Of a stretch of 64,000 nt of DNA, positions 1-64,000 are shown in pieces. Origin of the DNA: a virus. Its lineage: Duplodnaviria; Caudoviricetes. Numbering within the stretch: position 1 is the stretch's first letter; every line of letters begins with the position of its first letter. The stretch lies in the IMG/VR virus record IMGVR_UViG_3300017911_000967, positions 1 to 64,000 of that record; one strand, given 5' to 3'. The notes beneath the pieces are model-generated. The model worked only from the letters and a program-made list of their open reading frames with translations. It had not been told where the DNA came from and did not search any database. A program made the position numbers and the translations under genes.

Positions 1-10
1 GGAGGCGCTG

Positions 11-769
11 GTGCGTTCTTCTGATAACGCAGTTCTCACTCAGGTGGGTGGTAACTGGGAACCCTGTCAGAACCTTGAGGCGTTCACGTTCTTCAACGAG
101 TACTGCGCCGCTGGTGACATGGAGATGAACTCTGCGGGTTCTCTCAAGGGTGGTAAGTTCGTCTACGCGCTTGCAAAGATCAAAGAGTCGTTTGACGTGT
201 TGAAGGGTGACCAAGTGGACTCATACCTTCTGTTCTCTAACCCACACGAGTACGGTAAGTCTATCGATATCCGATTCACTCCTATCCGTGTGACGTGCAT
301 GAACACGTTGTCTCTCGCCCTGAAGGGTTCCGCGAACAACGGTATCAAGGTGAATCACCGACGTGCATTTGACCCACAGATGGTCAAGCAACACTTGGGT
401 CTTGCTCACGAGAAGTTTGACCAGTACAAAGAGATGGCGCAGTTTCTGTCTTCTAAGAAGTTTACTTCTGAGTCGTTGATTAGTTACTACAACACCCTGT
501 TCCCATCACAGGCACCTGCGGATGAGGTACGTGAGTACAAGGATCTCGCACCTAACGCAAAGAAAGCGTTCGAGTTGTTAGAGACTCAACCAGGCGCTGA
601 GTTCGGTCGCGGTTCATGGTGGCAGGCATTCAACTCTGTGACTTACTTGACCGACCACGTCGCGGGTCGTACTGCTGACGGTCGAATGACCTCTGCGTGG
701 TACGGTGCCAACGGTGTCAAGAAGAAGAAGGCTGCGGAACTCGCAGTAGAGATGGCGGTGGCAGCATGA
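11..769 (+). CDS. DUF932/DUF945-family phage protein (probably 5'-truncated by the window edge)
   Basis: Motifs AGSLKGGK.VY, YLLFSNPH, FTPIRVTCMNTL, GSWWQAFNSVTYLTDH. Confidence 0.75.
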   Translation: MRSSDNAVLTQVGGNWEPCQNLEAFTFFNEYCAAGDMEMNSAGSLKGGKFVYALAKIKESFDVLKGDQVDSYLLFSNPHEYGKSIDIRFTPIRVTCMNTLSLALKGSANNGIKVNHRRAFDPQMVKQHLGLAHEKFDQYKEMAQFLSSKKFTSESLISYYNTLFPSQAPADEVREYKDLAPNAKKAFELLETQPGAEFGRGSWWQAFNSVTYLTDHVAGRTADGRMTSAWYGANGVKKKKAAELAVEMAVAA

Positions 770-966
770 GTTACAACAAACTTGTAGAGACTACCGAATG
801 GGAGGGACGTGCGAGTAACTACATCTACTACACGTCCGAACGCAACACGCACCTTCACGGTTACCAGACCGAAGAGGGTGCGCCCTTTATCCCTTTCGTG
901 ACGCGTCTGTTTAGCACGAAGGGACGCACATTTGTCAAAACAAAAGTAGACAAACTACCCGACTAA
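766..966 (+). CDS. hypothetical protein (MSYNKLVETTEW...)
   Basis: ATG overlaps the upstream stop (ATGA); same frame as the 697..966 ORF. Confidence 0.6.
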   Translation: MSYNKLVETTEWEGRASNYIYYTSERNTHLHGYQTEEGAPFIPFVTRLFSTKGRTFVKTKVDKLPD

Positions 967-979
967 AGACCTCTCCGTC

Positions 980-987
980 TATAAATA
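980..987 (+). promoter_or_regulatory. T4-type late promoter TATAAATA inside an RBS-sequestering hairpin (967-1008)
   Basis: Exact TATAAATA, flanked by CTCCGTCTA / TAGACGGAG inverted repeat. Confidence 0.8.
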
Positions 988-1009
988 ATTGTAGACGGAG
1001 GAGAGTCTA

Positions 1010-1279
1010 ATGCGCACTTTATATACCGCAGGCGTAACTGCCTTGCTGTGCTCCTTGGTTTGGATTGCAGGCACAGCTAAGTTACATGATGAATATATAA
1101 AGGTGATAGATCAGAAGGACAGTCGCATCGCTCAACTAGAGAGAAAGACTGGACAAGATCGAAATACAATTATTAGTTACGATATCGGACTAAGGCAATT
1201 CTTGTTTAAGTGTACCACCAAACAAGAAATACTCATAGAGAGGAAACGATACGTCTGTTATCAAATTGAGAAGGCATAA
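1010..1279 (+). CDS. small N-terminally anchored membrane protein with coiled coil (possibly spanin-like)
   Basis: Hydrophobic N-terminus, heptad-like middle, GGAGG RBS, late promoter. Confidence 0.5.
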   Translation: MRTLYTAGVTALLCSLVWIAGTAKLHDEYIKVIDQKDSRIAQLERKTGQDRNTIISYDIGLRQFLFKCTTKQEILIERKRYVCYQIEKA

Positions 1280-1280
1280 C

Positions 1281-1715
1281 ATGATTACGAATTATCGTAG
1301 AGAAGTCTTCGAGATCTTCGAAGAATTCAAAAAGGCAGACGGTCGCGATGGTCGACTCGATGTCCTTAAAAAGTACTCAGACAACTGGGCGTTTCGCGAT
1401 ATCCTTCGCGGTTCGTTTGACGAATCTTTGGTCTTTAATATTCCCGAAGGACGCCCACCTTTCACTCCAAACCAACCCCAATCGGTTCCTTCATCCCTCA
1501 ATAAACTCCACAAAGACTTTGGATGGTTCGTCCAAGGTGGTGCGGGCGATCGCCTGCCCGATTTCAAGAGGGAGAATAAGTTCATTGGCCTACTCGAATC
1601 TATCCATCCGGAGGACGCAGAGTTGGTCTTGAAAATGGTCGCCAAAAAGGCACCATGTCGTTACATAACCAAAAAACTAGTACAGGAGGCATTTCCAGAT
1701 TTGATCGTCGAGTGA
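1281..1715 (+). CDS. conserved T4-like hypothetical protein (DUF6433-like)
   Basis: Motifs F..PEG.PP and KRE..FIGLLESIHP.DA. Confidence 0.65.
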   Translation: MITNYRREVFEIFEEFKKADGRDGRLDVLKKYSDNWAFRDILRGSFDESLVFNIPEGRPPFTPNQPQSVPSSLNKLHKDFGWFVQGGAGDRLPDFKRENKFIGLLESIHPEDAELVLKMVAKKAPCRYITKKLVQEAFPDLIVE

Positions 1716-1765
1716 TACTCACTCAAACAATTCGACACATTACACTAACTTTAAGGAGAAACACC

Positions 1766-1876
1766 ATGTCGAGACAAAAGTTGAACCAACGTAATCGAGG
1801 AAAGTATACGAGTAATCGAACGAGAACGAATAATTATTCTAACTCAGTCCGTTCCACTTTACAACAATTTCGATAG
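1766..1876 (+). CDS. small basic peptide (36 aa)
   Basis: Strong AAGGAG RBS before ATG 1766; MSRQKLNQRNRGK... Confidence 0.4.
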   Translation: MSRQKLNQRNRGKYTSNRTRTNNYSNSVRSTLQQFR

Positions 1877-1953
1877 GAGGTGACTATCTCTTCAAGGGCG
1901 AACGTGAGACCCCTGTCGTAGTGAAGTGATCAAATCTTGGTGATGGAAATATA

Positions 1954-2196
1954 ATGCCACAGTATGAGTTTAAAAACAAGGAAACCGGAGAAATCATTGA
2001 CGTGATTCTCCGGTTATCCGATTACGATCAGTGGAAGGCTGATCATCCGGAATACGAACGATATCACAGTTCGTCTTCCGCTCCCAAATTGGTGTCAGGA
2101 ACAAGGGATGCGCACTCGATTGCGGGTCGTGATTGGTCCGACAAACTAAAACAAATAAAAGAAGTGTCCGGTAAGGACAACACCATAAACGTGTAG
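1954..2196 (+). CDS. FmdB-like small regulatory protein (Cys-less phage variant)
   Basis: MPQYEFKNKETGE N-terminus, typical of T4-like marine phage FmdB-like proteins. Confidence 0.6.
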   Translation: MPQYEFKNKETGEIIDVILRLSDYDQWKADHPEYERYHSSSSAPKLVSGTRDAHSIAGRDWSDKLKQIKEVSGKDNTINV

Positions 2197-2204
2197 GGAA
2201 GCAC

Positions 2205-2396
2205 ATGAGTTTTTCAAATTGGTTTAAGTATGGGAAAGTGAATAAAGTAGATAAAGATCCAGATCCGGAAGATATTTCCGTGGACAATGCGTATAAGACT
2301 CGCTGGATCTGGTACCACACAATCCTAGCACTAGAACTGTTGATGACTAATGTTCTTCTTGCGGGAATACTAACCGCACTGGTGGTCAAACTATAG
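2205..2396 (+). CDS. small membrane protein
   Basis: C-terminal hydrophobic helix. Confidence 0.55.
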   Translation: MSFSNWFKYGKVNKVDKDPDPEDISVDNAYKTRWIWYHTILALELLMTNVLLAGILTALVVKL

Positions 2397-2404
2397 GAGA
2401 GACT

Positions 2405-2920
2405 ATGCGTTCGCTGTGGGCGAAGTTTGTAGATAAGATACTGCCCATCGGTGAATCAGACACAGTCGTTTTTGAAATGAATAGACAGGCAGTATTTGAA
2501 CAGTTAAAAATTGACGAAGGAGTAGTGTATGAGGTTTACAACGACCATCTCGGCTATCCCACGTTCGGTGTTGGACATCTCATCACAAAGAGTGACCCCG
2601 AGTACGGAAGTCCAGTCGGAACGCCGGTTTCCGCAGAAAGGGTTGCACAGGCATTCGAAACAGATCTCGACATCGCCTTGCGAGAGTGTGGTATGTTATA
2701 CGGACACATGTGGTCTTGTTTTCCAGGCGAGGTCAAGGAGATCTTGGTCAACATGATGTTCAACCTTGGTAGACCAAGACTAAGTAAGTTCAAGAAAATG
2801 AATGGTCACCTAGAACACGGTGACTACAAGAATGCGGCTGTTGAAGGTCGCGATTCGAGATGGTATCGTCAAGTAGGCAACCGCGCCGAACGACTTATGA
2901 CAAGGTTAGAGAATGTCTAA
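2405..2920 (+). CDS. T4-type lysozyme (GH24 endolysin)
   Basis: LKIDEG-x-Y-x-D-x-GYPTFGVGH catalytic E/D/T motif; NMMFNLG; SRWYRQVGNRAERL. True start may be the internal Met (MNRQ). Confidence 0.9.
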   Translation: MRSLWAKFVDKILPIGESDTVVFEMNRQAVFEQLKIDEGVVYEVYNDHLGYPTFGVGHLITKSDPEYGSPVGTPVSAERVAQAFETDLDIALRECGMLYGHMWSCFPGEVKEILVNMMFNLGRPRLSKFKKMNGHLEHGDYKNAAVEGRDSRWYRQVGNRAERLMTRLENV

Positions 2921-3779
2921 AAATGTAATCTTTCAGTATATGATCACGTCCAAGGAAGTCGACAAACGTGGTGGTATCAAAGGGTGGGACGGTTCTCGTT
3001 CCTCTCTCTACGAAGAGGTCGCCAAGATCTCACGCGAGTCGTTCGAGAAGTATGCAGAACGAATCGGCGCAACACACATTTACTCCAACCGACGCGTAGC
3101 GACCGAAGGTCACGGATGTTCGACATCCCTACTACACGAGTGCGCACGTGTCTGGTTGGACCCTATCTTTGACGAATACGATAACCTGTTGTTTGCGGAC
3201 ACAGACATCGTCGTCAACACTGACGAAAATATCTTTGACCTCATGGAGTCCGGCGCGGATGTCTATGGTGTTCTAGAGTCAGATTTCGTCACTGCCTCCG
3301 GTGGTGGTTACAACTCATGGGACGGGCCCGGCGATACCTACGATAACTTCTGTCGTAAGTTCTCCCTACACGACTGCCCAATCGTCCCAGTGATGCCACC
3401 CAATCGTCCTTCCAAGATAACCATCATGAATACGGGTGTGGTCCTATGGACAAAAGAAGCGCGTCTACGTGCACGTGAACTGTTCCTTCCTTGGGAAGAG
3501 TGGTGTTACACAGGCGACTTCCACATGTCCATCATGAACGACCAGCCCTACATCTCTGCGCAGTTGATGAAACACGATTTCGACATCGAGACCATCGACC
3601 AGACGTGGAACGATTCCCCCCACTACGCAACCGAAGAGGAGTTTTTTGATAAGGCACGATTCTGTCACTACACTGGTGGTGAATGGAAAGTGGACATGGT
3701 GCGTCACTGGAACGATCGCAGATACAGAACGCAACGAGAAGGTGACTCAGTAAGGTTTAACAGATCATTATTCCCATAG
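2913..3779 (+). CDS. GT-A fold glycosyltransferase (GT8/GT34-like)
   Basis: LFADTD DxD motif, NTGVVLW, NDQPYI, WN, FCHYTG. Confidence 0.75.
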   Translation: MSKNVIFQYMITSKEVDKRGGIKGWDGSRSSLYEEVAKISRESFEKYAERIGATHIYSNRRVATEGHGCSTSLLHECARVWLDPIFDEYDNLLFADTDIVVNTDENIFDLMESGADVYGVLESDFVTASGGGYNSWDGPGDTYDNFCRKFSLHDCPIVPVMPPNRPSKITIMNTGVVLWTKEARLRARELFLPWEEWCYTGDFHMSIMNDQPYISAQLMKHDFDIETIDQTWNDSPHYATEEEFFDKARFCHYTGGEWKVDMVRHWNDRRYRTQREGDSVRFNRSLFP

Positions 3780-3821
3780 GAGTTCTTTGTGAATAATACC
3801 AACATATTTTTAAAATGAGTG

Positions 3822-3850
3822 TTGACAAACACTCCACTCTCATGTATAGT
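3822..3850 (+). promoter_or_regulatory. sigma70-type early promoter
   Basis: TTGACA-N17-TATAGT. Confidence 0.8.
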
Positions 3851-3882
3851 ATAGACTTGGAAGTGAGAGAACGGAGACCTGA

Positions 3883-4090
3883 AATGGAAACACTTTATCG
3901 AGTAGAGAACGCCGAACTGGGTATTGCGTCTGAGATACGTAAGACACTGGAGGGTTCTAAGAGAACATATGCCCTGTATATGATCGACACCGATGCTGAC
4001 TCTGTTGTAATGACTCAGTTGGGTGACAACTATGATCGATTCGTAGACAAGGCAGATGAGTTCGCACACGTGAATGCATGGGCGAATTAG
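3883..4090 (+). CDS. hypothetical early protein (METLYRVEN...)
   Basis: GGAG RBS, downstream of the early promoter. Confidence 0.6.
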
Positions 4091-4276
4091 GTGTACGAAG
4101 CGGTAAACCATAAACATGGTCGTCGTGCGGTAGTCGATAAGGCACCGACCGACAAATATGAGTATCGTCTAGTGATGTATCAAGACGGTCTATCAGTAGC
4201 TGTGAAGTTCGGTGAGAATCGCCACGATTTGGAGTGGCACGCCGATAAATTTATACGAGAGGGCAAGGTGGTATGA
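4091..4276 (+). CDS. hypothetical protein
   Basis: Abutting ORF in the operon. Confidence 0.55.
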   Translation: MYEAVNHKHGRRAVVDKAPTDKYEYRLVMYQDGLSVAVKFGENRHDLEWHADKFIREGKVV

Positions 4277-4446
4277 CCAAAGAAATGAAAATCAAAATCG
4301 ACGACATCGTCACTCACTATATTTACAGAACCGAGTATGCGCCCGACTGGGCAAACATGCAGGTTGCTCTGTATGATGAGGGCTTGACACCCAGTGAGGT
4401 CTATGTTATTATGCAAAACGTTCGAGAGGAGGGAGTCGCCCCGTGA
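4273..4446 (+). CDS. hypothetical protein (57 aa, MTKEMKIKIDD...)
   Basis: Translated manually; start and stop overlap both neighbours. Confidence 0.55.
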   Translation: MTKEMKIKIDDIVTHYIYRTEYAPDWANMQVALYDEGLTPSEVYVIMQNVREEGVAP

Positions 4447-5015
4447 GGGACAAAGTGATATTGGTTGATTGTGATGGTGTCTTGTTAGATTGGATGTACG
4501 CATTTCAACAGTGGATGAAACGTCACAATTATATGATCAAGAACCCAGAAGTATACGACGTAGGAGTTATGTACGGTCTGGAACGCAACGAGAAGCGACG
4601 ACTCTGTCGCATGTTCAACGAGAGTGCGACGGTTCGAAAGATACCACCACTCCGTGACGCAATCAAGTACGTTCGTAAGTTGCACGAAGAACACGGTTAC
4701 GTGTTTCACGCAATCACCTCTTTGAGTAACGACGAATACGCGCAACACCTGCGCACAAAGAATCTCCAAGAACTATTTGGCCCAACCGTCTTCGAGAAGT
4801 ATGTTTATCTCGACACTGGTGCGGACAAAGACGAAGAGTTGGAGTTCTACCGCGACACAGGATGCCTGTGGGTAGAAGACAAGGTAGAGAATGCCGTCGC
4901 CGGTGCGAAGGTAGGTCTTGAGTCTGTAGTAATGTCACACGGTTACAATCAGAACAGTGAGTTCCCATTGATGCGTAACTGGAAGGATATATATGACTAC
5001 GTCTTAGGACAGTAA
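4443..5015 (+). CDS. HAD-family 5'(3')-deoxyribonucleotidase-like protein
   Basis: ILVDCDGVL motif I; WVEDK motif IV. Confidence 0.8.
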   Translation: MRDKVILVDCDGVLLDWMYAFQQWMKRHNYMIKNPEVYDVGVMYGLERNEKRRLCRMFNESATVRKIPPLRDAIKYVRKLHEEHGYVFHAITSLSNDEYAQHLRTKNLQELFGPTVFEKYVYLDTGADKDEELEFYRDTGCLWVEDKVENAVAGAKVGLESVVMSHGYNQNSEFPLMRNWKDIYDYVLGQ

Positions 5016-5038
5016 GTTCCCGCTCAAGGTAGCATGTC

Positions 5039-5065
5039 GGGGGGTCTCGAAGACCCCCCTTTTTT
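5039..5065 (+). terminator. Rho-independent terminator
   Basis: GGGGGTCT-CGA-AGACCCCC followed by a T run. Confidence 0.8.
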
Positions 5066-5066
5066 A

Positions 5067-5074
5067 TATAAATA
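5067..5074 (+). promoter_or_regulatory. T4-type late promoter
   Basis: TATAAATA about 30 nt upstream of the carbamoyltransferase ATG. Confidence 0.75.
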
Positions 5075-5102
5075 ACTAAGTCATTAACTACGAGATACAC
5101 TC

Positions 5103-6620
5103 ATGAGATTTGTCGGTTACAGTGAATATTATCATGATGCGGGATTCGCGATCATCAACGAAGATGGTACCGTCGAATTCGCAACACACGGAGAACGTTA
5201 CTCCAAAAAGAAAAACGACGCCCACCTACCAGAAGAACTCTGGGATATGGTTAGAGAAGACGACCACCTATCATTCTACGAGGATCAAACACTCAAGTTT
5301 GATATGCGTGGCGGTATCGATGTCAAGGGAGACACTTCACATCTTGAAGATCGTCCAGAAACTGCGGAAGAGACCTTCAACCGCATGATCATCCCTAACG
5401 CGCAAGTTTTCGATGTCAACCACTTACACCACGAGTCACACTGTGCTGCCGCATTCTACACGCGACCTTGGGACTCAACCGAGGATACCGTTCTGGTATC
5501 GATCGACGGTGTCGGTGAGTTACAGACAGCGACCATCATGGATCACAACTTCAACCTAATCAAAGAGTGGCACTACCCAAAGTCGGTCGGTTTGGTTTAT
5601 ACTACTGCAACTAAGATTCTAGGTCTACGTCCACTGGAAGACGAATATGTCGTCATGGGTTTATCCGCATACCATGAGACCGATGAAGAGTCTTGGTCAA
5701 TCACTCAGTGGTTAATCGACTGGTATGATAACCTTGAAGACATTGCGCCAGAGATCGCACAAGGAATCTCAGTCGGTATCGAGACATCACCTCGCGAGAT
5801 CGCACGTCGAGAGTGGAGGTCATCGTTCAGGAAAAAAATTCTCGCGGTAGAAGATAAGGTTGCGGCACGTGCCGTTCAAGATTTCGCAGATTATGCAATC
5901 ATGGGTATAATGCGCGAGGCGTCTAAATATGGTAAGAAGTTGTGTTACTCTGGGGGGTGCGCACAAAATGTCGTAATCAACTCGCGTCTGTTTGAGTTGT
6001 TCGACGAAGTGCACATTGCAGTATCACCAACGGACGCTGGTTCAGGTCTAGGTACTGCCGCACGTTCATGGGCAAAAGCAACAGGTAAGGATAAACTTAT
6101 TTGGAGTCCATATGCGGGATACGATATTACAACTCCTATTAATCCCAGCGCTGTCGTTGATCATCTGCTTGAACATCGGTATTGTGGTATTGCTAATGGA
6201 AGGGCTGAGTTTGGGCCTCGCGCTCTTGGCAACCGATCTCTTATCGCTGATGTAAGGTACGACGTACAGGATACGGTTAATACGATTAAGCGCAGACAGA
6301 AGTACCGTCCGTTCGCTCCTGCAATTCTAGAGGAATATGCGGAGGAGTATTTTGACGGGCCGATGAACGAGTACATGCAGTTCACTTCGTGGGCGAAGCA
6401 TGACTACGCACCTGTCACACACGTAGATGGTTCTGCGCGTGTGCAGATTGTGCGCAAGGATTGTGAGTCGGTGTTCCGTAAGATCATCGAAGAGTACTAC
6501 GATAGAACAGGAGTACCAATGCTCCTGAATACCTCTCTCAACATTCGAGGTCGTCCTATGGTTAATGACGAACTGGACGCCGAGATGTGGGAACAGAAGT
6601 ATGAGGTGAAAGTGTTCTAG
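5103..6620 (+). CDS. O-carbamoyltransferase (NodU/CmcH/TobZ family)
   Basis: HDAG, ERYSKKKND, HHESH, IDGVGE, SGGCAQN, GRAEFGPRALGNRS, YRPFAP, HVDGSARVQ, LLNTSLN. Confidence 0.93.
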   Translation: MRFVGYSEYYHDAGFAIINEDGTVEFATHGERYSKKKNDAHLPEELWDMVREDDHLSFYEDQTLKFDMRGGIDVKGDTSHLEDRPETAEETFNRMIIPNAQVFDVNHLHHESHCAAAFYTRPWDSTEDTVLVSIDGVGELQTATIMDHNFNLIKEWHYPKSVGLVYTTATKILGLRPLEDEYVVMGLSAYHETDEESWSITQWLIDWYDNLEDIAPEIAQGISVGIETSPREIARREWRSSFRKKILAVEDKVAARAVQDFADYAIMGIMREASKYGKKLCYSGGCAQNVVINSRLFELFDEVHIAVSPTDAGSGLGTAARSWAKATGKDKLIWSPYAGYDITTPINPSAVVDHLLEHRYCGIANGRAEFGPRALGNRSLIADVRYDVQDTVNTIKRRQKYRPFAPAILEEYAEEYFDGPMNEYMQFTSWAKHDYAPVTHVDGSARVQIVRKDCESVFRKIIEEYYDRTGVPMLLNTSLNIRGRPMVNDELDAEMWEQKYEVKVF

Positions 6621-6642
6621 GCACTTGATCCCAACTTCGCTC

Positions 6643-6668
6643 GGGGTGCCTTCGGGCACCCCATTTTA
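6643..6668 (+). terminator. terminator with cUUCGg tetraloop
   Basis: GGGGTGCC-TTCG-GGCACCCC-ATTTT. Confidence 0.85.
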
Positions 6669-6686
6669 ATAACAATAAGGGTTGAT

Positions 6687-6848
6687 ATGGGTCATCTAAA
6701 AGACGTAGGTCTTAACTACTTCGAACATTTACGTAGAGCGTGGACGATCGCGTTTGTGTCTTTTGTGCATGGTCTACTACCATTTATTTGGGAAGACAAG
6801 GCGAAGGAACTGATCAACGGGGATCCCCAAGATTTCAAGGTGAAGTGA
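6687..6848 (+). CDS. small protein (MGHLKDVGLNYFEHL..., DUF6356-like)
   Basis: Manual translation, 53 aa; H....Y.EH and VHG..P pattern. Confidence 0.55.
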   Translation: MGHLKDVGLNYFEHLRRAWTIAFVSFVHGLLPFIWEDKAKELINGDPQDFKVK

Positions 6849-7114
6849 TGGAAGAAGAATTTATCTGTCCAGAAGATCTGGTCTGTATGGACATCGAAAC
6901 ATGGAATGGCATAGTTGATGAATACGACCTCGCTATGGATATGACGGATGTTTCGAAAACAAGTGACGTGCAGGCAATCATCAATGTCACTTGGGAGATG
7001 TTGTTTCTCCATCCGTGGGATCTGATCTACATCGGTCTACCGATGAGTGTCCTTGCATTCTATGGATTGTCCATATACGCAGCCTACAGATGGATACAAA
7101 AGAGGTTCTCATGA
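6848..7114 (+). CDS. small membrane protein
   Basis: ATG overlaps upstream TGA; C-terminal TM helix. Confidence 0.55.
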   Translation: MEEEFICPEDLVCMDIETWNGIVDEYDLAMDMTDVSKTSDVQAIINVTWEMLFLHPWDLIYIGLPMSVLAFYGLSIYAAYRWIQKRFS

Positions 7115-7443
7115 CAGAAGAAACAACACCAGCACCAATCAAGAAGAAACTAGAATTAGAGGTCGAGTTCGACACCACCCAGAAGGAAGTAGTCCCAAGT
7201 CGTTTTGAGGCGTTACTTGAGTTCGCGGACGTACTAGACGCATACCGACTTTTCCCTCGTGCATTCATCGGCGTTTACCTATACCTACTCATCGAGACAG
7301 TACAATGGTTCATGACAATCCCAGAACCTAACGCATCACAGGCGGGTCTGATCTCCGTAGTCGTCGGAGCAGGGGCAGCTTGGTTTGGTCTATATACCTC
7401 AACAGGGTCAGCACGTAAAGTAAAGAGTATTAAGACGAACTAA
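7111..7443 (+). CDS. two-TM membrane protein
   Basis: LFPRAFIGVYLYLL...WFM...GLISVVVGAGAAWFGLY. Confidence 0.6.
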   Translation: MTEETTPAPIKKKLELEVEFDTTQKEVVPSRFEALLEFADVLDAYRLFPRAFIGVYLYLLIETVQWFMTIPEPNASQAGLISVVVGAGAAWFGLYTSTGSARKVKSIKTN

Positions 7444-8324
7444 TGGCATCGGAACTTGTGACTTGGAGGGGAACGCCCGGAGTAGGTGATTTCATGTGGG
7501 CGTTGAACTCGTGTCACAAGTATGCCGCTGATCAAAACGTTTCTAAAATAAACCTAGAGTTTCACTGGGAGCACGGTGAGGACTACCTACACCATTTCGA
7601 AGACCCAGAGACCATCATCGAACGTTGTGACTACATCCACAACTTCTACCACGACAAGGATCGCATCGAGATCCACCACATCTTCAACGCAGACGGCCGA
7701 TACAAACACTGGAAGTTTGCGGACGACATCGTCACCGACCCCAATGGTGAGAGACGAATCGCCGCGAAGAGTCACGGCATCGAAAAGGCGCGTTTCTGGT
7801 TTCAGAGCGGTTATTACAACGACGCGACCGGATCTACTGCCCCCGACAACGACTGGATTTTTCGTAAGGACGCATTCAGAGATATCGTTCAGGACCGTAT
7901 AGTCATATGGAGACCGACGTGGAACGCAGAGAAACCTCGCACGTGGAAGAGACAGTTCACCAACGAGGATTGGGAACGCCTGATCATGGACCTCAAGATG
8001 ATGGGGTTCAATGTCTACGAGTTGGGATATCGCACACCCGTGCGTGAGGCGATGGAGTTGATATCCACCTCGCGTCTGGTGATCTGTTATGACGGTATCT
8101 GGCACTACATCGCCAAGAACTTTGCACGACCGATGGCGGTAGTGTCTGGTGAAGGAGTGACTAAATATCATACACCGAATGCGTTACGGATGAATCCAAC
8201 CGTATCGTATGCCGAGAAAAACCCTTGGTGGTGGTTATCCAATATGGGAGATCTGTTGGGACACACTAAGGATAAAGCAGTGGACTATGAAAACAGAATG
8301 AGGCAGTACTATGGAAATGACTAG
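7443..8324 (+). CDS. GT-B glycosyltransferase-like protein (GT9/heptosyltransferase-like)
   Basis: GVGD N-terminal motif; ELISTSRLVICYDGIWHYIA...P resembles the GT9 C-terminal motif. Confidence 0.5.
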   Translation: MASELVTWRGTPGVGDFMWALNSCHKYAADQNVSKINLEFHWEHGEDYLHHFEDPETIIERCDYIHNFYHDKDRIEIHHIFNADGRYKHWKFADDIVTDPNGERRIAAKSHGIEKARFWFQSGYYNDATGSTAPDNDWIFRKDAFRDIVQDRIVIWRPTWNAEKPRTWKRQFTNEDWERLIMDLKMMGFNVYELGYRTPVREAMELISTSRLVICYDGIWHYIAKNFARPMAVVSGEGVTKYHTPNALRMNPTVSYAEKNPWWWLSNMGDLLGHTKDKAVDYENRMRQYYGND

Positions 8325-9303
8325 AGAAACCTTTACGATCGACCGTGCGGTCATCGAGGTCGCGGGTGGATGTAACTACTCGTGTTCGATGTGTCCGCAA
8401 GACCTACGTGAGGGTGGTCGTCACAAGGGATTCCGACGCATCATGAAACTCGATGAGTTCGAGGGATACGTTGCAGACTGTGCGAAGCACGGACTCCGTG
8501 TCGTGAACCTTGACGGTTCCGGTGAGGCGACGATGGCAAAGAATCTACCTGAGTACATCAAGGTAGTAAAGAAGTATGGGGCGAAGTGTTTCATCTTCTC
8601 TAACGGATTCAAGATGGAAGGTCAGTACATGCGTGACTGTGTTGACGCGGGACTGGACTTCTACCGATTTTCATTCATTGGATCAGACGAACAAGACTAC
8701 ACCAAATGGATGTACAACGCTGTGGGTGGACACTACGCACAAATTAAAAGTAACATTCAAGAGATGGTAGAATACGTGAACGAGTCGGGGTCTGACTGTG
8801 TTGTGTCGACGTATCACTTGATCACCGACAACGATAACATCGATGAAGAACTCGATAAATACAAAGCACTGGTCGAAGAGTTGGGTGTCAAGACAGAAAT
8901 CTGGAAGATGCACAACTGGTCAGGGGCATATGAGATTGGTGATAACGCAAGAAAAGGTAAGGTGAAAAGCTGTGGACGACCATTTAGTCCAGATGTTGTT
9001 ATACGCGCTGGAGGTCTTGACGGTAAACACGGTGCTGTACACCCTTGTTGTCAGGTACTGGGACGTGATGAGGAAGCGGTCCTTGGACACTGTCAAGACG
9101 ACACTATCGAAGACATCTTCTTCGGTGAGGCATACGAAGAGTTACGAGAGCAACACCGAACAGGTGAATATCCAGGCTTCTGTAAGGACTGCGACTTCTT
9201 AGTCGACGACCCAGAGGTTCTGGTCTATACTAATCACGAACGTGATCTCATGAAGATGCACGGAACAAACTTCACACTCAATGACTACAGGGATAACAAG
9301 TAA
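8317..9303 (+). CDS. radical SAM protein with SPASM/twitch domain
   Basis: CNYSCSMC (CxxxCxxC); C-terminal C..P, PCC, LG, CKDC. Confidence 0.88.
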   Translation: MTRETFTIDRAVIEVAGGCNYSCSMCPQDLREGGRHKGFRRIMKLDEFEGYVADCAKHGLRVVNLDGSGEATMAKNLPEYIKVVKKYGAKCFIFSNGFKMEGQYMRDCVDAGLDFYRFSFIGSDEQDYTKWMYNAVGGHYAQIKSNIQEMVEYVNESGSDCVVSTYHLITDNDNIDEELDKYKALVEELGVKTEIWKMHNWSGAYEIGDNARKGKVKSCGRPFSPDVVIRAGGLDGKHGAVHPCCQVLGRDEEAVLGHCQDDTIEDIFFGEAYEELREQHRTGEYPGFCKDCDFLVDDPEVLVYTNHERDLMKMHGTNFTLNDYRDNK

Positions 9304-9509
9304 TGTGGGAATTTACGCAATTAACAGTATGGGTAGCAAAAGCAAAAGAATGGTTCGATGAACGTATTGTTGAACGTACTACATGGGACGGGACAGTCAT
9401 TGTCGCGGTTTGTGGTAGTTACATTCTGTTCGAATCACTGATCGGTATGGTCGCATACGCAGGCGTCCTATATGGACTCTGGACTATCTGGAAAGAAGAA
9501 CAGAAATAA
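9303..9509 (+). CDS. small membrane protein
   Basis: ERTTWDG plus two hydrophobic segments. Confidence 0.55.
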   Translation: MWEFTQLTVWVAKAKEWFDERIVERTTWDGTVIVAVCGSYILFESLIGMVAYAGVLYGLWTIWKEEQK

Positions 9510-9516
9510 TACTCAG

Positions 9517-9550
9517 AAACCGGACTTCGCGTCCGGTTTTTTTATAAATA
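9517..9550 (+). promoter_or_regulatory. terminator hairpin followed by late promoter
   Basis: AAACCGGAC-TTCGC-GTCCGGTTT plus T run; TATAAATA at 9543-9550. Confidence 0.75.
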
Positions 9551-9627
9551 ATATGACTTGGAAGTGATCTCTGGCCAGATATATGCACTCCAAGTCCATT
9601 AGAATTCTAACGAGGAAAAATACTACA

Positions 9628-10347
9628 ATGGAAAATCCAGCATCTAAAGTAACTATGCGTTCGATGCACGATCACTGGATGGTCGGCGCGCCTTCTTCAG
9701 GCAACACTTACTTCCAAAACCTATATGGGATGTACGTTCGTAACTGTCACGGTGTTGAAACCGGATCTAACCTAGAAATCGCAAAGCACGCGTATCACGT
9801 CAACCAGAAGCCAGTATGTGCAACATCACTGGGCTGCACTCCAGACGCAGACTTCATGTCTGGCGATCAAATGTTAGAAGACCTATCTTCAGGTCAACTA
9901 TCAACGTCGCAGATCTTCAAAGTCACACGTGACTGGAAAGACGTAATGGTATGTAACTGGAAGACATATGCACCAGATCAGTCATTCACTGAGTTCGCAG
10001 AGGGTCCAATGGGTTTCTCTATGCTATCAGATTTCGTAGAAGCGTCTAACAACGTAGTCGCTGCGAAAGAGTGGTCATATGAAAACGCAGTCGCAAATCC
10101 ACACCAGTTCATGGCAGAGTTAGTACACGCACTATTACCGCGTGAAGACAACGCAAACCGTGAAGATTTCGGTGCTCCAAAGGCAGAAATCGATCAGGAC
10201 ATGATCGATGTCGTCGTCCAAGACTCAGGTATTCGCCGTTGCCGTGAGGGAACAGGTGAAGACCTAATGGAACGCGTCGGTATCTGGAAGGAGTGGTTGA
10301 CTCCAGAAGAAGCAGAACTAGTAAACGAGTGGGAAGCACAACAGTAA
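9628..10347 (+). CDS. sulfotransferase-fold protein (divergent)
   Basis: GAPSSGNTY (5'-PSB-like), RDWKDVMVC (3'-PB-like), SYENAVANP, VGIWKEWLT. Confidence 0.6.
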   Translation: MENPASKVTMRSMHDHWMVGAPSSGNTYFQNLYGMYVRNCHGVETGSNLEIAKHAYHVNQKPVCATSLGCTPDADFMSGDQMLEDLSSGQLSTSQIFKVTRDWKDVMVCNWKTYAPDQSFTEFAEGPMGFSMLSDFVEASNNVVAAKEWSYENAVANPHQFMAELVHALLPREDNANREDFGAPKAEIDQDMIDVVVQDSGIRRCREGTGEDLMERVGIWKEWLTPEEAELVNEWEAQQ

Positions 10348-10368
10348 TCGTTTAGTAGTGTGATATAT

Positions 10369-10403
10369 AAAGACGGGATGGGAAACCTACCCGTCTTTTT
10401 TTT
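10369..10403 (+). terminator. Rho-independent terminator
   Basis: AAAGACGGG...CCCGTCTTT plus T run. Confidence 0.75.
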
Positions 10404-10413
10404 GGCGTAGGAA

Positions 10414-11094
10414 ATGTTACTAGTGAGATACAAAAAGTGTTACTTGACAGGATGTGACTCCAATACGGAGTGGCAGTTACCTTGGTTCCTTGAGAACTGG
10501 CAGCGGTACTCTGGTGTCCCTCTTCTGATCGCAGACTTCGGTATGTCGGAGGAGATGTTGAGTCACCTACACCAACACCCCACCTACATGAAACGGATGC
10601 AGGTCTTTTCATTTGACTCACCCGTCGAGGGATGGTTCAAGAAACCTCGTGCGATATGGGTAGCTACTAAGATGTCAACACGTGTCTGTTGGTTAGACAC
10701 CGACTGTCAGATCAACGGAAAGATCGACGACATCTGGGATCACTTCCAACCTAATGTTCTGAATATGGTCAAGGATCGCCCTTGGACTACACGCAGACCG
10801 GAAAACGGAGATTGGTTCAACTCAGGTGTAGTCATGACTGACCGCAATGAGGTACTACGTGCGTGGAAGGAAAAGACAGAGTCCGACCCCGATCAAGGGG
10901 ATCAAGAGGTGCTGCATTATATGCTCACTCCGATAGAAAAAGTAGGTAAGATAAACCCTCTCCCGCATAAATATAATACACTAAGGATCGACTATATAGA
11001 TAATATAGCAGTACCAGATCCTGTTGTAATCCATCACACGGGTCACAAGGGGAATGAAAAAATCAGACAGATGATGGGGAGTACATATGCTTAG
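10414..11094 (+). CDS. GT-A glycosyltransferase (nucleotide-diphospho-sugar transferase, GT8-like)
   Basis: WFKKP, CWLDTD, FNSGVV, GDQEVL, KYN, HHTG. Confidence 0.75.
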   Translation: MLLVRYKKCYLTGCDSNTEWQLPWFLENWQRYSGVPLLIADFGMSEEMLSHLHQHPTYMKRMQVFSFDSPVEGWFKKPRAIWVATKMSTRVCWLDTDCQINGKIDDIWDHFQPNVLNMVKDRPWTTRRPENGDWFNSGVVMTDRNEVLRAWKEKTESDPDQGDQEVLHYMLTPIEKVGKINPLPHKYNTLRIDYIDNIAVPDPVVIHHTGHKGNEKIRQMMGSTYA

Positions 11095-11551
11095 TGGAAT
11101 TTTAGGTTCGATATTGGGGTTCGGTAGTTCGATCGCGCCCGCCATCACCGACCACTTCAAGACGAAGAAGGCGATGGAGTTCGAACTCAAAAAGATGGAG
11201 AAGATGGCGGAACTGCGTAAGGCAGGTTACGACCATGAGATCCAGCAGTTCCGTGAGATGGGACTACATAAAGAACAACAGGCGTTGATTGAACACGACA
11301 TCGCCATCACGAAGGGAACAGGGTTTATCTCTGGTTTACAAAAGTCTGTGCGACCAGTGATCACCTACTGTTTCTTCGGTCTATTTGCAGCAATCGAATT
11401 CACGTTGATGCAAGAGGCGCTCGCTAATGGCATACCTATGTCAGAGGCACTAAACACATTATGGGACGATGATACAAAGGCAATCTTCGCTGCGATCATC
11501 TCATTTTGGTTCGGGTCACGAGCGGTCGAGAAGGCACGCTCTCAAATTTAA
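11087..11551 (+). CDS. 3TM holin-like protein
   Basis: SVRPVITY and FWFGSR motifs with hydrophobic segments. Confidence 0.65.
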   Translation: MLSGILGSILGFGSSIAPAITDHFKTKKAMEFELKKMEKMAELRKAGYDHEIQQFREMGLHKEQQALIEHDIAITKGTGFISGLQKSVRPVITYCFFGLFAAIEFTLMQEALANGIPMSEALNTLWDDDTKAIFAAIISFWFGSRAVEKARSQI

Positions 11552-11563
11552 CAAGGATATATT

Positions 11564-11782
11564 ATGAAAACCCTACGCAATCGTATGATTGATGCGACTA
11601 TCGATCATATGAAAGGTAAGATCGCCCTACACAAAGCAAACGTGGAGGTCTACTTACAAAATCCAGCGGGTATCGGTGAACATTCAGACGTAATGGAGGC
11701 TCTGGAACAAGAGTTGAAACAGGTCGCCGAGTATCAAGATATCTTGGAGGTTGCCTACACGATTGTTCCCGATTCGGAATAA
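11564..11782 (+). CDS. conserved T4-like hypothetical protein
   Basis: HKANVEVYL.NPAGIGEH.D motif. Confidence 0.65.
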   Translation: MKTLRNRMIDATIDHMKGKIALHKANVEVYLQNPAGIGEHSDVMEALEQELKQVAEYQDILEVAYTIVPDSE

Positions 11783-12136
11783 ATGTATGAGTATCGTGCG
11801 ACTATTCGCAGGTGGGTTGATGGTGATACTGTTGATCTTGATATCGATCTTGGGTTTGGTATCGTATACGCTAATCAAAGGGTTCGCCTCTTTGGTATCG
11901 ACGCGTTCGAGTCCAGAACAAGAAACCTGCAAGAAAAGCAAAAGGGTTTGGCCGCGAAAGACTATGTCGAACGTATGGCTCCCAACGGATCTCAAGTAAC
12001 CCTTAGATCGCACAAGGACGGCAAGGGCAAGTTTGGTCGCATACTAGGTGAGATCATTATAGACACGCCCAAGGGTCAACAAAATCTGAATACCTTACTC
12101 ACTATCGAAGGACACGCAGTCAGGTATGAATATTAA
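11783..12136 (+). CDS. thermonuclease (SNase-like)
   Basis: VDGDT, RVRLFGIDA.E, KFGRILG. Confidence 0.85.
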   Translation: MYEYRATIRRWVDGDTVDLDIDLGFGIVYANQRVRLFGIDAFESRTRNLQEKQKGLAAKDYVERMAPNGSQVTLRSHKDGKGKFGRILGEIIIDTPKGQQNLNTLLTIEGHAVRYEY

Positions 12137-12479
12137 AATAATTGGTACGGTAGTCTTGGCGGCTTTATTGGTTTCGTGTGAACCAAGTCAGTCACCACTC
12201 AACAAGACACACGATATCACGGGGGAATATGTCGACATTCGAGTTCAGACATTCTCATCACAACGTCAACTCAACAAGTATTTGAAACGAAAAGATGACG
12301 AACAGGTGGAAGGTCTCGCTCAATGGGTACATCCAAAAGGCGACCTAACTAAGGTCAAAAGGTGTGACATATATGTCGTAGAACCGAACGGTTCACGCGA
12401 CTATAGTGAGATGGAAACATGGGGTCACGAACTAATGCACTGCATTTATGGTTCGTATCATCCGGAAGGTCAGAGATGA
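12126..12479 (+). CDS. lipoprotein with HExxH zinc motif
   Basis: Signal peptide with LVSC lipobox-like site; WGHELMHC. Confidence 0.55.
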   Translation: MNIKIIGTVVLAALLVSCEPSQSPLNKTHDITGEYVDIRVQTFSSQRQLNKYLKRKDDEQVEGLAQWVHPKGDLTKVKRCDIYVVEPNGSRDYSEMETWGHELMHCIYGSYHPEGQR

Positions 12480-13126
12480 GCAGAAGAGTAAATATTTTAG
12501 GTAACGGGCCAGGCGCAGCGTTATTTTCGAAGAGAACGCCTGGAGAGACATTGGTATGTAATATGCCACCAGTGGATTTAAAACCTGAAAAGGTCTTTGC
12601 GTCATGTATGGTCGACTTCAAGATGATGAATGCCTTACAAGACGGTAAATGCAATCTGGACAAATACGATTGGATTCTAGGAACCCGTCCACGCCTTTGG
12701 GTAGAGAGAAACACCACGTTCTATCTGAAATATTCCCAAAACATCAAGGGGTTTCATACGCACATCCCTGCGTATGCACAACTCCCAGGCCATACAGTAG
12801 AAGAGGCAGCAACAAACTACTCTTGTGGTCACATGGCAACGGACTATGCTTGTCGTAAGATGAAGGCAACAGAAGTCCATATGTATGGGTTCGATGCAAT
12901 GTTTGATCTAGACTTATCAAGTTACAGTGACAACTTCTTGACCAGTGATAGGGGACTATCTAACAAACATCGAATGGCAGGGAACTGGCGACCAATCTGG
13001 TCTAAATTTTTCAGAGAGTTCGAGAAGGTCGAGTTCTATCTGTATCATACCCACACAGATATCAAACTCGCAACGGGACCGAACGTAACGTGCAAGGTGT
13101 TGAAAGCGAATGGAGAAGAAGGTTAA
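12476..13126 (+). CDS. hypothetical protein with Maf/DUF115 (sialyltransferase-like) Rossmann motifs
   Basis: ILGNGP, CN, SCGHMA, VHMYGFD. Confidence 0.45.
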   Translation: MSRRVNILGNGPGAALFSKRTPGETLVCNMPPVDLKPEKVFASCMVDFKMMNALQDGKCNLDKYDWILGTRPRLWVERNTTFYLKYSQNIKGFHTHIPAYAQLPGHTVEEAATNYSCGHMATDYACRKMKATEVHMYGFDAMFDLDLSSYSDNFLTSDRGLSNKHRMAGNWRPIWSKFFREFEKVEFYLYHTHTDIKLATGPNVTCKVLKANGEEG

Positions 13127-13241
13127 GTACGTCTTAGATTTTATCAAGTATACCGCAGTGGACTGTAAACACTGTTGGGAAGACTATCCTAATGTAATCA
13201 TATGGTGTGGTGTCGCTGGACTCATACTATATTTCATATAA
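13110..13241 (+). CDS. small membrane peptide (43 aa)
   Basis: Manual translation MEKKVKYVLDF...LILYFI. Confidence 0.4.
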   Translation: MEKKVKYVLDFIKYTAVDCKHCWEDYPNVIIWCGVAGLILYFI

Positions 13242-13272
13242 AAGAAAAGGGGACCGAAGTCCCCTTTTTTTT
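13241..13272. terminator. bidirectional terminator between convergent units
   Basis: A-tract, GGGGACCGAAGTCCCC, T-tract; the same 16-mer recurs at 23139-23154. Confidence 0.85.
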
Positions 13273-13296
13273 GGTTTTTTACTTGTCGGGTAAGTT

Positions 13297-14154
13297 TTAG
13301 AAGATTTTGACCATATCTTTCATGATCATCTCTTCCTCTGGGCGGCCGCCCTGAGATTGAACATCACCATCCCAAATAGATCTTACCGCAAATGCTTCCT
13401 CAACGCCTACTGAAGAGTCTTGCTCGTCGCCGTTGATCCAACGCTTAGGCGATGGAGCACCATACCAAATATCAATGATGTCGAAGTCCTCTGTACAGTA
13501 AGGCGCGAAAGTCTCACGTACTTGGTCTTCTTCAAATCCTGTTTCTGGATGTGCCATTGGTACACCCAAGAATACTACTGCGTCGAACTTCTCTGAAGTC
13601 GAACCGTTCATTTCCCATGAATCCATACCGTGTTGGTACTGAGCCGAACAAGGCATCATTTCTTCTGACAGACCCATCGATGGGTAAACTGCACCGTGCA
13701 TTGCACCTTGATTTGAAGGTGATGGTGGTGCCATGACTGTTATGCTTGCATCGTACTTTGCCCACTTCCACCACGATGGGATGAACTGTGCGACAATGTT
13801 CATGTCTGGGAATGTGTGCATACCAGTTCGTTCTGGTGGCATCACGTAGATCATACGACCAGCGTATTGATCTAGCATCCAGTGTGACTGAGATGCTTGG
13901 TGATGACCTACGAAAAGGATGTTTGAGTAACCGCGATTTGCGATCATGTTACAGAACATCGGTGCACGGTTTAGGCCCTCTTCTACTACGTTGACATCTT
14001 CATCTGCCCAACGTACATAGGTACCTTCTGACTGTGTCCACGACTTCATTGCGCCGTTGACATCACGTGCGACTTGTTCTTTCTCGCCGCCGAATACAGT
14101 CTGTTCTAACCCAGGCTTACGAACAATGGTTTCTAGTTTTGTGTTAAAAAACAT
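13297..14154 (-). CDS. hypothetical late protein (285 aa)
   Basis: Long ORF in a late-promoter operon. Confidence 0.7.
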   Translation of the reverse strand: MFFNTKLETIVRKPGLEQTVFGGEKEQVARDVNGAMKSWTQSEGTYVRWADEDVNVVEEGLNRAPMFCNMIANRGYSNILFVGHHQASQSHWMLDQYAGRMIYVMPPERTGMHTFPDMNIVAQFIPSWWKWAKYDASITVMAPPSPSNQGAMHGAVYPSMGLSEEMMPCSAQYQHGMDSWEMNGSTSEKFDAVVFLGVPMAHPETGFEEDQVRETFAPYCTEDFDIIDIWYGAPSPKRWINGDEQDSSVGVEEAFAVRSIWDGDVQSQGGRPEEEMIMKDMVKIF

Positions 14155-14157
14155 TGG

Positions 14158-14412
14158 TTAGTTTCCCTTGTAAATGTTTTGAATGTGTGTTTCAAATTTT
14201 TCGATCTTCTCAACGCGATCCGGCCATAGGATGTATTCCTTATCGGGAGACATCTTCAAGTTTGCTAGCAAGGGCTGTATCGCGTTGTAGAGTTGATCTA
14301 AGCGCGCTTGGTATTCATCGACTGAAGACTCGACAGACTCTAATCTCTGCGCAGATTCGAGTTCTGATTCGTCGACTAGGGTGAAACCAAAGTCAAAAAG
14401 TTCATTATCCAT
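14158..14412 (-). CDS. conserved T4-like hypothetical protein
   Basis: FDFGFT.VDE and P.K.YI.WP.R motifs. Confidence 0.7.
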   Translation of the reverse strand: MDNELFDFGFTLVDESELESAQRLESVESSVDEYQARLDQLYNAIQPLLANLKMSPDKEYILWPDRVEKIEKFETHIQNIYKGN

Positions 14413-14418
14413 ACGGTA

Positions 14419-14426
14419 TATTTATA
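14419..14426 (-). promoter_or_regulatory. late promoter
   Basis: TATTTATA on + equals TATAAATA on -. Confidence 0.7.
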
Positions 14427-14437
14427 CAAAAAAAGTG

Positions 14438-14466
14438 TTGACAGGTCGTATTTTAGGTGGTAAAAT
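14438..14466 (+). promoter_or_regulatory. sigma70-type early promoter
   Basis: TTGACA-N17-TAAAAT with upstream A-tract. Confidence 0.8.
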
Positions 14467-14502
14467 ATCTCTATCCAATGGGGAGAGTAGATACCAATAA
14501 TC

Positions 14503-15069
14503 ATGAACATATTTATACTGAACGAGAGTCCCGTGATCTCGGCACAAGAACAGTGCGACAAACACGTGGTAAAGATGATCGTCGAATCGGCGCAAATGTT
14601 GTCAACTGCACACCGAATGCTCGACGGTGAAGTATACCGCAGACCATCCAAGTCTGGCAAGACCATGATCAAATATTACGATCATCCGACACTAGACAAT
14701 GTCCTATACAAGGCTGTCCACCACGGACATCCTTGCACGGTCTGGACAATGGAATCCATATGCAACTACATCTGGCACTACCGACACTTCGTCGCGCTCT
14801 GTGATGAGTATATGTATCGCTACGGTAAACGTCACTTGACAGACACTCTGTTGCGTGATACACTACAAACTCCACCGGCAAATATACCCAAGGTGGAACG
14901 CACTCCGTTCAAACTCGCTATGGGTTCCAATCCGGAGTGTATGATGGATGATCCTGTAGAGTCGTATCGTGCGTTCTATCAGACCAAACAGGATCGGTTT
15001 ACAATGGTGTGGACTAACCGTCCAGTGCCGCAATGGTTCGAGGTAAAGAATGAAAGAACAAGTGCTTAA
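14503..15069 (+). CDS. pyrimidine-dimer DNA glycosylase/DenV-like family protein
   Basis: MNIF.L..., DKHVVKMIVESAQMLSTAH, HPCTVW, EY..RYGKRH. Confidence 0.7.
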   Translation: MNIFILNESPVISAQEQCDKHVVKMIVESAQMLSTAHRMLDGEVYRRPSKSGKTMIKYYDHPTLDNVLYKAVHHGHPCTVWTMESICNYIWHYRHFVALCDEYMYRYGKRHLTDTLLRDTLQTPPANIPKVERTPFKLAMGSNPECMMDDPVESYRAFYQTKQDRFTMVWTNRPVPQWFEVKNERTSA

Positions 15070-15373
15070 GATCATCAAGGAAGAGATCGATATTGTGATG
15101 GGACGGATCCGTGATCTTCCTATTGACAACACATCACCCAACACTAAGTTGCATTTCCTTACGACAGAGTTAGGTGCTATGCAGTTGATACTGCGTAGAA
15201 TGGAGAAGGATCTTTTTGTGGAGAATCATTTATTAAGCAAGGTCAATCGGGTTGAAGTCATCGATGACGACGGTAGAAGTTACACCAACTATTTAAATGA
15301 GGGACAGTCTGTCCGTATGTCATTGCAAGATGATGACCGTACTCTTAAAATTTTTGTGGAGAATGAAGAATGA
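15050..15373 (+). CDS. hypothetical protein
   Basis: VNRVEVID..GRSY and SLQDDDRTLKIF phage motif. Confidence 0.6.
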   Translation: MKEQVLKIIKEEIDIVMGRIRDLPIDNTSPNTKLHFLTTELGAMQLILRRMEKDLFVENHLLSKVNRVEVIDDDGRSYTNYLNEGQSVRMSLQDDDRTLKIFVENEE

Positions 15374-15663
15374 TCTACGGATCAATGCGACATACCACTA
15401 GTGGACGGAAGAAGACATACAACGCTTGGGGTAAGACCAAGAAGAAGGTGTTCAAATCCACGGTATCGATGCCCTCGTATACCTATCGAGGTTCGGACGT
15501 TCATATCCCATCTAGTGATTCGATGTCAGGATCTACCGCAAAGGTAGAACCACAGAAGTACACAGGCACCCTAGTCAAGGGTATCGGTACAATGCACAAG
15601 TCGAACGCTGTTCCAGTGATCGACGAACAACAGATGAAAGACCTTGCGTCTATGCGTCGATAA
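15370..15663 (+). CDS. conserved T4-like hypothetical protein
   Basis: YTGTLVKGIGTMHKSNAVPV. Confidence 0.65.
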   Translation: MIYGSMRHTTSGRKKTYNAWGKTKKKVFKSTVSMPSYTYRGSDVHIPSSDSMSGSTAKVEPQKYTGTLVKGIGTMHKSNAVPVIDEQQMKDLASMRR

Positions 15664-15760
15664 TTGTGTAATATTCACATAAAAAAGTTTTCAAAATGTG
15701 TTGACTTCTTCTTCAGATTTGATATAATGTCCACATAAAGTTGAGTTGAGAGAGATTATG
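15663..15760 (+). promoter_or_regulatory. early promoter module, copy 1 (near-repeat of 18833-18935)
   Basis: TGTG-N7-CACA, A-tracts, TTGACT-N16-TATAAT with extended TG, TTGAGTTGAGAGAGATTATG leader. Confidence 0.8.
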
Positions 15761-16057
15761 ATGAAATTTGAAAACACTGCGAACGTCGGAGACATGATCC
15801 GAGCATACGATTTTGAACCGATGTCCGATCGTCCCGATTCTTACCTCGTGGGTGAGGTTCTTGAGAAGGGCCCGATTTATGCGAAACCCCACCACACCGC
15901 TCCTCGCAAGGTCTACGTCTGTGACGGTTACACCGTCTTCGTCAAGGACTCTGTGACGGGTTCCGTTGAACACGACATTCAACGTGTGGGTCGCATCATG
16001 TATGTCCCCTTTGAGATGGCTGGTCGTGATTTTGATAACCGTGTGGAGGTGATTTAA
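15758..16057 (+). CDS. hypothetical early protein
   Basis: Follows the promoter and RBS. Confidence 0.65.
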   Translation: MMKFENTANVGDMIRAYDFEPMSDRPDSYLVGEVLEKGPIYAKPHHTAPRKVYVCDGYTVFVKDSVTGSVEHDIQRVGRIMYVPFEMAGRDFDNRVEVI

Positions 16058-16058
16058 G

Positions 16059-16190
16059 ATGATTAAGATTAAACCCGCTAGTCCCCAACGAGTTGCCGAA
16101 GTGATCTTCGGTCAAGCAATCCTCTGGATGTTCGTTTACGCTGCGATGCAACTCGCCGATGGTCATCCCGTTGAACCCTATGTCTACTAA
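16059..16190 (+). CDS. small membrane peptide (43 aa, MIKIKPASPQ...)
   Basis: Manual translation; GGAGG RBS. Confidence 0.45.
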   Translation: MIKIKPASPQRVAEVIFGQAILWMFVYAAMQLADGHPVEPYVY

Positions 16191-16200
16191 GGAGTTTGTG

Positions 16201-16665
16201 ATGAGTGCCACATTTGAAAGAATCTGGGAGGAGTTAGTTCCCCGTGAAGGTAAAGCCGATACTGTCGCTGGCGAAATGATCCGTGCTGCAGGTCGTCTGC
16301 GTTACGACTTCTACAACAACGGTATGGGTAACAATACATCTGGTGCCCTGAAGTTCCTGCGTGAGAAGAGCGCGATTGATAGAGAGTTGTTTGAGTACGT
16401 CTTGCCCTACACCACGGGTCGTCTATATGAAGGCAGTTATGACGGTGACCTCTTTCACGTTGCAATCGATCGCATTGTAGAGATGACCACCAAGATGGTG
16501 ACTTACAATCCTCAGTTGATGACGATGGAAAACACCGAAGACATGTTCGACTACTCAGACGAAGATCTTGATGAGACGTGTCCAGAGTGTTCGGGTTACG
16601 GGTACGACGATTACGAAGACGAAGACTGTTACATGTGTGGCGGTTACGGATTCGTTGATCAATAG
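16201..16665 (+). CDS. hypothetical protein with C-terminal CxxCxGxG zinc finger
   Basis: CPECSGYG...CYMCGGYG; AAGGAG RBS. Confidence 0.65.
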   Translation: MSATFERIWEELVPREGKADTVAGEMIRAAGRLRYDFYNNGMGNNTSGALKFLREKSAIDRELFEYVLPYTTGRLYEGSYDGDLFHVAIDRIVEMTTKMVTYNPQLMTMENTEDMFDYSDEDLDETCPECSGYGYDDYEDEDCYMCGGYGFVDQ

Positions 16666-16735
16666 TTCTAGAGGGGGTCGGTCTTTCGAAGATTCCGACT
16701 GACAGGTATGTGGACCGATCCCCTATTTTTAACTT

Positions 16736-16789
16736 TGTGACAAATTAACAAAAATAGTTCTTGCATTTTTTCAAAACATATGCGATAAT
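16736..16789 (+). promoter_or_regulatory. early promoter
   Basis: TGTG-N7-AACA; TTGCAT-N17-GATAAT with extended TG. Confidence 0.6.
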
Positions 16790-16817
16790 GTCTTTGTTGA
16801 ATGAGAGGAGAGATGTT

Positions 16818-17051
16818 ATGGAAAATCTGAAAGGTCGTAAAGTTCAATATGTTTTCGGTGCAATGTACCCTGTCGAAGAAGCTGAGGTCATCATTGACCG
16901 TGGTGAACAGGTTGTCGTGATGTTAGAGAGTGGTGAGTTCAAGTATCATGCGAAGTACCGACTGCTTGTCAGTGAGTATGCTGAGTGCGATCGTCCTGAT
17001 GCGGTCGGTGTTTATCTGATCGCAAACCCAATCATAGAGGAGTGTGCGTAA
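16818..17051 (+). CDS. hypothetical early protein
   Basis: GAGGAG RBS; MENLKGRK... Confidence 0.6.
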   Translation: MENLKGRKVQYVFGAMYPVEEAEVIIDRGEQVVVMLESGEFKYHAKYRLLVSEYAECDRPDAVGVYLIANPIIEECA

Positions 17052-17287
17052 TGAGTGAATTTAACGAGTTTTGTAAGAAGTTTCTCAGACCGACCAAAGT
17101 GGGTCACAATACTGAGAGTTGGATTTGGAGAACCTACTTGGTAGAGTTCACCAAGTATGGCAAACGAGTGTTCGAGGAACTCACCTACCTCGATGCGGTC
17201 GGTGAACCTGAACGTTCTGTCGGTTCAACTGTGACGGTCATCGTCAACAAAGAGAAACGAATCGGTATCATTCACGGAATAGCATAA
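17052..17287 (+). CDS. hypothetical protein (start approximate)
   Basis: Abutting ORF, MSEFNEFCKK... Confidence 0.5.
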
Positions 17288-17295
17288 GGAGACCT

Positions 17296-17616
17296 GTGCC
17301 TAAAATCGTCAAGATCAATCTGACTAAGAAGATCCGTTACCTGTTCGACAAGCCACCATCCAAGACATCGGATGCTGATTTGAGAATGCAGGACATGGTG
17401 ATGGATCACTTCGGATCGTTCATTAACAACTCGTGGGACATGTCCGACCAGAAGAGGTTCGATGACATACTCGACAACTCCGGTCTGACCATCGAGGAGT
17501 TCCTGTCCAAAGACTGGCCGAGAGAGGAACCGAAACCGAAAAGAAAACCCCGTAATAAGGCCGCGACTAAGAATACGCCGGTCAAGAAGAAGACGACTAC
17601 GAGGAGAAAGAAATAA
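17296..17616 (+). CDS. hypothetical protein with basic C-terminal tail
   Basis: AAGGAG RBS, GTG start. Confidence 0.55.
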   Translation: MPKIVKINLTKKIRYLFDKPPSKTSDADLRMQDMVMDHFGSFINNSWDMSDQKRFDDILDNSGLTIEEFLSKDWPREEPKPKRKPRNKAATKNTPVKKKTTTRRKK

Positions 17617-18203
17617 TGCAGACTGCCTACCGCAGAGCATTGAACGCGGGTCTGACTTCAAGTCAGGCCCACAAATATTCCGACTACTATCGTCGCAAGA
17701 CGATCCTACCAAAACGCGACAGCGAGAAGGGTAAGACCTATGCCGCTGAGTGGAAACTCGAATCTGAACATCCCGACTTGATCGGTCCACTAAAGGACTT
17801 CAAAGACGTGGAGAAGTTTGTAAAACAAGTGACCGCGTCCAAGACGTGGGAGAAGGTGTCCCGTTACCAAGGCAAGGTGCGGGTCGTCCAGTCCCGCAAC
17901 ATGGGAAGTCGTGCCGCGTTTATGGGTAGGTCGCATGGGTCGTGGATCGAGATCTCGCCCGCGTTCGACTTCAACAAGTACATCGTCCTACACGAACTGG
18001 CGCACAGTGCAGGATTCAACCACCACCATGTGACCTTCCGTGAGTGTCTCTTGAAACTGGTGTCGAGGTTTCTTGGTCGTGAGACCGCCGCGATACTCAA
18101 GGCGAACTTTAAGGAGCAGGGTCTGCGGGTCACCCCGTCGAAAGCGAAGGATCCGGAGTCTTGGTTGAAAGCAGTAAAAAACGTACCCCTTATTCCAAAA
18201 TAA
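17616..18203 (+). CDS. HExxH zinc-metallopeptidase-like protein (SprT-like)
   Basis: IVLHELAH...H...F. Confidence 0.65.
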   Translation: MQTAYRRALNAGLTSSQAHKYSDYYRRKTILPKRDSEKGKTYAAEWKLESEHPDLIGPLKDFKDVEKFVKQVTASKTWEKVSRYQGKVRVVQSRNMGSRAAFMGRSHGSWIEISPAFDFNKYIVLHELAHSAGFNHHHVTFRECLLKLVSRFLGRETAAILKANFKEQGLRVTPSKAKDPESWLKAVKNVPLIPK

Positions 18204-18216
18204 TCTAAGAAAACGC

Positions 18217-18244
18217 TTGCGTTTATTTTCAGATAAGGTATAAT
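18217..18244 (+). promoter_or_regulatory. early promoter
   Basis: TTGCGT-N16-TATAAT. Confidence 0.6.
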
Positions 18245-18271
18245 GGTATTTCTGGTTGGGAGGAGATTGTT

Positions 18272-18613
18272 ATGGTTTTAGTGTGTGAAGGTCCGCATTC
18301 TGTAAGAATCAATGAGTTTGCTTTTTCTGTCGCTAACCATTTGTTGACCGGAATGGAGGAACCGCCGTTCGATATTCTAGTGACCTTCGATCGGTACTTG
18401 GACAACCATGCAGATGGTTACTGTTACATAGCAGAAGAGGAAGATGATCCAGATGTCTGTTGCATCGACATCAACATGGATCTCAGTGAGATCCAACAGG
18501 CAACCACCATCGCGCACGAAATGGTTCATATGCGTCAAGCTGCGATGGGTGTTGATTATGATGAAGATGAGGCCTATGGTTTGGAGAGTGAGTTAGTGGA
18601 GCAATATTGGTAA
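18272..18613 (+). CDS. HExxH metallopeptidase-like protein
   Basis: TIAHEMVHMRQ...EDEAY. Confidence 0.65.
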   Translation: MVLVCEGPHSVRINEFAFSVANHLLTGMEEPPFDILVTFDRYLDNHADGYCYIAEEEDDPDVCCIDINMDLSEIQQATTIAHEMVHMRQAAMGVDYDEDEAYGLESELVEQYW

Positions 18614-18852
18614 TGGAACTGCAAGGATACATCGACGCAACTTATGAACGATTAGTGGAACGACTGGGAGAACCCAACATCTTTTATGAGTGGACTTTTG
18701 AAGGGTACGACATCTACGGTGAAGAGTTTGATATCACTATCGTCGGACAACACAAGGACACTATAATGTGGCATGTCATGGCGAAAGATCCCTGTGCGAT
18801 GGAGATCGTCGAACAGAAGATTCAACCCGTCTATTGTGAAAAATTAACATAA
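18613..18852 (+). CDS. hypothetical protein
   Basis: LQGYIDATYERLVERLGEP motif. Confidence 0.55.
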   Translation: MELQGYIDATYERLVERLGEPNIFYEWTFEGYDIYGEEFDITIVGQHKDTIMWHVMAKDPCAMEIVEQKIQPVYCEKLT

Positions 18853-18935
18853 AAAAGTTTCAAAAAAGTGTTGACAATCTTCCAGTATTTGATATAATAC
18901 CTGTGTAAATTGAGTTGAGAGAGAGATTAATTATG
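18833..18935 (+). promoter_or_regulatory. early promoter module, copy 2
   Basis: TGTG-N7-AACA, AAAAAAGTTT, TTGACA-N16-TATAAT with extended TG, TGAGTTGAGAGAGAGATTA leader. Confidence 0.85.
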
Positions 18936-19481
18936 ATGAGTTTGATTGAGAAGTATGAAGCCCGTGGTCTCCAGTTGGAGATCGATGAAGCGCGAATCTG
19001 TGCGAAGTGTGTTCGTCCTAGTAAACGTGCTCGTCTTGGTTACAAGATTGAGTTCAACTACCGATACGGCAGTGTCGCTCGCATGTTCGAACACATCGAA
19101 GAGTTCCTTGCGGGTCTCGAACGTGCTGACCAGTGGAAGGAGGAACGCAAGATCGCTCGTGCCGCCGCTAAGGTTGCTGCCCTTGAGTCTGTAAAAGAGG
19201 GTGACATCTACGTCGCGTCTTGGGGTTGGGAACAGACCAACATTGATGCCTACCAAGTTGTCGCCAAGAAGGGTGCGACTGTCACTCTGCGTGAGATCGC
19301 GGTTGCCTCTGTTGAGGGTTCTGAAGGTTTCATGAGTGACCGCGTTGTCCCCGTCAAGGATGAGTTCATCGGTAAGGAGTTCAAGAAGCGAATCACTGGT
19401 AAGTACATCAAGATCGACGATGTGCGAAGTGCGAGTCCTGCCGAAGAAGGCAAAGAGTTCTACCGCAGTTGGTACGCGTAA
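18933..19481 (+). CDS. hypothetical early protein
   Basis: GDIY.ASWGWEQTNID.YQVV phage motif. Confidence 0.7.
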   Translation: MMSLIEKYEARGLQLEIDEARICAKCVRPSKRARLGYKIEFNYRYGSVARMFEHIEEFLAGLERADQWKEERKIARAAAKVAALESVKEGDIYVASWGWEQTNIDAYQVVAKKGATVTLREIAVASVEGSEGFMSDRVVPVKDEFIGKEFKKRITGKYIKIDDVRSASPAEEGKEFYRSWYA

Positions 19482-19642
19482 TGACTTTCCGTCACTGGTG
19501 TTGCCAGAAGTGGTTCGAACATAGAGAAGAGATTGAGGGGATCACTGGTCGATTACCCGACTACACCTCAATCGATTATTTTGGAATGTATAAGTGGTGG
19601 TTAAAGAGAGAGTACTGCCACGAAATGAAAGGAGAGAAGTAA
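19481..19642 (+). CDS. small hypothetical protein (53 aa, MTFRHWCCQKWFEH...YKWWLKREY)
   Basis: Manual translation; TAATG junctions at both ends. Confidence 0.6.
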   Translation: MTFRHWCCQKWFEHREEIEGITGRLPDYTSIDYFGMYKWWLKREYCHEMKGEK

Positions 19643-19866
19643 TGGAATTTGTAGCAAAACCCCAACTAACTAACCGTCTATACACTGAGACCTTCGATAA
19701 CCTGAAGGACGCTGTTGACTACCTTAACGAGTTCAACAACCTTGGTGATGAGGAGGGTGGTTTGCCCCGTCTCAAGGCAGAGGACTTCGCCCTTGTCGGT
19801 AAGTTGTCGACCCCTACAGGGTTCTACTACCGCGAGAACAAATTGATGGAAATGGGAGTTAAGTGA
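19642..19866 (+). CDS. hypothetical protein (MEFVAKP...)
   Basis: AAGGAG RBS. Confidence 0.55.
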   Translation: MEFVAKPQLTNRLYTETFDNLKDAVDYLNEFNNLGDEEGGLPRLKAEDFALVGKLSTPTGFYYRENKLMEMGVK

Positions 19867-20075
19867 TGACTGCATGGTATGCACGTGGTGAGGTGGGTGA
19901 GTATCTTCGAGATCTTTTTGATTCGTTGATTGACGATATGATCTCGCCTGAGGTTGTGGTCGAGTGTATGCAATCGCTCGGCATGACTGAGTCTGAGATT
20001 CGCGAGGCACTTGAGGATGAGATCGATTCTCTCAAGGGGTTTGACGAAGTCGTTCCAGAAGTAACGGTGCACTAA
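19866..20075 (+). CDS. small acidic hypothetical protein
   Basis: Operonic ORF. Confidence 0.5.
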   Translation: MTAWYARGEVGEYLRDLFDSLIDDMISPEVVVECMQSLGMTESEIREALEDEIDSLKGFDEVVPEVTVH

Positions 20076-20566
20076 TGAACGTCGCAGAGAACGTATTGAT
20101 CGAAAACTCGCCCAGTTTCGCATTGTCGGACTACACGTTTCGCGTTGCGGAGGCTCTGGGTGTTAATCGCCTTGGTGGTTACGTCAAGGTCAGGTTCGAG
20201 GAAGAGGACATCACCCATTTTTCCGCAGAGGCGGACGGGACTGAAGACCGCGTCGACCTAACCGTCCGCCTGGATGGAGAGATTACCGACGATCAGGTCA
20301 AGGTGCATATCGCACATGAGATGATCCACGCGGTACAAATCCTCACTGGGAGACTTATACATATTGGTCTCACATGGTGTGAGAACGCACACGGGATCGT
20401 CTACAAACATATTTTTGATGGCAAGGAATATGTCAACGTCAAGTACGCTGATCAACCTTGGGAACTAGAGGCATACTCCTATGAAGAAGAAGTCTACAAC
20501 GCGGTCGAATCCGGTAGCGAAGCACTCGCACAAATTCAATCGGCCATCCACCCACGTCGACCGTAA
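20075..20566 (+). CDS. HExxH metallopeptidase-like protein
   Basis: IAHEMIHAVQ...Y..QPWELEAY. Confidence 0.7.
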   Translation: MNVAENVLIENSPSFALSDYTFRVAEALGVNRLGGYVKVRFEEEDITHFSAEADGTEDRVDLTVRLDGEITDDQVKVHIAHEMIHAVQILTGRLIHIGLTWCENAHGIVYKHIFDGKEYVNVKYADQPWELEAYSYEEEVYNAVESGSEALAQIQSAIHPRRP

Positions 20567-20629
20567 GAAAGAGGTGAAGAAACGAGGTTACCCTCAAGAC
20601 CTTCTTTACCCCAACAACGAACACTCGTA

Positions 20630-20812
20630 ATGCCAATCGAAGATCAGTACATTCAGGAAGCACTCGACCACGCAATCGCCCAGACCTTCATGGGGGCTGT
20701 GGATTGGGCGAAGGTGATCGACTTTCTGCGTGAGAAGTATCCGCACATGGACACGGAGTATCTGTTTATGATCGCAAACCGTGCTCGATTTCAGTACGAT
20801 AAATTTTCTTGA
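20630..20812 (+). CDS. hypothetical protein
   Basis: ORF track; operon context. Confidence 0.45.
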   Translation: MPIEDQYIQEALDHAIAQTFMGAVDWAKVIDFLREKYPHMDTEYLFMIANRARFQYDKFS

Positions 20813-20837
20813 CACACACCATTGAATAAGGTATACT

Positions 20838-21065
20838 ATGCAGGTTTCTAAAGAAGAACGATACGCGATGATTCGTCGAGCAGCGCTCAAGATTCAGAAG
20901 CGTGGTAAGGTTTCACGTGCGAACGATGAGTTAGCGCGTGAGGTGATTGCTCTTGATGAGCAAGATTGTAAGTCCAATATTTCTTGGACTGACACAGATC
21001 GGTATGTAGCAACATACTACTCCGATGTTTATGAAGCAAATGTCCAACCAGAGGAATGGAGCTAA
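20838..21065 (+). CDS. hypothetical protein
   Basis: AAGGT RBS; operon context. Confidence 0.55.
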   Translation: MQVSKEERYAMIRRAALKIQKRGKVSRANDELAREVIALDEQDCKSNISWTDTDRYVATYYSDVYEANVQPEEWS

Positions 21066-21358
21066 TGGCAGTAACACAACCCGAAAATCTGATCGATCTC
21101 GGTCAGTATCCACAGAACGATGTGGAGTTAATCACACGTGAGTATATGCGCATTGCATATGTCGAACTCTTACAGGAGTTCGGTAAGACTTACGCGGAAC
21201 GTGATGAGTCGGATACAGAACGCGAAAACGTTCTGAAAACACTTGAAGCGTTTGAACACACTATCGCAGTTCTCGATCAGAGTGAAGAATTCTTAGAGTT
21301 CGTCCACAGTGATGAGGAAGATGAGCCATCTGAAGATGAAGAATTCGAACGATTCTAA
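21056..21358 (+). CDS. acidic hypothetical protein
   Basis: ORF track; D/E-rich. Confidence 0.55.
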   Translation: MELMAVTQPENLIDLGQYPQNDVELITREYMRIAYVELLQEFGKTYAERDESDTERENVLKTLEAFEHTIAVLDQSEEFLEFVHSDEEDEPSEDEEFERF

Positions 21359-21368
21359 GGAGGCAACA

Positions 21369-21617
21369 ATGTCCTATGATAACATCGTAGAACAGTTGCG
21401 TAACAACGTATTGGAAGTGACATTCACAAAAGTCAACGGTGAGGAACGCGTAATGCCTTGCACCCTGTTGACTGAGTATATGCCACGTCCAGAACAGGCA
21501 GAGTCTGCGACATCACTCGCAAACACGTCTGTGATACGTGCGTTCGCAATCGACAAACAAGCGTGGCGGTCGTTTCGTGTAGACAACGTCACTAACATTG
21601 AGGTACTGAATGGTTGA
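21369..21617 (+). CDS. WYL_2/DUF2693-like SH3 beta-barrel protein
   Basis: VTFTKVNGEERVMPCTL...WRSFRVDNV; AAGGAGG RBS. Confidence 0.75.
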   Translation: MSYDNIVEQLRNNVLEVTFTKVNGEERVMPCTLLTEYMPRPEQAESATSLANTSVIRAFAIDKQAWRSFRVDNVTNIEVLNG

Positions 21618-21855
21618 AGGTAACGAGAATCCAGAGGAAAACTTCCTAACTAAGAAGTCATTCTCTCAGATGATCGAGACCTTCGTCTATCAGAACCGTA
21701 TGTCCTACATGGACAGTATCGTTCACCTATGTGAAAAGAATGGTCTGGAACTGGAGGATATCAAAAAGTACCTGTCTCCGACCATTGTCGAGCATCTGGA
21801 GAATGAGGCGCGTCAGTTGAACTTCCTACCGAAGCAAAACTCACTTGACGTATAA
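21610..21855 (+). CDS. 33: late-transcription coactivator gp33
   Basis: FS..IE......SY.D.IV..CE.N.LE...EA..LNFL; lies directly upstream of gp32. Confidence 0.85.
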   Translation: MVEGNENPEENFLTKKSFSQMIETFVYQNRMSYMDSIVHLCEKNGLELEDIKKYLSPTIVEHLENEARQLNFLPKQNSLDV

Positions 21856-21920
21856 ATATACATGCCCTAGAGGCGATTTCATATTTCAGTTTATATTTTA
21901 GTTTATACAAGGTAGATATT
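21851..21920 (+). promoter_or_regulatory. late promoter plus U-rich gene 32 leader (putative autogenous operator)
   Basis: TATAAATA at 21851; tandem ATATTT(C/T)AGTTT repeats before the RBS. Confidence 0.6.
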
Positions 21921-22868
21921 ATGTCTTTTGCAAATCTCAAGTCCAAATCTATGGACATCTCAAAATTGGTCAACGCTGCGACAGAAGCGGCGGGTCAGAC
22001 CACCAACACCAACAAGTATCAAGACGACCGAAAGTGGAAACCAACTGTTGATGAACAGGGTAACGGCTACGCTGTAATTCGTTTCCTTCCCCCAGCAGAT
22101 GGTCAAGACCTCCCTTGGGTCCGTTACTGGGATCACGCGTTCAAAGGTCCAACCGGACAGTGGTACATCGAACGATCACTCACAACCCTTGGTCAGAACG
22201 ACCCAGTCGGTGAGTTGAACTCGCGCCTATGGAACTCAGGTATCGAAGAGGACAAGGAAACCGCACGTCGTCAGAAACGTCGTCTACACTACGTCACAAA
22301 TATCCAAGTGATCAACGATCCCGCGAACCCAGCGAACAACGGTAAGGTGTTCATCTACGAGTTCGGTAAGAAGATCTTTGACAAGATCATGGATATGATG
22401 CAACCCGAATTCCCAGGCGAGGAGCCGGTGAATGTATTTGACTTCTGGAGTGGTGCAGACTTCGAACTGAAGATCCGCAACGTTGCAGGGTATCGTAACT
22501 ACGATAAGTCAGACTTCAAATCTCCGACCCCACTTGCTGGTGCTGATGAGACAAAACTCGAAGCAATCTACAATACGTTGTACGACCTCAATGAGTTCAT
22601 CGTTCCCAACTACCCTAATGCACACGATGCAAACTGGTTCAAGTCATATGATGACCTGAAGGCCAAGTTGGAGACTGTATTGGGTCTCGCTACAGGTGCG
22701 GGTGCAACAGTACGCAACGAAGCAGTTGCTACTGCGGAAGAGGCACCACCTTGGAATACTGCGGATGAACCAACTATCGTCACCGCCGCTCCTGCGGTTT
22801 CTCCTGCGGTTGCTGAAGAGGCAGATGATACGTTGTCGTACTTTGCACAGATGGCAGCGGAGGATTAA
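21921..22868 (+). CDS. 32: single-stranded DNA-binding protein gp32
   Basis: GNGYAVIRFLP, HAFKGPTGQWYIE, FGKKIFDKI, NYDKSDF, acidic tail ending LSYFAQMA. Confidence 0.96.
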   Translation: MSFANLKSKSMDISKLVNAATEAAGQTTNTNKYQDDRKWKPTVDEQGNGYAVIRFLPPADGQDLPWVRYWDHAFKGPTGQWYIERSLTTLGQNDPVGELNSRLWNSGIEEDKETARRQKRRLHYVTNIQVINDPANPANNGKVFIYEFGKKIFDKIMDMMQPEFPGEEPVNVFDFWSGADFELKIRNVAGYRNYDKSDFKSPTPLAGADETKLEAIYNTLYDLNEFIVPNYPNAHDANWFKSYDDLKAKLETVLGLATGAGATVRNEAVATAEEAPPWNTADEPTIVTAAPAVSPAVAEEADDTLSYFAQMAAED

Positions 22869-22871
22869 TCA

Positions 22872-23132
22872 ATGGATGCAAATACCATCATTCTAGTGCT
22901 TGCGGTATTAGTCGCGGCTGGTTTGGTTTATCGATCAGTCTCAAGTAAACCTGAGAAGACTAATGGAGAAGGTGGCATTTCGCCTTCTCCAGAAGTACCA
23001 GATCTTGTTTCAGAACTTAATTCTATGACCAAGGCAGAGTTACTTGAATCTGCTGAACTGAACGATATTGTTGTTCGTAAGTCTTGGAGTAAATCGAGGA
23101 TTATGACTGAGATTGAAACTCATCTGAAGTAA
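22872..23132 (+). CDS. membrane-anchored protein with HeH/Rho-N-like domain
   Basis: N-terminal TM; LNSMTKAEL...A....I.....K. Confidence 0.5.
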   Translation: MDANTIILVLAVLVAAGLVYRSVSSKPEKTNGEGGISPSPEVPDLVSELNSMTKAELLESAELNDIVVRKSWSKSRIMTEIETHLK

Positions 23133-23138
23133 AATTGA

Positions 23139-23160
23139 GGGGACCGAAGTCCCCTTTTTT
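23139..23160. terminator. terminator between convergent units
   Basis: GGGGACCGAAGTCCCC plus T tract (UUCG loop on the - strand). Confidence 0.85.
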
Positions 23161-23164
23161 ATGC

Positions 23165-24826
23165 TTATGAGGTACCTGCCGAGAACGGATCGACTGGAGT
23201 CAAACCACCAGTGACCATTGCATTAGAACCACCTATATTATTGGTAGTTGATGACGGTGCGACCACTGTTGTACCACCGCCGACCGCAGTTGTTTGTGCG
23301 AGTTGCGCTTGACCTTGGGCTAACTGGGATCCTCGTGTAGGTGGTATCGCAGACACACCCGATCCAGTAGATCCAGACGATGTCTTGATGTTCCCTACGG
23401 TCGCTTGTCCTTCCGCCCCTTTGACAAATTCTGAGATCTCATCCGGTGTCTCTGGTTTGCCCATAATCGCCTTTGCCAGTGCACCGGCGATTTGTTCACC
23501 GAAGAACGCACCACCAAAACCACCTAGTAGACCCCCGGCAACCGTTCCAACGCCTGGGAATATCATAGTACCTAGTGCACTACCCGCGATTGCACCAAGA
23601 GTACCACCACCTAGACCACCAAGCGCTTCTGCTACTTTTTGAGTTTTAACATCTGCTGGATCATCGCCTGCAACAATCGATGCAATGGTTCCCGCCGCAA
23701 GGAGTTGACCAAGGATAGGGATTCGTTTCCCTAGAGCGCCCAGTTTACCCATGATGAATGATCCAGTCTTGGATAGACCCTTCATCGGTTTGCTCTTACC
23801 CGCGAGTTTTGCGTCTGCCTTCGCCTGTTTGTTTGTGGTTGTCGTAGAGTCTCTACCTGTCACACCGCGCAGTCCCGCATCTGCCTTTGCAACAGACACC
23901 GCCTTACCTTTCAAGTCAGTGATCGCACCATCCGTACCGACTTTTAATCCGCGTTCTGCAAGACCCGCTAACTGTTTTTTGTTAAGGTTCTTCGCCATGT
24001 TAGTCTGGACTTGCTTAGCGTCCATACCAGATCGTTGAGGAACTGCACTCTTTGCCTTGTCCCCTTGAATCTTATTCATCAACCCCTTGCTTGCATTAGC
24101 GACCTTGTCTCTCATTGCGAAAAGACCTTTGTTGATGGTGCCGGTGAAGTTACGGAATGTTCCACCTAATACTGCGAGGGTGGTTCCTAGTTGCGGTACC
24201 GATTCTGTAAACGCATCCATGTCACCGTCAAGTACGGCGTTGATTGCGTCGAGGGTTCCGCCGAATCCCCTGTTCATGGTGTCAATGATTTCTTTACCAC
24301 TAGGGACTGCAAACTCGATTTTCTCGAACAGTGCTTTTGCACCCTCACCGATCTTGCCGACGATCTCGCCCGCCTTTGCGAAGTTCTCACCACTCGTAAA
24401 TGACGCGATTGCAGTACCAAACGCACCTGCAAGGAGACCACCACGTGCGAGACCTAACAGACCGGAACCCGGCCCCATACCCATCCCTTTACGCATCTTA
24501 CCGAACATGCCAGGCTTACCGGAACCATTTTTCGACGCTTCTTTCGCTTTCAGCGCAGCTTCACGCTTCCTTTCAGCCTCTTCGAGTTCCTTTCGGTTTA
24601 TCTCATCGATCGCGTCAACTTCTGATTGTTTCCTTGCCGCTTCTGCCGCTGCAGCAGCTTCTTGATCGCGTTTCGCCTGTTCCGCAGCGTTTTTCGCCAT
24701 CTCTGCAACGATCGCAGCGTTACTCGCAGCGAGTTGGTTCAGTATAGCAGTCTGTTCCGCCTGCGTTTTTTCTTGGTTCGCGTTCTGGGCGTTCAGAGTA
24801 TCGGTAACGTTGTCAAGTGTCGCCAT
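23165..24826 (-). CDS. tape-measure-like / baseplate hub protein (gp29 analogue)
   Basis: 553 aa; Ala/Gly-rich helical, coiled-coil N-terminus, Gly-zipper hydrophobic segments; follows gp26/gp51. Confidence 0.6.
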   Translation of the reverse strand: MATLDNVTDTLNAQNANQEKTQAEQTAILNQLAASNAAIVAEMAKNAAEQAKRDQEAAAAAEAARKQSEVDAIDEINRKELEEAERKREAALKAKEASKNGSGKPGMFGKMRKGMGMGPGSGLLGLARGGLLAGAFGTAIASFTSGENFAKAGEIVGKIGEGAKALFEKIEFAVPSGKEIIDTMNRGFGGTLDAINAVLDGDMDAFTESVPQLGTTLAVLGGTFRNFTGTINKGLFAMRDKVANASKGLMNKIQGDKAKSAVPQRSGMDAKQVQTNMAKNLNKKQLAGLAERGLKVGTDGAITDLKGKAVSVAKADAGLRGVTGRDSTTTTNKQAKADAKLAGKSKPMKGLSKTGSFIMGKLGALGKRIPILGQLLAAGTIASIVAGDDPADVKTQKVAEALGGLGGGTLGAIAGSALGTMIFPGVGTVAGGLLGGFGGAFFGEQIAGALAKAIMGKPETPDEISEFVKGAEGQATVGNIKTSSGSTGSGVSAIPPTRGSQLAQGQAQLAQTTAVGGGTTVVAPSSTTNNIGGSNAMVTGGLTPVDPFSAGTS

Positions 24827-24829
24827 GTT

Positions 24830-25018
24830 TTATCCTTGTTGTTTGGCTCGCTCTGCCTTCTCCTGTAAATCATCCACCAGCATCTGAAGGTATATCTCCC
24901 TCTCCCAAGGTATCATGCGTTCAACTTCGTCCAGTGAGTAGTTGAAGTTGTTAAGAAGTTGAAAATTGACCTGATAGTAGTTGATCAGGTTGTCATGAGA
25001 GAGGTTGATTAAAAAAAA
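24830..25018 (-). CDS. 51: gp51-like baseplate hub assembly protein; no initiation codon, probably expressed by -1 frameshift from gp26
   Basis: Manual translation FFLINLSHDNLINYYQVNFQLLNNFNYSLDEVERMIPWEREIYLQMLVDDLQEKAERAKQQG; YSL.E.E.MIPWEREIY motif. Confidence 0.75.
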   Translation of the reverse strand, partial: FFLINLSHDNLINYYQVNFQLLNNFNYSLDEVERMIPWEREIYLQMLVDDLQEKAERAKQQG

Positions 25019-25716
25019 TCATCAATACCGCGCAACTCATGGGTGTTCTTCTTCTTACATGATGTGCACTTGAAGGTGACATCCTGCTTAATCGCTGGTG
25101 CGGTGTTGACAAACTCTGACAATCGGTCGAACTGTTCTGAGGTCATTGACTCCAAGAACTCCATAACAGACTCTTTGGTCTCATCGACTAGATCAATCCT
25201 TTCGTCTTCGGTCAGTACCGCTTCCATGCAGATGATTAGTAGTTCCATCATCCTTTCTGTAACAGACTCACTCTCAACCAATACAGGGTTTGATAAGAAC
25301 TCCTCGTATGTCGGGTATCGCATCTTTACGGACACGGTGTCTGTCACTTCGATGGCAGAGTCTTGTATAGAACCCTCCATCACAATCCCGTCCAGATCCA
25401 CGGTGACTTCGTTGTCTGCACCGCAGTGAGTGCAGGAGATTACGAGGTCTGCGGTCTCACCGACCGACTTTGCACGAATCTTGGTGAACAGGTAATCCAC
25501 ATCAAATGTGGTCAGTTTACTGGTTACAGGTTCTTCCACACACGCGTGGATCGTTCGAACAATCGCACGGACGATGTCCGGTTTTTCCTGTGTCTCATAC
25601 GCTATCAGTAGCGCCTTTTGTTCCTTGACTAGGAAGGGACGAAATGTCGTTTCTTGCCCAGACGAAGGTATAGTCACCGAATAACTCGGCGAGTCATTTA
25701 GTTTTGGTAATGCCAT
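25009..25716 (-). CDS. 26: baseplate hub assembly protein gp26
   Basis: MALPKL..P.Y...IPS.G....FRPFLVKEQK.LL, FDVDYLF.KIRAKSVGE, two CxxC pairs, ends ..FF. Confidence 0.88.
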   Translation of the reverse strand: MALPKLNDSPSYSVTIPSSGQETTFRPFLVKEQKALLIAYETQEKPDIVRAIVRTIHACVEEPVTSKLTTFDVDYLFTKIRAKSVGETADLVISCTHCGADNEVTVDLDGIVMEGSIQDSAIEVTDTVSVKMRYPTYEEFLSNPVLVESESVTERMMELLIICMEAVLTEDERIDLVDETKESVMEFLESMTSEQFDRLSEFVNTAPAIKQDVTFKCTSCKKKNTHELRGIDDFF

Positions 25717-25731
25717 AATGTATCCTAATAA

Positions 25732-26379
25732 TTAAATAATTCCGCCCAGATTGATACCCACATTAGCATCAATCAGGTCCGCAAGTTTACCTCTCGCGTC
25801 TTTCTTCACCGTCCACTTGGTGTACGCAAAGTTCACCTGAAGTTCTACGATCGACCCTTGACTATTCAGACTGATCGCGTTTTGCGTTATTGGGAACGCA
25901 TCTTCTAATTGCACACTGTATATAGAGTTGCCCAATAAATCGAAATTTATGTCAAGTATCCCCAAATCAAATCCCACACGAGCCTGTGGTTTAGACAGTT
26001 GGTGAATTGTGATAGTCTTTGCAAATCCCCCTTCTTTACCGTCCCGTCCTTTCTTCCACTGTATATTTCCAGTCTCTTCGTCAAGCATGTCTGACATCCA
26101 CTTGTCGAAGTATTTTCTTGGACCATAGTCATTGGTCATGTAGAACGACATATTGAGATCTGACGTAGCGAAACCATTTACGACCTTTTCGCTTTGGATT
26201 CCGACGTTCCTATCCAAGGTCAGTATCTGTTTGCCGGGAATTTCCACATCTTTACACAAGACGTTTAAGGTGTCCCCGTTCATACCTGCCATTGGTGGTA
26301 GTTCTACTGCAAAATGATGCGAGAACGCAAAACCGTTCTTGAGACTCACCTTTGATTTTAGTTGTTCTATTCCTGCCAT
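25732..26379 (-). CDS. 54: tail-tube initiator gp54 (tube-fold protein)
   Basis: LC..VEIPG, F..W, L.DAFP, LQVNFAY pattern. Confidence 0.7.
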   Translation of the reverse strand: MAGIEQLKSKVSLKNGFAFSHHFAVELPPMAGMNGDTLNVLCKDVEIPGKQILTLDRNVGIQSEKVVNGFATSDLNMSFYMTNDYGPRKYFDKWMSDMLDEETGNIQWKKGRDGKEGGFAKTITIHQLSKPQARVGFDLGILDINFDLLGNSIYSVQLEDAFPITQNAISLNSQGSIVELQVNFAYTKWTVKKDARGKLADLIDANVGINLGGII

Positions 26380-26382
26380 GCG

Positions 26383-26982
26383 TTAGTCGCCTATCATACT
26401 TTTCGAGTCGGAGTATACCTTCTGGTTACTCGCGTATCGGAAATCTGCTGTTGGTAGAAATGTTGCGATCTCCCACTCAGGGGCGGGAACTAACGCGAAC
26501 TTACCTTCAACGTGTTTGTTCAGATAGTGTTTAAAACACGGTCTGAAGTGTTTAAGTTTTGCGGTCTTGGTCAAGAGTTGATAGGACGCTCTGAATCGAG
26601 TCGTCTTGTCGAACTTAGTGTTGTTGGTGATATCCATCAACGCATCCAACATCTTTGCACGTAGTACCGGAGGCAGGTAGTGCAGGTTCAACCCATAGAA
26701 ACCGTCCTTTGCAGGGCCCACCACAATCACCAGTGGGAACGCATCGTAGTAGGGTAGTTTCTTTCGGTCGTTCTTGAACTTGGGATCGTAGAAGAACATG
26801 TACATGTTACCCACGACCTCTTGTCCGGTCTTCTTGAGTGGATCCTCATCCATCAAGTCCTCACGCTTGATACTGCGCATGTTCTTGATCTTGTTTTGAA
26901 ACCATCTGCGGGATTCCTTGGTACGAGGTGTGATACCCGCACGGAACGCCTGTATCTCTAAGTTCTGGAATATCTTAGACAT
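26383..26982 (-). CDS. 2: DNA end protector gp2
   Basis: MYMFFYDPK, LPYYD.FPL, GLNLHYLPP, CFKHYL..HV, W....FLP...F. Confidence 0.92.
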   Translation of the reverse strand: MSKIFQNLEIQAFRAGITPRTKESRRWFQNKIKNMRSIKREDLMDEDPLKKTGQEVVGNMYMFFYDPKFKNDRKKLPYYDAFPLVIVVGPAKDGFYGLNLHYLPPVLRAKMLDALMDITNNTKFDKTTRFRASYQLLTKTAKLKHFRPCFKHYLNKHVEGKFALVPAPEWEIATFLPTADFRYASNQKVYSDSKSMIGD

Positions 26983-27010
26983 GAGACCCTTGTCCTAAAA
27001 CCTGTCTCTC

Positions 27011-27018
27011 TATTTATA
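27011..27018 (-). promoter_or_regulatory. late promoter for gp2
   Basis: TATAAATA on the - strand. Confidence 0.7.
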
Positions 27019-27532
27019 CACGTTTTTTGCGTTTCTTGAACGCAGGCATCTTTTTGAGGGGTTTCTTGGACTTGACGCGTTGCGCAGCCTTGGGCATGAT
27101 ACCCTTTGCGGTGAGTTCGTTCTCTGTCCAGATCTCGAAGTGGTACCCACGATCCTTGGCGTACTCGACCGCTGCCTTCCACTTGGACTGATTCTTGATG
27201 TAGGTGAGACCCTCAGTCATGAGTGTCTGTCGGGACTTTCCCTGTTTCTTCTCTGGTCTCTTAGTCTCCTTGGCGGGTTTGACCTCAACCAACACCACAC
27301 GACCGGACTTATATTTGATCACAAAGTCGACGAAGTATCGATGAGGTTTCTTGTCGGTCTCGCAGATGTAGGGTATGACCAACTCCTCAGAGACCCACTG
27401 GACCACGTCTGAGTTCTTGTCGCACCACATCATCACATACTTCTCCCACCCCGAGCGGTAGACGATCTCGTTCACGTCGCCTGCGTACTTCTGTGGTTTG
27501 GTGGGTTTGTACTTCCCCTTATACGTTTTCAT
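27014..27532 (-). CDS. 4: head completion nuclease gp4 (TnsA-like endonuclease fold)
   Basis: YKGKYKP..PQKY.GD...IVYRSGWE, HRYFVDF, VEVKP, N..KW.AA. Confidence 0.92.
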   Translation of the reverse strand: MKTYKGKYKPTKPQKYAGDVNEIVYRSGWEKYVMMWCDKNSDVVQWVSEELVIPYICETDKKPHRYFVDFVIKYKSGRVVLVEVKPAKETKRPEKKQGKSRQTLMTEGLTYIKNQSKWKAAVEYAKDRGYHFEIWTENELTAKGIMPKAAQRVKSKKPLKKMPAFKKRKKRV

Positions 27533-28112
27533 AACGTCTGAGTAGGACCATACAGTTGAGTCGGTCAGTAGAGGGGTAGTAGAACTCTCGCACCTTGCGG
27601 TATGGGAAGTCCTCTCTGGCCAGTTGGTTGTCGATGACTGACTTGGGATATAGGTCACCCATACATCGGACGTAGTCGTCCACCAACATCCACTCGACAC
27701 CCGCATCGGCACATAGGTCCATGTCCTGAATCATTCCTTTGGGTGTATGGTCCCCATCAATGAAAATCATATCATACCCAGACACGTCGTCGGGAATGAG
27801 TTGGTGTGAGTCGCACTGAGTGAACTGGAATCGACCCTTGAACTTTTCCTTCATCTTCCACGCATTGACCTCTGTATGTGGGTATTGTCCTATGTCTGTG
27901 GAGTGTATTCGGACATGGCGATCGACAGACAGGAACGTGTACGCACTGTGACCGAAGTTGAATCCGATCTCAAAGATGGTCTTGGTTTGCGTCATAGATA
28001 GTATACTCGCAAACGCCAGACACGTCTTGTTGTCAGGCAGGACGTGACCCTCTATGGTCTCCCATCCCTCAGTCAGGAATTTAGTCTCTTCTACTAGGTT
28101 CATCGATTTCAT
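27519..28112 (-). CDS. class I SAM-dependent methyltransferase (Methyltransf_24-like)
   Basis: EIGFNFGHSA, DMIFIDGDH, LVDDY. Confidence 0.82.
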   Translation of the reverse strand: MKSMNLVEETKFLTEGWETIEGHVLPDNKTCLAFASILSMTQTKTIFEIGFNFGHSAYTFLSVDRHVRIHSTDIGQYPHTEVNAWKMKEKFKGRFQFTQCDSHQLIPDDVSGYDMIFIDGDHTPKGMIQDMDLCADAGVEWMLVDDYVRCMGDLYPKSVIDNQLAREDFPYRKVREFYYPSTDRLNCMVLLRRYENV

Positions 28113-28113
28113 G

Positions 28114-28138
28114 TATAAATAGTGTAACGATATTTATA
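28114..28138. promoter_or_regulatory. two face-to-face late promoters for divergent operons
   Basis: TATAAATA(+) 28114-28121 and TATAAATA(-) 28131-28138. Confidence 0.75.
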
Positions 28139-28156
28139 GAACCACGAGACACTTCT

Positions 28157-29143
28157 ATGTCAGAGACAACTGAAAAGCCTTTAAAGTATCCCTATCACAG
28201 AGAGGGAAGATATCCGGCGTGTATTAAATTCGAGATTAAGGAACAGAAAGGGACGGTCATTGAAGGACTCCCGAATCTTCTAGGTGATCTGAAGGGTAAG
28301 TTTGATTTGTTTACTGCTGCTGTCGGAGGTGATCCGGAAAAAGTAGAGGAAGCGCGTAAAGCACTAGAGGCCGATGAAGCGAATAGAAATGCAAGTGACG
28401 GGAGTGATGTAGTCACTGCTTATGAAAGAACTGCGGTCACTTCAGGGATCAAGATATACCTTCCTCAAGGGTTTGCAACAAATGATGCATTACAGTATTC
28501 AAACGTAGACCTTGGCATGACTGGAGCTGCAGGATTAAATGCATTTAATAATGGTGCAGGTTTCATGGGATCGGTCATGGAGATGCTTGAGACGGGGTTT
28601 GGTTCTTTGACCGACGCGACAGGTAACGGACAAGATCTCGCACAACTTACAATCGCCCGTAATGCAAAGGGCATCATGGGAAAATTTTTACCAGATGAAT
28701 TGAATCTGGCTCTTCAGATGACCTCAGCAGTAACAGTCAACCCGAATACTCGTGCAATGTTTAAGGGTGTTGGTCTACGAACGTTTCAATTTCAGTTTAA
28801 GTTTCTACCCGTCTCAGAAATTGAAGCGAAAGAGGTGGAGGCTATCATTAAAAGATTCCGTCAACATGCGTATCCAGAATCGATACAATCGGGAGCTATT
28901 TCCGCAGGTTACAAATACCCTCATCTGTTTAATATAACACTCACTGTTAACGGTAAACCTATCGGGACCAGAATCAAAACATGCGTACTAGAATCGATCA
29001 GTACTAGTTACAATGCGAGTTCTATGGCGTGGCATGAAAGTGAGAGTGAAAATAGGGCATATGCATCCGAGTATGATCTATCACTCTCCTTCCGCGAAGA
29101 GGTCGCACTAAACGCAAGAGATGTCAGAGATGAGGGATTCTAA
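28157..29143 (+). CDS. 48: baseplate tail-tube cap gp48
   Basis: IYLP, NPN...MFKGV.LRTFQFQFKF.P.S..EA..V..I...F. Confidence 0.85.
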   Translation: MSETTEKPLKYPYHREGRYPACIKFEIKEQKGTVIEGLPNLLGDLKGKFDLFTAAVGGDPEKVEEARKALEADEANRNASDGSDVVTAYERTAVTSGIKIYLPQGFATNDALQYSNVDLGMTGAAGLNAFNNGAGFMGSVMEMLETGFGSLTDATGNGQDLAQLTIARNAKGIMGKFLPDELNLALQMTSAVTVNPNTRAMFKGVGLRTFQFQFKFLPVSEIEAKEVEAIIKRFRQHAYPESIQSGAISAGYKYPHLFNITLTVNGKPIGTRIKTCVLESISTSYNASSMAWHESESENRAYASEYDLSLSFREEVALNARDVRDEGF

Positions 29144-29862
29144 TGTATTTTAAAAACTTCCCAGTAGGGTTTTATGAGTTCGAAGGCGGAAAGGCGATTA
29201 CGCAAGACCTAACCAAATACGTAGAGGTTGTGGATCAGGTTCGTCAGAACGCATCATTCTATCAGGACTACTACATCCAACACGGCGAACGTCCAGACCA
29301 CGTTGCATATAAACTCTATGATAACCCTCAGTTACACTGGACTCTGTATCTCCTCAATCCGCAAATACGTGAGTCTGGGTGGCCACTCACAGACCTAGAG
29401 ATTCTTGCCAAGGTCAAGAAAGACTACCCACACACCGTAATCAACACGACGACCGACATCACCGATAAGTTCAAGGTCGGTCAGATCGTCACAGGTCAAC
29501 GATCTGGTGCAGGCGGTGTCATTGTTGATAAGAACGTCGATCTGGGTCAACTCGTTATTGAAACAAGCGATACATTCAAGAACGACGGTGCACCAGAGTC
29601 TATTACGTCGGTGGTCGGAGAACAGATCGAGACGGTCGAGGCGCAGTCATCTGTCCCTCAGTATCTGTCTACTCGCCACTATCTACAGGACGGTGAAGTC
29701 ATCACCAGTTGGATCGATCTACAACCAACACCATCTGAGACCATCGTGACACACTATGACTTTTATGTCAAGTCCAATAATCAATTGAAACAGATCTCCG
29801 TCATTCGTCCCCAGTCTATTCGTCAGGTCGTAGGTGCGGTGGTCGACGCGTTGCAAGCATGA
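29143..29862 (+). CDS. 53: baseplate wedge protein gp53
   Basis: MYFKNFP, GERPD..AYKLY....LHW (LysM-like), WP. Confidence 0.88.
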   Translation: MYFKNFPVGFYEFEGGKAITQDLTKYVEVVDQVRQNASFYQDYYIQHGERPDHVAYKLYDNPQLHWTLYLLNPQIRESGWPLTDLEILAKVKKDYPHTVINTTTDITDKFKVGQIVTGQRSGAGGVIVDKNVDLGQLVIETSDTFKNDGAPESITSVVGEQIETVEAQSSVPQYLSTRHYLQDGEVITSWIDLQPTPSETIVTHYDFYVKSNNQLKQISVIRPQSIRQVVGAVVDALQA

Positions 29863-31217
29863 GTAATCCAAGTCAAGAAATAGAAACGATCTTCAAGTTC
29901 GACACCTTGGAGATCACTGCCAGTTGGGACCCAGAGGTCAAGATAGACTTAAAGACAGTCATGTCTGACCTTGATCTGTTCGAACACTTGGACAAACCGT
30001 GGATGACGGGTCTACTCGCAATCGAGGATACGTCCGACATTCTATCGGGTATGGGTCTCGGTTCAAACGATCGTGTTGAGGTCAAGATCAGTCGTACCGA
30101 AGATCCGATCGGAGTTTTCTGCCACAAGTTCTTTCGCGTCGATAAGATCATCGAGAAGATCAATCGCGGACTCAACGAGAACACACAGGTTGTTCTACTT
30201 CACTTGATCGAAGAGATCTGGTACGAGTCTAACGCAATCAATGTCAATAAGTCATTCGAAGGTAAGCCGGTTGAGATCATTCAGGCGATCTCTGATACCT
30301 ACCTCACCAATCGTATCGTGGTTGACTATAAGACAACCGTGCAGGACATGAAAGTCATTGTTCCGAACATGACTCCGTTGGATGCTATCGCATGGATCAA
30401 GAACCGTGCGACCACCGAAAAGGGATATCCACTCTTTGTCTATTCTGCGATGCCATCGTCGGGTGATAAAGAATTTTTCTGGTGCATGGACCTTGAGTAC
30501 ATGTTGAAGTTAGATCCGTGGACCGGAAACGATCCATTCAACAACTTTGCCTCTTCTCAGATCAGTCGTGGTCAAGCTCAGCGTCGTACTATCAAGACAT
30601 ACGAACATAAGTCGTCCGAAGATCTCGCACCTCTCATGGAACAAGGTCTTATCGGTGCGCACCACCAGTTCATAGATGTCACTGATATGAAGGTCAATCC
30701 GGTCGACTACAATCATGAAACCGATATGAACGATCTGCTCACAGAACGCGGTATGAAAGGCCGCCCGGTTCTTCCTTCTTATTATGAAGTGAACGGTAAA
30801 AAACTCACTGAGATGGCGAGTAAAAACAAAACCAAAGGTAATCGTGTTATCACCACTATCGGTGGAACCAATGCCTATAAAGGTATCAACACAATCGACG
30901 AACGCGATAAAACCTCTCTCTATAAAACAAGACCACTCTCTAACGCATTCAAATCTCTTCTTGCTTATGATACTCTGGTTGCGGTTGTGGATGGATATGA
31001 TTTCACAGTACCCCAAAACCTCAACACAATCGGTCGCGTCATGTCTTTTCTCTTCATGTCGACACAATCTAATCCAGAGACAATCAGAGAACAGTTCGAT
31101 AAACAGAAGACAGGCAACTATCTTGTATACGCTGCCAAACACTCATTTAAATCTGAAGGGTATGACGTAACACTCACTGCTGTCAAACTCACACATGGTG
31201 AATACAATGATTCCTAA
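29859..31217 (+). CDS. baseplate hub protein (gp27-like position)
   Basis: Between gp53 and gp5; LFE.L..P..TG, P...P..AI.WI, G.YLV....H.F. Confidence 0.55.
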   Translation: MSNPSQEIETIFKFDTLEITASWDPEVKIDLKTVMSDLDLFEHLDKPWMTGLLAIEDTSDILSGMGLGSNDRVEVKISRTEDPIGVFCHKFFRVDKIIEKINRGLNENTQVVLLHLIEEIWYESNAINVNKSFEGKPVEIIQAISDTYLTNRIVVDYKTTVQDMKVIVPNMTPLDAIAWIKNRATTEKGYPLFVYSAMPSSGDKEFFWCMDLEYMLKLDPWTGNDPFNNFASSQISRGQAQRRTIKTYEHKSSEDLAPLMEQGLIGAHHQFIDVTDMKVNPVDYNHETDMNDLLTERGMKGRPVLPSYYEVNGKKLTEMASKNKTKGNRVITTIGGTNAYKGINTIDERDKTSLYKTRPLSNAFKSLLAYDTLVAVVDGYDFTVPQNLNTIGRVMSFLFMSTQSNPETIREQFDKQKTGNYLVYAAKHSFKSEGYDVTLTAVKLTHGEYNDS

Positions 31218-31950
31218 ACAATTCCTTGAATACTATGGAGACCAAACACGATGGTTCCTTGGAGAGGTTGTCAATGTAAAGGATGATCCTCTCCAGATAG
31301 GACGTGTTCGCGTAAAGATTTTTGGAGTCTATGACGAAATCGATGAACCAGATCTCCCTTGGGCACAGGTAGTCATACCTGTAACACATGGTGTGTCGTC
31401 GTATGGGAAGGAAGAAACCGAAGAACCAACCCTCGCCAATGCTTTTGGTAAGTTCGGTAAGACTTCAGTCTCTCAGGAACCACTAGGACAGTACCTTGGT
31501 CTGTTAGTGGGTACTCACGTGTTCGGTATCTTTCTGGATGGTAAGGATTCACAACTCCCGCTGGTTCTAGGGTCACTGCCAAAGAAAGGTGATAATAATC
31601 AACGTGCTACAGAAAACTATCCCCATAATAAGATCTATCAAACCGAACAAGGACACTTCAAAGAGTATGATGATACACCTGAGAACACGCGCATTAGAGA
31701 ACAACACATGTCAGGCACATATACCGAAATGGAACATGACGGCAGTATGCGCACTGAGGTTCAGAAAGACCAGTATATACGCGTTAAGGGTGATGTAACG
31801 ATTAAAGGTGATCAGGATGCATCTATAACCATCGAAGGAAACTGCAACATTAATGTGACAGGTGATGCGACGATTACAGGGAAGAACGTCTCAGTGACCG
31901 CAGAGGAAAAGGCAACGGTACGTGCAGGCGGTAAGGTGGTTCTGGGATGA
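31207..31950 (+). CDS. 5: baseplate spike gp5 (OB fold plus short beta-helix, no lysozyme domain)
   Basis: WF.GEV..V.DDPL..GRVRV...G, LPWA, VFG.FLDG...Q.P..LG, YPHNK...T..GH..EYDDTP. Confidence 0.85.
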   Translation: MIPKQFLEYYGDQTRWFLGEVVNVKDDPLQIGRVRVKIFGVYDEIDEPDLPWAQVVIPVTHGVSSYGKEETEEPTLANAFGKFGKTSVSQEPLGQYLGLLVGTHVFGIFLDGKDSQLPLVLGSLPKKGDNNQRATENYPHNKIYQTEQGHFKEYDDTPENTRIREQHMSGTYTEMEHDGSMRTEVQKDQYIRVKGDVTIKGDQDASITIEGNCNINVTGDATITGKNVSVTAEEKATVRAGGKVVLG

Positions 31951-33488
31951 CCTCAGTAGCACTCCCGTGTCCGTCCGGTGGACTGCCGAAGAAGGCAGAC
32001 CTCACGAATATGTTTAACCAGATCACTGCGATTCCTAGCGACATACAGGCAGAGATCGATAAACTCAGACACCAGACGATTCGGGATGGTAAGGAGACGT
32101 TGGACCGCATAAGGAATCTCGAAGAAGAGATGGCGGTCCTTGCGGGTGAGGAACGTGCGCGAGTTCAGGCTCAGATAGACGAACTAAAGAACTCCCCCGA
32201 TCCGTTTGGTATTGTATCAGAGATTGAGGACACTGTCAAGGATATTGAAGAGACTATTGAGAATGTGACTGATCTATTCTCTCCTTGGTGGCAGAAGGGT
32301 AATATCAGACAACTAGAGAAGGAAGCGGAAGACGCCTTCACGGAACTCACACAGGAGTTTCATATCTTTGTCCCCGTCAAGATGATGGAGATGATCAGTA
32401 AGATTATTCCGGTTGAGTTCACTGTCCCTGTACTAGGACTCTCTATTGATGTATTGAAAATAAGTGACGGGGATTATCAAGAGAAACTCAAGGCGCAGAT
32501 CGCAGGTACTAGTGAAGAGTATACCACAAAGTTAAAGGAGTTGCAAGCGGATTTCAAGTCAGGGAAACTCGAACAGGATGCGTATGACTCTGCGTTAGGA
32601 CTCTTAGAGGATGAGAAGGCTGCGGTCATCGATAAGTTCTATTCGCTCGTTCCCGAACAGTATCGTTACTTCGACGGTGAGTTTGGTGTGGAGTGTGCGG
32701 AGTGGAAGGCGAAACTCACGTGGTCTTATATTAAAAACGAGATCATGGAGTGGGTCACTAACTCTCTGTTCAAACTATTCGATAAACTGATCGGTAAGTT
32801 CAAAGAGATATGGGACGCACTGGGTCTGCCCGACTTACCTGTCCCTCTTTCTTTTGATGTGGCTGAATGGGTACGTTCAGGTATTGACGCCGTCATCGCA
32901 AAGAAAGACAAAGAGATGCAACGCATACGAGATGATATAACACAGTTGGAGTCAGATGTCAAGAACTTTGATGCGAAAAAAGAACTCGAAGATCAACTCG
33001 ACTCGATACAGAATGATATTATCACAGAGATAGGGGAGTTGTCAATACCTTTGCCGTCACCTTTTAACATTAGTATTAACGATATGATGGGAGGAGAGAT
33101 CGAAGGTAAGGTGCAGTGTCTGGAAGATAAGATACACCAGATGGTCACAGCAGCGAGAGACTGGAAGACAATCACTATGAAGGAACTGTTCAACATCTGG
33201 TTACGTAAGATCAAGAAGTTCCTGTCTGCGATCGGACTGGGGAAACTGCTGGACTTCCTAGACCTTACACTGTGTGATGTCATGGGACTGGTGGGGTTGC
33301 CGATGGAGATAGAGATCCCTCTACCGGACCTCTCCATTATAGGAGGGGGCCCCCTACTTATGGCGCTTGAAAGGGTCCCCCACGATATGGGGGGTTTACA
33401 ACTCCCAAGTTTAGATGACATCAAAATCCCCGATACAGAAAACATGACCGAAGAAGAATTCCAAGAATTTATCGATGGTCTGGTATAA
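31947..33488 (+). CDS. hypothetical helical protein (513 aa) at the post-gp5 position
   Basis: Long ORF with coiled-coil and amphipathic segments. Confidence 0.7.
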   Translation: MTSVALPCPSGGLPKKADLTNMFNQITAIPSDIQAEIDKLRHQTIRDGKETLDRIRNLEEEMAVLAGEERARVQAQIDELKNSPDPFGIVSEIEDTVKDIEETIENVTDLFSPWWQKGNIRQLEKEAEDAFTELTQEFHIFVPVKMMEMISKIIPVEFTVPVLGLSIDVLKISDGDYQEKLKAQIAGTSEEYTTKLKELQADFKSGKLEQDAYDSALGLLEDEKAAVIDKFYSLVPEQYRYFDGEFGVECAEWKAKLTWSYIKNEIMEWVTNSLFKLFDKLIGKFKEIWDALGLPDLPVPLSFDVAEWVRSGIDAVIAKKDKEMQRIRDDITQLESDVKNFDAKKELEDQLDSIQNDIITEIGELSIPLPSPFNISINDMMGGEIEGKVQCLEDKIHQMVTAARDWKTITMKELFNIWLRKIKKFLSAIGLGKLLDFLDLTLCDVMGLVGLPMEIEIPLPDLSIIGGGPLLMALERVPHDMGGLQLPSLDDIKIPDTENMTEEEFQEFIDGLV

Positions 33489-33491
33489 ATA
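33484..33491 (+). promoter_or_regulatory. late promoter
   Basis: TATAAATA upstream of gp25. Confidence 0.75.
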
Positions 33492-33518
33492 GAACAAAAC
33501 ACATTTCAGAGATCCACA

Positions 33519-33962
33519 ATGGCGACCACAGTATTCTCATTAGAAGACAAGGACATTACCAAGCGTCCTATTACAAGTTCAAGTGCAGCGGAGAACTCCG
33601 ACCTAGACTTGTCCTTTAGTGTGACCCCAAAAGGAAACCTCTATAAGAAAACGTCGGTTGCATCCGTGAAACAGTCTATAAGAAAACTGTTGTTAACCAA
33701 TCGCGGTGATATTCCGTTTCAACCATTGTTAGGCGCAGACCTGAATCGTATTCTCTTTGAACTCTCTGCGGATCTAGATGAAGATGACATTGAAACGATT
33801 GTGACTGAGACGATACGACGTTACGAACCACGTGTGGGTAAGTTAGAGGTGAGAGCAGATATGAGAGAAGATCAGAATGCATTGACCTTATACATTGTGT
33901 TTCAGATTGTAGAGAATTTAAGAACAGAGACGATGGAAGTGTCCATCTCAAGGATACGATAA
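33519..33962 (+). CDS. 25: baseplate wedge protein gp25
   Basis: SDLDLSF, SVKQSI..LLLT..G..PF.P..G, LFE, YEPRV. Confidence 0.9.
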   Translation: MATTVFSLEDKDITKRPITSSSAAENSDLDLSFSVTPKGNLYKKTSVASVKQSIRKLLLTNRGDIPFQPLLGADLNRILFELSADLDEDDIETIVTETIRRYEPRVGKLEVRADMREDQNALTLYIVFQIVENLRTETMEVSISRIR

Positions 33963-35782
33963 TGGCAGTGAAGACAACCAACCTAGACTTTTTAGAGATC
34001 AAACAAAGTCTAAAACAACACTTTAAGAAGTATGATGACTATAAGGACTATGACTTTGAAGGTTCGGGTCTCGCAAGTATTATGGATGTACTTGCCTATA
34101 ATACTCATGTGAATGGTTTAATCGCGAACATGGCGATCAATGAGTCATTTCTTAGTTCGTCACAATTACGTTCCAGTGCAGTCAGTCATGCGGAGACTCT
34201 GGGGTACACACCGAAGAGTAATACGGCATCGACGGCATACCTAGATCTCAGACTCACCACCGATACGAGTTCTATTCCTCAAAAAACCGTTCCGGGCGCG
34301 CCCAAAAAAATCGCGAAAGGACATGCATTCTTCGCAGAGGTGGGGGATACATCATACCGATTCGTAGCAACCGATGATACTTCGGCCGTCGGTAATGTAT
34401 TCTCAGACGGGACAATCATCTATGACTGGACAGGCATCGAAGTCAAGGAAGGAACCTATCGCGAAAAAACCTTTTTAGTTTCATCCGAAACAGATGCCGT
34501 GTATGTTATACCAGATGTCAACGTAGACGTGTCTACAATGGTCGTCACGGTCTCGGAGAACGCAACTACCGATGAAGAGGTGTCATACTCTAACATCCTG
34601 TCAGTCGCAAGTATCACTCCAGACTCGCGTGTCTATATGATCAAGGAGATCTCGAACGGATACTACGAGATGTTCTTCTCTGACGGTAATGTATTAGGAC
34701 AGGCGCCCGCAGTGGGTTCGGTCATTAGAGTCTCATACCTACAGACACTGGGTGAGAAGTCAAACGGTGCGGTGAACTTCAGTGCAGATCGTCTAGATGG
34801 TTTACAACTGAGTGTGACGAATACTACAGAAGCAGGCGGAGGTTCTGGTAAGGAATCCCTTGATTCGATTAAACGTAACGCACCAAGAGCGTTTGCTGCA
34901 CAACAACGTTTGGTGACTGCCGAAGATTATGCGGCAATGATTCAATCGAACTACGGAAACGATATTCAGAATGTGATCGCATGGGGTGGTGCAGATAACC
35001 AGCCACCACAGTATGGTAAAGTATTTGTCAGTCTAGATTTTTATGATGGGGTCCCATCTCAGAGACAAGACGCTGTAAAGGAATCCATTATATCAGATTT
35101 GACTTCGCATCTTTCTATTATGTCAATAGACACAGAGTTTGTCAACCCAGAGAAGACTTATCTCGAAATCAATACGGTTTTCCAGTTAGACGCAGTCTCT
35201 AAGATTGATACGCCCGAAGGACAAGCGAGTACGGTCATGCAGTTTATTGTTGACTATGTAAAAGACAACCTTGGAACCTTTGGTTCGGTATTCCGTCGTT
35301 CCAATCTACTCAGTGAGATTGACTCTATCCATCCTAGTATACTCAACTCGCGTATGGTGGTCAAGGGTCAACAACGCATTACTGTGATAGAACCATTACC
35401 AATCAGTCATGTAGTTAACTATCCGTTTGCACTGGCGTCTCCAGACAAGGACACTCATACTGTTACGACATCTTCTTTCTTATGGCAAGGAAAAAATGTT
35501 GTCATTAAAAATGAATTAGGGTCCCATAAATTACAGATCTTTAACCTTGATGGAGATCTAGAGTTTGGTAACATTGGTCATTATGATGAAGCAAAAGGTC
35601 AGGTTCTAATCAGTGCATTAGAAGTACAGACAAACGACCTGCCTGTAGAGATCAAGATCTCAGTAGTCCCAGCAAACTCATCGACCATCCGACCATTACG
35701 TAACTATATCATAGAACTTGATGAGAGTGTGTCGACAACTCGTGCACTTGTTGATGAGGGAACAATTAAGGTCTCACTATAA
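33962..35782 (+). CDS. 6: baseplate wedge protein gp6
   Basis: [51 protein letters not shown]. Confidence 0.93.
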
Positions 35783-37542
35783 TGGCGATACAAATCGACG
35801 ACCGTCGAAATCATGTTGCGTTACATTCGAATACGGTAAGGAATGCGCTACCTGAATTCTTCGTTGAACAATACCCAGAGTTTATTCAGTTCCTTGAAAG
35901 ATACTACGAGTATATGGAAGGGAACGAGAGTGGTTCGTTTTCAAAACAGATACAGTCATTATATAATGTACGTACTATCAGTAGCATCAACGGGTCCCAT
36001 CTAGACTCACTACTTGCAGAACTTGCAGAAGGGATTCAGTCAGACACATTCTATCAGAACCCTCAGTTGATGGCAAGACTTCTTGCAAACTTTTATCGTG
36101 CGAAGGGTACAGAACAATCGGTAGAACAGTTCTTCCGTGGATTCTTCGGCGACACCGTAGAGATTGACTATCCGAAACGTAACATCTTTATTCTGAACGA
36201 CAAGCCAGGTGGGTCTCTTATCGGACCAGAGAGTGTCAAGTTTATTGTTGACAATAAGAAGTATCAGATCTTCTCTATCTTATTGAAGACGGGAATGAGT
36301 CTCATAGACTACGAAGCAATCTATAAGAAGTTTGCACATCCCGCTGGTTTCTATCTTGCGGCAGAAGTGGCACTATTGTCACATGCGGTCATCGGTGTTC
36401 GTGCGGGTCCTACTACAGATCCACTAGAGACACCGAACTATCCAGTGCCGGTAGGATCAGAAGTGGGTGGTATCAATCTACGTTCTACGTTTGCATTGAT
36501 GACGTTGCGTGAAACGGATCCAGAAGACATCACATTTATTCTAAGTGCGTTAGAGACGTTAGAACGTTATGACGATATTACCATTGAACGTCTTGCAGAG
36601 GTTTATACAACAATCGCAGATTGGGCGTCGACTCGATCGTTCAGAATGAGCAACGATGAGATCCTCATGTCCGAAGACTTCGAGTTACTTGATGGAGGTG
36701 CGGCAGAGACTACGATTGATTTAAGTGTAGGGACTCCTACAAAACTTGAACCACCTCAACCTATGCCGACTCCAGATCCAGAACCTGAACCAGAACCTGA
36801 ACCAGAACCTGAACCAGAGCCGGGTCCAGAACCTGAACCAGAACCTGAACCACAACCTGAACCAGAGGATGATCTGCCGGATAACGTAAGTCATTACAGA
36901 TCGACATACCCAGAGTATTCATGGGAACAGTGGATACCGACTCTTAGGGTTACGGTCAAGTGGAACGATGAAGTGATCTATGATATCACAAATCATGAAG
37001 ACGGTTGGCCTACAAGACTGATTGGTCCAGATGGTCGCATTTATGAACGTGGTGATCAGGAGTCTTCTTATGGAAATGGAAATATGTTTGGTGTACTTCG
37101 TGTGGGTCCAACACCAGAACCGGAACCAGAGCCGGAACCAGAGCCGGAACCACAACCAGAACCACAACCAGAACCACAACCAGAACCTGAACCAGAACCA
37201 CAACCAGAACCTGAACCGCAACCGGAACCTGAGCCGGAACCTGAACCGGAACCTGAACCGGAACCTGAACCAGAACCGGAACCATCGGACATACGATACT
37301 CTAAAGACTCTCCAAGATTCTATTGGTATCATGCAAACTTCTTCGACCCAAGAGATCGGGAGGCTATGGTCTACACGGCAGTCTATTGGGATGATGAGCT
37401 AATATTCTCAGGGAGTGGAATAAATGGAAGATCTTCTTATACTATTGGTGGTGTGACCTATGTGCGTAGAGATCTAAGAGACTCTCAATCATATGGTTCT
37501 CAACAGAATCTGATTGAATGGTACGCCATCGAGAAATCTTAA
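35782..37542 (+). CDS. gp7-like baseplate wedge protein with (PE/PQ)n linkers and two C-terminal repeat domains
   Basis: LPEF....YP.F..FL..YY, FYRAKGT..S...FF..FFG, HPAGF; follows gp6. Confidence 0.7.
36760..36866 (+). repeat. Pro-Glu dipeptide repeat linker 1
   Basis: (CCAGAA/CCTGAA)n. Confidence 0.9.
37105..37284 (+). repeat. Pro-Glu/Pro-Gln dipeptide repeat linker 2
   Basis: (CCNGAA/CCACAA)n, about 28 dipeptides. Confidence 0.9.
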
Positions 37543-37578
37543 TAAAAATAAATACTACTATTTTAAAGGGACAGACTA

Positions 37579-40500
37579 ATGTCAAGAAAAATCATTAATA
37601 CAGGAACGGGAGTTAACGACGGGTCGGGTGACACGCTTCGTACTGCCGGTGAAAAAATTAATGACAACTTCGCTGAGATCTATAGTCTTATAACAACCGA
37701 CAGCGGGATTACATTACAAGAGATAACTGACTTAATCAATTCGTCAGTCCAAACCTCTATTGATGATATTGATTTTAGTGAGATTGTTTCAAGTGTTGAT
37801 TTAATTGCAAACGTAGTTGCGCAACAAGGTCTTCACGATAATATCATTAATAGTTTAAACGCAGACGTACAAACCCTATTGGCTGGTGGTGGTGCAGTGG
37901 GACCACAAGGTCCTGTTGGTCCACAAGGTGGAGTTGGTCTTCAAGGTGGGGTTGGTCCTCAAGGTAGTCCAGGCGCACAGGGTTTCCAAGGTGTCCAAGG
38001 TAACCCAGGCGAGATGGGACCTCAAGGCGCCCAAGGTGCTCAAGGTTTTCAAGGTGTCCAAGGTAACGTTGGAGAAATGGGTCCACAGGGTGCACAAGGC
38101 GCTCAAGGTTTTCAGGGGGTCCAAGGTAACGTTGGTGAGATGGGACCACAAGGTGCACAGGGCGCTCAGGGTTTCCAAGGTGTTCAGGGCAACGTCGGTG
38201 AGATGGGACCGCAGGGCGCACAGGGTGCTCAAGGTTTTCAGGGGGTCCAAGGTAACGTCGGTGAGATGGGACCACAGGGTGCCCAAGGTGCGACTGGATT
38301 CCAAGGTGTGCAGGGCAACGTTGGAGAAATGGGTCCTCAAGGTGCACAGGGTGCAACCGGATTCCAAGGTGTTCAGGGCAACGTCGGTGAGATGGGTCCA
38401 CAAGGTGCACAAGGTCCTCAAGGTTTCCAAGGTGTTCAAGGTAATGTCGGTGAGATGGGTCCTCAAGGTGCCCAAGGTTCAACTGGTTTCCAAGGTGTTC
38501 AAGGTAACGTTGGTCCGTTAGGTCCTCAAGGTGCCCAAGGTTCAACTGGTTTCCAAGGTGTTCAAGGTAACGTTGGTCCGTTAGGTCCTCAAGGTGCACA
38601 AGGTCCTCAAGGTTTTCAAGGTGTTCAAGGTAACGTTGGTCCACTAGGTCCACAAGGATCTCAGGGCGCACAAGGTTTTCAGGGGACACAAGGCAATCCA
38701 GGCCCACTAGGTCCACAGGGATCTCAAGGTGCTCAGGGATTCCAAGGTCTTCAAGGTAACCCAGGCCCACTAGGTCCACAGGGATCTCAAGGTGCTCAGG
38801 GATTCCAAGGTCTTCAAGGTAACCCAGGCCCAAGAGGACCACAGGGACAACAAGGCGCAACAGGTAACAGAGGTGCGACGGGTAACGTTGGTGAAGTAGG
38901 ACCACAGGGTCCTCAAGGTTCTCAGGGTTTCCAAGGTGTCCAAGGTGAGGTCGGTGACAAAGGTCCACAGGGATCTCAGGGCGCACAAGGTTTCCAAGGT
39001 GTCCAAGGTGAGGTCGGTGACAAAGGTCCACAGGGATCTCAAGGTGCTCAAGGTTTTCAAGGTGTAACCGGAGAGGTTGGTGATAAAGGACCACAGGGTT
39101 CTACCGGACCGATGGGTTCACAAGGTGTAACTGGAGAGGTTGGTGATAAAGGACCACAGGGTTCCACTGGACCAACAGGTTTCCAAGGTATCACGGGTAA
39201 CCCAGGCCCACTAGGACCACAGGGCGCAACTGGTGCTACTGGTGAACGAGGATTGCAAGGCCAACCCGGCCCTGCGGGACCTCAAGGTGTAACTGGTGCT
39301 CAAGGTATTCAGGGACAGACCGGACCAGAAGGTCCAAGTGGTGCACCAGGCGATCCTGGCCCTCAAGGTCCAGCAGGAACTACTCCAGGCCCTCAAGGTC
39401 CAACGGGTAACACTGGAGAACCAGGCCCGCAAGGTCCAGCAGGAACTACGCCTGGCCCACAAGGACCTCAAGGTAATACGGGTGAACCTGGCCCACAAGG
39501 TCCACAGGGAAGACAAGGTGCAACTGGACCAGATGGTGTTCAGGGTGTTCAAGGTCCTCAAGGACAACAAGGTGTAACAGGATCTATTGGTGCGCAGGGT
39601 CCACAGGGACAACAGGGTCCTCAAGGTAGACAGGGCGCCACTGGTTTTGTTGGACCACAAGGTGCTATCGGAGATCAAGGTCCTCAAGGACGACAGGGTG
39701 CTACTGGTGTCGTTGGACCACAAGGCACTACTGGTGAAACGGGACCACAAGGTTTTCAAGGTTCTACGGGTCCAGTTGGTCCACAGGGTGTCACCGGAGA
39801 TCAAGGTCCGCAAGGTAGACAAGGCGCTACGGGTTCAGTCGGTCCACAAGGTGTTACCGGAGATCAAGGTCCTCAAGGACGACAGGGTGCTACGGGTCCA
39901 ATTGGACCACAAGGGGTTCAGGGACAACAGGGTCCTCAAGGCAGACAGGGTGCCACTGGTGTTCTAGGTCCACAGGGAACGCAAGGTCCCCAAGGACAAC
40001 AAGGTATTCAGGGACAGACAGGTAATGTTGGTCCACAAGGTGTTACCGGAGATCAGGGACCACAAGGTAGACAAGGCGCTACGGGTCCAGTCGGACCACA
40101 GGGGGTTCAAGGTCAACAAGGTCCGCAAGGTCGCCAAGGTGCGACAGGTAATGTGGGTCCGCAGGGTATCACTGGTGATCAAGGACCGCAGGGTCGCCAA
40201 GGCGCTACGGGTCCAGTCGGACCGCAAGGCATAACTGGTGACCAAGGTCCACAGGGAAGACAAGGCGCAACTGGTGTCGTTGGACCACAGGGTATCACTG
40301 GTGATCAAGGACCGCAGGGTCGCCAAGGCGCTACGGGTCCAGTCGGACCGCAAGGCATAACTGGTGACCAAGGTCCGCAGGGTCGTCAAGGTGCAACTGG
40401 TGTCGTTGGACCACAGGGTGTGACTGGTGATCAGGGTCCTCAAGGACGACAGGGTGCTACGGGTCCAGTCGGACCACAGGGGGTTCAAGGTCAACAAGGT

Positions 40501-41727
40501 CCACAGGGAAGACAAGGTGCAACTGGTGTCGTTGGACCACAAGGTGTGACTGGCGACCAAGGCCCACAAGGTAGACAAGGTGCGACAGGTAATGTTGGAC
40601 CACAGGGTGTCCAAGGACAACAGGGTCCACAGGGTCGCCAAGGTGCAACAGGTAATGTTGGACCACAAGGTGTTCAGGGACAACAGGGACCACAAGGCAG
40701 ACAAGGTGCAACAGGTAATGTTGGACCACAGGGCGTACAAGGACAACAAGGTCCTCAAGGAAGACAGGGGGCGACAGGTAATGTTGGTCCTCAAGGTGTT
40801 CAGGGACAACAGGGTCCACAGGGTCGCCAAGGTGCAACTGGTAATGTTGGTCCTCAAGGTGTCCAAGGTCAACAAGGACCACAAGGTAGACAAGGTGCAA
40901 CAGGTAATGTTGGACCACAAGGTGTCCAAGGTCAGCAAGGTCCTCAAGGAAGACAAGGTGCAACTGGTGTCACTGGTGCTCAAGGACAACAAGGTCAACA
41001 GGGTCCTCAAGGTAGACAGGGTGCCACTGGTGTCCAAGGTCAGCAGGGTCCACAAGGTAGACAGGGTGCCACTGGTGTCCAAGGTCAGCAGGGTCCACAA
41101 GGTAGACAGGGTGCCACTGGTGTCACTGGTGCACAAGGTGCTCAGGGACAACAGGGACCACAGGGTCGTCAAGGTGCAACTGGTGTCACTGGTGCTCAAG
41201 GTGCACAAGGTGCTCAGGGACAACAGGGACCACAGGGTCGTCAAGGTGCCACTGGACCAGATGGTGCGCAGGGACAACAGGGTCCTAGAGGTCGCCAAGG
41301 TAATCAAGGTCAACCAGGCCCAGACGGTCCTCAAGGTGCAACAGGTGTTGCGGGTGTAACTGGTCAACAGGGTCCAGTCGGTGGATTCGGTAACGCAGTA
41401 TTATTCAATACATCGACTTCGTTCCCATCGAATGTAAACGCAACAGCCTCCAGTGGAATTAAATCTTTCCGCACAGTTGATAAGATCTTTATCGGTGACG
41501 TTTGGTGGCACATCAATACGGGTCGAGTATTCAGATCAACATCAAATGTGACTGGGTCAGGAAACGCTAACTTCACAGAGTTGACTAACAACCAAGGATT
41601 TGTTGATATGAGTGGTCTCCTAAATACAGGGACATCACCTAATGAACGAATTGAGTTTTCGTCAACGTCTATAGACATTTATGATAACAGCAATAGTTTG
41701 AGGGTGAAGATCGGTAAGTTGAACTAA
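37579..41727 (+). CDS. giant collagen-like fibre protein with gp9/gp10-type N-terminal anchor motif
   Basis: IINTG...NDG.GDTLR.AG.KIN.NF.EIY; about 390 Gly-X-Y triplets; C-terminal LRVKIGKL. Confidence 0.88.
37891..41397 (+). repeat. Gly-X-Y collagen repeat, 63-nt (7-triplet) superperiod
   Basis: [21 protein letters not shown] and [21 protein letters not shown] units. Confidence 0.92.
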
Positions 41728-41734
41728 TTGATAT

Positions 41735-41755
41735 CCCCCCCGCAAGGGGGGTTTA
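41735..41755 (+). terminator. GC hairpin / weak terminator after the collagen gene
   Basis: CCCCCC-GCAA-GGGGGG-TTT. Confidence 0.6.
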
Positions 41756-41769
41756 ACCATAGGTATATA

Positions 41770-42324
41770 ATGTTTACTATAATTGAAGATTTTTATTCTA
41801 ACCCAGATGCGGTTAGAGAATACGCCCTTAGTCAAGAGTTTAATGTTACAGGAAACTACCCAGGCCTCAGAACACAACCATGTTCTAATGAAGGTGGTTA
41901 TCACGAACATCTAATCGAACACTTCCAATCCATCATAGGGAAAGAGATAACCCACTTCCCTACTGATAATTACAATACCGCATTCCAGTATACAACACAA
42001 GACTCTCGAACGTGGATTCACCACGATGAGATGTCTTACGCCGCAGTCATATACTTAACTCCCGACGCTCCACTAGATTCTGGTACTGCGATCTATCGCC
42101 ATCGTCCCACTGGGATTATGCGACATGGTCCAGGCGTTGCAATTGACTTCAACGAGTTTGAGTTCTTAGAATCAGACTGGGAGATGGTCGCAGAGGCAAA
42201 GAACATTTATAATCGCATGGTCATCTATGACTCGATGTATTACCATCGCAGTGTAGTGCCCGGCTTTGGAACTGACCAATACAACGGTCGACTGTTCCAG
42301 ACATTCTTTTTTGATGCGGAGTAA
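41770..42324 (+). CDS. 2OG-Fe(II) oxygenase (DUF6445-like)
   Basis: IIEDFYSNPD.VR, YPG.R, WIHHD (HxD), YLTP, GT, YNR, YHRS, RLFQTFF. Confidence 0.8.
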   Translation: MFTIIEDFYSNPDAVREYALSQEFNVTGNYPGLRTQPCSNEGGYHEHLIEHFQSIIGKEITHFPTDNYNTAFQYTTQDSRTWIHHDEMSYAAVIYLTPDAPLDSGTAIYRHRPTGIMRHGPGVAIDFNEFEFLESDWEMVAEAKNIYNRMVIYDSMYYHRSVVPGFGTDQYNGRLFQTFFFDAE

Positions 42325-42326
42325 TT

Positions 42327-43205
42327 ATGAAACTATTGACAACCCTACTGACTTCTAATGACATTCCAAAGTTAGAGAGACTAATCAGATCTGTACAAAA
42401 CGTTGTGAAAATATATCCCATCGAATGGGAAGTGGTGATTGTGGTCAATACCATTCATGAAGGATATTACGAACAGGTACTTGAGATAGACCAACCATTT
42501 CGTATCGTCAACACAGAGAGTAATGGTAAGCCGGGAATGGGCAAGAATGCATGTCTCGAAGTTTTCTTACAGAGCGATGCGGACTATGTTTCTCAGATTG
42601 ACGGAGACGACTTCTTGTATCCTTCCTATCTCCAATCACTGTACAATCACATCAAACACTTCCCATGCATAGATGTCTTGGGTGTGATACCGTGCGACTG
42701 TATCTGTGACTACGCATTGCAGTCCGGTCACCGATGGTGGGTTAACGATGAATACCATGCGAGTGTGTGGGGAACTTCTATGTGCGCACCCGCCGATAAC
42801 ATGGGACCGCAGGTCAGTCATCTGTTTATAGATGAGAGACCAGTCTCCGTAGACTTCATCATTCTACAAAGCCGAAAGTCTGCGCAACATAGATTCAACA
42901 CAGATATAGGTAATGGTGAAGATCACGCATACACCTACAAACTTTTGGGAGAACACCAGAAAGGAAATCTCTGTTACTTCTTGTCAATGTCCAGCGACCT
43001 CTATTGTATCGACAGGACGACGGAGGGGAGCGCCCAGAAGGTTCACGACTATGACGAATACCTTGGACCTCTAAGAGAAGAGGCTTTGCGTCATGTCAGT
43101 CACCACAGAAGTAGTCCATATGAACTGCCTGTTATCTACAAAGAGTTATTGATGAATCACCTACAGAAAGAGACTTGGTTAAATAATTTTCTGAGAGACT
43201 CGTAG
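42327..43205 (+). CDS. GT2-like glycosyltransferase
   Basis: SNGKPG.GKN, DYVSQIDGDDFL, GED. Confidence 0.75.
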   Translation: MKLLTTLLTSNDIPKLERLIRSVQNVVKIYPIEWEVVIVVNTIHEGYYEQVLEIDQPFRIVNTESNGKPGMGKNACLEVFLQSDADYVSQIDGDDFLYPSYLQSLYNHIKHFPCIDVLGVIPCDCICDYALQSGHRWWVNDEYHASVWGTSMCAPADNMGPQVSHLFIDERPVSVDFIILQSRKSAQHRFNTDIGNGEDHAYTYKLLGEHQKGNLCYFLSMSSDLYCIDRTTEGSAQKVHDYDEYLGPLREEALRHVSHHRSSPYELPVIYKELLMNHLQKETWLNNFLRDS

Positions 43206-43211
43206 AATCGT

Positions 43212-43219
43212 TATAAATA
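43212..43219 (+). promoter_or_regulatory. late promoter
   Basis: TATAAATA upstream of gp8. Confidence 0.75.
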
Positions 43220-43250
43220 TGAAATATTATTTCTATTCAGGAAAGATGAA

Positions 43251-44741
43251 ATGCCAGCTATTGTTAGACAATCATTGCGAACCTCACTTGCGAAAGATCT
43301 TTTAGCGAGTGTCCTTGGTCCCGAGTCTGACTACTACATCGGTATCGGCAAGTCTGATATCTTTGGTACAGACGATACGGTTCCGGCACCTATAGATTCT
43401 TCAGCAGAAGAAAGAGAGTTCAGAAACAATCTACAGTCCATAAAGAAAGTCGAAGGCGCAGTAATGGTCACTCGCCGATACAACTGGACTAATGGTAACA
43501 AGTATCAGGGATGGGACGACAGTGTCTCACAAACAGGAAGTGAGTTTCCGTTTTATGTGATGAATGACGCAAAGGAAGTATACCTTTGTTTGTCACATGG
43601 TGTTGACGACACAGGAGCACACCAACCATCAACAGTAGAACCGAACTACTATACGGACGCAGAACTAGATGTAACTCTTTCACCACCAGAACCGATGCAG
43701 TGGAAACCATTTACTCTATCTGACGGTTACACGTGGAAGTACATGTTCTCTCTGACTCCTGAAAACATTTACACTTTCCTATCATCAAACCACATTCCAG
43801 TCCAACCTTTACAAGAGCCCGTAGACAGTAATGGGACGGGACTTATCTACGGTGACTCTATTGAAGATCTACAATGGCATGTCGCAGCTAATGCGGTCGG
43901 TGGTCAGATTATCAGTATTGTAGTCACCGATGGTGGAAGTGGATATAATCCAAATGTCCCACCAACTGTAAAGATTGAGGGTGATGGTACTGGAGCATCC
44001 GCAACCGCAGTCGTTGATCAAAATGGACAGGTCGTAAGAATTGATTTGGCATATCGCGATACTGTTGGGGATCTTGAGACTAGAAAGACCATCACATCAT
44101 ACGGATCAGGATATAGTCGTGCGGTAGTAACTATCGAAGGTGGTAATGGTGAAGGTGACGCAGATGCAAAAGCCCGTCCAGTCATTACAAGTTCTGTTGG
44201 TCTAGGTGCAGACGCTTCTTCTGATTTAAAAACAAGTTCAGTCCTAATGACGATCAAACCAAATGGAGATGAGAACAATAGGTTTATCTTAGAGAACTCG
44301 TTCCGACAGATTGGTATCCTCAAAGGTCCTAAGAAACAGGACGGACAACCTTACACCGGAGCCGGTGACAAGTGTCTATCATCATTCACTTTAAATAACA
44401 ATGCTCCGTTTGACCACGGAGAGTTAGTCGAGGCATCTTCACCATCGGGTGACAGTAACACTCTTGTACCAACTGGTGCGATCGCATACGTGGATGAGGT
44501 TAAAGACAAGACGGTTTATTATCACCAGAACATGACTACGGGATTTGTTCCTTTCAGTCCCAATCAAGCTGTCACTCAGTTGGGAACAGGCGACGCTGGT
44601 AAATCTGGAGTCATTGACTTCGTTACTGTCACTTACGGAATCGACCGATACACTGGTGAAGTATTATACATTGAGAACCATCCGCGTATTCGTCGCGATG
44701 CGGAACAACAAGAAGATATCAAAGTAGTCATCACGGTCTAG
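43251..44741 (+). CDS. 8: baseplate wedge protein gp8
   Basis: YIGIGK, R.NW..G..Y, FYVMN...VY.CL, DGYTWKYMF, FRQIGI, G..LYIEN..I.R...Q.EDIK. Confidence 0.88.
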   Translation: MPAIVRQSLRTSLAKDLLASVLGPESDYYIGIGKSDIFGTDDTVPAPIDSSAEEREFRNNLQSIKKVEGAVMVTRRYNWTNGNKYQGWDDSVSQTGSEFPFYVMNDAKEVYLCLSHGVDDTGAHQPSTVEPNYYTDAELDVTLSPPEPMQWKPFTLSDGYTWKYMFSLTPENIYTFLSSNHIPVQPLQEPVDSNGTGLIYGDSIEDLQWHVAANAVGGQIISIVVTDGGSGYNPNVPPTVKIEGDGTGASATAVVDQNGQVVRIDLAYRDTVGDLETRKTITSYGSGYSRAVVTIEGGNGEGDADAKARPVITSSVGLGADASSDLKTSSVLMTIKPNGDENNRFILENSFRQIGILKGPKKQDGQPYTGAGDKCLSSFTLNNNAPFDHGELVEASSPSGDSNTLVPTGAIAYVDEVKDKTVYYHQNMTTGFVPFSPNQAVTQLGTGDAGKSGVIDFVTVTYGIDRYTGEVLYIENHPRIRRDAEQQEDIKVVITV

Positions 44742-44749
44742 GATAAATT

Positions 44750-47700
44750 ATGACAACCGATAACAACATAGACAAACCACAACCAGTAACCGACACAACT
44801 TTCAAGACTGATTATCGTGACTACTACGATGAGAAAGATGGATATCATCGTGTCCTATTCAATGCTGGTCGTGCATTACAAGCCAGAGAACTGATTGAAC
44901 TACAGACAATAATTCAGGAAGAGATTTCTCGATTCGGTGGCAATGTATTTAAAGAAGGTGCGTTGGTAAAACCAGGCGGTGTCACTGTAGATAATAAAGT
45001 CGAGTTCGTTCGATTTACAGAAACTAGTGTAGTCCCATCGGACATTCAGGTACTCACTCATGATGAAAGTGGTATCAAGGCAAAGGTACTTTCGGTAGAT
45101 ACAGAATCCAAAACTGTCTACGTACAATATACTGACACTTTAAACGCAGGTGGTGGTGAGACTGCTCCAAGGTTCTCTGTAGGTGATCGTCTTGAGGCAG
45201 GACAGGTAGAAGCGTCGGGTCTTTCGACTTGGGCATACTTCGCCTCTGGTGATTACTTTGTTCAAGGACATTTCGTCCATGCGGTTGGTGGTGAACTAAT
45301 CATCGACCCAGAAGGTACCAGTTATCTGGACGCGGATGGTCGATCGATTCCCGTTGATATCGGTTTCAAGATTGAAGAAGTAATCTTCACAGAGGGTGAG
45401 GATCCAGATCTTTTTGATAATCAGGGCGAGTATCCTAACTCAACTTCTCCAGGCGCACACCGTTATAAAATCATATTAACACCATCCACTCGTGAACAAT
45501 CTGACGAAAATAATTTTGTCTTCGTCGCTCGTGTTCTTAATGGTGAGATCACACGCGAAGTAACTAGTCACGACGGATACAATCGTATCAACAAACTCCT
45601 TGCGCAACGTACCAAGGAAGAGTCTGGTGATTATGTTGTCCAAGATTTTACCGCAGTCTTCGAAGATAAGAATGATCAGGAACTAATACTAGATGTTTCT
45701 GAAGGTATCGCATACGTTGATGGATATCGACTAGACATCGGTCGTACAGAAATAACTGTACCTCGTGCACAGACTTCGAATAAAGTAGATCTGGAGAGTG
45801 TTCCAGCATCATACGGTAACTGGGTTTACCTAGACTTATCGGGTACTAATGGATTGGGAGACATCGCAAACTTCGGTAAACTTGATTTGATCGGTGCTGA
45901 TGGAGATCCAACCAATCCTATAGGTTCAACTTTCTTACGTGGTATTGAAAAAGATCAGTCCGGTTTTCGTGCATACATCTTCAACACAGTAACTAACACC
46001 GATGTATCTTTCAGTCAAGTTCACGAAATGGTCACTCCCGATGGATCGTCTGTATTAAAAGTAAGACGTGAATCAGATTCAGGAGCAACCATATACAGCA
46101 CTTCTGATAATAATCTTTTATTTCCGCTGTCACAATCAAGTCCAGTTGCCAATACTCTAAACAAGATATCTTATACCCAACAAGTAATTAAGTCGGGGGA
46201 GTCTCCGGAAGACGACGGAACAATATCTATTCTTGATGGCCGAGAAACTCAGAGTTGGATTCTATCTAAAGATGGAGTTGGTATTCAAGAAGGAGAAGAA
46301 TACGTCCCAACCTTGTCGGGAACTTATGAAAACCTTGATACGAACGCGACGTACAGCATCCTTTATTATCAAACAACAGAACCTAGTAATAAGAGTAAAA
46401 CTTTAAAAGACACTACTATAAATGTCACGAGTGGATACGATCTTATTTCATCTAATGTTGTCGATGGATATGAAGTTGAAAATGTATTCCTAACAGTTGG
46501 GGACCAATCTTCAGACATCACCTTCATGTATGAAATGGATAACGGTCAACGTGACAACTTCTATGACTTTGTTAGGTTTAAATTAAAGCCAGGTAATACT
46601 ATACCAACCGGCGCGACTGTCTCTGTTACATTTAAATACTTTGAACACTCCACCACTGGAGGTTTCTTCTCCGCAGCATCATATGGAACAGGAGCAGAAG
46701 GTCAACTTTCTTATGATGAGATACCAACATACACCATGTCTAACGGCAACACGGTATCTTTACGTGACGTTATAGATTTCCGTCCATCAAGAAACTCGGA
46801 TGGATCGTTCAAGGTGATGCCTTTACCCCAGAATGCATCTTCTCTTGTTCTAGATGATGTCGAATATTATCTACCTCGTATTGATGTCCTAGTGGCAAAT
46901 GTTGTCGATAGTTATGGGGATGTTGGTTTTGGTGAATTACAAGTATTGCAGGGACAACCATCCACGTCTCCTAGACCACCACAGATTCCTACAGGGTCTC
47001 TTCCTCTATACGTCTATCAACTTAATGCATACACCTTCGATTCAACAGATCTAACAAGTGAGAAACAATCTCACAAGAGATATACTATGAAGGATATCGC
47101 CAAGATCGAGAACAGATTGGAAGGTCTATATGAACTGACGACTCTAAGTTTACTAGAGTCTAGTACGCAGTCACTAGATGTGTTGGACGCACAAGGAAAC
47201 CCAAGAACCAAGGCTGGATTTATCGCGGACAACTTCTCCACGTTTAACTTCTCCGATGTGAATAATGTAGACTACCTTGCGTCAGTGGAAACAACAAACG
47301 GAGAGTTACAACCATCGTTCAGAGAGAATCTTGTTAGGTTAAAATATGATGAGTCTCAAGGCAATTCTTCTCGCACTGGTGACTATGCAACTCTGCCTTA
47401 CACACATGCTTCGTTTATAACGCAAGATGTTGCTACCAGCACCATGAACATCAACCCGTTCGCGGTTATCACGCAGGAAGGTCACATTACACTATCACCT
47501 TCAAGTGATGAGTGGGTGGAGACCCAAACACTGCCACCAATCATGCAGACAGTTGTACGTCGTACACCTAGAAACCCTCGCGATCTCCGCGCCGATGTAG
47601 GGTTCAACGACATGTGGAATGGTATTGCAAACTTCAATCGAAATATGTTGGCCGAACCAAACCTATTTGAAATACAACCTCTTGCTCGATCCGTCCAAGA

Positions 47701-49672
47701 GTTTGTTGGACAACGAGTCGCGGGTGTTGAAGTCATTCCATTCATGCGATCACGTTTAGTCTCGTTCAAGGCAGAAGGTCTTCGTCCTAACGCTAAGGTA
47801 TGGGCATACTTCGGTAACCGCAATGTATCCGAATGGTGTCGACCAACGAACAGGTTTGTTGAGTTCTCAACTACAGATTCGGAAGTAGGATCAACTCAGT
47901 CTTCAGCAACAGGCATCGTTGGTTCTAGTCAGTTGACTACTAACGACAGAGGTGAAGTTGTTGGTGAGTTCTTGATCCCGAATACGGATGCATTAAGATT
48001 CCGAACAGGAACACAAGACTTCCAGATCTTAGACATCAATGTAGACACCACGTCTGCAAGACTAACAACAGAACAGGCGTCAGAGTCATTAACAAACTCT
48101 ACTGCACCTTACACATCGACTGGAACTATTGAGTCCATCCAAAGAACTATCCGAACCACGCGTGTACCACAACGTGTGCGTGGTCGCCGCGATCCACTTG
48201 CGCAGTCTTTCTTTGTTGATCCAACGGAAAATCCAAACGGTATCTTCTTAACTAAGGTGCGTGTCTATGTTCAAAGCAAAGACTCTACCATTCCAATGCA
48301 GGTACAAATTCGTCCAGTAGAGAACGGCATACCGACAACCACTATTGTACCAGGCTCGGTGAAGTTTGTCAAACCAGATGACATCACACTTGCACCTAAC
48401 ACGGACATTGAAAGTATTCGGTCTAATGGAACCACCATTGAGTTCGATGAACCAGTATATCTAACCGCAGGTGAAGAGTATGCGATTGTCCTACTTGCCG
48501 AGTCAGTTGACTATAACGTATACGTAGCACAAACCTACGAGACGATTATTGGTGGCAATGAAGGTAAGGTATCGAAACAACCTTCACTTGGTTCACTGTT
48601 CATGTCACAGAGTGGATCAACGTGGACACCAGATCAGACCAAAGATCTAATGTTCGAACTAGAACGCGCAGAGTTTGAATCGTCAGGAAATGTATATTTA
48701 ATCAATGGAAGTCTACCTTTAGTATCACTGGAAGACTCTCCGTTCAGCACAACAGAATCGTCTAATCGAGTTTTGGTCCGACATGAAGGTCACGGTTTTA
48801 CTAGATTTGATCAGGTAACATTCTCTGGGTCTACCGCAGTTGGTGGCCTTGATTTAAATTCAACATTTACTATTGACAATGTTACATCTACAGGGTATAC
48901 TATCGTAACTGGTCAGACGAATACTGCTACATCAACTTCTGTTGGTGGTGGTAGTTCGGTCGTTGCAACTCAGAATGTCATGTTCGACGAATTCACTCCT
49001 CAAGTTTCATCTATTATGCCTAACGGAACATCTCTATCCGCTACATCGGATATGTGCAAAGGTGCATCGTATGGGGGAGATGGTGATAACGGTCGTAATC
49101 CAAATTCAAGTGGTCTTTCGTATAATAGAAATATTTCTCAAGAAGTCGTATTGAATGAAGTTAATACGGGATCACACCCATCTGTTGTCGCAACTACAGA
49201 TAACAAACAGAGTCACAGTATTGAATTCAACTTGTCTCTTCAAACTTCTGACAGTAAAGTCTCTCCTTTAATTGATCTTCAACGAGTCTCCATGTTGGCT
49301 CTAGAAAATGTTATTGGTGATCAGTCAGAAGCACAACACATCACAAGACCTACAACCATTGACGAAAGCTCGATTGGACTCAAAGTCATCTTTGGTGCAA
49401 ACCGTCCAACCGGATCTTCGTTTGAAGTCTATGTTAAGACTTCTGCTGATGATGATTCGTTATCCGATGCACCTTGGACCCTAGTATCGATTGATAGTCC
49501 GGTACCTTCAGACGACAATGTATCGGTTTTCCGTGAGTATGAGTATACGCAAGAAAATCCAGATACCGTTGATTCCTTCAGTGCGTTCCAAGTAAAGGTT
49601 GTTATGAAATCAAGTAACTCATCTAAGTCTCCACGCATTCGAGACTTGCGTGTTATCGCACTGGTAACATAA
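44750..49672 (+). CDS. large virion structural protein (DUF4815/VrlC-like)
   Basis: YHRVLF..GRALQAREL..LQ, PGAHR, LA.RT.EESGDY, DNGQRD, YYLPRID, YTMKDI, DPLAQSF. Confidence 0.85.
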   Translation: MTTDNNIDKPQPVTDTTFKTDYRDYYDEKDGYHRVLFNAGRALQARELIELQTIIQEEISRFGGNVFKEGALVKPGGVTVDNKVEFVRFTETSVVPSDIQVLTHDESGIKAKVLSVDTESKTVYVQYTDTLNAGGGETAPRFSVGDRLEAGQVEASGLSTWAYFASGDYFVQGHFVHAVGGELIIDPEGTSYLDADGRSIPVDIGFKIEEVIFTEGEDPDLFDNQGEYPNSTSPGAHRYKIILTPSTREQSDENNFVFVARVLNGEITREVTSHDGYNRINKLLAQRTKEESGDYVVQDFTAVFEDKNDQELILDVSEGIAYVDGYRLDIGRTEITVPRAQTSNKVDLESVPASYGNWVYLDLSGTNGLGDIANFGKLDLIGADGDPTNPIGSTFLRGIEKDQSGFRAYIFNTVTNTDVSFSQVHEMVTPDGSSVLKVRRESDSGATIYSTSDNNLLFPLSQSSPVANTLNKISYTQQVIKSGESPEDDGTISILDGRETQSWILSKDGVGIQEGEEYVPTLSGTYENLDTNATYSILYYQTTEPSNKSKTLKDTTINVTSGYDLISSNVVDGYEVENVFLTVGDQSSDITFMYEMDNGQRDNFYDFVRFKLKPGNTIPTGATVSVTFKYFEHSTTGGFFSAASYGTGAEGQLSYDEIPTYTMSNGNTVSLRDVIDFRPSRNSDGSFKVMPLPQNASSLVLDDVEYYLPRIDVLVANVVDSYGDVGFGELQVLQGQPSTSPRPPQIPTGSLPLYVYQLNAYTFDSTDLTSEKQSHKRYTMKDIAKIENRLEGLYELTTLSLLESSTQSLDVLDAQGNPRTKAGFIADNFSTFNFSDVNNVDYLASVETTNGELQPSFRENLVRLKYDESQGNSSRTGDYATLPYTHASFITQDVATSTMNINPFAVITQEGHITLSPSSDEWVETQTLPPIMQTVVRRTPRNPRDLRADVGFNDMWNGIANFNRNMLAEPNLFEIQPLARSVQEFVGQRVAGVEVIPFMRSRLVSFKAEGLRPNAKVWAYFGNRNVSEWCRPTNRFVEFSTTDSEVGSTQSSATGIVGSSQLTTNDRGEVVGEFLIPNTDALRFRTGTQDFQILDINVDTTSARLTTEQASESLTNSTAPYTSTGTIESIQRTIRTTRVPQRVRGRRDPLAQSFFVDPTENPNGIFLTKVRVYVQSKDSTIPMQVQIRPVENGIPTTTIVPGSVKFVKPDDITLAPNTDIESIRSNGTTIEFDEPVYLTAGEEYAIVLLAESVDYNVYVAQTYETIIGGNEGKVSKQPSLGSLFMSQSGSTWTPDQTKDLMFELERAEFESSGNVYLINGSLPLVSLEDSPFSTTESSNRVLVRHEGHGFTRFDQVTFSGSTAVGGLDLNSTFTIDNVTSTGYTIVTGQTNTATSTSVGGGSSVVATQNVMFDEFTPQVSSIMPNGTSLSATSDMCKGASYGGDGDNGRNPNSSGLSYNRNISQEVVLNEVNTGSHPSVVATTDNKQSHSIEFNLSLQTSDSKVSPLIDLQRVSMLALENVIGDQSEAQHITRPTTIDESSIGLKVIFGANRPTGSSFEVYVKTSADDDSLSDAPWTLVSIDSPVPSDDNVSVFREYEYTQENPDTVDSFSAFQVKVVMKSSNSSKSPRIRDLRVIALVT

Positions 49673-49902
49673 TGAATAAATACCAGAAGGTCGAAGGACA
49701 TACTAATCTAGTAAGAGACAAACAAACAGGGGCGATCCTGAACACCAACCGTGCAGAGATCGCAAAGGCGAGAAAAATAAAAGAGGCTAAGAGACTAGAG
49801 ACGGAAAGAATGAACTCACTCACGGAAGAGGTAACCACTCTGAAGAACGAGATGTCTGAGATCAAACAATTACTTACCCGTCTAGTGGAGAACAACGAAT
49901 GA
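49672..49902 (+). CDS. conserved small coiled-coil protein
   Basis: KVEGH.NLVRD..TGAI.N; LK.EMSEIK.LL. Confidence 0.75.
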   Translation: MNKYQKVEGHTNLVRDKQTGAILNTNRAEIAKARKIKEAKRLETERMNSLTEEVTTLKNEMSEIKQLLTRLVENNE

Positions 49903-52900
49903 GTCACGGTGACGACACAATACAGATCATTAATCTCGCGGATAACATCAACGCGGCGTTCGATAAGATCAACGAAAACTTCGAATTACTAGACGCAGGT
50001 TTAGATCGTGATGAAGTTATTGCTCTTATCACAGAACACTTGAACGACAACCCACACTTCTCTCTACAAGAGATTCGTGATCATATAGAGGGTGCCACTC
50101 TTGACATGAGTGGTAACAAAGTTTTATTCGGCAACGTGTACCCTTCAGTATCAGACCTACCAGACGCGTCTGCTTATCATGGTATGTTCGCTCATGTTCA
50201 TGACACTGGTGCTGCATACTTTGCGCACGGCGGTCAATGGGTAGAGTTAGCAAACAAGAGCGATGTGGGTACAGGGTCTTCGGACGTAGAATCTCTAGAA
50301 GACTTAGATGATGTCCAGTTTAGTTCTCCAGTGTTGGTCGGTCATGTCTTAAAGTGGGACGGAACCAAGTGGACTAACCTAGAAGACTCCAGTGGTGGCG
50401 GTGGTGGTCCAACAAATCCAGGCGAGAACGGAACCTCTTTCTATCAAGCGACAATCTACCAGAGATCTCCAACTCAACCATCGACCCCTAGTGGTGGTAC
50501 ATTCGACTTTCCTTCAGCTACACTAACCCCACCTTCAGATTGGTCAGGTACTATCCCAGAAGGTGATGATGACCTATGGGCATGTAACTTCCTATTCAGA
50601 GATTACCTATCGCAACAGGGAACGATTACCGCAACAGATTGGTCAGAACCATATAAGTTGGGCGGAATCGTTGATGCGAACAATGGTGATTCATATGCAC
50701 AGGTTTCTATCTTTAAGAGATCGACAACATCTTTGACCGCACCAACGGGTGGGTCGTTTGATTTTGGATCTCAGGTATTGACTCCACCGTCAGAGTGGTC
50801 TATTGTTCCCCCTCTACCTCAAGACGAAAATGGTAATCCAACCGGAGATCTATATGTAAGTTCTGGCATCGCAACCAACGCTGGACTATCAGATCCTACG
50901 GGTAAAGACACAGACATCAACTGGACTAACCCAGTAAAGACCTCTACAGGTCTCGACGGACAAGACGGTAAGTCTATCTTCGAGAAGGCAGTATACCGCA
51001 AGGTTCCTAAACCAGACGGATGGAAAGTTGGTGACGATATCCCAACTCCGTCTAAACCAGAAGGTGGTTTCTTCGACTTCGGTAACGAGGTGTTCGGTGG
51101 TGACCCACTAGATTCCGTTGCAGGAGAGTCGGGTGTTTGGTTCGAAGGAATCCCAGAAGGATCAGGTGACGTATGGTCATCTACCTATGCGTTCAGTGTT
51201 ATCGGTGATACTGGAACAGATTATGCAGTCGTGGACGGATGGAGCGAACCTACACTAGGTATCATTGAGAGTGTATCAACATACTCCAAGGCTCTATACA
51301 CACGATCTGCAACACCACCAAACCCGATCGCAAACAGTAATGGTGTTGTCTATAACTTCACAGAAGATCGTTTTGAAAAGATAGGTGATACAGATGTCGT
51401 TGCTGGTGTAACCAATGGTACATGGTATGAAGAACCGCCAGAGTTAGACCTAGACAATCCTCTGAACTTATATGAAGTGAGGACAACTGCAAGTCTTATT
51501 GGGTATCTTGGTGTCGACAATACACTAACCTTCAGCGCACCTAAACTAGTAATGAACTATGCGGTCGACGCGGAGGATGGTTTCAGTTTTGTTCAGTTGA
51601 GTGTTTACAAGTGGTCGAATACTAGTCTTGATAATAATGCAGGCAAACCTTCAGGCGGTAGTTTCGACTTCTCAACGAAGACCTTTACACAACCAAGTGG
51701 GTGGTCTAAGACCATACCGGAGAACCCAGACGAAGACGACGCAAACATGAGGTTGTATGTGTCGTCCGGTATTGCTTCGACGCAACCAAACTCTGGTGAC
51801 AGTACAGATCCAATCGTTGTCGATGATGTTATCGTTTGGTCTACACCAGACGTAACAACCGCCGGTGGTTCTGGTCGTGATGGTCGATCTACATTTAGAG
51901 CAGTTATTGTTCGAAGATCAGATCAAAATCCACCATCGAGTCCAACGGGTGGTTTTGTAAACTTCGGTGCTAATGCTGCAACAAAAACACAGGCAGAGGC
52001 TGCGGCAGCAAACGTCACGTCCAGTGGAACTCTAACGATCGCCGGTAACTCTTTAGTTCCACCAGACGGGTGGTACGATACCGTTGCAGAAATTCCATCG
52101 AGTCAAGCTCCGGACGGTAAGATCTGGGCAGTAGAATATCAATTCGCCACAGATGGCGATACTGGTGTCGAGCCTGGTGGTACATGGTCTGCACCGTATG
52201 AAGATCACAACAATGGTGAGGACGGTTACTCAACCTTCTCCGCATCTGTTTATAAAAGAAGTGCCAACAAACCACCAGCAAGTGGTGGTAAGTGGGGCCC
52301 TGTCGGTGCAACATATAGTTTTACCAATGATCGCGTAGAGAACTTGTCTGGCACTGGATGGACAGAAGATCCACAAGAATCCAATGAAGATCTCGATCCA
52401 TTGTGGTTATGTCGTGCGACTGCGACTACGAAGGGACTTACAGGAACCGACGCGACACTGACTTGGTCAGAACCAGTAAAGGTTTCAACCGATGGACAGC
52501 CAGGCGAAGTAGACCCAACTACTATACCTCAACAAGAGAACGGTTATGTCTACTACCTAGTTGGGGACGGGACATCCGATGGTCCAGACACTCCAACCGC
52601 AACCAGTTTCAATTTCATAGGAACTGGAACGGTAGGCACTGACGGAACATTTACTGGGCTAACAAACAACTGGTCTATCTCTCCACCGCAAGACACGAAC
52701 CTAACCGGAAGTCTATGGGCAGCAAGATTCTTTGCAGTAGAAGATACTGCGGGAAGTCGAACTGCGACAACTGCCTCAGGTAACTTATTGTTCAGTCCTC
52801 CATTTAAGTCATACTCATTTGATGGTTTGGTAACCTTTACGAACACACAAGGTGCCCTGAGTCGAGACGATGGTGGCGCGACACGCATCGATGGTGGGTT

Positions 52901-53144
52901 TATCTCTGCAAATACCATCGAAGTAGAATCTATAAAAACCGACGATCTAGATGCTAAGATTGCCACTGTCGCACAAACTTTAGTTGTCGGTGGTGCTGCA
53001 ACGGACATAGATACTACGCAAGCGGACGGTTACTCATCATCGGGTGAGAGAATGGTTCTCACCGGAGAAAACATTAGAATTTATGATGCAAGCAGCACAG
53101 ATGAATCTACAGGACTTCGCGTCAAACTAGGGAAACTTGTATAA
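49899..53144 (+). CDS. tail fibre/adhesin-like protein with tandem ~100-aa beta modules
   Basis: Repeats of Y.RS...P..P.GG.FDF...P..W...P...LW...W..P; N-terminal KINENF; C-terminal LRVKLGKL. Confidence 0.75.
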   Translation: MSHGDDTIQIINLADNINAAFDKINENFELLDAGLDRDEVIALITEHLNDNPHFSLQEIRDHIEGATLDMSGNKVLFGNVYPSVSDLPDASAYHGMFAHVHDTGAAYFAHGGQWVELANKSDVGTGSSDVESLEDLDDVQFSSPVLVGHVLKWDGTKWTNLEDSSGGGGGPTNPGENGTSFYQATIYQRSPTQPSTPSGGTFDFPSATLTPPSDWSGTIPEGDDDLWACNFLFRDYLSQQGTITATDWSEPYKLGGIVDANNGDSYAQVSIFKRSTTSLTAPTGGSFDFGSQVLTPPSEWSIVPPLPQDENGNPTGDLYVSSGIATNAGLSDPTGKDTDINWTNPVKTSTGLDGQDGKSIFEKAVYRKVPKPDGWKVGDDIPTPSKPEGGFFDFGNEVFGGDPLDSVAGESGVWFEGIPEGSGDVWSSTYAFSVIGDTGTDYAVVDGWSEPTLGIIESVSTYSKALYTRSATPPNPIANSNGVVYNFTEDRFEKIGDTDVVAGVTNGTWYEEPPELDLDNPLNLYEVRTTASLIGYLGVDNTLTFSAPKLVMNYAVDAEDGFSFVQLSVYKWSNTSLDNNAGKPSGGSFDFSTKTFTQPSGWSKTIPENPDEDDANMRLYVSSGIASTQPNSGDSTDPIVVDDVIVWSTPDVTTAGGSGRDGRSTFRAVIVRRSDQNPPSSPTGGFVNFGANAATKTQAEAAAANVTSSGTLTIAGNSLVPPDGWYDTVAEIPSSQAPDGKIWAVEYQFATDGDTGVEPGGTWSAPYEDHNNGEDGYSTFSASVYKRSANKPPASGGKWGPVGATYSFTNDRVENLSGTGWTEDPQESNEDLDPLWLCRATATTKGLTGTDATLTWSEPVKVSTDGQPGEVDPTTIPQQENGYVYYLVGDGTSDGPDTPTATSFNFIGTGTVGTDGTFTGLTNNWSISPPQDTNLTGSLWAARFFAVEDTAGSRTATTASGNLLFSPPFKSYSFDGLVTFTNTQGALSRDDGGATRIDGGFISANTIEVESIKTDDLDAKIATVAQTLVVGGAATDIDTTQADGYSSSGERMVLTGENIRIYDASSTDESTGLRVKLGKLV

Positions 53145-53512
53145 TGTCTTACGGAATAGAAGTCTACAATTCAGAAGGCACAAAGATTGTAAGTCCTAAT
53201 AGTAGTTTAGGGACCATTATTGCATATGGAAGGGTTCCGGCCGATCGATCGAGATATGAGGCAATTCTTGAGGGAAACCCAAATGCGGGTAATATAATGA
53301 ATGGAAATGCGGTATACATATGGGGTGAGTTGGTAGATATCCCAGTTTTTGTCCCTAACTTTATAAACGATTCTTTACATGAAATAATCATCGTTTGTCC
53401 CTCTAACATCATTGTTGGAAATGGTTCAATTGTAAGTAAATCAAATGGAAGTTTTGTTCTTAGAAGAAATGATAAATTCGATGCGGCTTGGTATGTAGTG
53501 AGGCGAGGATGA
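53144..53512 (+). CDS. tail-tip accessory protein
   Basis: MSYGIEVYNSEG N-terminus. Confidence 0.55.
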   Translation: MSYGIEVYNSEGTKIVSPNSSLGTIIAYGRVPADRSRYEAILEGNPNAGNIMNGNAVYIWGELVDIPVFVPNFINDSLHEIIIVCPSNIIVGNGSIVSKSNGSFVLRRNDKFDAAWYVVRRG

Positions 53513-54945
53513 GTTACGGAATTGAAATAAGAAATTCTGACGGTAATATTATTATCGAAGATGGTTTTAAAAACTTTCAAGTAGTTGCCTTCGGCACTAC
53601 CAGTGCTGGTTCGGTTATACCATATGGAAATAATTTTTTGACCGGAGGACTCATTTTCGGTAAACCTTCTGGTGTAAACCAAAATGATTTTTATGGATGG
53701 CATATTGCAGGAAATAGTACTACTGGAAATTTTGTCGGCGTCGGTCGTGGATCTGTAAACCTAGTTGATCCAGTTCAAGAAAGACCTAACCCATTTAGTG
53801 GAAATACAACTACTTATGATTATACAACAACTCCTATAACTCTACCTAATGTTGGTAAGATGGCACCCAGTGTAGATTGGGTATATGTGGAACCTTCGGC
53901 AACTTCACCCAATCCATCTGATTATGGATTAGAGGTTTATGCGGCCGACGGAACCGTATCGTACACTAGTACAGTAGAAAGCGAGTTTGATCTAACCTCC
54001 GTTGTAACTATTACTAACTTCGATCCACCATATTACGGACAGGATGATTTTCACGCTACTGGATTCTTCAGCGCAAGTGACTCAGCATTTAATTATTATA
54101 TGTGTCTAAGTAATCTTGTTTCGTTTCCTGTTACTACAATTCCTGGCCAGTATGGATGGGTGAATTCTGGAAGATGGACGGCTGGTGGAATAACATTTTA
54201 CCAACCAACATGGAATATTGCGAACTTCACTAGTGTAGGACAACAAATTCTTATAGGTAAATATGTAGGAACTTCTTCTGGCGCTGAATCTGGCGGAAAC
54301 GAAACAGAGACACCGAATCTTGCGCCAACTTATATTTCTGGGGTTGCATCCTCTTATACATTAAATACTAATGGTACCACAATCACTCCGATTTTCAGTG
54401 ATCCTGAAGGTGGTCAAATAACCATTACTTTTTACACTTCTGGAACTTTAGGTGGAGCATCAATTGAACTAATCAATAATGGAACACAGATTAGAATAGT
54501 TCCAGGCGATAACGATGCAAGTTTTTCTCTAACTATAGTTGGAAGTGATGGGACTCAAGGAACATCAAGGGTTGCAGCAATTAACTATACCGTACCGGCG
54601 TCATCAAACAATCCGCCAGTGATTGCTACAAACAGTGTAAGCAGTTCTTACTCATTGCAGGGAACTTCTGCAACAACAACCATATCACCTCTTGTTATAG
54701 AACCAGATGGTGACTCTTATACTCTAAGCGCTTCTGTCACGGGAAGTAGTACAGGAATGTCTGTGACTGTGAATCAAAATAATACTATTACTGTATCATG
54801 GAATGGTGCTATGGTCGGTCTGTCATTCACACTAAATATAACCGCAGTGGATCAAAACGGTGCGGTTAGCAGTCCAGTATCTACAATTATAATTTGGGAG
54901 TCGGGTGGAGGTTTTCCTCCCATAGATCCAGGCGGATTGTTCTAA
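53509..54945 (+). CDS. tail-tip/receptor-binding protein with two C-terminal Ig/cadherin-like domains
   Basis: MSYGIEIRNSDG and YGLEVYAADG; two N.AP/PP...DPEG/EPDG...LTI...D..G units. Confidence 0.6.
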   Translation: MSYGIEIRNSDGNIIIEDGFKNFQVVAFGTTSAGSVIPYGNNFLTGGLIFGKPSGVNQNDFYGWHIAGNSTTGNFVGVGRGSVNLVDPVQERPNPFSGNTTTYDYTTTPITLPNVGKMAPSVDWVYVEPSATSPNPSDYGLEVYAADGTVSYTSTVESEFDLTSVVTITNFDPPYYGQDDFHATGFFSASDSAFNYYMCLSNLVSFPVTTIPGQYGWVNSGRWTAGGITFYQPTWNIANFTSVGQQILIGKYVGTSSGAESGGNETETPNLAPTYISGVASSYTLNTNGTTITPIFSDPEGGQITITFYTSGTLGGASIELINNGTQIRIVPGDNDASFSLTIVGSDGTQGTSRVAAINYTVPASSNNPPVIATNSVSSSYSLQGTSATTTISPLVIEPDGDSYTLSASVTGSSTGMSVTVNQNNTITVSWNGAMVGLSFTLNITAVDQNGAVSSPVSTIIIWESGGGFPPIDPGGLF

Positions 54946-54979
54946 TCTAGTTTAATTTAAAAAATCAAAGGGAAATAAA

Positions 54980-55432
54980 ATGAAAATTTTGGCATATGTA
55001 GATCAAGGAACAGGACAGATAGTCTCAGTATCTAGCGTCTCAGTTAGTGCCCCTAGTCATGAAGATGGAAATATAGTAGATGGTTTCCTTGTTAAAGATA
55101 TTAGTTTCGCAGGAACTTCTTGGCAAACTTTCGGAAAAGATCATTGGTGGGACGGTGGAGAATGGGTAGAAAGGGGCGAACAACCAACCCAATATCATTC
55201 ATGGTTAAATGGTGAGTGGGTGTTTGTTCAATCTTCATTTGAAACCTCAGTAAGAAACATTAGAGATCAACTACTTCAACAGTCGGACTGGACTCAGATT
55301 CCAGACGCCCCACTATCGACAGATATGAAGAACGCATGGGCGGGATACCGTCAAGAGTTGCGTGATATTACTTCAAACTTAGAAGGTTTGACTAGTTTAG
55401 AAGACGTAAACTGGCCAGAACCACCACAGTAA
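54980..55432 (+). CDS. tail fibre assembly chaperone
   Basis: VRNIRDQLLQQSDWTQIPDAPL...W..YRQELRDI...WPEPP. Confidence 0.85.
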   Translation: MKILAYVDQGTGQIVSVSSVSVSAPSHEDGNIVDGFLVKDISFAGTSWQTFGKDHWWDGGEWVERGEQPTQYHSWLNGEWVFVQSSFETSVRNIRDQLLQQSDWTQIPDAPLSTDMKNAWAGYRQELRDITSNLEGLTSLEDVNWPEPPQ

Positions 55433-55458
55433 TAGTTGACACAAATATTTTTACAAAA

Positions 55459-55500
55459 GTGCGGTTACTTCGGTTCCCGCATTTTTTTTTCTTATAAATA
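55459..55500 (+). promoter_or_regulatory. terminator hairpin followed by late promoter
   Basis: GTGCGG..TTCG..CCGCAT plus T9; TATAAATA at 55493-55500. Confidence 0.7.
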
Positions 55501-55551
55501 ACTGTTGTCATTAACCAATAAATCCTTTTAACTTAAAAGAGAGACGATATC

Positions 55552-58500
55552 GTGTCAGCATCTAGTATACCACTAAAAATTCAAAATGCTAATGGTGACC
55601 TACAAGAATTCACTCCATCGGACGAATTATTTCTTTCGTATGCAGTGGGACAAGCATTAGTTGCGGCCGCATCTAATGACGTTGGTAATATCAGTTTGAC
55701 TGAAGGCCAATCAATCGGTTCATTTGTAGATTCTTACTACAATGAAATATCTGGCACCCACCCTGCTTCACAGATCACGGGTGCCTCAGTGACCACCACT
55801 CTGAAGCAAGTGAGTGGCCCAGCAGATGAATCCGGTGCAGACTTTGTCCGTCCAGTAGGTTATTACGACGTTGATCCAAACCCAGGCTTCTACGAAATGG
55901 TAGACGGGGACTTGGACAACCTAGCAGGTCGTGTTCTGTCTAACTTAGTACAGAACGACTATATCGGTACTTTCAAACTGTCCGCTACCCAACCAAGTGC
56001 AGACTATACAAAGTTCATTGACTCTGTATTCTCCGACACTCACGGTAATGGTGCAGGTGGTACCGTAGTAACAAACTACCACATTTGGATGCGTACTTCT
56101 ATGACGGCGGTTGCTCCAGTTCGTCCAGTAGCGACAAGCTACGACGGTTCTGGTTTCAACGGTCTACGTGAAATGACAGATGCCCAGATCCAGTACACAC
56201 TAGGTCAACGCATCAAGTCACTTCGTGCTACTTCCGGAGCGATTGGTTCATACCAACTACGTTCAACAGCACAGGGCGCACCAACAGTCCCAGGCACATG
56301 GGTGTCTGTAGGCACTGCACAGAACACACGTCGTACACCAGTTGACGTTGCATACGCAAGAACTCGCGTATCTTCATACAACCGTGCACGTGTTTCTGCA
56401 TACACTCGTACTCGTACATCTTCATATACGCGTAACAGTGTCAGTACATTTACTCGCACATTCGTAGGAAACTACGTCGGTGCATATTCACGTGACTTTG
56501 TAGGCAACTACTCACGTGACTTTGTTGGGAACTACTCACGTACTCGCCCATCATCGTACTCAGGTACATACGCACGTACTCGCGTATCATCGTATTCACG
56601 TACTCGCCTAACTGCGTTTACTGGATACTTCGCGGGAACTTACTCACGTGCTCGTGTTTCGGTTTACACTCGTAACCGCGTCACACCATTCACTGGTACA
56701 TTCTCACGTAACCGTACTTCATCGTACACTCGTGGCCGTGTATCATCTTACGTAGGCACTTACGCTCGCACACGTGTATCTTCATACTCAGCAGATTACA
56801 CACGTAACCGTGTATCAACATATTCAGGAACTTATGCGGGAACATACTCCCGTCTACGTGTTTCTGCGTATGCTGGAACATACACGCGCAACCGTGTTTC
56901 TTCTTATGCTGGAACATACACACGCACACGCGTATCTGCATATGCGACAGACTTTACCCGCGTCCGTGAACAGAACTTCGCAGGGACTTACACTGGTTAC
57001 TATACTGGCGTATTCTCTCGTGCTCGTGTATCAACTTATACGCGTAACCGTGTAACAGGTTTCGCAGGTAACTTCATCGGAAACTACTCTCGCAACTTCC
57101 AAGGTAACTATTCACGTAACTTCGTGGGTAACTACTCTCGTGGATTTGCTGGTAACTTCGTAGGTAACTACTCTCGCGTATCAACACGTACATCAACTCG
57201 CACACGTTACAGTGCTTACGCTCGTACACGCATCACTAACTACGTTGGTGACTTTGCTCGTGATCGCGTCACTAACTTTGCGGGTAACTTCGTAGGAAAC
57301 TACGCTCGCACCTTCGTAGGTAACTACGGTGGTAACTATATCGGAAACTACGCTCGTGACTTCGTTGGAAACTACGTTGGTAACTACGCTCGTGCATATG
57401 TAGGTAACTACTCTCGCGGATTCGTAGGTAACTACGGTCGTAACTTCCTTGGAAACTTTGTCGGCAACTACAGCCGCAACTTCCTTGGTGACTTCGTCGG
57501 AAACTACGCTCGTGGTTTCGTCGGCGACTTCGTTGGAAATTTCGTAGGTAACTATGCACGTACTTCAACTCGTACATCTACTCGTACTCGTTACAGTGCA
57601 TACGCTCGTACTCGTGCGACAAACTATACAAGAACTCGTGGTTCTTCTTACGCTCGTACTCGTGTCACTAACTACGTTGGTAACTTCACGCGCACATCTA
57701 CTCGTAGCAGACCATCTACGTTCTCTTACGCACGTACTCTATACTACGCAGGTGACTTCGTAGGTAACTATGGTCGTACTCGCGTAACAAACTACACTCG
57801 TGCTTCAGCGGTAGGTGTAACCTATACAGGTAACTACACACGTAACCTATACTACGTCGGTAACTATGCCCGTGCATTCGCAGGAGATTTCGTAGGTAAC
57901 TATGCTCGTAACCGTGCGTTCTCATACGTAGGTAACTACGCTCGTAACCGTGCGTTCTCATACGCAGGTAACTACTCACGTACTCGTGTAACAAACTTTG
58001 CAGGGAACTTCGTAGGCAACTACGCTCGTAACTTTGTGGGTAATTATAGTCGACAAGCGGGATTCTCTCGTAACTATGCTGGTAACTATTCTCGTAACTT
58101 TACTCGGGCCCGTTCGTTCTCATTCGCAGGTAACTACACACGTACTGTTACATCAACTCGAACTTCTACTGGTACCACATGGGTCAATTTGCCAAACGGA
58201 TCGACAGGCCCTACCAGCGCTGGCCATACTTACATTTACTATAATGAAGATAGAGATCGATGGATCGGTAAGATAAATGGTCAGTGGTTATACTCGAACT
58301 ATTCCGGAAATAGATTCTACTACTTTGGTTCGACGCCAGGAGCTATCGGAACAACGTTCTCGACAGTAGCTTATAACGGGTCTCCGGCCGGATTCTGGCG
58401 AGTAGGTGTTTCCTATTATGATACGAACGATGATAGAGATTATCACTATATTCAGCAACAAAGCACGAATTCCTACACCGGAAACTTTGTAGGTAACTTA

Positions 58501-60360
58501 ACATACACGCGCACCCGTGCTGGTACCTATACTGGTAACTACTCTCGCGCATATGTACGTTGGCGCAGTCAACAATATACACGTACTCAGAACTATTCAA
58601 GAACTCGAGCTGCGGCTTACACACGTGATCGAGTCACTAACTTCGCAGGTAACTTCGGTGGTACGTATACGCGTACTCGTGCTGGTAACTACACTGGTAA
58701 CTACGCACGTACTCGTGCTGGTAACTACACTGGTAACTACGCTCGCACGTCAACACGTACACGTTACTCTGCATACGCAAGAACTCGCGTTGCGACAGGT
58801 ACTTACACGCGTAACCGCGCTGCGACACTATACTACACTGGTGACTTTGTAGGTAACTTCGCAGGTGCATACACACGCACATCAACACGTACATCTACTA
58901 GGCCTGGTTACTACACACGTACACTAACTTACGCAGGTAACTACGTAGGTAACTATACGACAACGTTCACTGGCGACTTCGTCGGTAACTATGCGCGTAA
59001 CTTTGTGGGTGACTATGTTGGTAACTTCGTAGGTAACTATGCGCGTGGATTTGCTGGTAACTTTGCTGGTAACTTTGTAGGTGAATATGCACGTACTCGT
59101 GTAACGAACTACACTCGTACTCGTAACTCTGCGTACACACGTAACCGCACACAGAACTTTGCGAACTCTTACGCTCGCACACGTGAAACAAACTTCACTG
59201 GTTACTACACACGCAACCGTGCATCCGCATACGCTCGTACTCGTTACAGCGCATACGCTCGCACACGTGTAACTAACTACGTAGGTGACTTCACACGCGA
59301 TTCAACCCGCACATCTACTCGTAACCGTGTTCCGACATACACTCGTGATCGTGTAACTAACTTCGCTGGTAACTTCGTAGGAAACTACGCAACAACGTTT
59401 ACCGGAGACTTCGTTGGTAACTACGCACGTGGATTTGCTGGTGAATATGCTGGTAACTTTACTGGTAACTATGCTCGTACTTCAACGCGCACTCGTTACT
59501 CTGCATACGCACGTACTCGTGTATCTGCATACGTCCGCAACCGTGGATCATCATACACCCGTGACCGTGTAACTAACTTTGCTGGTGACTTCGTAGGTAA
59601 CTACGCTCGCACCTTCTCTGGTCAGTACACACGTCAGTTCGTTGGTGAGTATGTTGGTGATTACGTAGGAACGTTCGCAGGTAACTACGTTGGTAACTTC
59701 ACTCGTGGATTCGGTGGAAACTACGTCGGTAACTATGCACGTGGATTTGCTGGTAACTACGTAGGAAACTATAACCGTAGTTTCTTAGGTGAGTACACTG
59801 GTGCTTACTCTGGTACTTACTCTCGTGGATTTGCGGGTAACTATGTAGGTAACTACAACCGTGGGTTCGTTGGTGAGTACACTGGCGCTTACAACCGTAC
59901 ATTCACAGGTAACTACTCTCGTGACTTCTCCGGTCAGTACACACGCGACTTTGCTGGTGACTTCGTAGGTAACTACAGTCGTCAGTTCGCAGGTGAGTAC
60001 ACTGGTGCTTATGCGCGTGACTTCGTAGGTAACTTCGTGGGTAACTACAACCGTGGTTTCGTTGGTGAGTACACTGGTGCTTACTCTCGTGACTTCGTAG
60101 GTAACTACTCTCGTGTCCGTGTATCTGCATACGCACGTATCAGAACGTCTTCTTACTCAGGAGCATACACACGTGACCGTGTTTCTTCTTACGTAGGTGA
60201 CTTTACTGGTAACTATACTCGTAACTTTGGTGGTAACTACACCCGTGACTTTGCTGGAAACTACGCACGTAGCTTCGTCGGTAACTACATCGGTGCAACC
60301 ATCTCTGATACACAGACCCACGTTACTGATACATATACATTATATGTAAGGGTTGCATAA
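55552..60360 (+). CDS. 1602-aa tetrapeptide-repeat protein, predicted fold-back fibre with central tip domain
   Basis: N-terminal domain (~aa 1-267), repeat arm 1 (~268-873), non-repetitive aromatic-rich domain (~874-973), repeat arm 2 (~974-1582); late promoter. Confidence 0.85.
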   Translation: MSASSIPLKIQNANGDLQEFTPSDELFLSYAVGQALVAAASNDVGNISLTEGQSIGSFVDSYYNEISGTHPASQITGASVTTTLKQVSGPADESGADFVRPVGYYDVDPNPGFYEMVDGDLDNLAGRVLSNLVQNDYIGTFKLSATQPSADYTKFIDSVFSDTHGNGAGGTVVTNYHIWMRTSMTAVAPVRPVATSYDGSGFNGLREMTDAQIQYTLGQRIKSLRATSGAIGSYQLRSTAQGAPTVPGTWVSVGTAQNTRRTPVDVAYARTRVSSYNRARVSAYTRTRTSSYTRNSVSTFTRTFVGNYVGAYSRDFVGNYSRDFVGNYSRTRPSSYSGTYARTRVSSYSRTRLTAFTGYFAGTYSRARVSVYTRNRVTPFTGTFSRNRTSSYTRGRVSSYVGTYARTRVSSYSADYTRNRVSTYSGTYAGTYSRLRVSAYAGTYTRNRVSSYAGTYTRTRVSAYATDFTRVREQNFAGTYTGYYTGVFSRARVSTYTRNRVTGFAGNFIGNYSRNFQGNYSRNFVGNYSRGFAGNFVGNYSRVSTRTSTRTRYSAYARTRITNYVGDFARDRVTNFAGNFVGNYARTFVGNYGGNYIGNYARDFVGNYVGNYARAYVGNYSRGFVGNYGRNFLGNFVGNYSRNFLGDFVGNYARGFVGDFVGNFVGNYARTSTRTSTRTRYSAYARTRATNYTRTRGSSYARTRVTNYVGNFTRTSTRSRPSTFSYARTLYYAGDFVGNYGRTRVTNYTRASAVGVTYTGNYTRNLYYVGNYARAFAGDFVGNYARNRAFSYVGNYARNRAFSYAGNYSRTRVTNFAGNFVGNYARNFVGNYSRQAGFSRNYAGNYSRNFTRARSFSFAGNYTRTVTSTRTSTGTTWVNLPNGSTGPTSAGHTYIYYNEDRDRWIGKINGQWLYSNYSGNRFYYFGSTPGAIGTTFSTVAYNGSPAGFWRVGVSYYDTNDDRDYHYIQQQSTNSYTGNFVGNLTYTRTRAGTYTGNYSRAYVRWRSQQYTRTQNYSRTRAAAYTRDRVTNFAGNFGGTYTRTRAGNYTGNYARTRAGNYTGNYARTSTRTRYSAYARTRVATGTYTRNRAATLYYTGDFVGNFAGAYTRTSTRTSTRPGYYTRTLTYAGNYVGNYTTTFTGDFVGNYARNFVGDYVGNFVGNYARGFAGNFAGNFVGEYARTRVTNYTRTRNSAYTRNRTQNFANSYARTRETNFTGYYTRNRASAYARTRYSAYARTRVTNYVGDFTRDSTRTSTRNRVPTYTRDRVTNFAGNFVGNYATTFTGDFVGNYARGFAGEYAGNFTGNYARTSTRTRYSAYARTRVSAYVRNRGSSYTRDRVTNFAGDFVGNYARTFSGQYTRQFVGEYVGDYVGTFAGNYVGNFTRGFGGNYVGNYARGFAGNYVGNYNRSFLGEYTGAYSGTYSRGFAGNYVGNYNRGFVGEYTGAYNRTFTGNYSRDFSGQYTRDFAGDFVGNYSRQFAGEYTGAYARDFVGNFVGNYNRGFVGEYTGAYSRDFVGNYSRVRVSAYARIRTSSYSGAYTRDRVSSYVGDFTGNYTRNFGGNYTRDFAGNYARSFVGNYIGATISDTQTHVTDTYTLYVRVA
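56353..60297 (+). repeat. 12-nt (tetrapeptide) periodic repeat region: YxRx / Rxxx / (F,Y)xGx
   Basis: Units such as YART, RVSS, FVGN; interrupted at about 58171-58470. Confidence 0.9.
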
Positions 60361-60395
60361 GCGACCCTTCTATGTTATAATAGAAGTCTGAATAC

Positions 60396-60420
60396 AGGTG
60401 GGTCTTCGGACCCACTTTAT
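60396..60420 (+). terminator. terminator with cUUCGg loop
   Basis: GTGGGTC-TTCG-GACCCAC-TTT. Confidence 0.8.
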
Positions 60421-60467
60421 TAGTCATATACATAGATTTGAATTGAACCCTTTTGGAGAATGAGTAA

Positions 60468-60929
60468 ATGAGTTATAGACGTTGGATGGACAACGCTTTT
60501 TGGGAAACAGAAGAGAAGAAAGAACTAAACTGTATCCTAGAAATGGAAGATGATGTGGGTCGTGTCACCCGTCAACAGATGTTGTTGGCAAGACATGATC
60601 GTGATGGAAATCCTAACGAGTTGTTTGCGGAAGTCGTGGACGCACTTGGTGAAGAGTTGATCGATAAGGAAACTACCGATCGAGTCGAACGCAAAGCTGC
60701 GGAGGCGGAAGAAGAGAAACAACGTGAGTTAGAACATCAAAAGGCAAGGAAGCTTGAGAAACTGTTCAACTACAAACTAGAAGCGTTTGAGGTTGAAGAG
60801 ATCAAGAACTCTAAGAACCGCAAGTTGAAGGCAAAATTGCGTCGTGCAAAATCAAAGATTGAAGTAGATATGTACTCAATCATGATTCTACAAGACCAAC
60901 TAGAGGCCGAGACAGATGGAAAAGAGTAA
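60468..60929 (+). CDS. hypothetical charged helical protein (possible fibre chaperone)
   Basis: GGAG RBS; LE.LF..KLEAFE..EIKNS motif. Confidence 0.65.
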   Translation: MSYRRWMDNAFWETEEKKELNCILEMEDDVGRVTRQQMLLARHDRDGNPNELFAEVVDALGEELIDKETTDRVERKAAEAEEEKQRELEHQKARKLEKLFNYKLEAFEVEEIKNSKNRKLKAKLRRAKSKIEVDMYSIMILQDQLEAETDGKE

Positions 60930-61653
60930 AGGGTTTATTATCGTTGCGTCAAAGAAGCGCAACTTTTATTTGTACGCAATCAATCTTGCAGAGTCTCTCA
61001 GGGACTACTATGAACCAGAAGAGGAATGCAAGATCTGTTTGGTGACTGAGGAACGATTCCTTGATGACCGTGGTCGAGATGTCGCAGACGATATTCTCTT
61101 ATGTGACGATCACTACCGCGCTAAGTTATGGGGTATGGCGAAATCGCCGTATGACCTAACGATGTATATCGATGCTGATATGGAAGTAGAACACGAAGAC
61201 ATCTGTAAAGTTTGGGATGAAATGAAGGACCATGATGTGGTCTTTACTGCTTTGACAGATGATCGTGACTACATATATGCAGAACGTGACTTTGACACTC
61301 CAGAGGGTGTTTCTAAGTTCACACTATGCGGTGCAGTATGTTTATATGATATGTCCAAACCGATTGTGCGTGAATTCATGAATGATTGGTGGGACTTGAC
61401 ATTCAGACAGATGAATGACACTTGGTGGCCAGACGGGTATGCGGACAGTCTCAAATCTTGGGACCAGTTCTCACTCTGGTGGTTGACTGAGAAAGAAGAA
61501 AAGTATAAGGATCTCAAAGTTGGAATCTTTGATGACGACTTGAGATGGAACTACTACAACGCACTTAATTGGGCAATAACAAAACCAGAAACAGGGCCAG
61601 TGATTATCCGTCACTTCTCTGCTGGTCTTAATAAGGATACACCAATCGTATGA
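60916..61653 (+). CDS. GT-A glycosyltransferase-like protein
   Basis: RAKLWGM..SPYD.TMYIDAD, WDQF.LWW, RWN, IRH. Confidence 0.7.
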   Translation: MEKSKGFIIVASKKRNFYLYAINLAESLRDYYEPEEECKICLVTEERFLDDRGRDVADDILLCDDHYRAKLWGMAKSPYDLTMYIDADMEVEHEDICKVWDEMKDHDVVFTALTDDRDYIYAERDFDTPEGVSKFTLCGAVCLYDMSKPIVREFMNDWWDLTFRQMNDTWWPDGYADSLKSWDQFSLWWLTEKEEKYKDLKVGIFDDDLRWNYYNALNWAITKPETGPVIIRHFSAGLNKDTPIV

Positions 61654-62357
61654 CACAGTTAAACGACCAATATCTAAAGCACGTCGAAGTTAAGAACCCT
61701 GAGTTGCTTGCGATTCTGGACAACTACGCTGGACTACCGAAGATTCCTGGCTTTGCAGAGAACTGTCACTGCACTTCTCAGGAACGTATTCGTCAGCGTA
61801 ACTGGTACGTTGGACCAAAGTACATGCAAGAGATTGTAGATGAGGGAACGCAACACGAAGGTTTCCCAGATGAGATGGTAGGTTATAACTTTAAACTATC
61901 AGATCGCGCTCACCAGATGTTCGAGTCAGATGCAGATCCAATCTTCAAGCGTGACATGACGCACATGTTGTCAGATTTAAACGACAAGATGATGAACTTC
62001 CTGTCAGTCAAGCACAATGCGCTTGCAGCGGTATACCCGCCAGGCGGTTTCATTGCATGGCACAACAACGCTAACGCGCCAGGATTCAATCTAATCTTCT
62101 CTTACTCAGAGAGTGGTTCAGGTTGGTTCGACTACATCCATCCGGAAACTAAAGAAGTTATCCGTTGTCAAGACAAGCCAGGTCAGTGGACTTGCAAGGC
62201 AGCATACTTCGGACACTACGGAGAAGAAGAGAAACTAATGTATCACGCTGCATCTTCAGAAGATGATTGGCGCGTAACAGTTTCTTACGTCTTCGACTGG
62301 TCTGAGACTTCAGAAGAATTCCGTGAGATGGTCTTAGAAGACATCGCTTCAGAATAA
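61650..62357 (+). CDS. 2OG-Fe(II) oxygenase-like (double-stranded beta-helix) protein
   Basis: YPPGGFIAWHNN...YHAA...WRVTVSY. Confidence 0.65.
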   Translation: MTQLNDQYLKHVEVKNPELLAILDNYAGLPKIPGFAENCHCTSQERIRQRNWYVGPKYMQEIVDEGTQHEGFPDEMVGYNFKLSDRAHQMFESDADPIFKRDMTHMLSDLNDKMMNFLSVKHNALAAVYPPGGFIAWHNNANAPGFNLIFSYSESGSGWFDYIHPETKEVIRCQDKPGQWTCKAAYFGHYGEEEKLMYHAASSEDDWRVTVSYVFDWSETSEEFREMVLEDIASE

Positions 62358-62372
62358 AACAAAATATCTCGC

Positions 62373-62418
62373 ACCCTAAGTTGTATAAATAGACACAGAA
62401 CGTTTATACACTTAGGGT
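62373..62418 (+). promoter_or_regulatory. late promoter embedded in an RBS-sequestering hairpin
   Basis: ACCCTAAG-T-TGTATAAA / TTTATACA-CTTAGGGT; TATAAATA at 62384-62391. Confidence 0.75.
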
Positions 62419-62428
62419 CTTGATGACT

Positions 62429-62779
62429 ATGGCAACTTACGAAGACTTCACAATTGATCAGGGTGCAGACCTAGCTCTACAGATAGAGTTAGTGAATCCG
62501 GACGGATCTAAGAAAGATCTTACTGGTTATACTGCCTATGCGAAGATGAAGAAGACGTATAGAAGTGAGGAGTCAATAGACTTCACTGCCGTGATTCCCG
62601 ATCCTTCACTCGAAGGTATCGTCACACTATCCCTTACTAATTTACAAACCGACGCTCTATCCACTCGTGGTAGATATGTCTATGATGTTGAAATTGCTTT
62701 CGTCGATCATGAAGGTCACACCATTATAGAAAGAATACTAGAAGGTAAGATAAAAGTCAACCCTTCTGTCACGAGGTAA
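62429..62779 (+). CDS. virion structural protein (BppU-N/Ig-like)
   Basis: IDQGAD......DLTGY.A....K, GRYVYDVEI, RILEG...V.P.VT. Confidence 0.75.
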   Translation: MATYEDFTIDQGADLALQIELVNPDGSKKDLTGYTAYAKMKKTYRSEESIDFTAVIPDPSLEGIVTLSLTNLQTDALSTRGRYVYDVEIAFVDHEGHTIIERILEGKIKVNPSVTR

Positions 62780-62783
62780 CGAC

Positions 62784-63665
62784 ATGCCGATAAGAAGAAT
62801 AGGTGGAACAACAGGCGTAGCATCCATAAGTGGTTTTGGTTCTGGAACCAAAGTCAAACGTGTTACTGTCGGTAGACCTATCAGTAATGTCGTACAGAAT
62901 ATCGGTGCGAACATCAAGACGTTTGATGGACTTGGTGATATTCCCAGTATTGAAGAGTTAAAACTGGGCGAGATCGGTATAAATACTCAAGACGGCAAAC
63001 TCTATATCAAACGTGAGTATGATGGTGGAGTTCAAACCATTGTGGAGATTGGCGCGGTAGGTGAAGGAAATCTATCTGCGACAACCACGTTCAACGCATA
63101 CATCTATACCTCTGACGGAACACTAGAGGTTATTACGGGTGCAGACGATAAGGGAAACATACTACAGTATGACCCAGATCCGAATACACCATCTCGAATT
63201 CAAGTATATCTCAACGGTGTCTTACTCCACCAAGGAATGGACTACGTTGCTGATGATGGGGTTTCAATAACCCTAACCCACGTAGTAGACGAAGAGCAAG
63301 TTATCCAAGTCGCTGCGTATAACTCAACAGGCGTTTCTTTTGGAAACGACTTAATCCTAGATGATCATTTTGCCTTTGTTGTAGGCACAAATGAAGAAAC
63401 CCGACTCTATCATAATGGAACCGACACCGTCCTTAAACACTTGGGATTCAACGAAAGTCGGTTCAAGATTCAATATGAGAATGATGATAGATTAGTTATG
63501 AACGCTTCAGGTGTTCAGTTAAAGGGAAACTACACCCTCAACGGACAACCCGTTGCAAGCCAAGTAGAAGTAGATGCTCTTAATGCTCGAATCGATGGTC
63601 TCGATTCTGACTTACAGGAAGTGACTGAACTACTACAAGAACTACTTCAGTTCCGACAATCATAA
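62784..63665 (+). CDS. virion structural / fibre-associated protein
   Basis: L..GEIGINT.DGKLYIK motif; VYLNGV.L..G.DY...DG..ITL module; C-terminal coiled coil. Confidence 0.7.
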   Translation: MPIRRIGGTTGVASISGFGSGTKVKRVTVGRPISNVVQNIGANIKTFDGLGDIPSIEELKLGEIGINTQDGKLYIKREYDGGVQTIVEIGAVGEGNLSATTTFNAYIYTSDGTLEVITGADDKGNILQYDPDPNTPSRIQVYLNGVLLHQGMDYVADDGVSITLTHVVDEEQVIQVAAYNSTGVSFGNDLILDDHFAFVVGTNEETRLYHNGTDTVLKHLGFNESRFKIQYENDDRLVMNASGVQLKGNYTLNGQPVASQVEVDALNARIDGLDSDLQEVTELLQELLQFRQS

Positions 63666-63694
63666 AAATAAAGTGTGGTTGAACTCGTTTTTAG

Positions 63695-63702
63695 TATAAA
63701 TA
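63695..63702 (+). promoter_or_regulatory. late promoter
   Basis: TATAAATA. Confidence 0.7.
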
Positions 63703-63738
63703 AAAACAGTATATTAACTACCCTTAGTACTCCAAGAT

Positions 63739-64000
63739 ATGATCAATAATAAGTCCTTTAACAGGGTACTTGCCGAAAGTCTGTTCAATCTGGCTAAAAA
63801 GAAGCAGGAAGAAGTTTCCTCTACTCCAGGCCAAGAAAAGATTTTATTCGAACTTATCGAAGGTACCTCATCATCAACAAATGATCGTACTGTCATTCCC
63901 GAAGCACAGGCGTTCATTGCTCCAGGCGACACCGCCCTATTCACATTGAACGGAACTCCGGCACGTGATGACTTAATTGATGTATGGGTTAATGATGTAC
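63739..64000 (+). CDS. structural protein, truncated at the window end (MINNKSFNRVLAES...)
   Basis: Open frame to the end of the window, downstream of a late promoter. Confidence 0.6.
   Translation, partial: MINNKSFNRVLAESLFNLAKKKQEEVSSTPGQEKILFELIEGTSSSTNDRTVIPEAQAFIAPGDTALFTLNGTPARDDLIDVWVNDV

What the first reader, a model, noticed from the sequence alone, without database searches (positions are those of the whole stretch)
24830..25030. Probable programmed -1 frameshift fusing gp26 to gp51 upstream of the tape-measure gene (lambda G/GT-like)
Seen (minus strand): gp26 ends GAT TTT TTT TAA, a U8 run at 25018-25011 containing the slippery heptamer U UUU UUU. The -1 frame is closed by TGA TGA immediately before the run. 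It then reads FFLINLSHDNLINYYQVNF...MIPWEREIY...QQG* to 24830, a complete gp51-like sequence with no ATG/GTG/TTG in its first 34 codons. A 7-bp hairpin (ACCTGAT/ATCAGGT, 24969-24990) lies 20 nt downstream. Gene order is tube-fold gp54, gp26, gp51, tape-measure-like. Established: lambda G/GT, P2 E/E' and Mu use a frameshift to make two tail chaperones just upstream of the tape measure gene; I do not know this as a described feature of T4-like phages. Inference: a 235-aa gp26 and a ~295-aa gp26-gp51 fusion are the T4-like equivalents of G and GT.
Basis: partly seen in the sequence, partly recalled or inferred. Interest (0 to 1): 0.82.

Follow-up and report, generated by a model that had tools for sequence, protein, structure and literature searches.

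The report
Frameshift joining phage gp26 and gp51
This marine T4-like phage very probably makes a short and a long form of one tail-assembly chaperone by a programmed backward slip on a run of U; the arrangement is real and conserved, but a 2022 paper appears to have described it already for T4-like phages.

Summary
On the minus strand a 235-aa gp26-family gene ends GAT TTT TTT TAA, and a 60-codon gp51-like frame opens in -1 exactly at the T run, with no start codon for 32 codons.

- **Conservation.** About 240 independent phage contigs keep an in-phase T_TTT_TTN heptamer and the -1 tail. So do S-PM2, HTVC008M and KVP40-, Aeromonas-, Rhizobium- and Stenotrophomonas-type phages.
- **T4.** T4 has two paralogous genes instead: gp26 is the short form, gp51 is the same domain plus the tail.
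- **Fold.** The gp26 N-terminus models as a tail-assembly-chaperone fold (HK97 TAC, YqbN).
- **New here.** A 9-bp helix starts 7 nt after the heptamer (CCUCUCUCA with UGGGAGAGG, 88 nt apart). Synonymous-site covariation supports it after phylogenetic control. This favours ribosomal -1 frameshifting; transcriptional slippage on U8 is not excluded.
- **Novelty.** Low. [quoted passage not shown] This scan has also met the same site on more than a dozen other genomes. Public records still annotate gp51 as a separate small ORF.

The parts
25009..25716 (-). gp26-family gene: the short form of the tail assembly chaperone (TAC-N), 235 aa
   Evidence: PF12322 E 8e-54 and phrog_150 E 5e-57. AlphaFold model pLDDT 88.9. 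Residues 1-95 match the TAC folds 3fgx Z 8.2, YqbN 3klu Z 6.8 and HK97 TAC 2ob9 Z 6.7.
25012..25018 (-). slippery heptamer U_UUU_UUU, in phase (0-frame codons GAU UUU UUU); part of the T8 run 25011-25018
   Evidence: An in-phase T_TTT_TTN is present in 81 of 81 close loci and in all 89 cyanophage- or pelagiphage-type loci where the junction was found. The codon before it is GAT 78, AAT 2, GAC 0.
25009..25011 (-). 0-frame stop codon TAA directly after the heptamer
   Evidence: The stop lies 0 or 1 codon after the heptamer in 78 of 81 loci.
24996..25004 (-). 5' arm CCUCUCUCA of a conserved long-range helix, 7 nt after the heptamer
   Evidence: RNAalifold consensus. 97.9% of cells paired. Spacer is 7 nt in 105 of 105 distinct rows. 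Rare codons are used here (CTC is 4% of Leu codons in the gene body).
24899..24907 (-). 3' arm UGGGAGAGG of the helix (Trp-Glu-Arg codons of the PWERE motif)
   Evidence: Covariation at two synonymous sites. Each column is the other's best partner by mutual information among 152 columns. Independent contrasts go the same way about 12 times and the other way 0 times; non-partner controls show nothing. Pair probability 0.98 in the window.
   Evidence: Present in the window's MFE fold, but only 58% of cells are paired across 52 relatives.
24830..25012 (-). -1 frame extension: 60 codons plus stop, the gp51-like C-terminal tail of the long form (TAC-NC, about 295 aa)
   Evidence: phrog_634 E 8e-22 and phrog_150 positions 235-281. 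39% identity to T4 gp51 residues 207-249, E 2e-9. Codon periodicity 0.78/0.52/1.39. No stop in 103 of 103 relatives in this frame, stops in all of them in the other two frames. Three-helix model, pLDDT 82.
23165..24826 (-). tape-measure-like gene (553 aa), directly downstream
   Evidence: phrog_794 and phrog_23574 tail length tape measure, E 3e-7.
25732..26379 (-). tail-tube-fold gene (gp54/gp19-like), directly upstream
   Evidence: phrog_45 tail tube, E 1e-29.

Best explanation
One gene makes two tail assembly chaperones. Most ribosomes end at TAA and give the 235-aa gp26-type protein. A minority slip back one base on U_UUU_UUU (tandem P- and A-site re-pairing, Phe-Phe kept) and go on for 60 codons. 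That gives a protein of about 295 aa with the gp51-type three-helix tail, just upstream of the tape measure gene. The slip is probably helped by the stop codon directly after the heptamer and by a 9-bp helix that starts 7 nt downstream and closes an 88-nt loop.

Shown here: the heptamer, the frame relation, coding selection on the tail, the helix covariation, homology to T4 gp26 and gp51, and the chaperone fold of the N-terminus.

Inferred: that the slip happens at all, its rate, that the helix stimulates it, and the division of labour (body on the tape measure, tail recruiting tube or hub proteins) by analogy with lambda G/GT.
For: - **Heptamer.** It is in phase in every relative sampled: 81 of 81 close loci (73 TTTTTTT, 6 TTTTTTC, 2 TTTTTTA), 89 further loci (81 TTTTTTC), and six cultured phages of five other lineages.
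- **Synonymous constraint.** The codon before the Phe pair is GAT 78, GAC 0. The Asp codon one step upstream is GAT 22, GAC 14, and gene bodies have GAT 810, GAC 311.
- **No conserved start codon** in the tail.
- **Coding selection** on the tail in the -1 frame only.
- **Helix.** 97.9% of cells paired. Each column is the other's best partner by mutual information. Internal pair C-G 78, U-A 20, U-G 7, C.A 0. Independent contrasts 6.0/0 and 5.8/0, with null non-partner controls. Rare codons are selected in both arms.
- **T6 relatives.** 20 of 105 clade members carry T_TTT_TTC and keep the helix.
- **T4.** gp51 is PF12322 plus this tail in one frame; gp26 is PF12322 alone and ends EFF with the non-slippery codons GAG TTC TTT.
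- **Gene count.** Genomes with the slip site hold one PF12322 gene, T4 holds two.
- **Fold.** Chaperone-fold matches for residues 1-95.
Against: - No protein or ribosome data exist for this uncultured phage.
- A 9-bp helix across an 88-nt loop is an unusual stimulator, and its effect is untested.
- The helix is not kept outside this clade. HTVC008M and the S-PM2-type phages lack it; some subclades have local hairpins instead.
- A U8 run is long enough for some RNA-polymerase slippage, which would give the identical protein.
- Each covariation test alone reaches only p about 0.03.
Confidence: 0.75

Rival explanations
1. Transcriptional slippage: RNA polymerase adds one U on the U8 run, and the U9 transcripts are read through conventionally into the same 295-aa protein. 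No ribosomal slip is needed.
For: - The window and 73 of 81 close relatives have T7 to T9 runs.
- The product would be identical.
- The title of Vladimirov et al. 2022 points to a non-translational mechanism for T4-like phages (cited in PMC10885494).
Against: - The invariant feature is the in-phase heptamer, not run length. T6 forms (T_TTT_TTC or T_TTT_TTA) occur in 20 of 105 clade members and in 81 of 89 cyanophage-type loci, and are poor substrates for slippage (own knowledge).
- A covarying helix at the canonical 7-nt spacing has no role in this model.
- Contigs of three RNA libraries carry T8, so U9 is not the major form. Contigs cannot show a minor form, and RNA libraries may contain DNA.
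Confidence: 0.15
2. Two separate proteins: the gp51-like frame is translated on its own, from the internal ATG at 24916..24914 or a non-canonical start, as public annotations assume. No fusion is made.
For: - GenBank records annotate a separate small gp51 (34 to 59 aa).
- In S-PM2, Rhizobium Y68, Stenotrophomonas Yut3 and Vibrio PG216 an ATG lies close to the gp26 stop codon: it overlaps the stop (TGATG or TAATG) in Y68, Yut3 and PG216, and starts 3 nt after the stop in S-PM2. Re-initiation is therefore possible there.
Against: - In the window the first 32 codons of the tail have no ATG, GTG or TTG, yet they are conserved as protein in the -1 frame.
- The position of the first start codon varies freely among relatives.
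- The -1 frame is closed by stops just upstream of the run.
- In T4 the same tail is covalently joined to the PF12322 domain.
- The heptamer is kept even where an ATG exists.
Confidence: 0.05
3. Artefact: a homopolymer sequencing error split one continuous gene (true T9) into two frames.
For: Homopolymer runs are error-prone.
Against: About 240 contigs from many samples have the same frame relation, and none shows a continuous frame. An independent DNA run and three RNA-library assemblies show no indel at the run. T6C variants give the same -1 relation.
Confidence: 0.01

Closest known systems
[quoted passage not shown]
   Same: The gene family appears to be the same and the idea is the same. 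PMC12846349 says the paper describes a short TAC-N and a long TAC-NC form and poly-T slippery sequences in the TAC-N genes of T4-like phages. PMC10885494 says some T4-like phages instead carry one short gene and one long fused gene. I inferred from my own T4 comparison that these genes are 26 and 51; neither citing passage names them.
   Different: I could not read the paper. I therefore cannot say whether it covers this marine clade, whether it reports the 9-bp long-range helix, or exactly which mechanism it favours. The helix covariation found here argues for ordinary ribosomal frameshifting in this clade.
Phage T4 gp26 (208 aa) and gp51 (249 aa), hub assembly chaperones (Leiman et al. 2010, PMC3004832, table 2)
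   Same: The short product corresponds to gp26 (PF12322 only). The long product corresponds to gp51 (PF12322 plus a C-tail that aligns with the window's -1 tail at 39% identity, E 2e-9).
   Different: T4 encodes the two forms as two divergently transcribed paralogous genes. Its gp26 ends EFF with non-slippery codons. Here there is one gene with a slip site.
Lambda G / G-T and the conserved -1 frameshift of tail assembly genes (Levin et al. 1993; Xu, Hendrix, Duda 2004; own knowledge, cited in PMC12859696)
   Same: Two overlapping frames lie between the tube and tape-measure genes. There is an in-phase X_XXY_YYZ heptamer near the end of the first frame. The second frame has no start of its own. 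The N-domain has a chaperone fold.
   Different: There is no sequence similarity to gpG. gp26 carries an extra domain of about 140 aa with a four-Cys zinc ribbon. The stop codon directly abuts the heptamer. A long-range helix is conserved downstream; lambda is reported to need no downstream structure (own knowledge).
HK97 tail assembly chaperone (PDB 2ob9), B. subtilis YqbN (3klu), 3fgx
   Same: gp26 residues 1-95 superpose on them with Z 6.7 to 8.2 over 83-86 residues. They are the top three of 48,161 chains.
   Different: Sequence identity is 7-14%. The Z values are moderate. No match is found by sequence profile.
E. coli dnaX -1 frameshift (A_AAA_AAG with a downstream stem-loop; own knowledge)
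   Same: A bacterial-type tandem slip on a homopolymeric heptamer, with a downstream helix a few nucleotides away.
   Different: The dnaX stem-loop is local, whereas here the helix closes 88 nt. The role of an upstream Shine-Dalgarno-like element was not tested here.

Membership tests
Tail assembly chaperone pair made by programmed -1 frameshift (lambda G/GT type) | Two overlapping frames placed between the tail tube gene and the tape measure gene | tested here: met
   phrog_45 tube, PF12322 gene, -1 tail, phrog_794 tape measure, all on the minus strand.
Tail assembly chaperone pair made by programmed -1 frameshift (lambda G/GT type) | In-phase X_XXY_YYZ slippery heptamer near the end of the first frame, conserved among relatives | tested here: met
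   T_TTT_TTN is present in all 81 close loci and 89 further loci, and in six cultured phages of other lineages. There is synonymous constraint on the preceding codon (GAT 78, GAC 0).
Tail assembly chaperone pair made by programmed -1 frameshift (lambda G/GT type) | The second frame is coding but lacks its own conserved start | tested here: met
   Codon periodicity is seen only in the -1 frame. 0 of 103 relatives have a stop in that frame. The position of the first start codon varies, and in the window it is the 33rd codon after the slip.
Tail assembly chaperone pair made by programmed -1 frameshift (lambda G/GT type) | Chaperone (TAC) fold of the shared N-terminal domain | tested here: met
   The top three structural matches are 3fgx (Z 8.2), YqbN (Z 6.8) and HK97 TAC (Z 6.7), over 83-86 residues. 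Unrelated chains score Z 5.0 or less. The Z values are moderate and no match is found by sequence.
Tail assembly chaperone pair made by programmed -1 frameshift (lambda G/GT type) | Both products are made in a fixed ratio; the short form binds the tape measure and the long form recruits the tube protein | not testable with these tools
   Needs proteomics, a reporter assay and binding assays.
Pfam PF12322 T4_baseplate (gp26/gp51) | Match above the curated cut-off over the whole domain | tested here: met
   183 bits against a cut-off of 24.5, profile positions 2-218 of 219.
T4 gp51-type long form | C-terminal tail homologous to gp51 residues 207-249, joined to the PF12322 domain | tested here: met
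   phrog_634 E 8e-22. BLASTP against T4 gp51 E 2e-9. The join itself depends on the slip, which is inferred.
-1 frameshift stimulatory RNA structure | A helix starting 5-9 nt after the heptamer, supported by covariation | tested here: met
   The spacer is 7 nt in 105 of 105 rows. Two pairs covary at synonymous sites, with phylogenetic and non-partner controls. Its stimulatory effect was not tested.
Programmed transcriptional slippage (Thermus dnaX, Shigella mxiE type) | A long homopolymer (about 9 or more) is the conserved element, and transcripts are heterogeneous in length | tested here: inconclusive
   T8 here, but T6 in 20 of 105 clade members and in most cyanophage relatives. RNA-library contigs show T8 as the major form, but contigs cannot show minor forms.

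The most novel reading that the evidence does not exclude
In this marine clade the gp26/gp51 recoding site is a complete ribosomal -1 frameshift cassette. Its stimulator is an unusual long-range 9-bp helix between the Asn-Leu-Ser-His codons, 7 nt after the heptamer, and the Trp-Glu-Arg codons 88 nt further on. The helix is held in place by selection on rare synonymous codons. Sister clades have swapped it for local hairpins. If the 2022 paper argues for a non-translational mechanism and does not report this helix, this would be new evidence on how T4-like phages set the ratio of their two tail chaperones.
Probability: 0.4. Interest if true: 0.5.

Novelty: new member of a known kind. Interest (0 to 1): 0.3.

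Why it matters
- **T4 no longer stands apart.** T4 was long quoted as the long-tailed phage without the G/GT-type frameshift. The wider T4 superfamily has it, and T4 itself replaced it with two paralogous genes. This gives gp26 and gp51, the old 'hub assembly catalysts', a concrete role. That point is already in the literature.
- **Annotation.** Public records of cyanophages, pelagiphages and vibriophages still annotate gp51 as a free 34-59-aa ORF, or as hypothetical, and carry no ribosomal-slippage join.
- **Mechanism.** The covarying helix gives a testable handle for telling ribosomal from transcriptional slippage.

Tried and rejected
- **The 2022 paper.** It is not held under its PubMed id or DOI. 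Six citing papers were read; only two say anything about its content.
- **Other literature searches.** Searches for gp26 and gp51 with frameshift found only unrelated phages that share the gene numbers.
Rejected as a conserved element.
- **GC-content drift** as the cause of the covariation. Rejected: local GC is the same in both states, and non-partner controls are null.
- **One consensus structure for the S-PM2-type clade.** None was found; only subclade-specific hairpins appear.
- **HTVC008M.** My first guess that it keeps the long-range helix was wrong: its 3' arm reads TATGAGCGT, 5 of 9 paired.
- **Databases.** No Rfam family matches. The sequence profile finds no PDB relative. Foldseek alone gave nothing below E 0.001. 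The tail has no Pfam family; its weak Stealth_CR2 hits are far below the cut-off.
- **Sequencing runs.** All are kept as contigs, so minor U9 transcripts could not be measured.
- **Long form.** It could not be modelled as one chain, because a -1 join cannot be given by reference.
- **Upstream element.** A Shine-Dalgarno-like element (AAGGA or GAGGG in many relatives, weak in the window) was seen but not tested.

Full report
**Observation**

On the minus strand the ORF 25716..25009 encodes a 235-aa protein that ends GAT GAT TTT TTT TAA. The T8 run is 25018..25011.
- The -1 frame has TGA TGA just before the run and then stays open for 60 codons to TAA at 24832..24830.
- Its first ATG/GTG/TTG is the ATG at 24916..24914, the 33rd codon after the slip.
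- T8 runs are not rare here: 5 in the window against 3.4 expected. The run alone therefore means little.

**What the genes are**

- The 235-aa protein is a full PF12322 (T4_baseplate, gp26/gp51) domain, E 8e-54, and matches phrog_150.
- The -1 tail matches phrog_634 ('hub assembly catalyst', gp51), E 8e-22. It also matches positions 235-281 of phrog_150, so some family members carry this tail in one frame.
- Upstream lies a tube-fold gene (phrog_45).
- Downstream, starting 3 nt after the tail's stop, lies a 553-aa tape-measure-like gene (phrog_794).
- The record is a 96.9-kb fragment of a marine T4-like phage and holds a single PF12322 gene. The nearest named relative is phage C48C1, Kyanoviridae.

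**Not an error**

A DNA run from another study and contigs from three metatranscriptome libraries (two studies) cross the run without an indel. All of them are about 95% identical strains.

**Conservation of the slip site**

In 80 IMG/VR contigs with 41-97% gp26 identity, every locus has an in-phase T_TTT_TTN: 73 TTTTTTT, 6 TTTTTTC, 2 TTTTTTA, counting the window.
- The tail is always in the -1 frame.
- The 0-frame stop follows 0-1 codons later in 78 of 81.
- The codon before the Phe pair is GAT 78, AAT 2, GAC 0. The Asp codon one step upstream is GAT 22, GAC 14, and gene bodies have GAT 810, GAC 311. This is selection on the nucleotide, not on the residue.
- The first start codon in the tail sits at many different places.
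- Across 103 distinct sequences the tail shows codon periodicity only in the -1 frame (entropy 0.78/0.52/1.39). None has a stop in that frame, and all have stops in the other two.
- Another 89 loci around S-PM2 and HTVC008M carry the heptamer, 81 of them as TTTTTTC.
- S-PM2, HTVC008M, Rhizobium Y68, Stenotrophomonas Yut3, Vibrio PG216 (KVP40-like) and Aeromonas AsFcp_4 all have T_TTT_TTN with the tail in -1.
- In Y68, Yut3 and PG216 an ATG overlaps the stop; in S-PM2 an ATG starts 3 nt after the stop. This explains why gp51 is annotated there as its own gene.
- No record examined annotates a join.

**Relation to T4**

T4 genes 26 and 51 are divergently transcribed.
- gp26 (208 aa) is PF12322 alone.
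- gp51 (249 aa) is PF12322 residues 1-201 plus a tail that matches phrog_634 and the end of phrog_150.
- The window's -1 tail aligns with gp51 residues 207-249 at 39% identity, E 2e-9.
- T4 gp26 still ends EFF, but with the non-slippery codons GAG TTC TTT.
- Complete genomes with the slip site (C48C1, S-PM2, HTVC008M, PG216) hold one PF12322 gene; T4 holds two.

One gene plus a slip site therefore does what T4 does with two genes.

**Chaperone fold**

A model of the 235-aa protein (pLDDT 88.9) was compared with 48,161 PDB chains.
- The top three matches, all to residues 1-95, are 3fgx (Z 8.2), YqbN 3klu (Z 6.8) and the HK97 tail assembly chaperone 2ob9 (Z 6.7).
- A Vibrio PICI-like-element protein of unknown function (5ir0) follows at Z 5.0. 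All other chains score 4.4 or less.
- The Z values are moderate and there is no match by sequence.
- The rest of the protein is a helix and beta domain with four Cys.
- The tail models as three helices (pLDDT 82).

**Downstream RNA**

RNAalifold instead finds a 9-bp helix between CCUCUCUCA (25004..24996, 7 nt after the heptamer) and UGGGAGAGG (24907..24899, the Trp-Glu-Arg codons of PWERE). It is paired in 97.9% of cells against 46-79% for slid controls.
- Two pairs vary, both at synonymous third positions: Asn AAC/AAT with Arg AGG/AGA, and Leu CTC/CTT with Glu GAG/GAA.
- Each column is the other's best partner by mutual information among 152 columns (0.565 against 0.243 for the next; 0.391 against 0.169). 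Local GC content does not differ between the states.
- With more contigs there are 105 distinct rows. The spacer is always 7 nt and the loop always 88 nt.
- The internal pair is C-G 78, U-A 20, U-G 7, C.A 0. The terminal pair is C-G 64, U-A 30, C.A 11.
- On a gp26 tree, phylogenetically independent contrasts go the same way 6.0 to 0 (of 8) and 5.8 to 0 (of 9), each p about 0.03. Non-partner columns show no association.
- The arms use rare codons. CTC is 4% of Leu codons in the gene bodies, AGG 12.5% of Arg and GAG 25% of Glu. Yet in the arms CTC is used in 78 of 105 rows, AGG in 64 and GAG in 85, and no CGN Arg codon appears.
- Predicted pair probability has a median of 0.97 and is 0.98 in the window; the window's MFE and centroid folds both contain the helix.
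- Outside the clade the helix is absent (HTVC008M, S-PM2 type). Some subclades have local hairpins 9-10 nt after the heptamer instead.
- No Rfam family matches.

**Mechanism**

A ribosomal -1 slip is favoured by four things: an in-phase tandem-slip heptamer, a stop codon abutting it, a covarying helix at the canonical spacing, and relatives with only T6. RNA-polymerase slippage on U8 would give the same protein and cannot be excluded. The RNA-library contigs only show that U9 is not the major form.

**Literature and earlier scan notes**

- It is not held here.
- PMC10885494 summarises it as showing that some T4-like phages carry a short gene and a long fused gene instead of frameshifting.
- PMC12846349 cites it for the TAC-N and TAC-NC forms and for poly-T slippery sequences in the TAC-N genes of T4-like phages.
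- Leiman et al. 2010 list gp26 and gp51 as hub assembly chaperones.
- This scan has reported the same site on well over a dozen other genomes. One follow-up already noted the 2022 paper, and several others said they found no paper.

**Verdict**

The helix is the only part that may be new.

Noticed in passing
L121:1296-1445 (S-PM2) and relatives L101-L120: S-PM2-type cyanophages have a local hairpin after their T_TTT_TTC heptamer: GUUCUAUAAU... pairs with ...AUUAUAGAAC (Phe-Tyr-Asn codons against Tyr-Tyr-Arg-Thr codons), up to 14 bp in S-PM2. A second subclade (xATGGCTCA) has AUGGCUCA/UGAGUCAU. The stimulator seems to have been replaced several times.
   Followed up: partly
L082:3803-4429 (T4 gene 26): T4 gp26 keeps the C-terminal Glu-Phe-Phe motif of the family but encodes it as GAG TTC TTT. 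These codons are not slippery, which fits loss of the slip after gene duplication.
   Followed up: partly
window 24539-24674 (tape-measure-like gene, N-terminal part): Strains in other sequencing runs differ here by small indels and by a 79-nt block of equal length but diverged sequence. The neighbouring gp26/gp51 region differs only by point changes.
   Followed up: no
window 27014-27712 and 27519-28112, minus strand: The listed 232-aa ORF matches head closure gp4 (phrog_218) only over residues 62-204, and it overlaps the 3' end of a 197-aa ORF of unknown family. The true gp4 start is probably the internal ATG (MKTYKGKY...).
   Followed up: no
window 10396-10403, 13265-13272, 55482-55490, plus strand: Three other T8 or T9 runs. 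I did not check whether any lies at the end of a gene with an open -1 frame.
   Followed up: no
L001 4783-4887 (C48C1); L084 2253-2390 (HTVC008M); L263 1362-1499 (S-RIM8): Public records annotate gp51 as a free ORF of 34-45 aa starting at an internal ATG. This leaves roughly 50-75 nt of conserved coding sequence unannotated between gp26 and gp51.
   Followed up: yes
A1 columns 1-9; window 25019-25033: Many relatives have a purine-rich, Shine-Dalgarno-like stretch (AAAGGA, GAGGGT, CAAGGA) 8-9 nt before the heptamer, formed by the Lys/Glu-Gly codons. It is weak in the window (GCGCGGT). A possible upstream stimulator, not tested.
   Followed up: no

Follow-up and report, generated by a model that had tools for sequence, protein, structure and literature searches.

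Mirror-complementary repeat arms in a putative cyanophage fiber protein point to a chain that folds back on itself

Here, we describe a 1602-aa protein of a T4-like marine cyanophage in which two long repeat arms are mirror complements of each other: when the second arm is read backwards, each arginine-led tetrad that is in register lies opposite a glycine tetrad of the other arm. This complementarity is conserved among relatives of the protein, and the two arms change length together. We consider it probable that the chain folds back on itself to form an intramolecular antiparallel fiber with a distal, exchangeable tip, and a long two-armed fiber of this kind appears not to have been described before.

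The gene occupies positions 55552..60360, on the plus strand, of the window, that is, the 64,000-nucleotide stretch of viral DNA that was analyzed. The open reading frame has a GTG start, which matches the starts of the homologues (M/V-S-A-S-S-I-P-L-K), and the surrounding genes encode baseplate wedge, tail-fiber, and tail-fiber chaperone proteins (a baseplate/fiber module). Location in a tail/baseplate module, retention of both ends, and a fast-changing center are features of phage tail fibers and receptor-binding proteins in general, and the product is presumably a virion fiber with a receptor-binding tip. The whole protein matched no family in Pfam or PHROG, a sequence search of the PDB returned no chain at E<=1, and searches of the literature found no paper on a fold-back fiber family or on phage C48C1, the source of the largest relative considered below.

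Layout and mirror complementarity of the window protein

Across aa ~268-1582, the spacing of aromatic residues is almost entirely 4 or 8, and the chain parses into tetrads of three classes, namely, aromatic-x-R-x, R-x-x-x, and aromatic-x-G-x. The protein begins with an N-terminal base domain of three tandem repeats (aa 1-267; 55552..56352, on the plus strand as are all features below), which presumably attaches to the virion. Arm 1 (aa 268-873; 56353..58170) comprises 151 tetrads and is R-rich near the base. It is followed by a central non-repeat domain (aa 874-973; 58171..58470), presumed to be the distal receptor-binding module at the tip, and by arm 2 (aa 974-1582; 58471..60297), the mirror complement of arm 1, which comprises 150 tetrads and is G-rich near the base. 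The C-terminal tail (aa 1583-1602; 60298..60357) ends in ..TYTLYVRVA and presumably returns to the base domain, completing the base. The arms contain 171 Arg residues and zero Lys, His, and Cys, with a net charge of about +132.

To quantify the complementarity, R-tetrads were scored as +1 and G-tetrads as -1, and arm1(i) was correlated with arm2(K-i). Over 606 residues, the correlation between arm 1 and reversed arm 2 reached -0.58 at precisely K=1850, compared with values between -0.29 and +0.25 at all control offsets (~600 other anti-diagonal and ~600 parallel ones). At K=1850, all in-register R-led tetrads (55/55) are opposite aromatic-x-Gly-x, and none is opposite another R-led tetrad (R:R = 0) or an aromatic-x-Arg-x tetrad (R:Y = 0). 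No other offset yielded 55 R:G pairs, and at other in-phase offsets, R:R rose to as many as 4 and R:Y to 12-36. Shuffling blocks of 1-16 tetrads gave a mean R:G count of ~23 and a maximum of 46, with 0/20,000 shuffles reaching 55; the maxima were 35 for circular shifts and 34 in the parallel orientation.

The tip-proximal zones of the arms contain register shifts of 2 residues, six in all, at mirrored positions. In arm 1 (57685..58155), the phase segments run 0/2/0/2/0/2, with boundaries near residues 712-726, 726-732, 748-758, 762-768, and 832-838; the phases of arm 2 (58486..58932), once mirrored, reproduce these segments. In the mirror-complement alignment, the tip-proximal zone of arm 1 appears as a compensated excursion, after which the alignment is back at K=1850. 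At the DNA level, reverse complementarity between the arms at the matching offset is 0.30-0.36, within an in-phase background of up to 0.38, which rules out a DNA inverted-repeat or antisense origin of the pattern.

The original prediction for this DNA had claimed the three tetrad classes, the arms at residues 268-873 and 974-1582 around a ~100-aa non-repeat center, an anti-diagonal signal at K of about 1850, mirrored 2-residue register breaks, and the absence of a DNA inverted repeat. Classes and layout were recovered when the chain was parsed, the signal stood far above the shuffled and shifted controls, and the breaks and the DNA background agreed as well. The worked example of facing tetrads that accompanied it was correct in principle, but its alignment (about K=1846) was off by one tetrad; with K=1850, the partner of YSRV is YART and that of STRT is FTGN, and the complementarity is cleaner than in that example.

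Conservation of the pairing rule and coupled arm lengths in relatives

The same counts were obtained for 20 distinct and complete homologues encoded on viral contigs and for the homologue from phage C48C1, which together span 1163-3347 aa, with arms of 394-1025 aa. Across this set, R:G was 40-95, R:R was 0, and R:Y was at most 2, and in most of the homologues, the rule holds on a single ungapped anti-diagonal, from the first tetrad to the last. The rule is also kept in the more distant P0015, P0060, P0079, and P0098, and in the distant P0004, the polarity is swapped, arm 1 being G-rich and arm 2 R-rich, with complementarity kept. The C48C1 protein (WJE88074.1; Kyanoviridae, OQ984149), annotated only as a hypothetical protein, is a true homologue that shares the N-domain, tail, tetrad code, and gene order with the window protein; it is larger (3347 aa), its arms extend for about 1025 aa, and arm 2 alone is interrupted by five globular inserts.

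The lengths of arm 1 and arm 2 covary across the homologues, from 394 aa in L028, through about 550-660 aa in most members, to >840 aa in L016 and 1025 aa in C48C1, in which the repeat segments of the interrupted arm 2 sum to ~1015 aa vs 1025 aa for arm 1. Changes of this kind can be followed between proteins that are ~87% identical: L002, L003, and L009 each carry two additional stretches of 28 aa, one at window residue 674 (whose mirror is 1176) and the other at 1168. In public contigs, each of these insertions is a separate 84-nt (28-aa, 7-tetrad) tandem duplication. Contigs of 4/4 public runs step back 84 nt at the arm 1 site (57569..57652), and contigs of run X5 do so at the mirror position in arm 2 (58984..59067). 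One exception was found, a deletion of 24 aa that affects arm 2 alone and lies inside a tandem repeat, in L020 (1/6 near-identical metagenomic records; 1 mismatch to L018). The compensatory indels that had been anticipated across homologues were found, as coupled arm lengths and 28-aa insertions at mirror sites; indels confined to one arm had been named as evidence to the contrary, and here the paired indels and coupled lengths side with the prediction. L020 is formally such a contrary case, although it is a single record whose deletion falls in a tandem repeat. Together, the coupled indels and the polarity swap imply selection on arm-arm contact.

Sequence conservation follows the same symmetry. 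The conservation profile is V-shaped and mirror-symmetric (r=0.85 vs -0.32 for the parallel control), and the tip is the least conserved region, with an identity of 0.10 at aa 901-950; the tip differs even among homologues with 95%-identical N-domains. Contigs of four public runs span both arms and skip 58128-58449; coverage of the arms by public metatranscriptome contigs is in itself not proof of transcription. A search of viral contigs for relatives of the tip found none, and the ESM Atlas gave no usable match. The center of every member is a non-repeat domain or a turn, and the mirror alignment of L028 leads into a turn, NPNMGE, at K/2, the center of symmetry.

A proposed fold-back architecture and its alternatives

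In the architecture that we favor, the chain would leave the conserved N-terminal base domain and extend outward as arm 1, turn at the variable central tip domain (in one relative, merely a tight turn), and return as arm 2, which would run alongside arm 1 in the opposite direction and exactly in register. Because arm 2 would return in register along arm 1, the conserved C-terminal tail would come to lie beside the base domain. We infer that the pairing occurs within one chain and that both termini are attached at the virion, and the tip would bind the host. Under the proposed rule, tetrads that lack a leading aromatic residue (R-x-x-x, S-T-R-T) would have to face aromatic-x-Gly-x, and aromatic-x-Arg-x tetrads could face one another or Gly tetrads. 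Extended beta strands are suggested by the period-2 pattern within the tetrads and by the kinds of residue present (Tyr, Phe, Val, Thr, Arg, Gly); in such strands, the aromatic, Arg, and Gly residues would share one face as an Arg/aromatic ladder. With extended beta structure at about 0.33 nm per residue, the window fiber would be roughly 200 nm long, and by the same conversion, the shortest member of the clade (L028-type) would measure 130 nm and the C48C1 protein about 340 nm. The fiber could consist of a single hairpin or of several hairpins bundled together.

Structure prediction told little about L028 outside the N-domain and a weak central hairpin. The AF2 model of full-length L028 (1163 aa, 17-sequence alignment) had a mean pLDDT of 33, with the arms at ~24 and the N-domain at 55-82, where a secondary-structure pattern is repeated three-fold. 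For L028 aa 620-792 (173 aa, single sequence), the mean pLDDT was also 33, with the arms again at ~24 and only the central hairpin at 50-60. Both models place a beta hairpin at the center (pLDDT 37-60). Part of arm 2 was built in the first model as short solenoid-like strands, which matched LRR proteins at Z 4-5 and carry no weight either way because their pLDDT is below 40; the only matches in a wide fold search (VIA) with the L028 model were LRR-like (Z 3.5-5.3) and fell in a region that is likewise below 40. Foldseek of the full-length model against the PDB returned nothing at E<=0.001.

The closest precedent is the needle of T4 gp37 (PDB 2XGF), in which the chain extends to a receptor-binding head at the distal end and then returns, the segments being antiparallel; the strands there are tens of residues long, and three chains are interwoven, with Fe ions bound at HxH motifs. 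The window protein resembles it in having an out-and-back chain, antiparallel halves, and a distal end in mid-sequence, all of them read from sequence covariation in this case, not from a structure; unlike gp37, it belongs to a set with arms of 394-1025 residues and follows a period-4 aromatic/Arg/Gly code. This precedent lends some weight to an arrangement that keeps the proposed pairing of the arms but has the hairpin supercoiled or bundled, for example, as three hairpins in a six-stranded needle or as a coiled ribbon, yielding a shorter and thicker rod. Phage fibers are usually trimers, the high charge of the arms would favor additional packing or partners, and any supercoiling would preserve i+j=K. 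We nevertheless regard such bundling as unlikely: the hallmarks of the gp37 needle are missing, as neither arm 1 nor arm 2 contains an HxH motif or any His at all, sequence and fold searches gave no match, and the three base-domain repeats could allow one chain to occupy a three-fold site.

Pairing could instead occur between chains, head to tail, which would produce a rod with two ends, each bearing base domains, and with the centers meeting halfway. A two-fold antiparallel homo-oligomer of this type predicts an i+j=K signal, coupled indels, and symmetric conservation identical to those observed. What makes it decidedly improbable is the nature of the center: in L028, the symmetry center is an Asn/Pro/Gly-rich turn with flanking strands that AF2 pairs locally, every member has its non-repeat domain or turn at that position, and the center changes fastest, in a cassette-like manner, as would be the case for a distal receptor-binding end. 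In addition, a rod with two attachment ends would seem to have no obvious use at a baseplate.

A parallel beta-helix or beta-solenoid fiber or tailspike was rejected on account of the unique anti-diagonal signal, which far exceeds the parallel controls, and any such fold without arm contact, with the mirror arising as a side effect of how repeats evolve or of nucleic acid (DNA or RNA) structure, is scarcely credible: the low-confidence solenoid-like strands and weak LRR matches described above and direct repeats within and between the arms (best same-class parallel score 73, at offset 767) speak for it, but tandem duplication cannot generate mirror order with class complementation, the DNA at the matching offset is not reverse-complementary, parallel R:G is at most 34 vs the 55 observed, and the coupled indels and polarity swap demand selection for arm-arm contact.

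The fold-back fiber with intramolecular pairing thus named as our preferred reading can be taken one step further, more tentatively, to a kind of "protein duplex": a single chain would zip up, one half against the other, along 400-1000 residues by a tetrad pairing code, into a nanometer-thin fiber 130-340 nm long that evolves in length by paired duplications and exchanges tip and side domains as cassettes. If the arms do pair, this would be a new design for a long fiber, in which one gene with two matched repeat arrays sets the length and a readable residue code fixes the register. Variation in both fiber length and receptor tips among these cyanophages would then have an explanation, with fiber length predicted to scale with arm length from 394 to 1025 residues across relatives, and at least 325 sequence clusters, at present without annotation, would be grouped into a family. 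Such a code, natural and antiparallel, with covariation at hundreds of "base-pair-like" positions, would also be useful for studies of beta-sheet register, for testing structure predictors, which fail on the arms here, and for the design of programmable protein ribbons.

Known fibers, family extent, and the base domain

Classical fiber shafts include the triple beta-helix (T4 gp5, gp12), the adenovirus triple beta-spiral, coiled-coil fibritin, and collagen-like shafts; they consist of parallel three-chain repeats, with variability rising toward the C-terminus. The window protein shares with them a long repetitive shaft, and its genomic module also holds a collagen-like fiber gene (37579-41727 of the same window). 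It differs from them in being antiparallel and self-complementary, with a period of 4, conserved termini, and a variable center. A collagen-like or coiled-coil fiber was rejected as a description of the window protein itself, which has no Gly-X-Y or heptad repeat and an aromatic spacing of 4 or 8.

Two-stranded beta ribbons, designed or natural, are known from single-layer beta sheets, such as OspA, and from beta-hairpin peptides. As in these ribbons and in nucleic-acid hairpins, complementary units read antiparallel would set the register, and as in RNA stems, an indel on one strand requires compensation on the other. In contrast to both, the code here is carried by protein, has three or four tetrad classes, extends over hundreds of residues, and is one-sided (a non-aromatic tetrad needs Gly); the literature search retrieved no description of a natural protein with such a hairpin-like pairing code. 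At a net charge of about +132, the stability of an isolated two-stranded ribbon, free of partners or modification, is not obvious.

The N-domain is conserved in 325 representative clusters. Among the best 150 representatives, 92, ranging from 404 to 2654 aa, also contain the C-terminal tail motif (..TYTLYVR..), so that N-domain and tail are jointly present in these 92 as in the window protein, and both are kept while the stretch between them ranges in length from about 140 to 2400 aa. Judged by these sequence features, the proteins form a new family, defined by the base domain, paired tetrad arms, and the ..TYTLYVR.. tail, of which the window protein is a member. Divergent members mostly use other tetrad vocabularies, on which the R/G test has no power; for these members, neither an aromatic-only anti-diagonal count nor an ungapped mutual-information scan was discriminating, and a Pfam search with the C48C1 protein and two divergent members found no families.

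The N-domain had no counterpart in Pfam, PHROG, or the PDB, and a search of the ESM Atlas with it matched unnamed viral clusters only, with scores below 0.9. The three base-domain repeats each have the pattern strand-strand-helix-strand-strand(-strand). Repeat 2 resembles repeat 3 at z=4.5, which rises to z=5.3 with the C-terminal tail appended, and the tail alone bears a weak likeness to the last strand of repeat 2 (z=1.9). Insertion of the C-terminal tail into the base domain is a weak lead provided by these comparisons.

Tetrad repeats and mirror complementarity of the two arms

The fibre protein (1602 aa, GTG start) is encoded by the plus-strand ORF at 55552-60360. Between ~aa 268 and 1582, its aromatic residues are spaced by 4 or 8 residues almost without exception, and a dynamic-programming parse of the protein assigned the tetrads to the classes Y ([YF]-x-R-x, 100 copies), G ([YF]-x-G-x, 121 copies) and R (R-x-[ST]-x, 64 copies), with S-T-R-T as an additional minor class, upholding the period-4, three-class parse of the original prediction. 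Positions 1 and 3 of the tetrads are aromatic, Arg or Gly, and positions 2 and 4 are small or polar, an alternation that would be expected of beta strands. The arms (arm 1, aa 268-873; arm 2, aa 974-1582) contain 171 Arg, with a net charge of ~+132, and lack His, Lys and Cys altogether.

R tetrads were scored +1 and G tetrads -1, and arm 1 at residue i was correlated with arm 2 at residue K-i. With all 606 residues included, the correlation reached r = -0.58 exactly at K=1850 and weakened to about -0.3 at K±2; at ~600 other anti-diagonal and ~600 parallel offsets, all values fell between -0.29 and +0.25. At K=1850, every tetrad is opposite a tetrad over the whole arm length, and R tetrads face G in 55 cases (arm 1, 31 of 34; arm 2, 24 of 27) and R or Y in none, compared with 17-32 R:G and 12-36 R:Y pairs at other in-phase offsets. 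When arm 2 was shuffled in blocks of 1-16 tetrads, with 20,000 shuffles per block size, R:G pairs averaged ~23 and peaked at 46, none of the 20,000 reaching 55 at any block size; the maxima for circular shifts and for the parallel orientation were 35 and 34, respectively. The anti-diagonal signal that had been proposed for comparison with shuffled arms thus lies well above the shuffled and shifted controls. The segments delimited by two-residue register shifts in arm 1 match the mirrored segments of arm 2, as had been noticed from the sequence; the remaining observations behind the prediction also hold, except that its worked tetrad example is one tetrad away from the best register.

The most informative pairs of residues are Arg-Tyr (99) and Arg-Gly (56) at i+j=K-1, and Arg-Gly (75), Tyr-Tyr (52) and Arg-Phe (46) at i+j=K-3. 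Under the pairing rule that we propose, a tetrad without an aromatic residue would need an aromatic-plus-Gly tetrad opposite, maintaining an alternating Arg/aromatic ladder with space for the extra Arg above Gly.

Arm lengths and compensated changes among homologues

A search with the N-terminal domain (aa 1-267) as the query yielded 33 viral-contig loci; these encode 20 complete proteins that are distinct and span 1163-2282 aa, a range extended to 3347 aa by the homologue from Phage C48C1 (OQ984149, WJE88074.1). All complete homologues share the C-terminal end ..TYTLYVR.., and in every homologue the best anti-diagonal, single and ungapped in most, spans the first tetrad (~aa 270) to the last (~L-24). 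Arm length ranges from 394 aa in the homologue L028 through ~550-660 aa in most to >840 aa in L016, in one ungapped alignment, and 1025 aa in C48C1; R:G counts are 40-95 throughout, C48C1 included, with R:R at 0 and R:Y at most 2. Arm 1 of C48C1 (271-1295) is tiled without gaps by arm 2 repeat segments totalling ~1015 aa, which is partly a default outcome of such alignment, the agreement of ends and total lengths being unforced. Five globular inserts of 123-315 aa, none matching a Pfam family, separate these segments. An exact ~75-aa tandem duplication where a large globular insert borders arm 2 (~aa 1813-2127; locus 8001-18041 of OQ984149) is either real or an artefact of assembly.

Several changes in one arm have a counterpart in the other. 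Three proteins ~87% identical to that of the window (L002, L003 and L009) carry an R-rich insertion of 28 aa at residue 674 and a G-rich insertion of 28 aa at residue 1168, close to the mirror position of 1176, placement within tandem repeats being arbitrary by a few residues; L014 lacks both. Four public marine runs, belonging to four studies, all include contigs with an 84-nt duplication in tandem at 57569-57652, and in one run a second 84-nt duplication, at 58984-59067, is bridged as well, indicating two separate events, one per arm, at mirror sites. In L016, a unit of ~88 aa is multiplied in both arms, and every copy complements its partner. The distant family member P0004 (41% N-domain identity) has reversed polarity at the arm bases, with arm 1 G-rich and arm 2 R-rich, and complementarity is kept. 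The compensatory indels anticipated in the original prediction were thus observed, with one counter-example: L020 (locus 10001-14953), one of six near-identical records, is the same as L018 except for a single substitution and the loss of 24 aa from a tandem repeat of arm 2. Arm 1 of L020 shows no corresponding change, and the deletion reflects either assembly collapse or a tolerated bulge.

The rule is also kept, at the expected K-L of 238-268, in the still more distant proteins P0015, P0060, P0079 and P0098. The R/G test applies to members with R/G-type tetrads and is blind to the different vocabularies, such as F-E-T-T/F-V-G-T and V-R-N-V/P-Q-P-Q, that the majority of the 325 clusters in the family have. 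Among members with other vocabularies, P0114 and P0047 are minimal, at ~420 aa with arms of only ~70 aa; P0114 alternates N-F-x-G with V-R-[ND]-V in arm 1 and with P-Q-P-Q in arm 2, a systematic difference of the kind that pairing of arm 1 with arm 2, and not with itself, would predict. P0079 carries a non-tetrad motif, A-G-A-Q-G-T-G-S-S-I-V-A-G-E-G, twice per arm at mirrored sites (~aa 493-510, 549-566 and their mirrors); the opposed antiparallel copies may stand out from the shaft as paired bulges or knobs.

Origin of the mirror pattern and the fold-back reading

An origin at the DNA level is rejected because reverse complementarity at the matching offset is 0.30-0.36, with other in-phase offsets reaching 0.38, which also agrees with the earlier claim that no DNA inverted repeat is present. 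Tandem duplication cannot yield mirror order together with class complementation. Taken with the matched indels and the reversed polarity in P0004, the pattern requires selection for physical contact of the two arms in antiparallel orientation, in the register i+j≈K.

Contact within one chain is favoured by the turn in L028, the central domain or turn in every member, the V-shaped conservation and the variable tip. In L028, the mirror alignment meets a six-residue Asn/Pro/Gly-rich turn exactly at K/2, and AF2, otherwise uninformative on this protein, twice placed a beta hairpin at the centre (strand sum ~1409 = K-3, pLDDT <=60). The centre is a non-repeat domain or a turn in every member. Conservation drops from 0.75-0.87 at the two ends to 0.10 at aa 901-950, with mirror symmetry (r=0.85 versus -0.32 for a parallel control). 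The tip, the ~100-aa non-repeat centre of the window protein, differs among proteins with 95%-identical N-domains and is the sole part left without related-contig coverage in each of the four runs, behaviour expected of a putative distal receptor-binding cassette. At the opposite end, 92 complete representatives of 404-2654 aa conserve both the N-domain and the C-terminal tail, compatible with a tail that would return to the base. Of the three internal repeats of the N-domain, repeats 2 and 3 match at z=4.5, rising to 5.3 with the tail appended (tail alone, z=1.9), a lead suggesting that the tail may supply a last strand that repeat 3 lacks. The fold-back fibre originally predicted is therefore supported, at the level of sequence, by the covariation tests proposed with it.

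Among known systems, the T4 gp37 needle, which runs out and back, comes closest, and the window protein shares topology only with it: it has no HxH motifs and no homology to gp37, and its arms are ten times longer. Properties of parallel beta-helices, beta-spirals, coiled coils and collagen are absent. The protein matches no Pfam family, PHROG family or PDB sequence, fold and atlas searches returned nothing usable, and a limited search of the searchable literature found no account of the fibre family or of a pairing rule of this kind.

Genomic neighbourhood and occurrence

The gene lies within a T4-like cyanophage baseplate/fibre module. Its 5' neighbours encode a gp48-like tube cap, gp6-like and gp8-like wedge proteins and a collagen-like fibre, along with a 1081-aa tail-fibre protein and a PF16778 tail-fibre assembly chaperone (E=1.5e-16). 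The chaperone gene (54980-55432) is just 5' of the fibre gene and, judging from position, its client is probably the product of the preceding 485-aa ORF (53488-54945), although the hairpin fibre could be an alternative client. Directly 3' of the fibre gene, three overlapping ORFs (153, 245 and 235 aa; 60468-62357) show weak, below-threshold Pfam matches (Aminopep, E=1e-3; Glycos_transf_2, E=6e-3) and may serve as a cassette that matures or modifies the fibre, which is rich in Arg, Tyr, Ser and Thr. The closest phage record, C48C1 (Kyanoviridae), shares the gene order, with its fibre homologue annotated as hypothetical and a 153-aa ORF at the equivalent post-fibre position.

DNA near-identical to 55552-60360 is present in metagenomes that several studies obtained from seawater and coral reefs, and marine metatranscriptome contigs cover both arms, which is not proof of transcription. 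Elsewhere in the window, a Nol-like carbamoyltransferase, an auxiliary metabolic gene, is encoded at 5103-6620 (phrog_1601, E=3e-74), and the collagen-like fibre gene (37579-41727, 1382 aa), between gp7-like and gp8-like baseplate genes, lies in a region with a GC content of 0.52-0.56 versus ~0.45 elsewhere.
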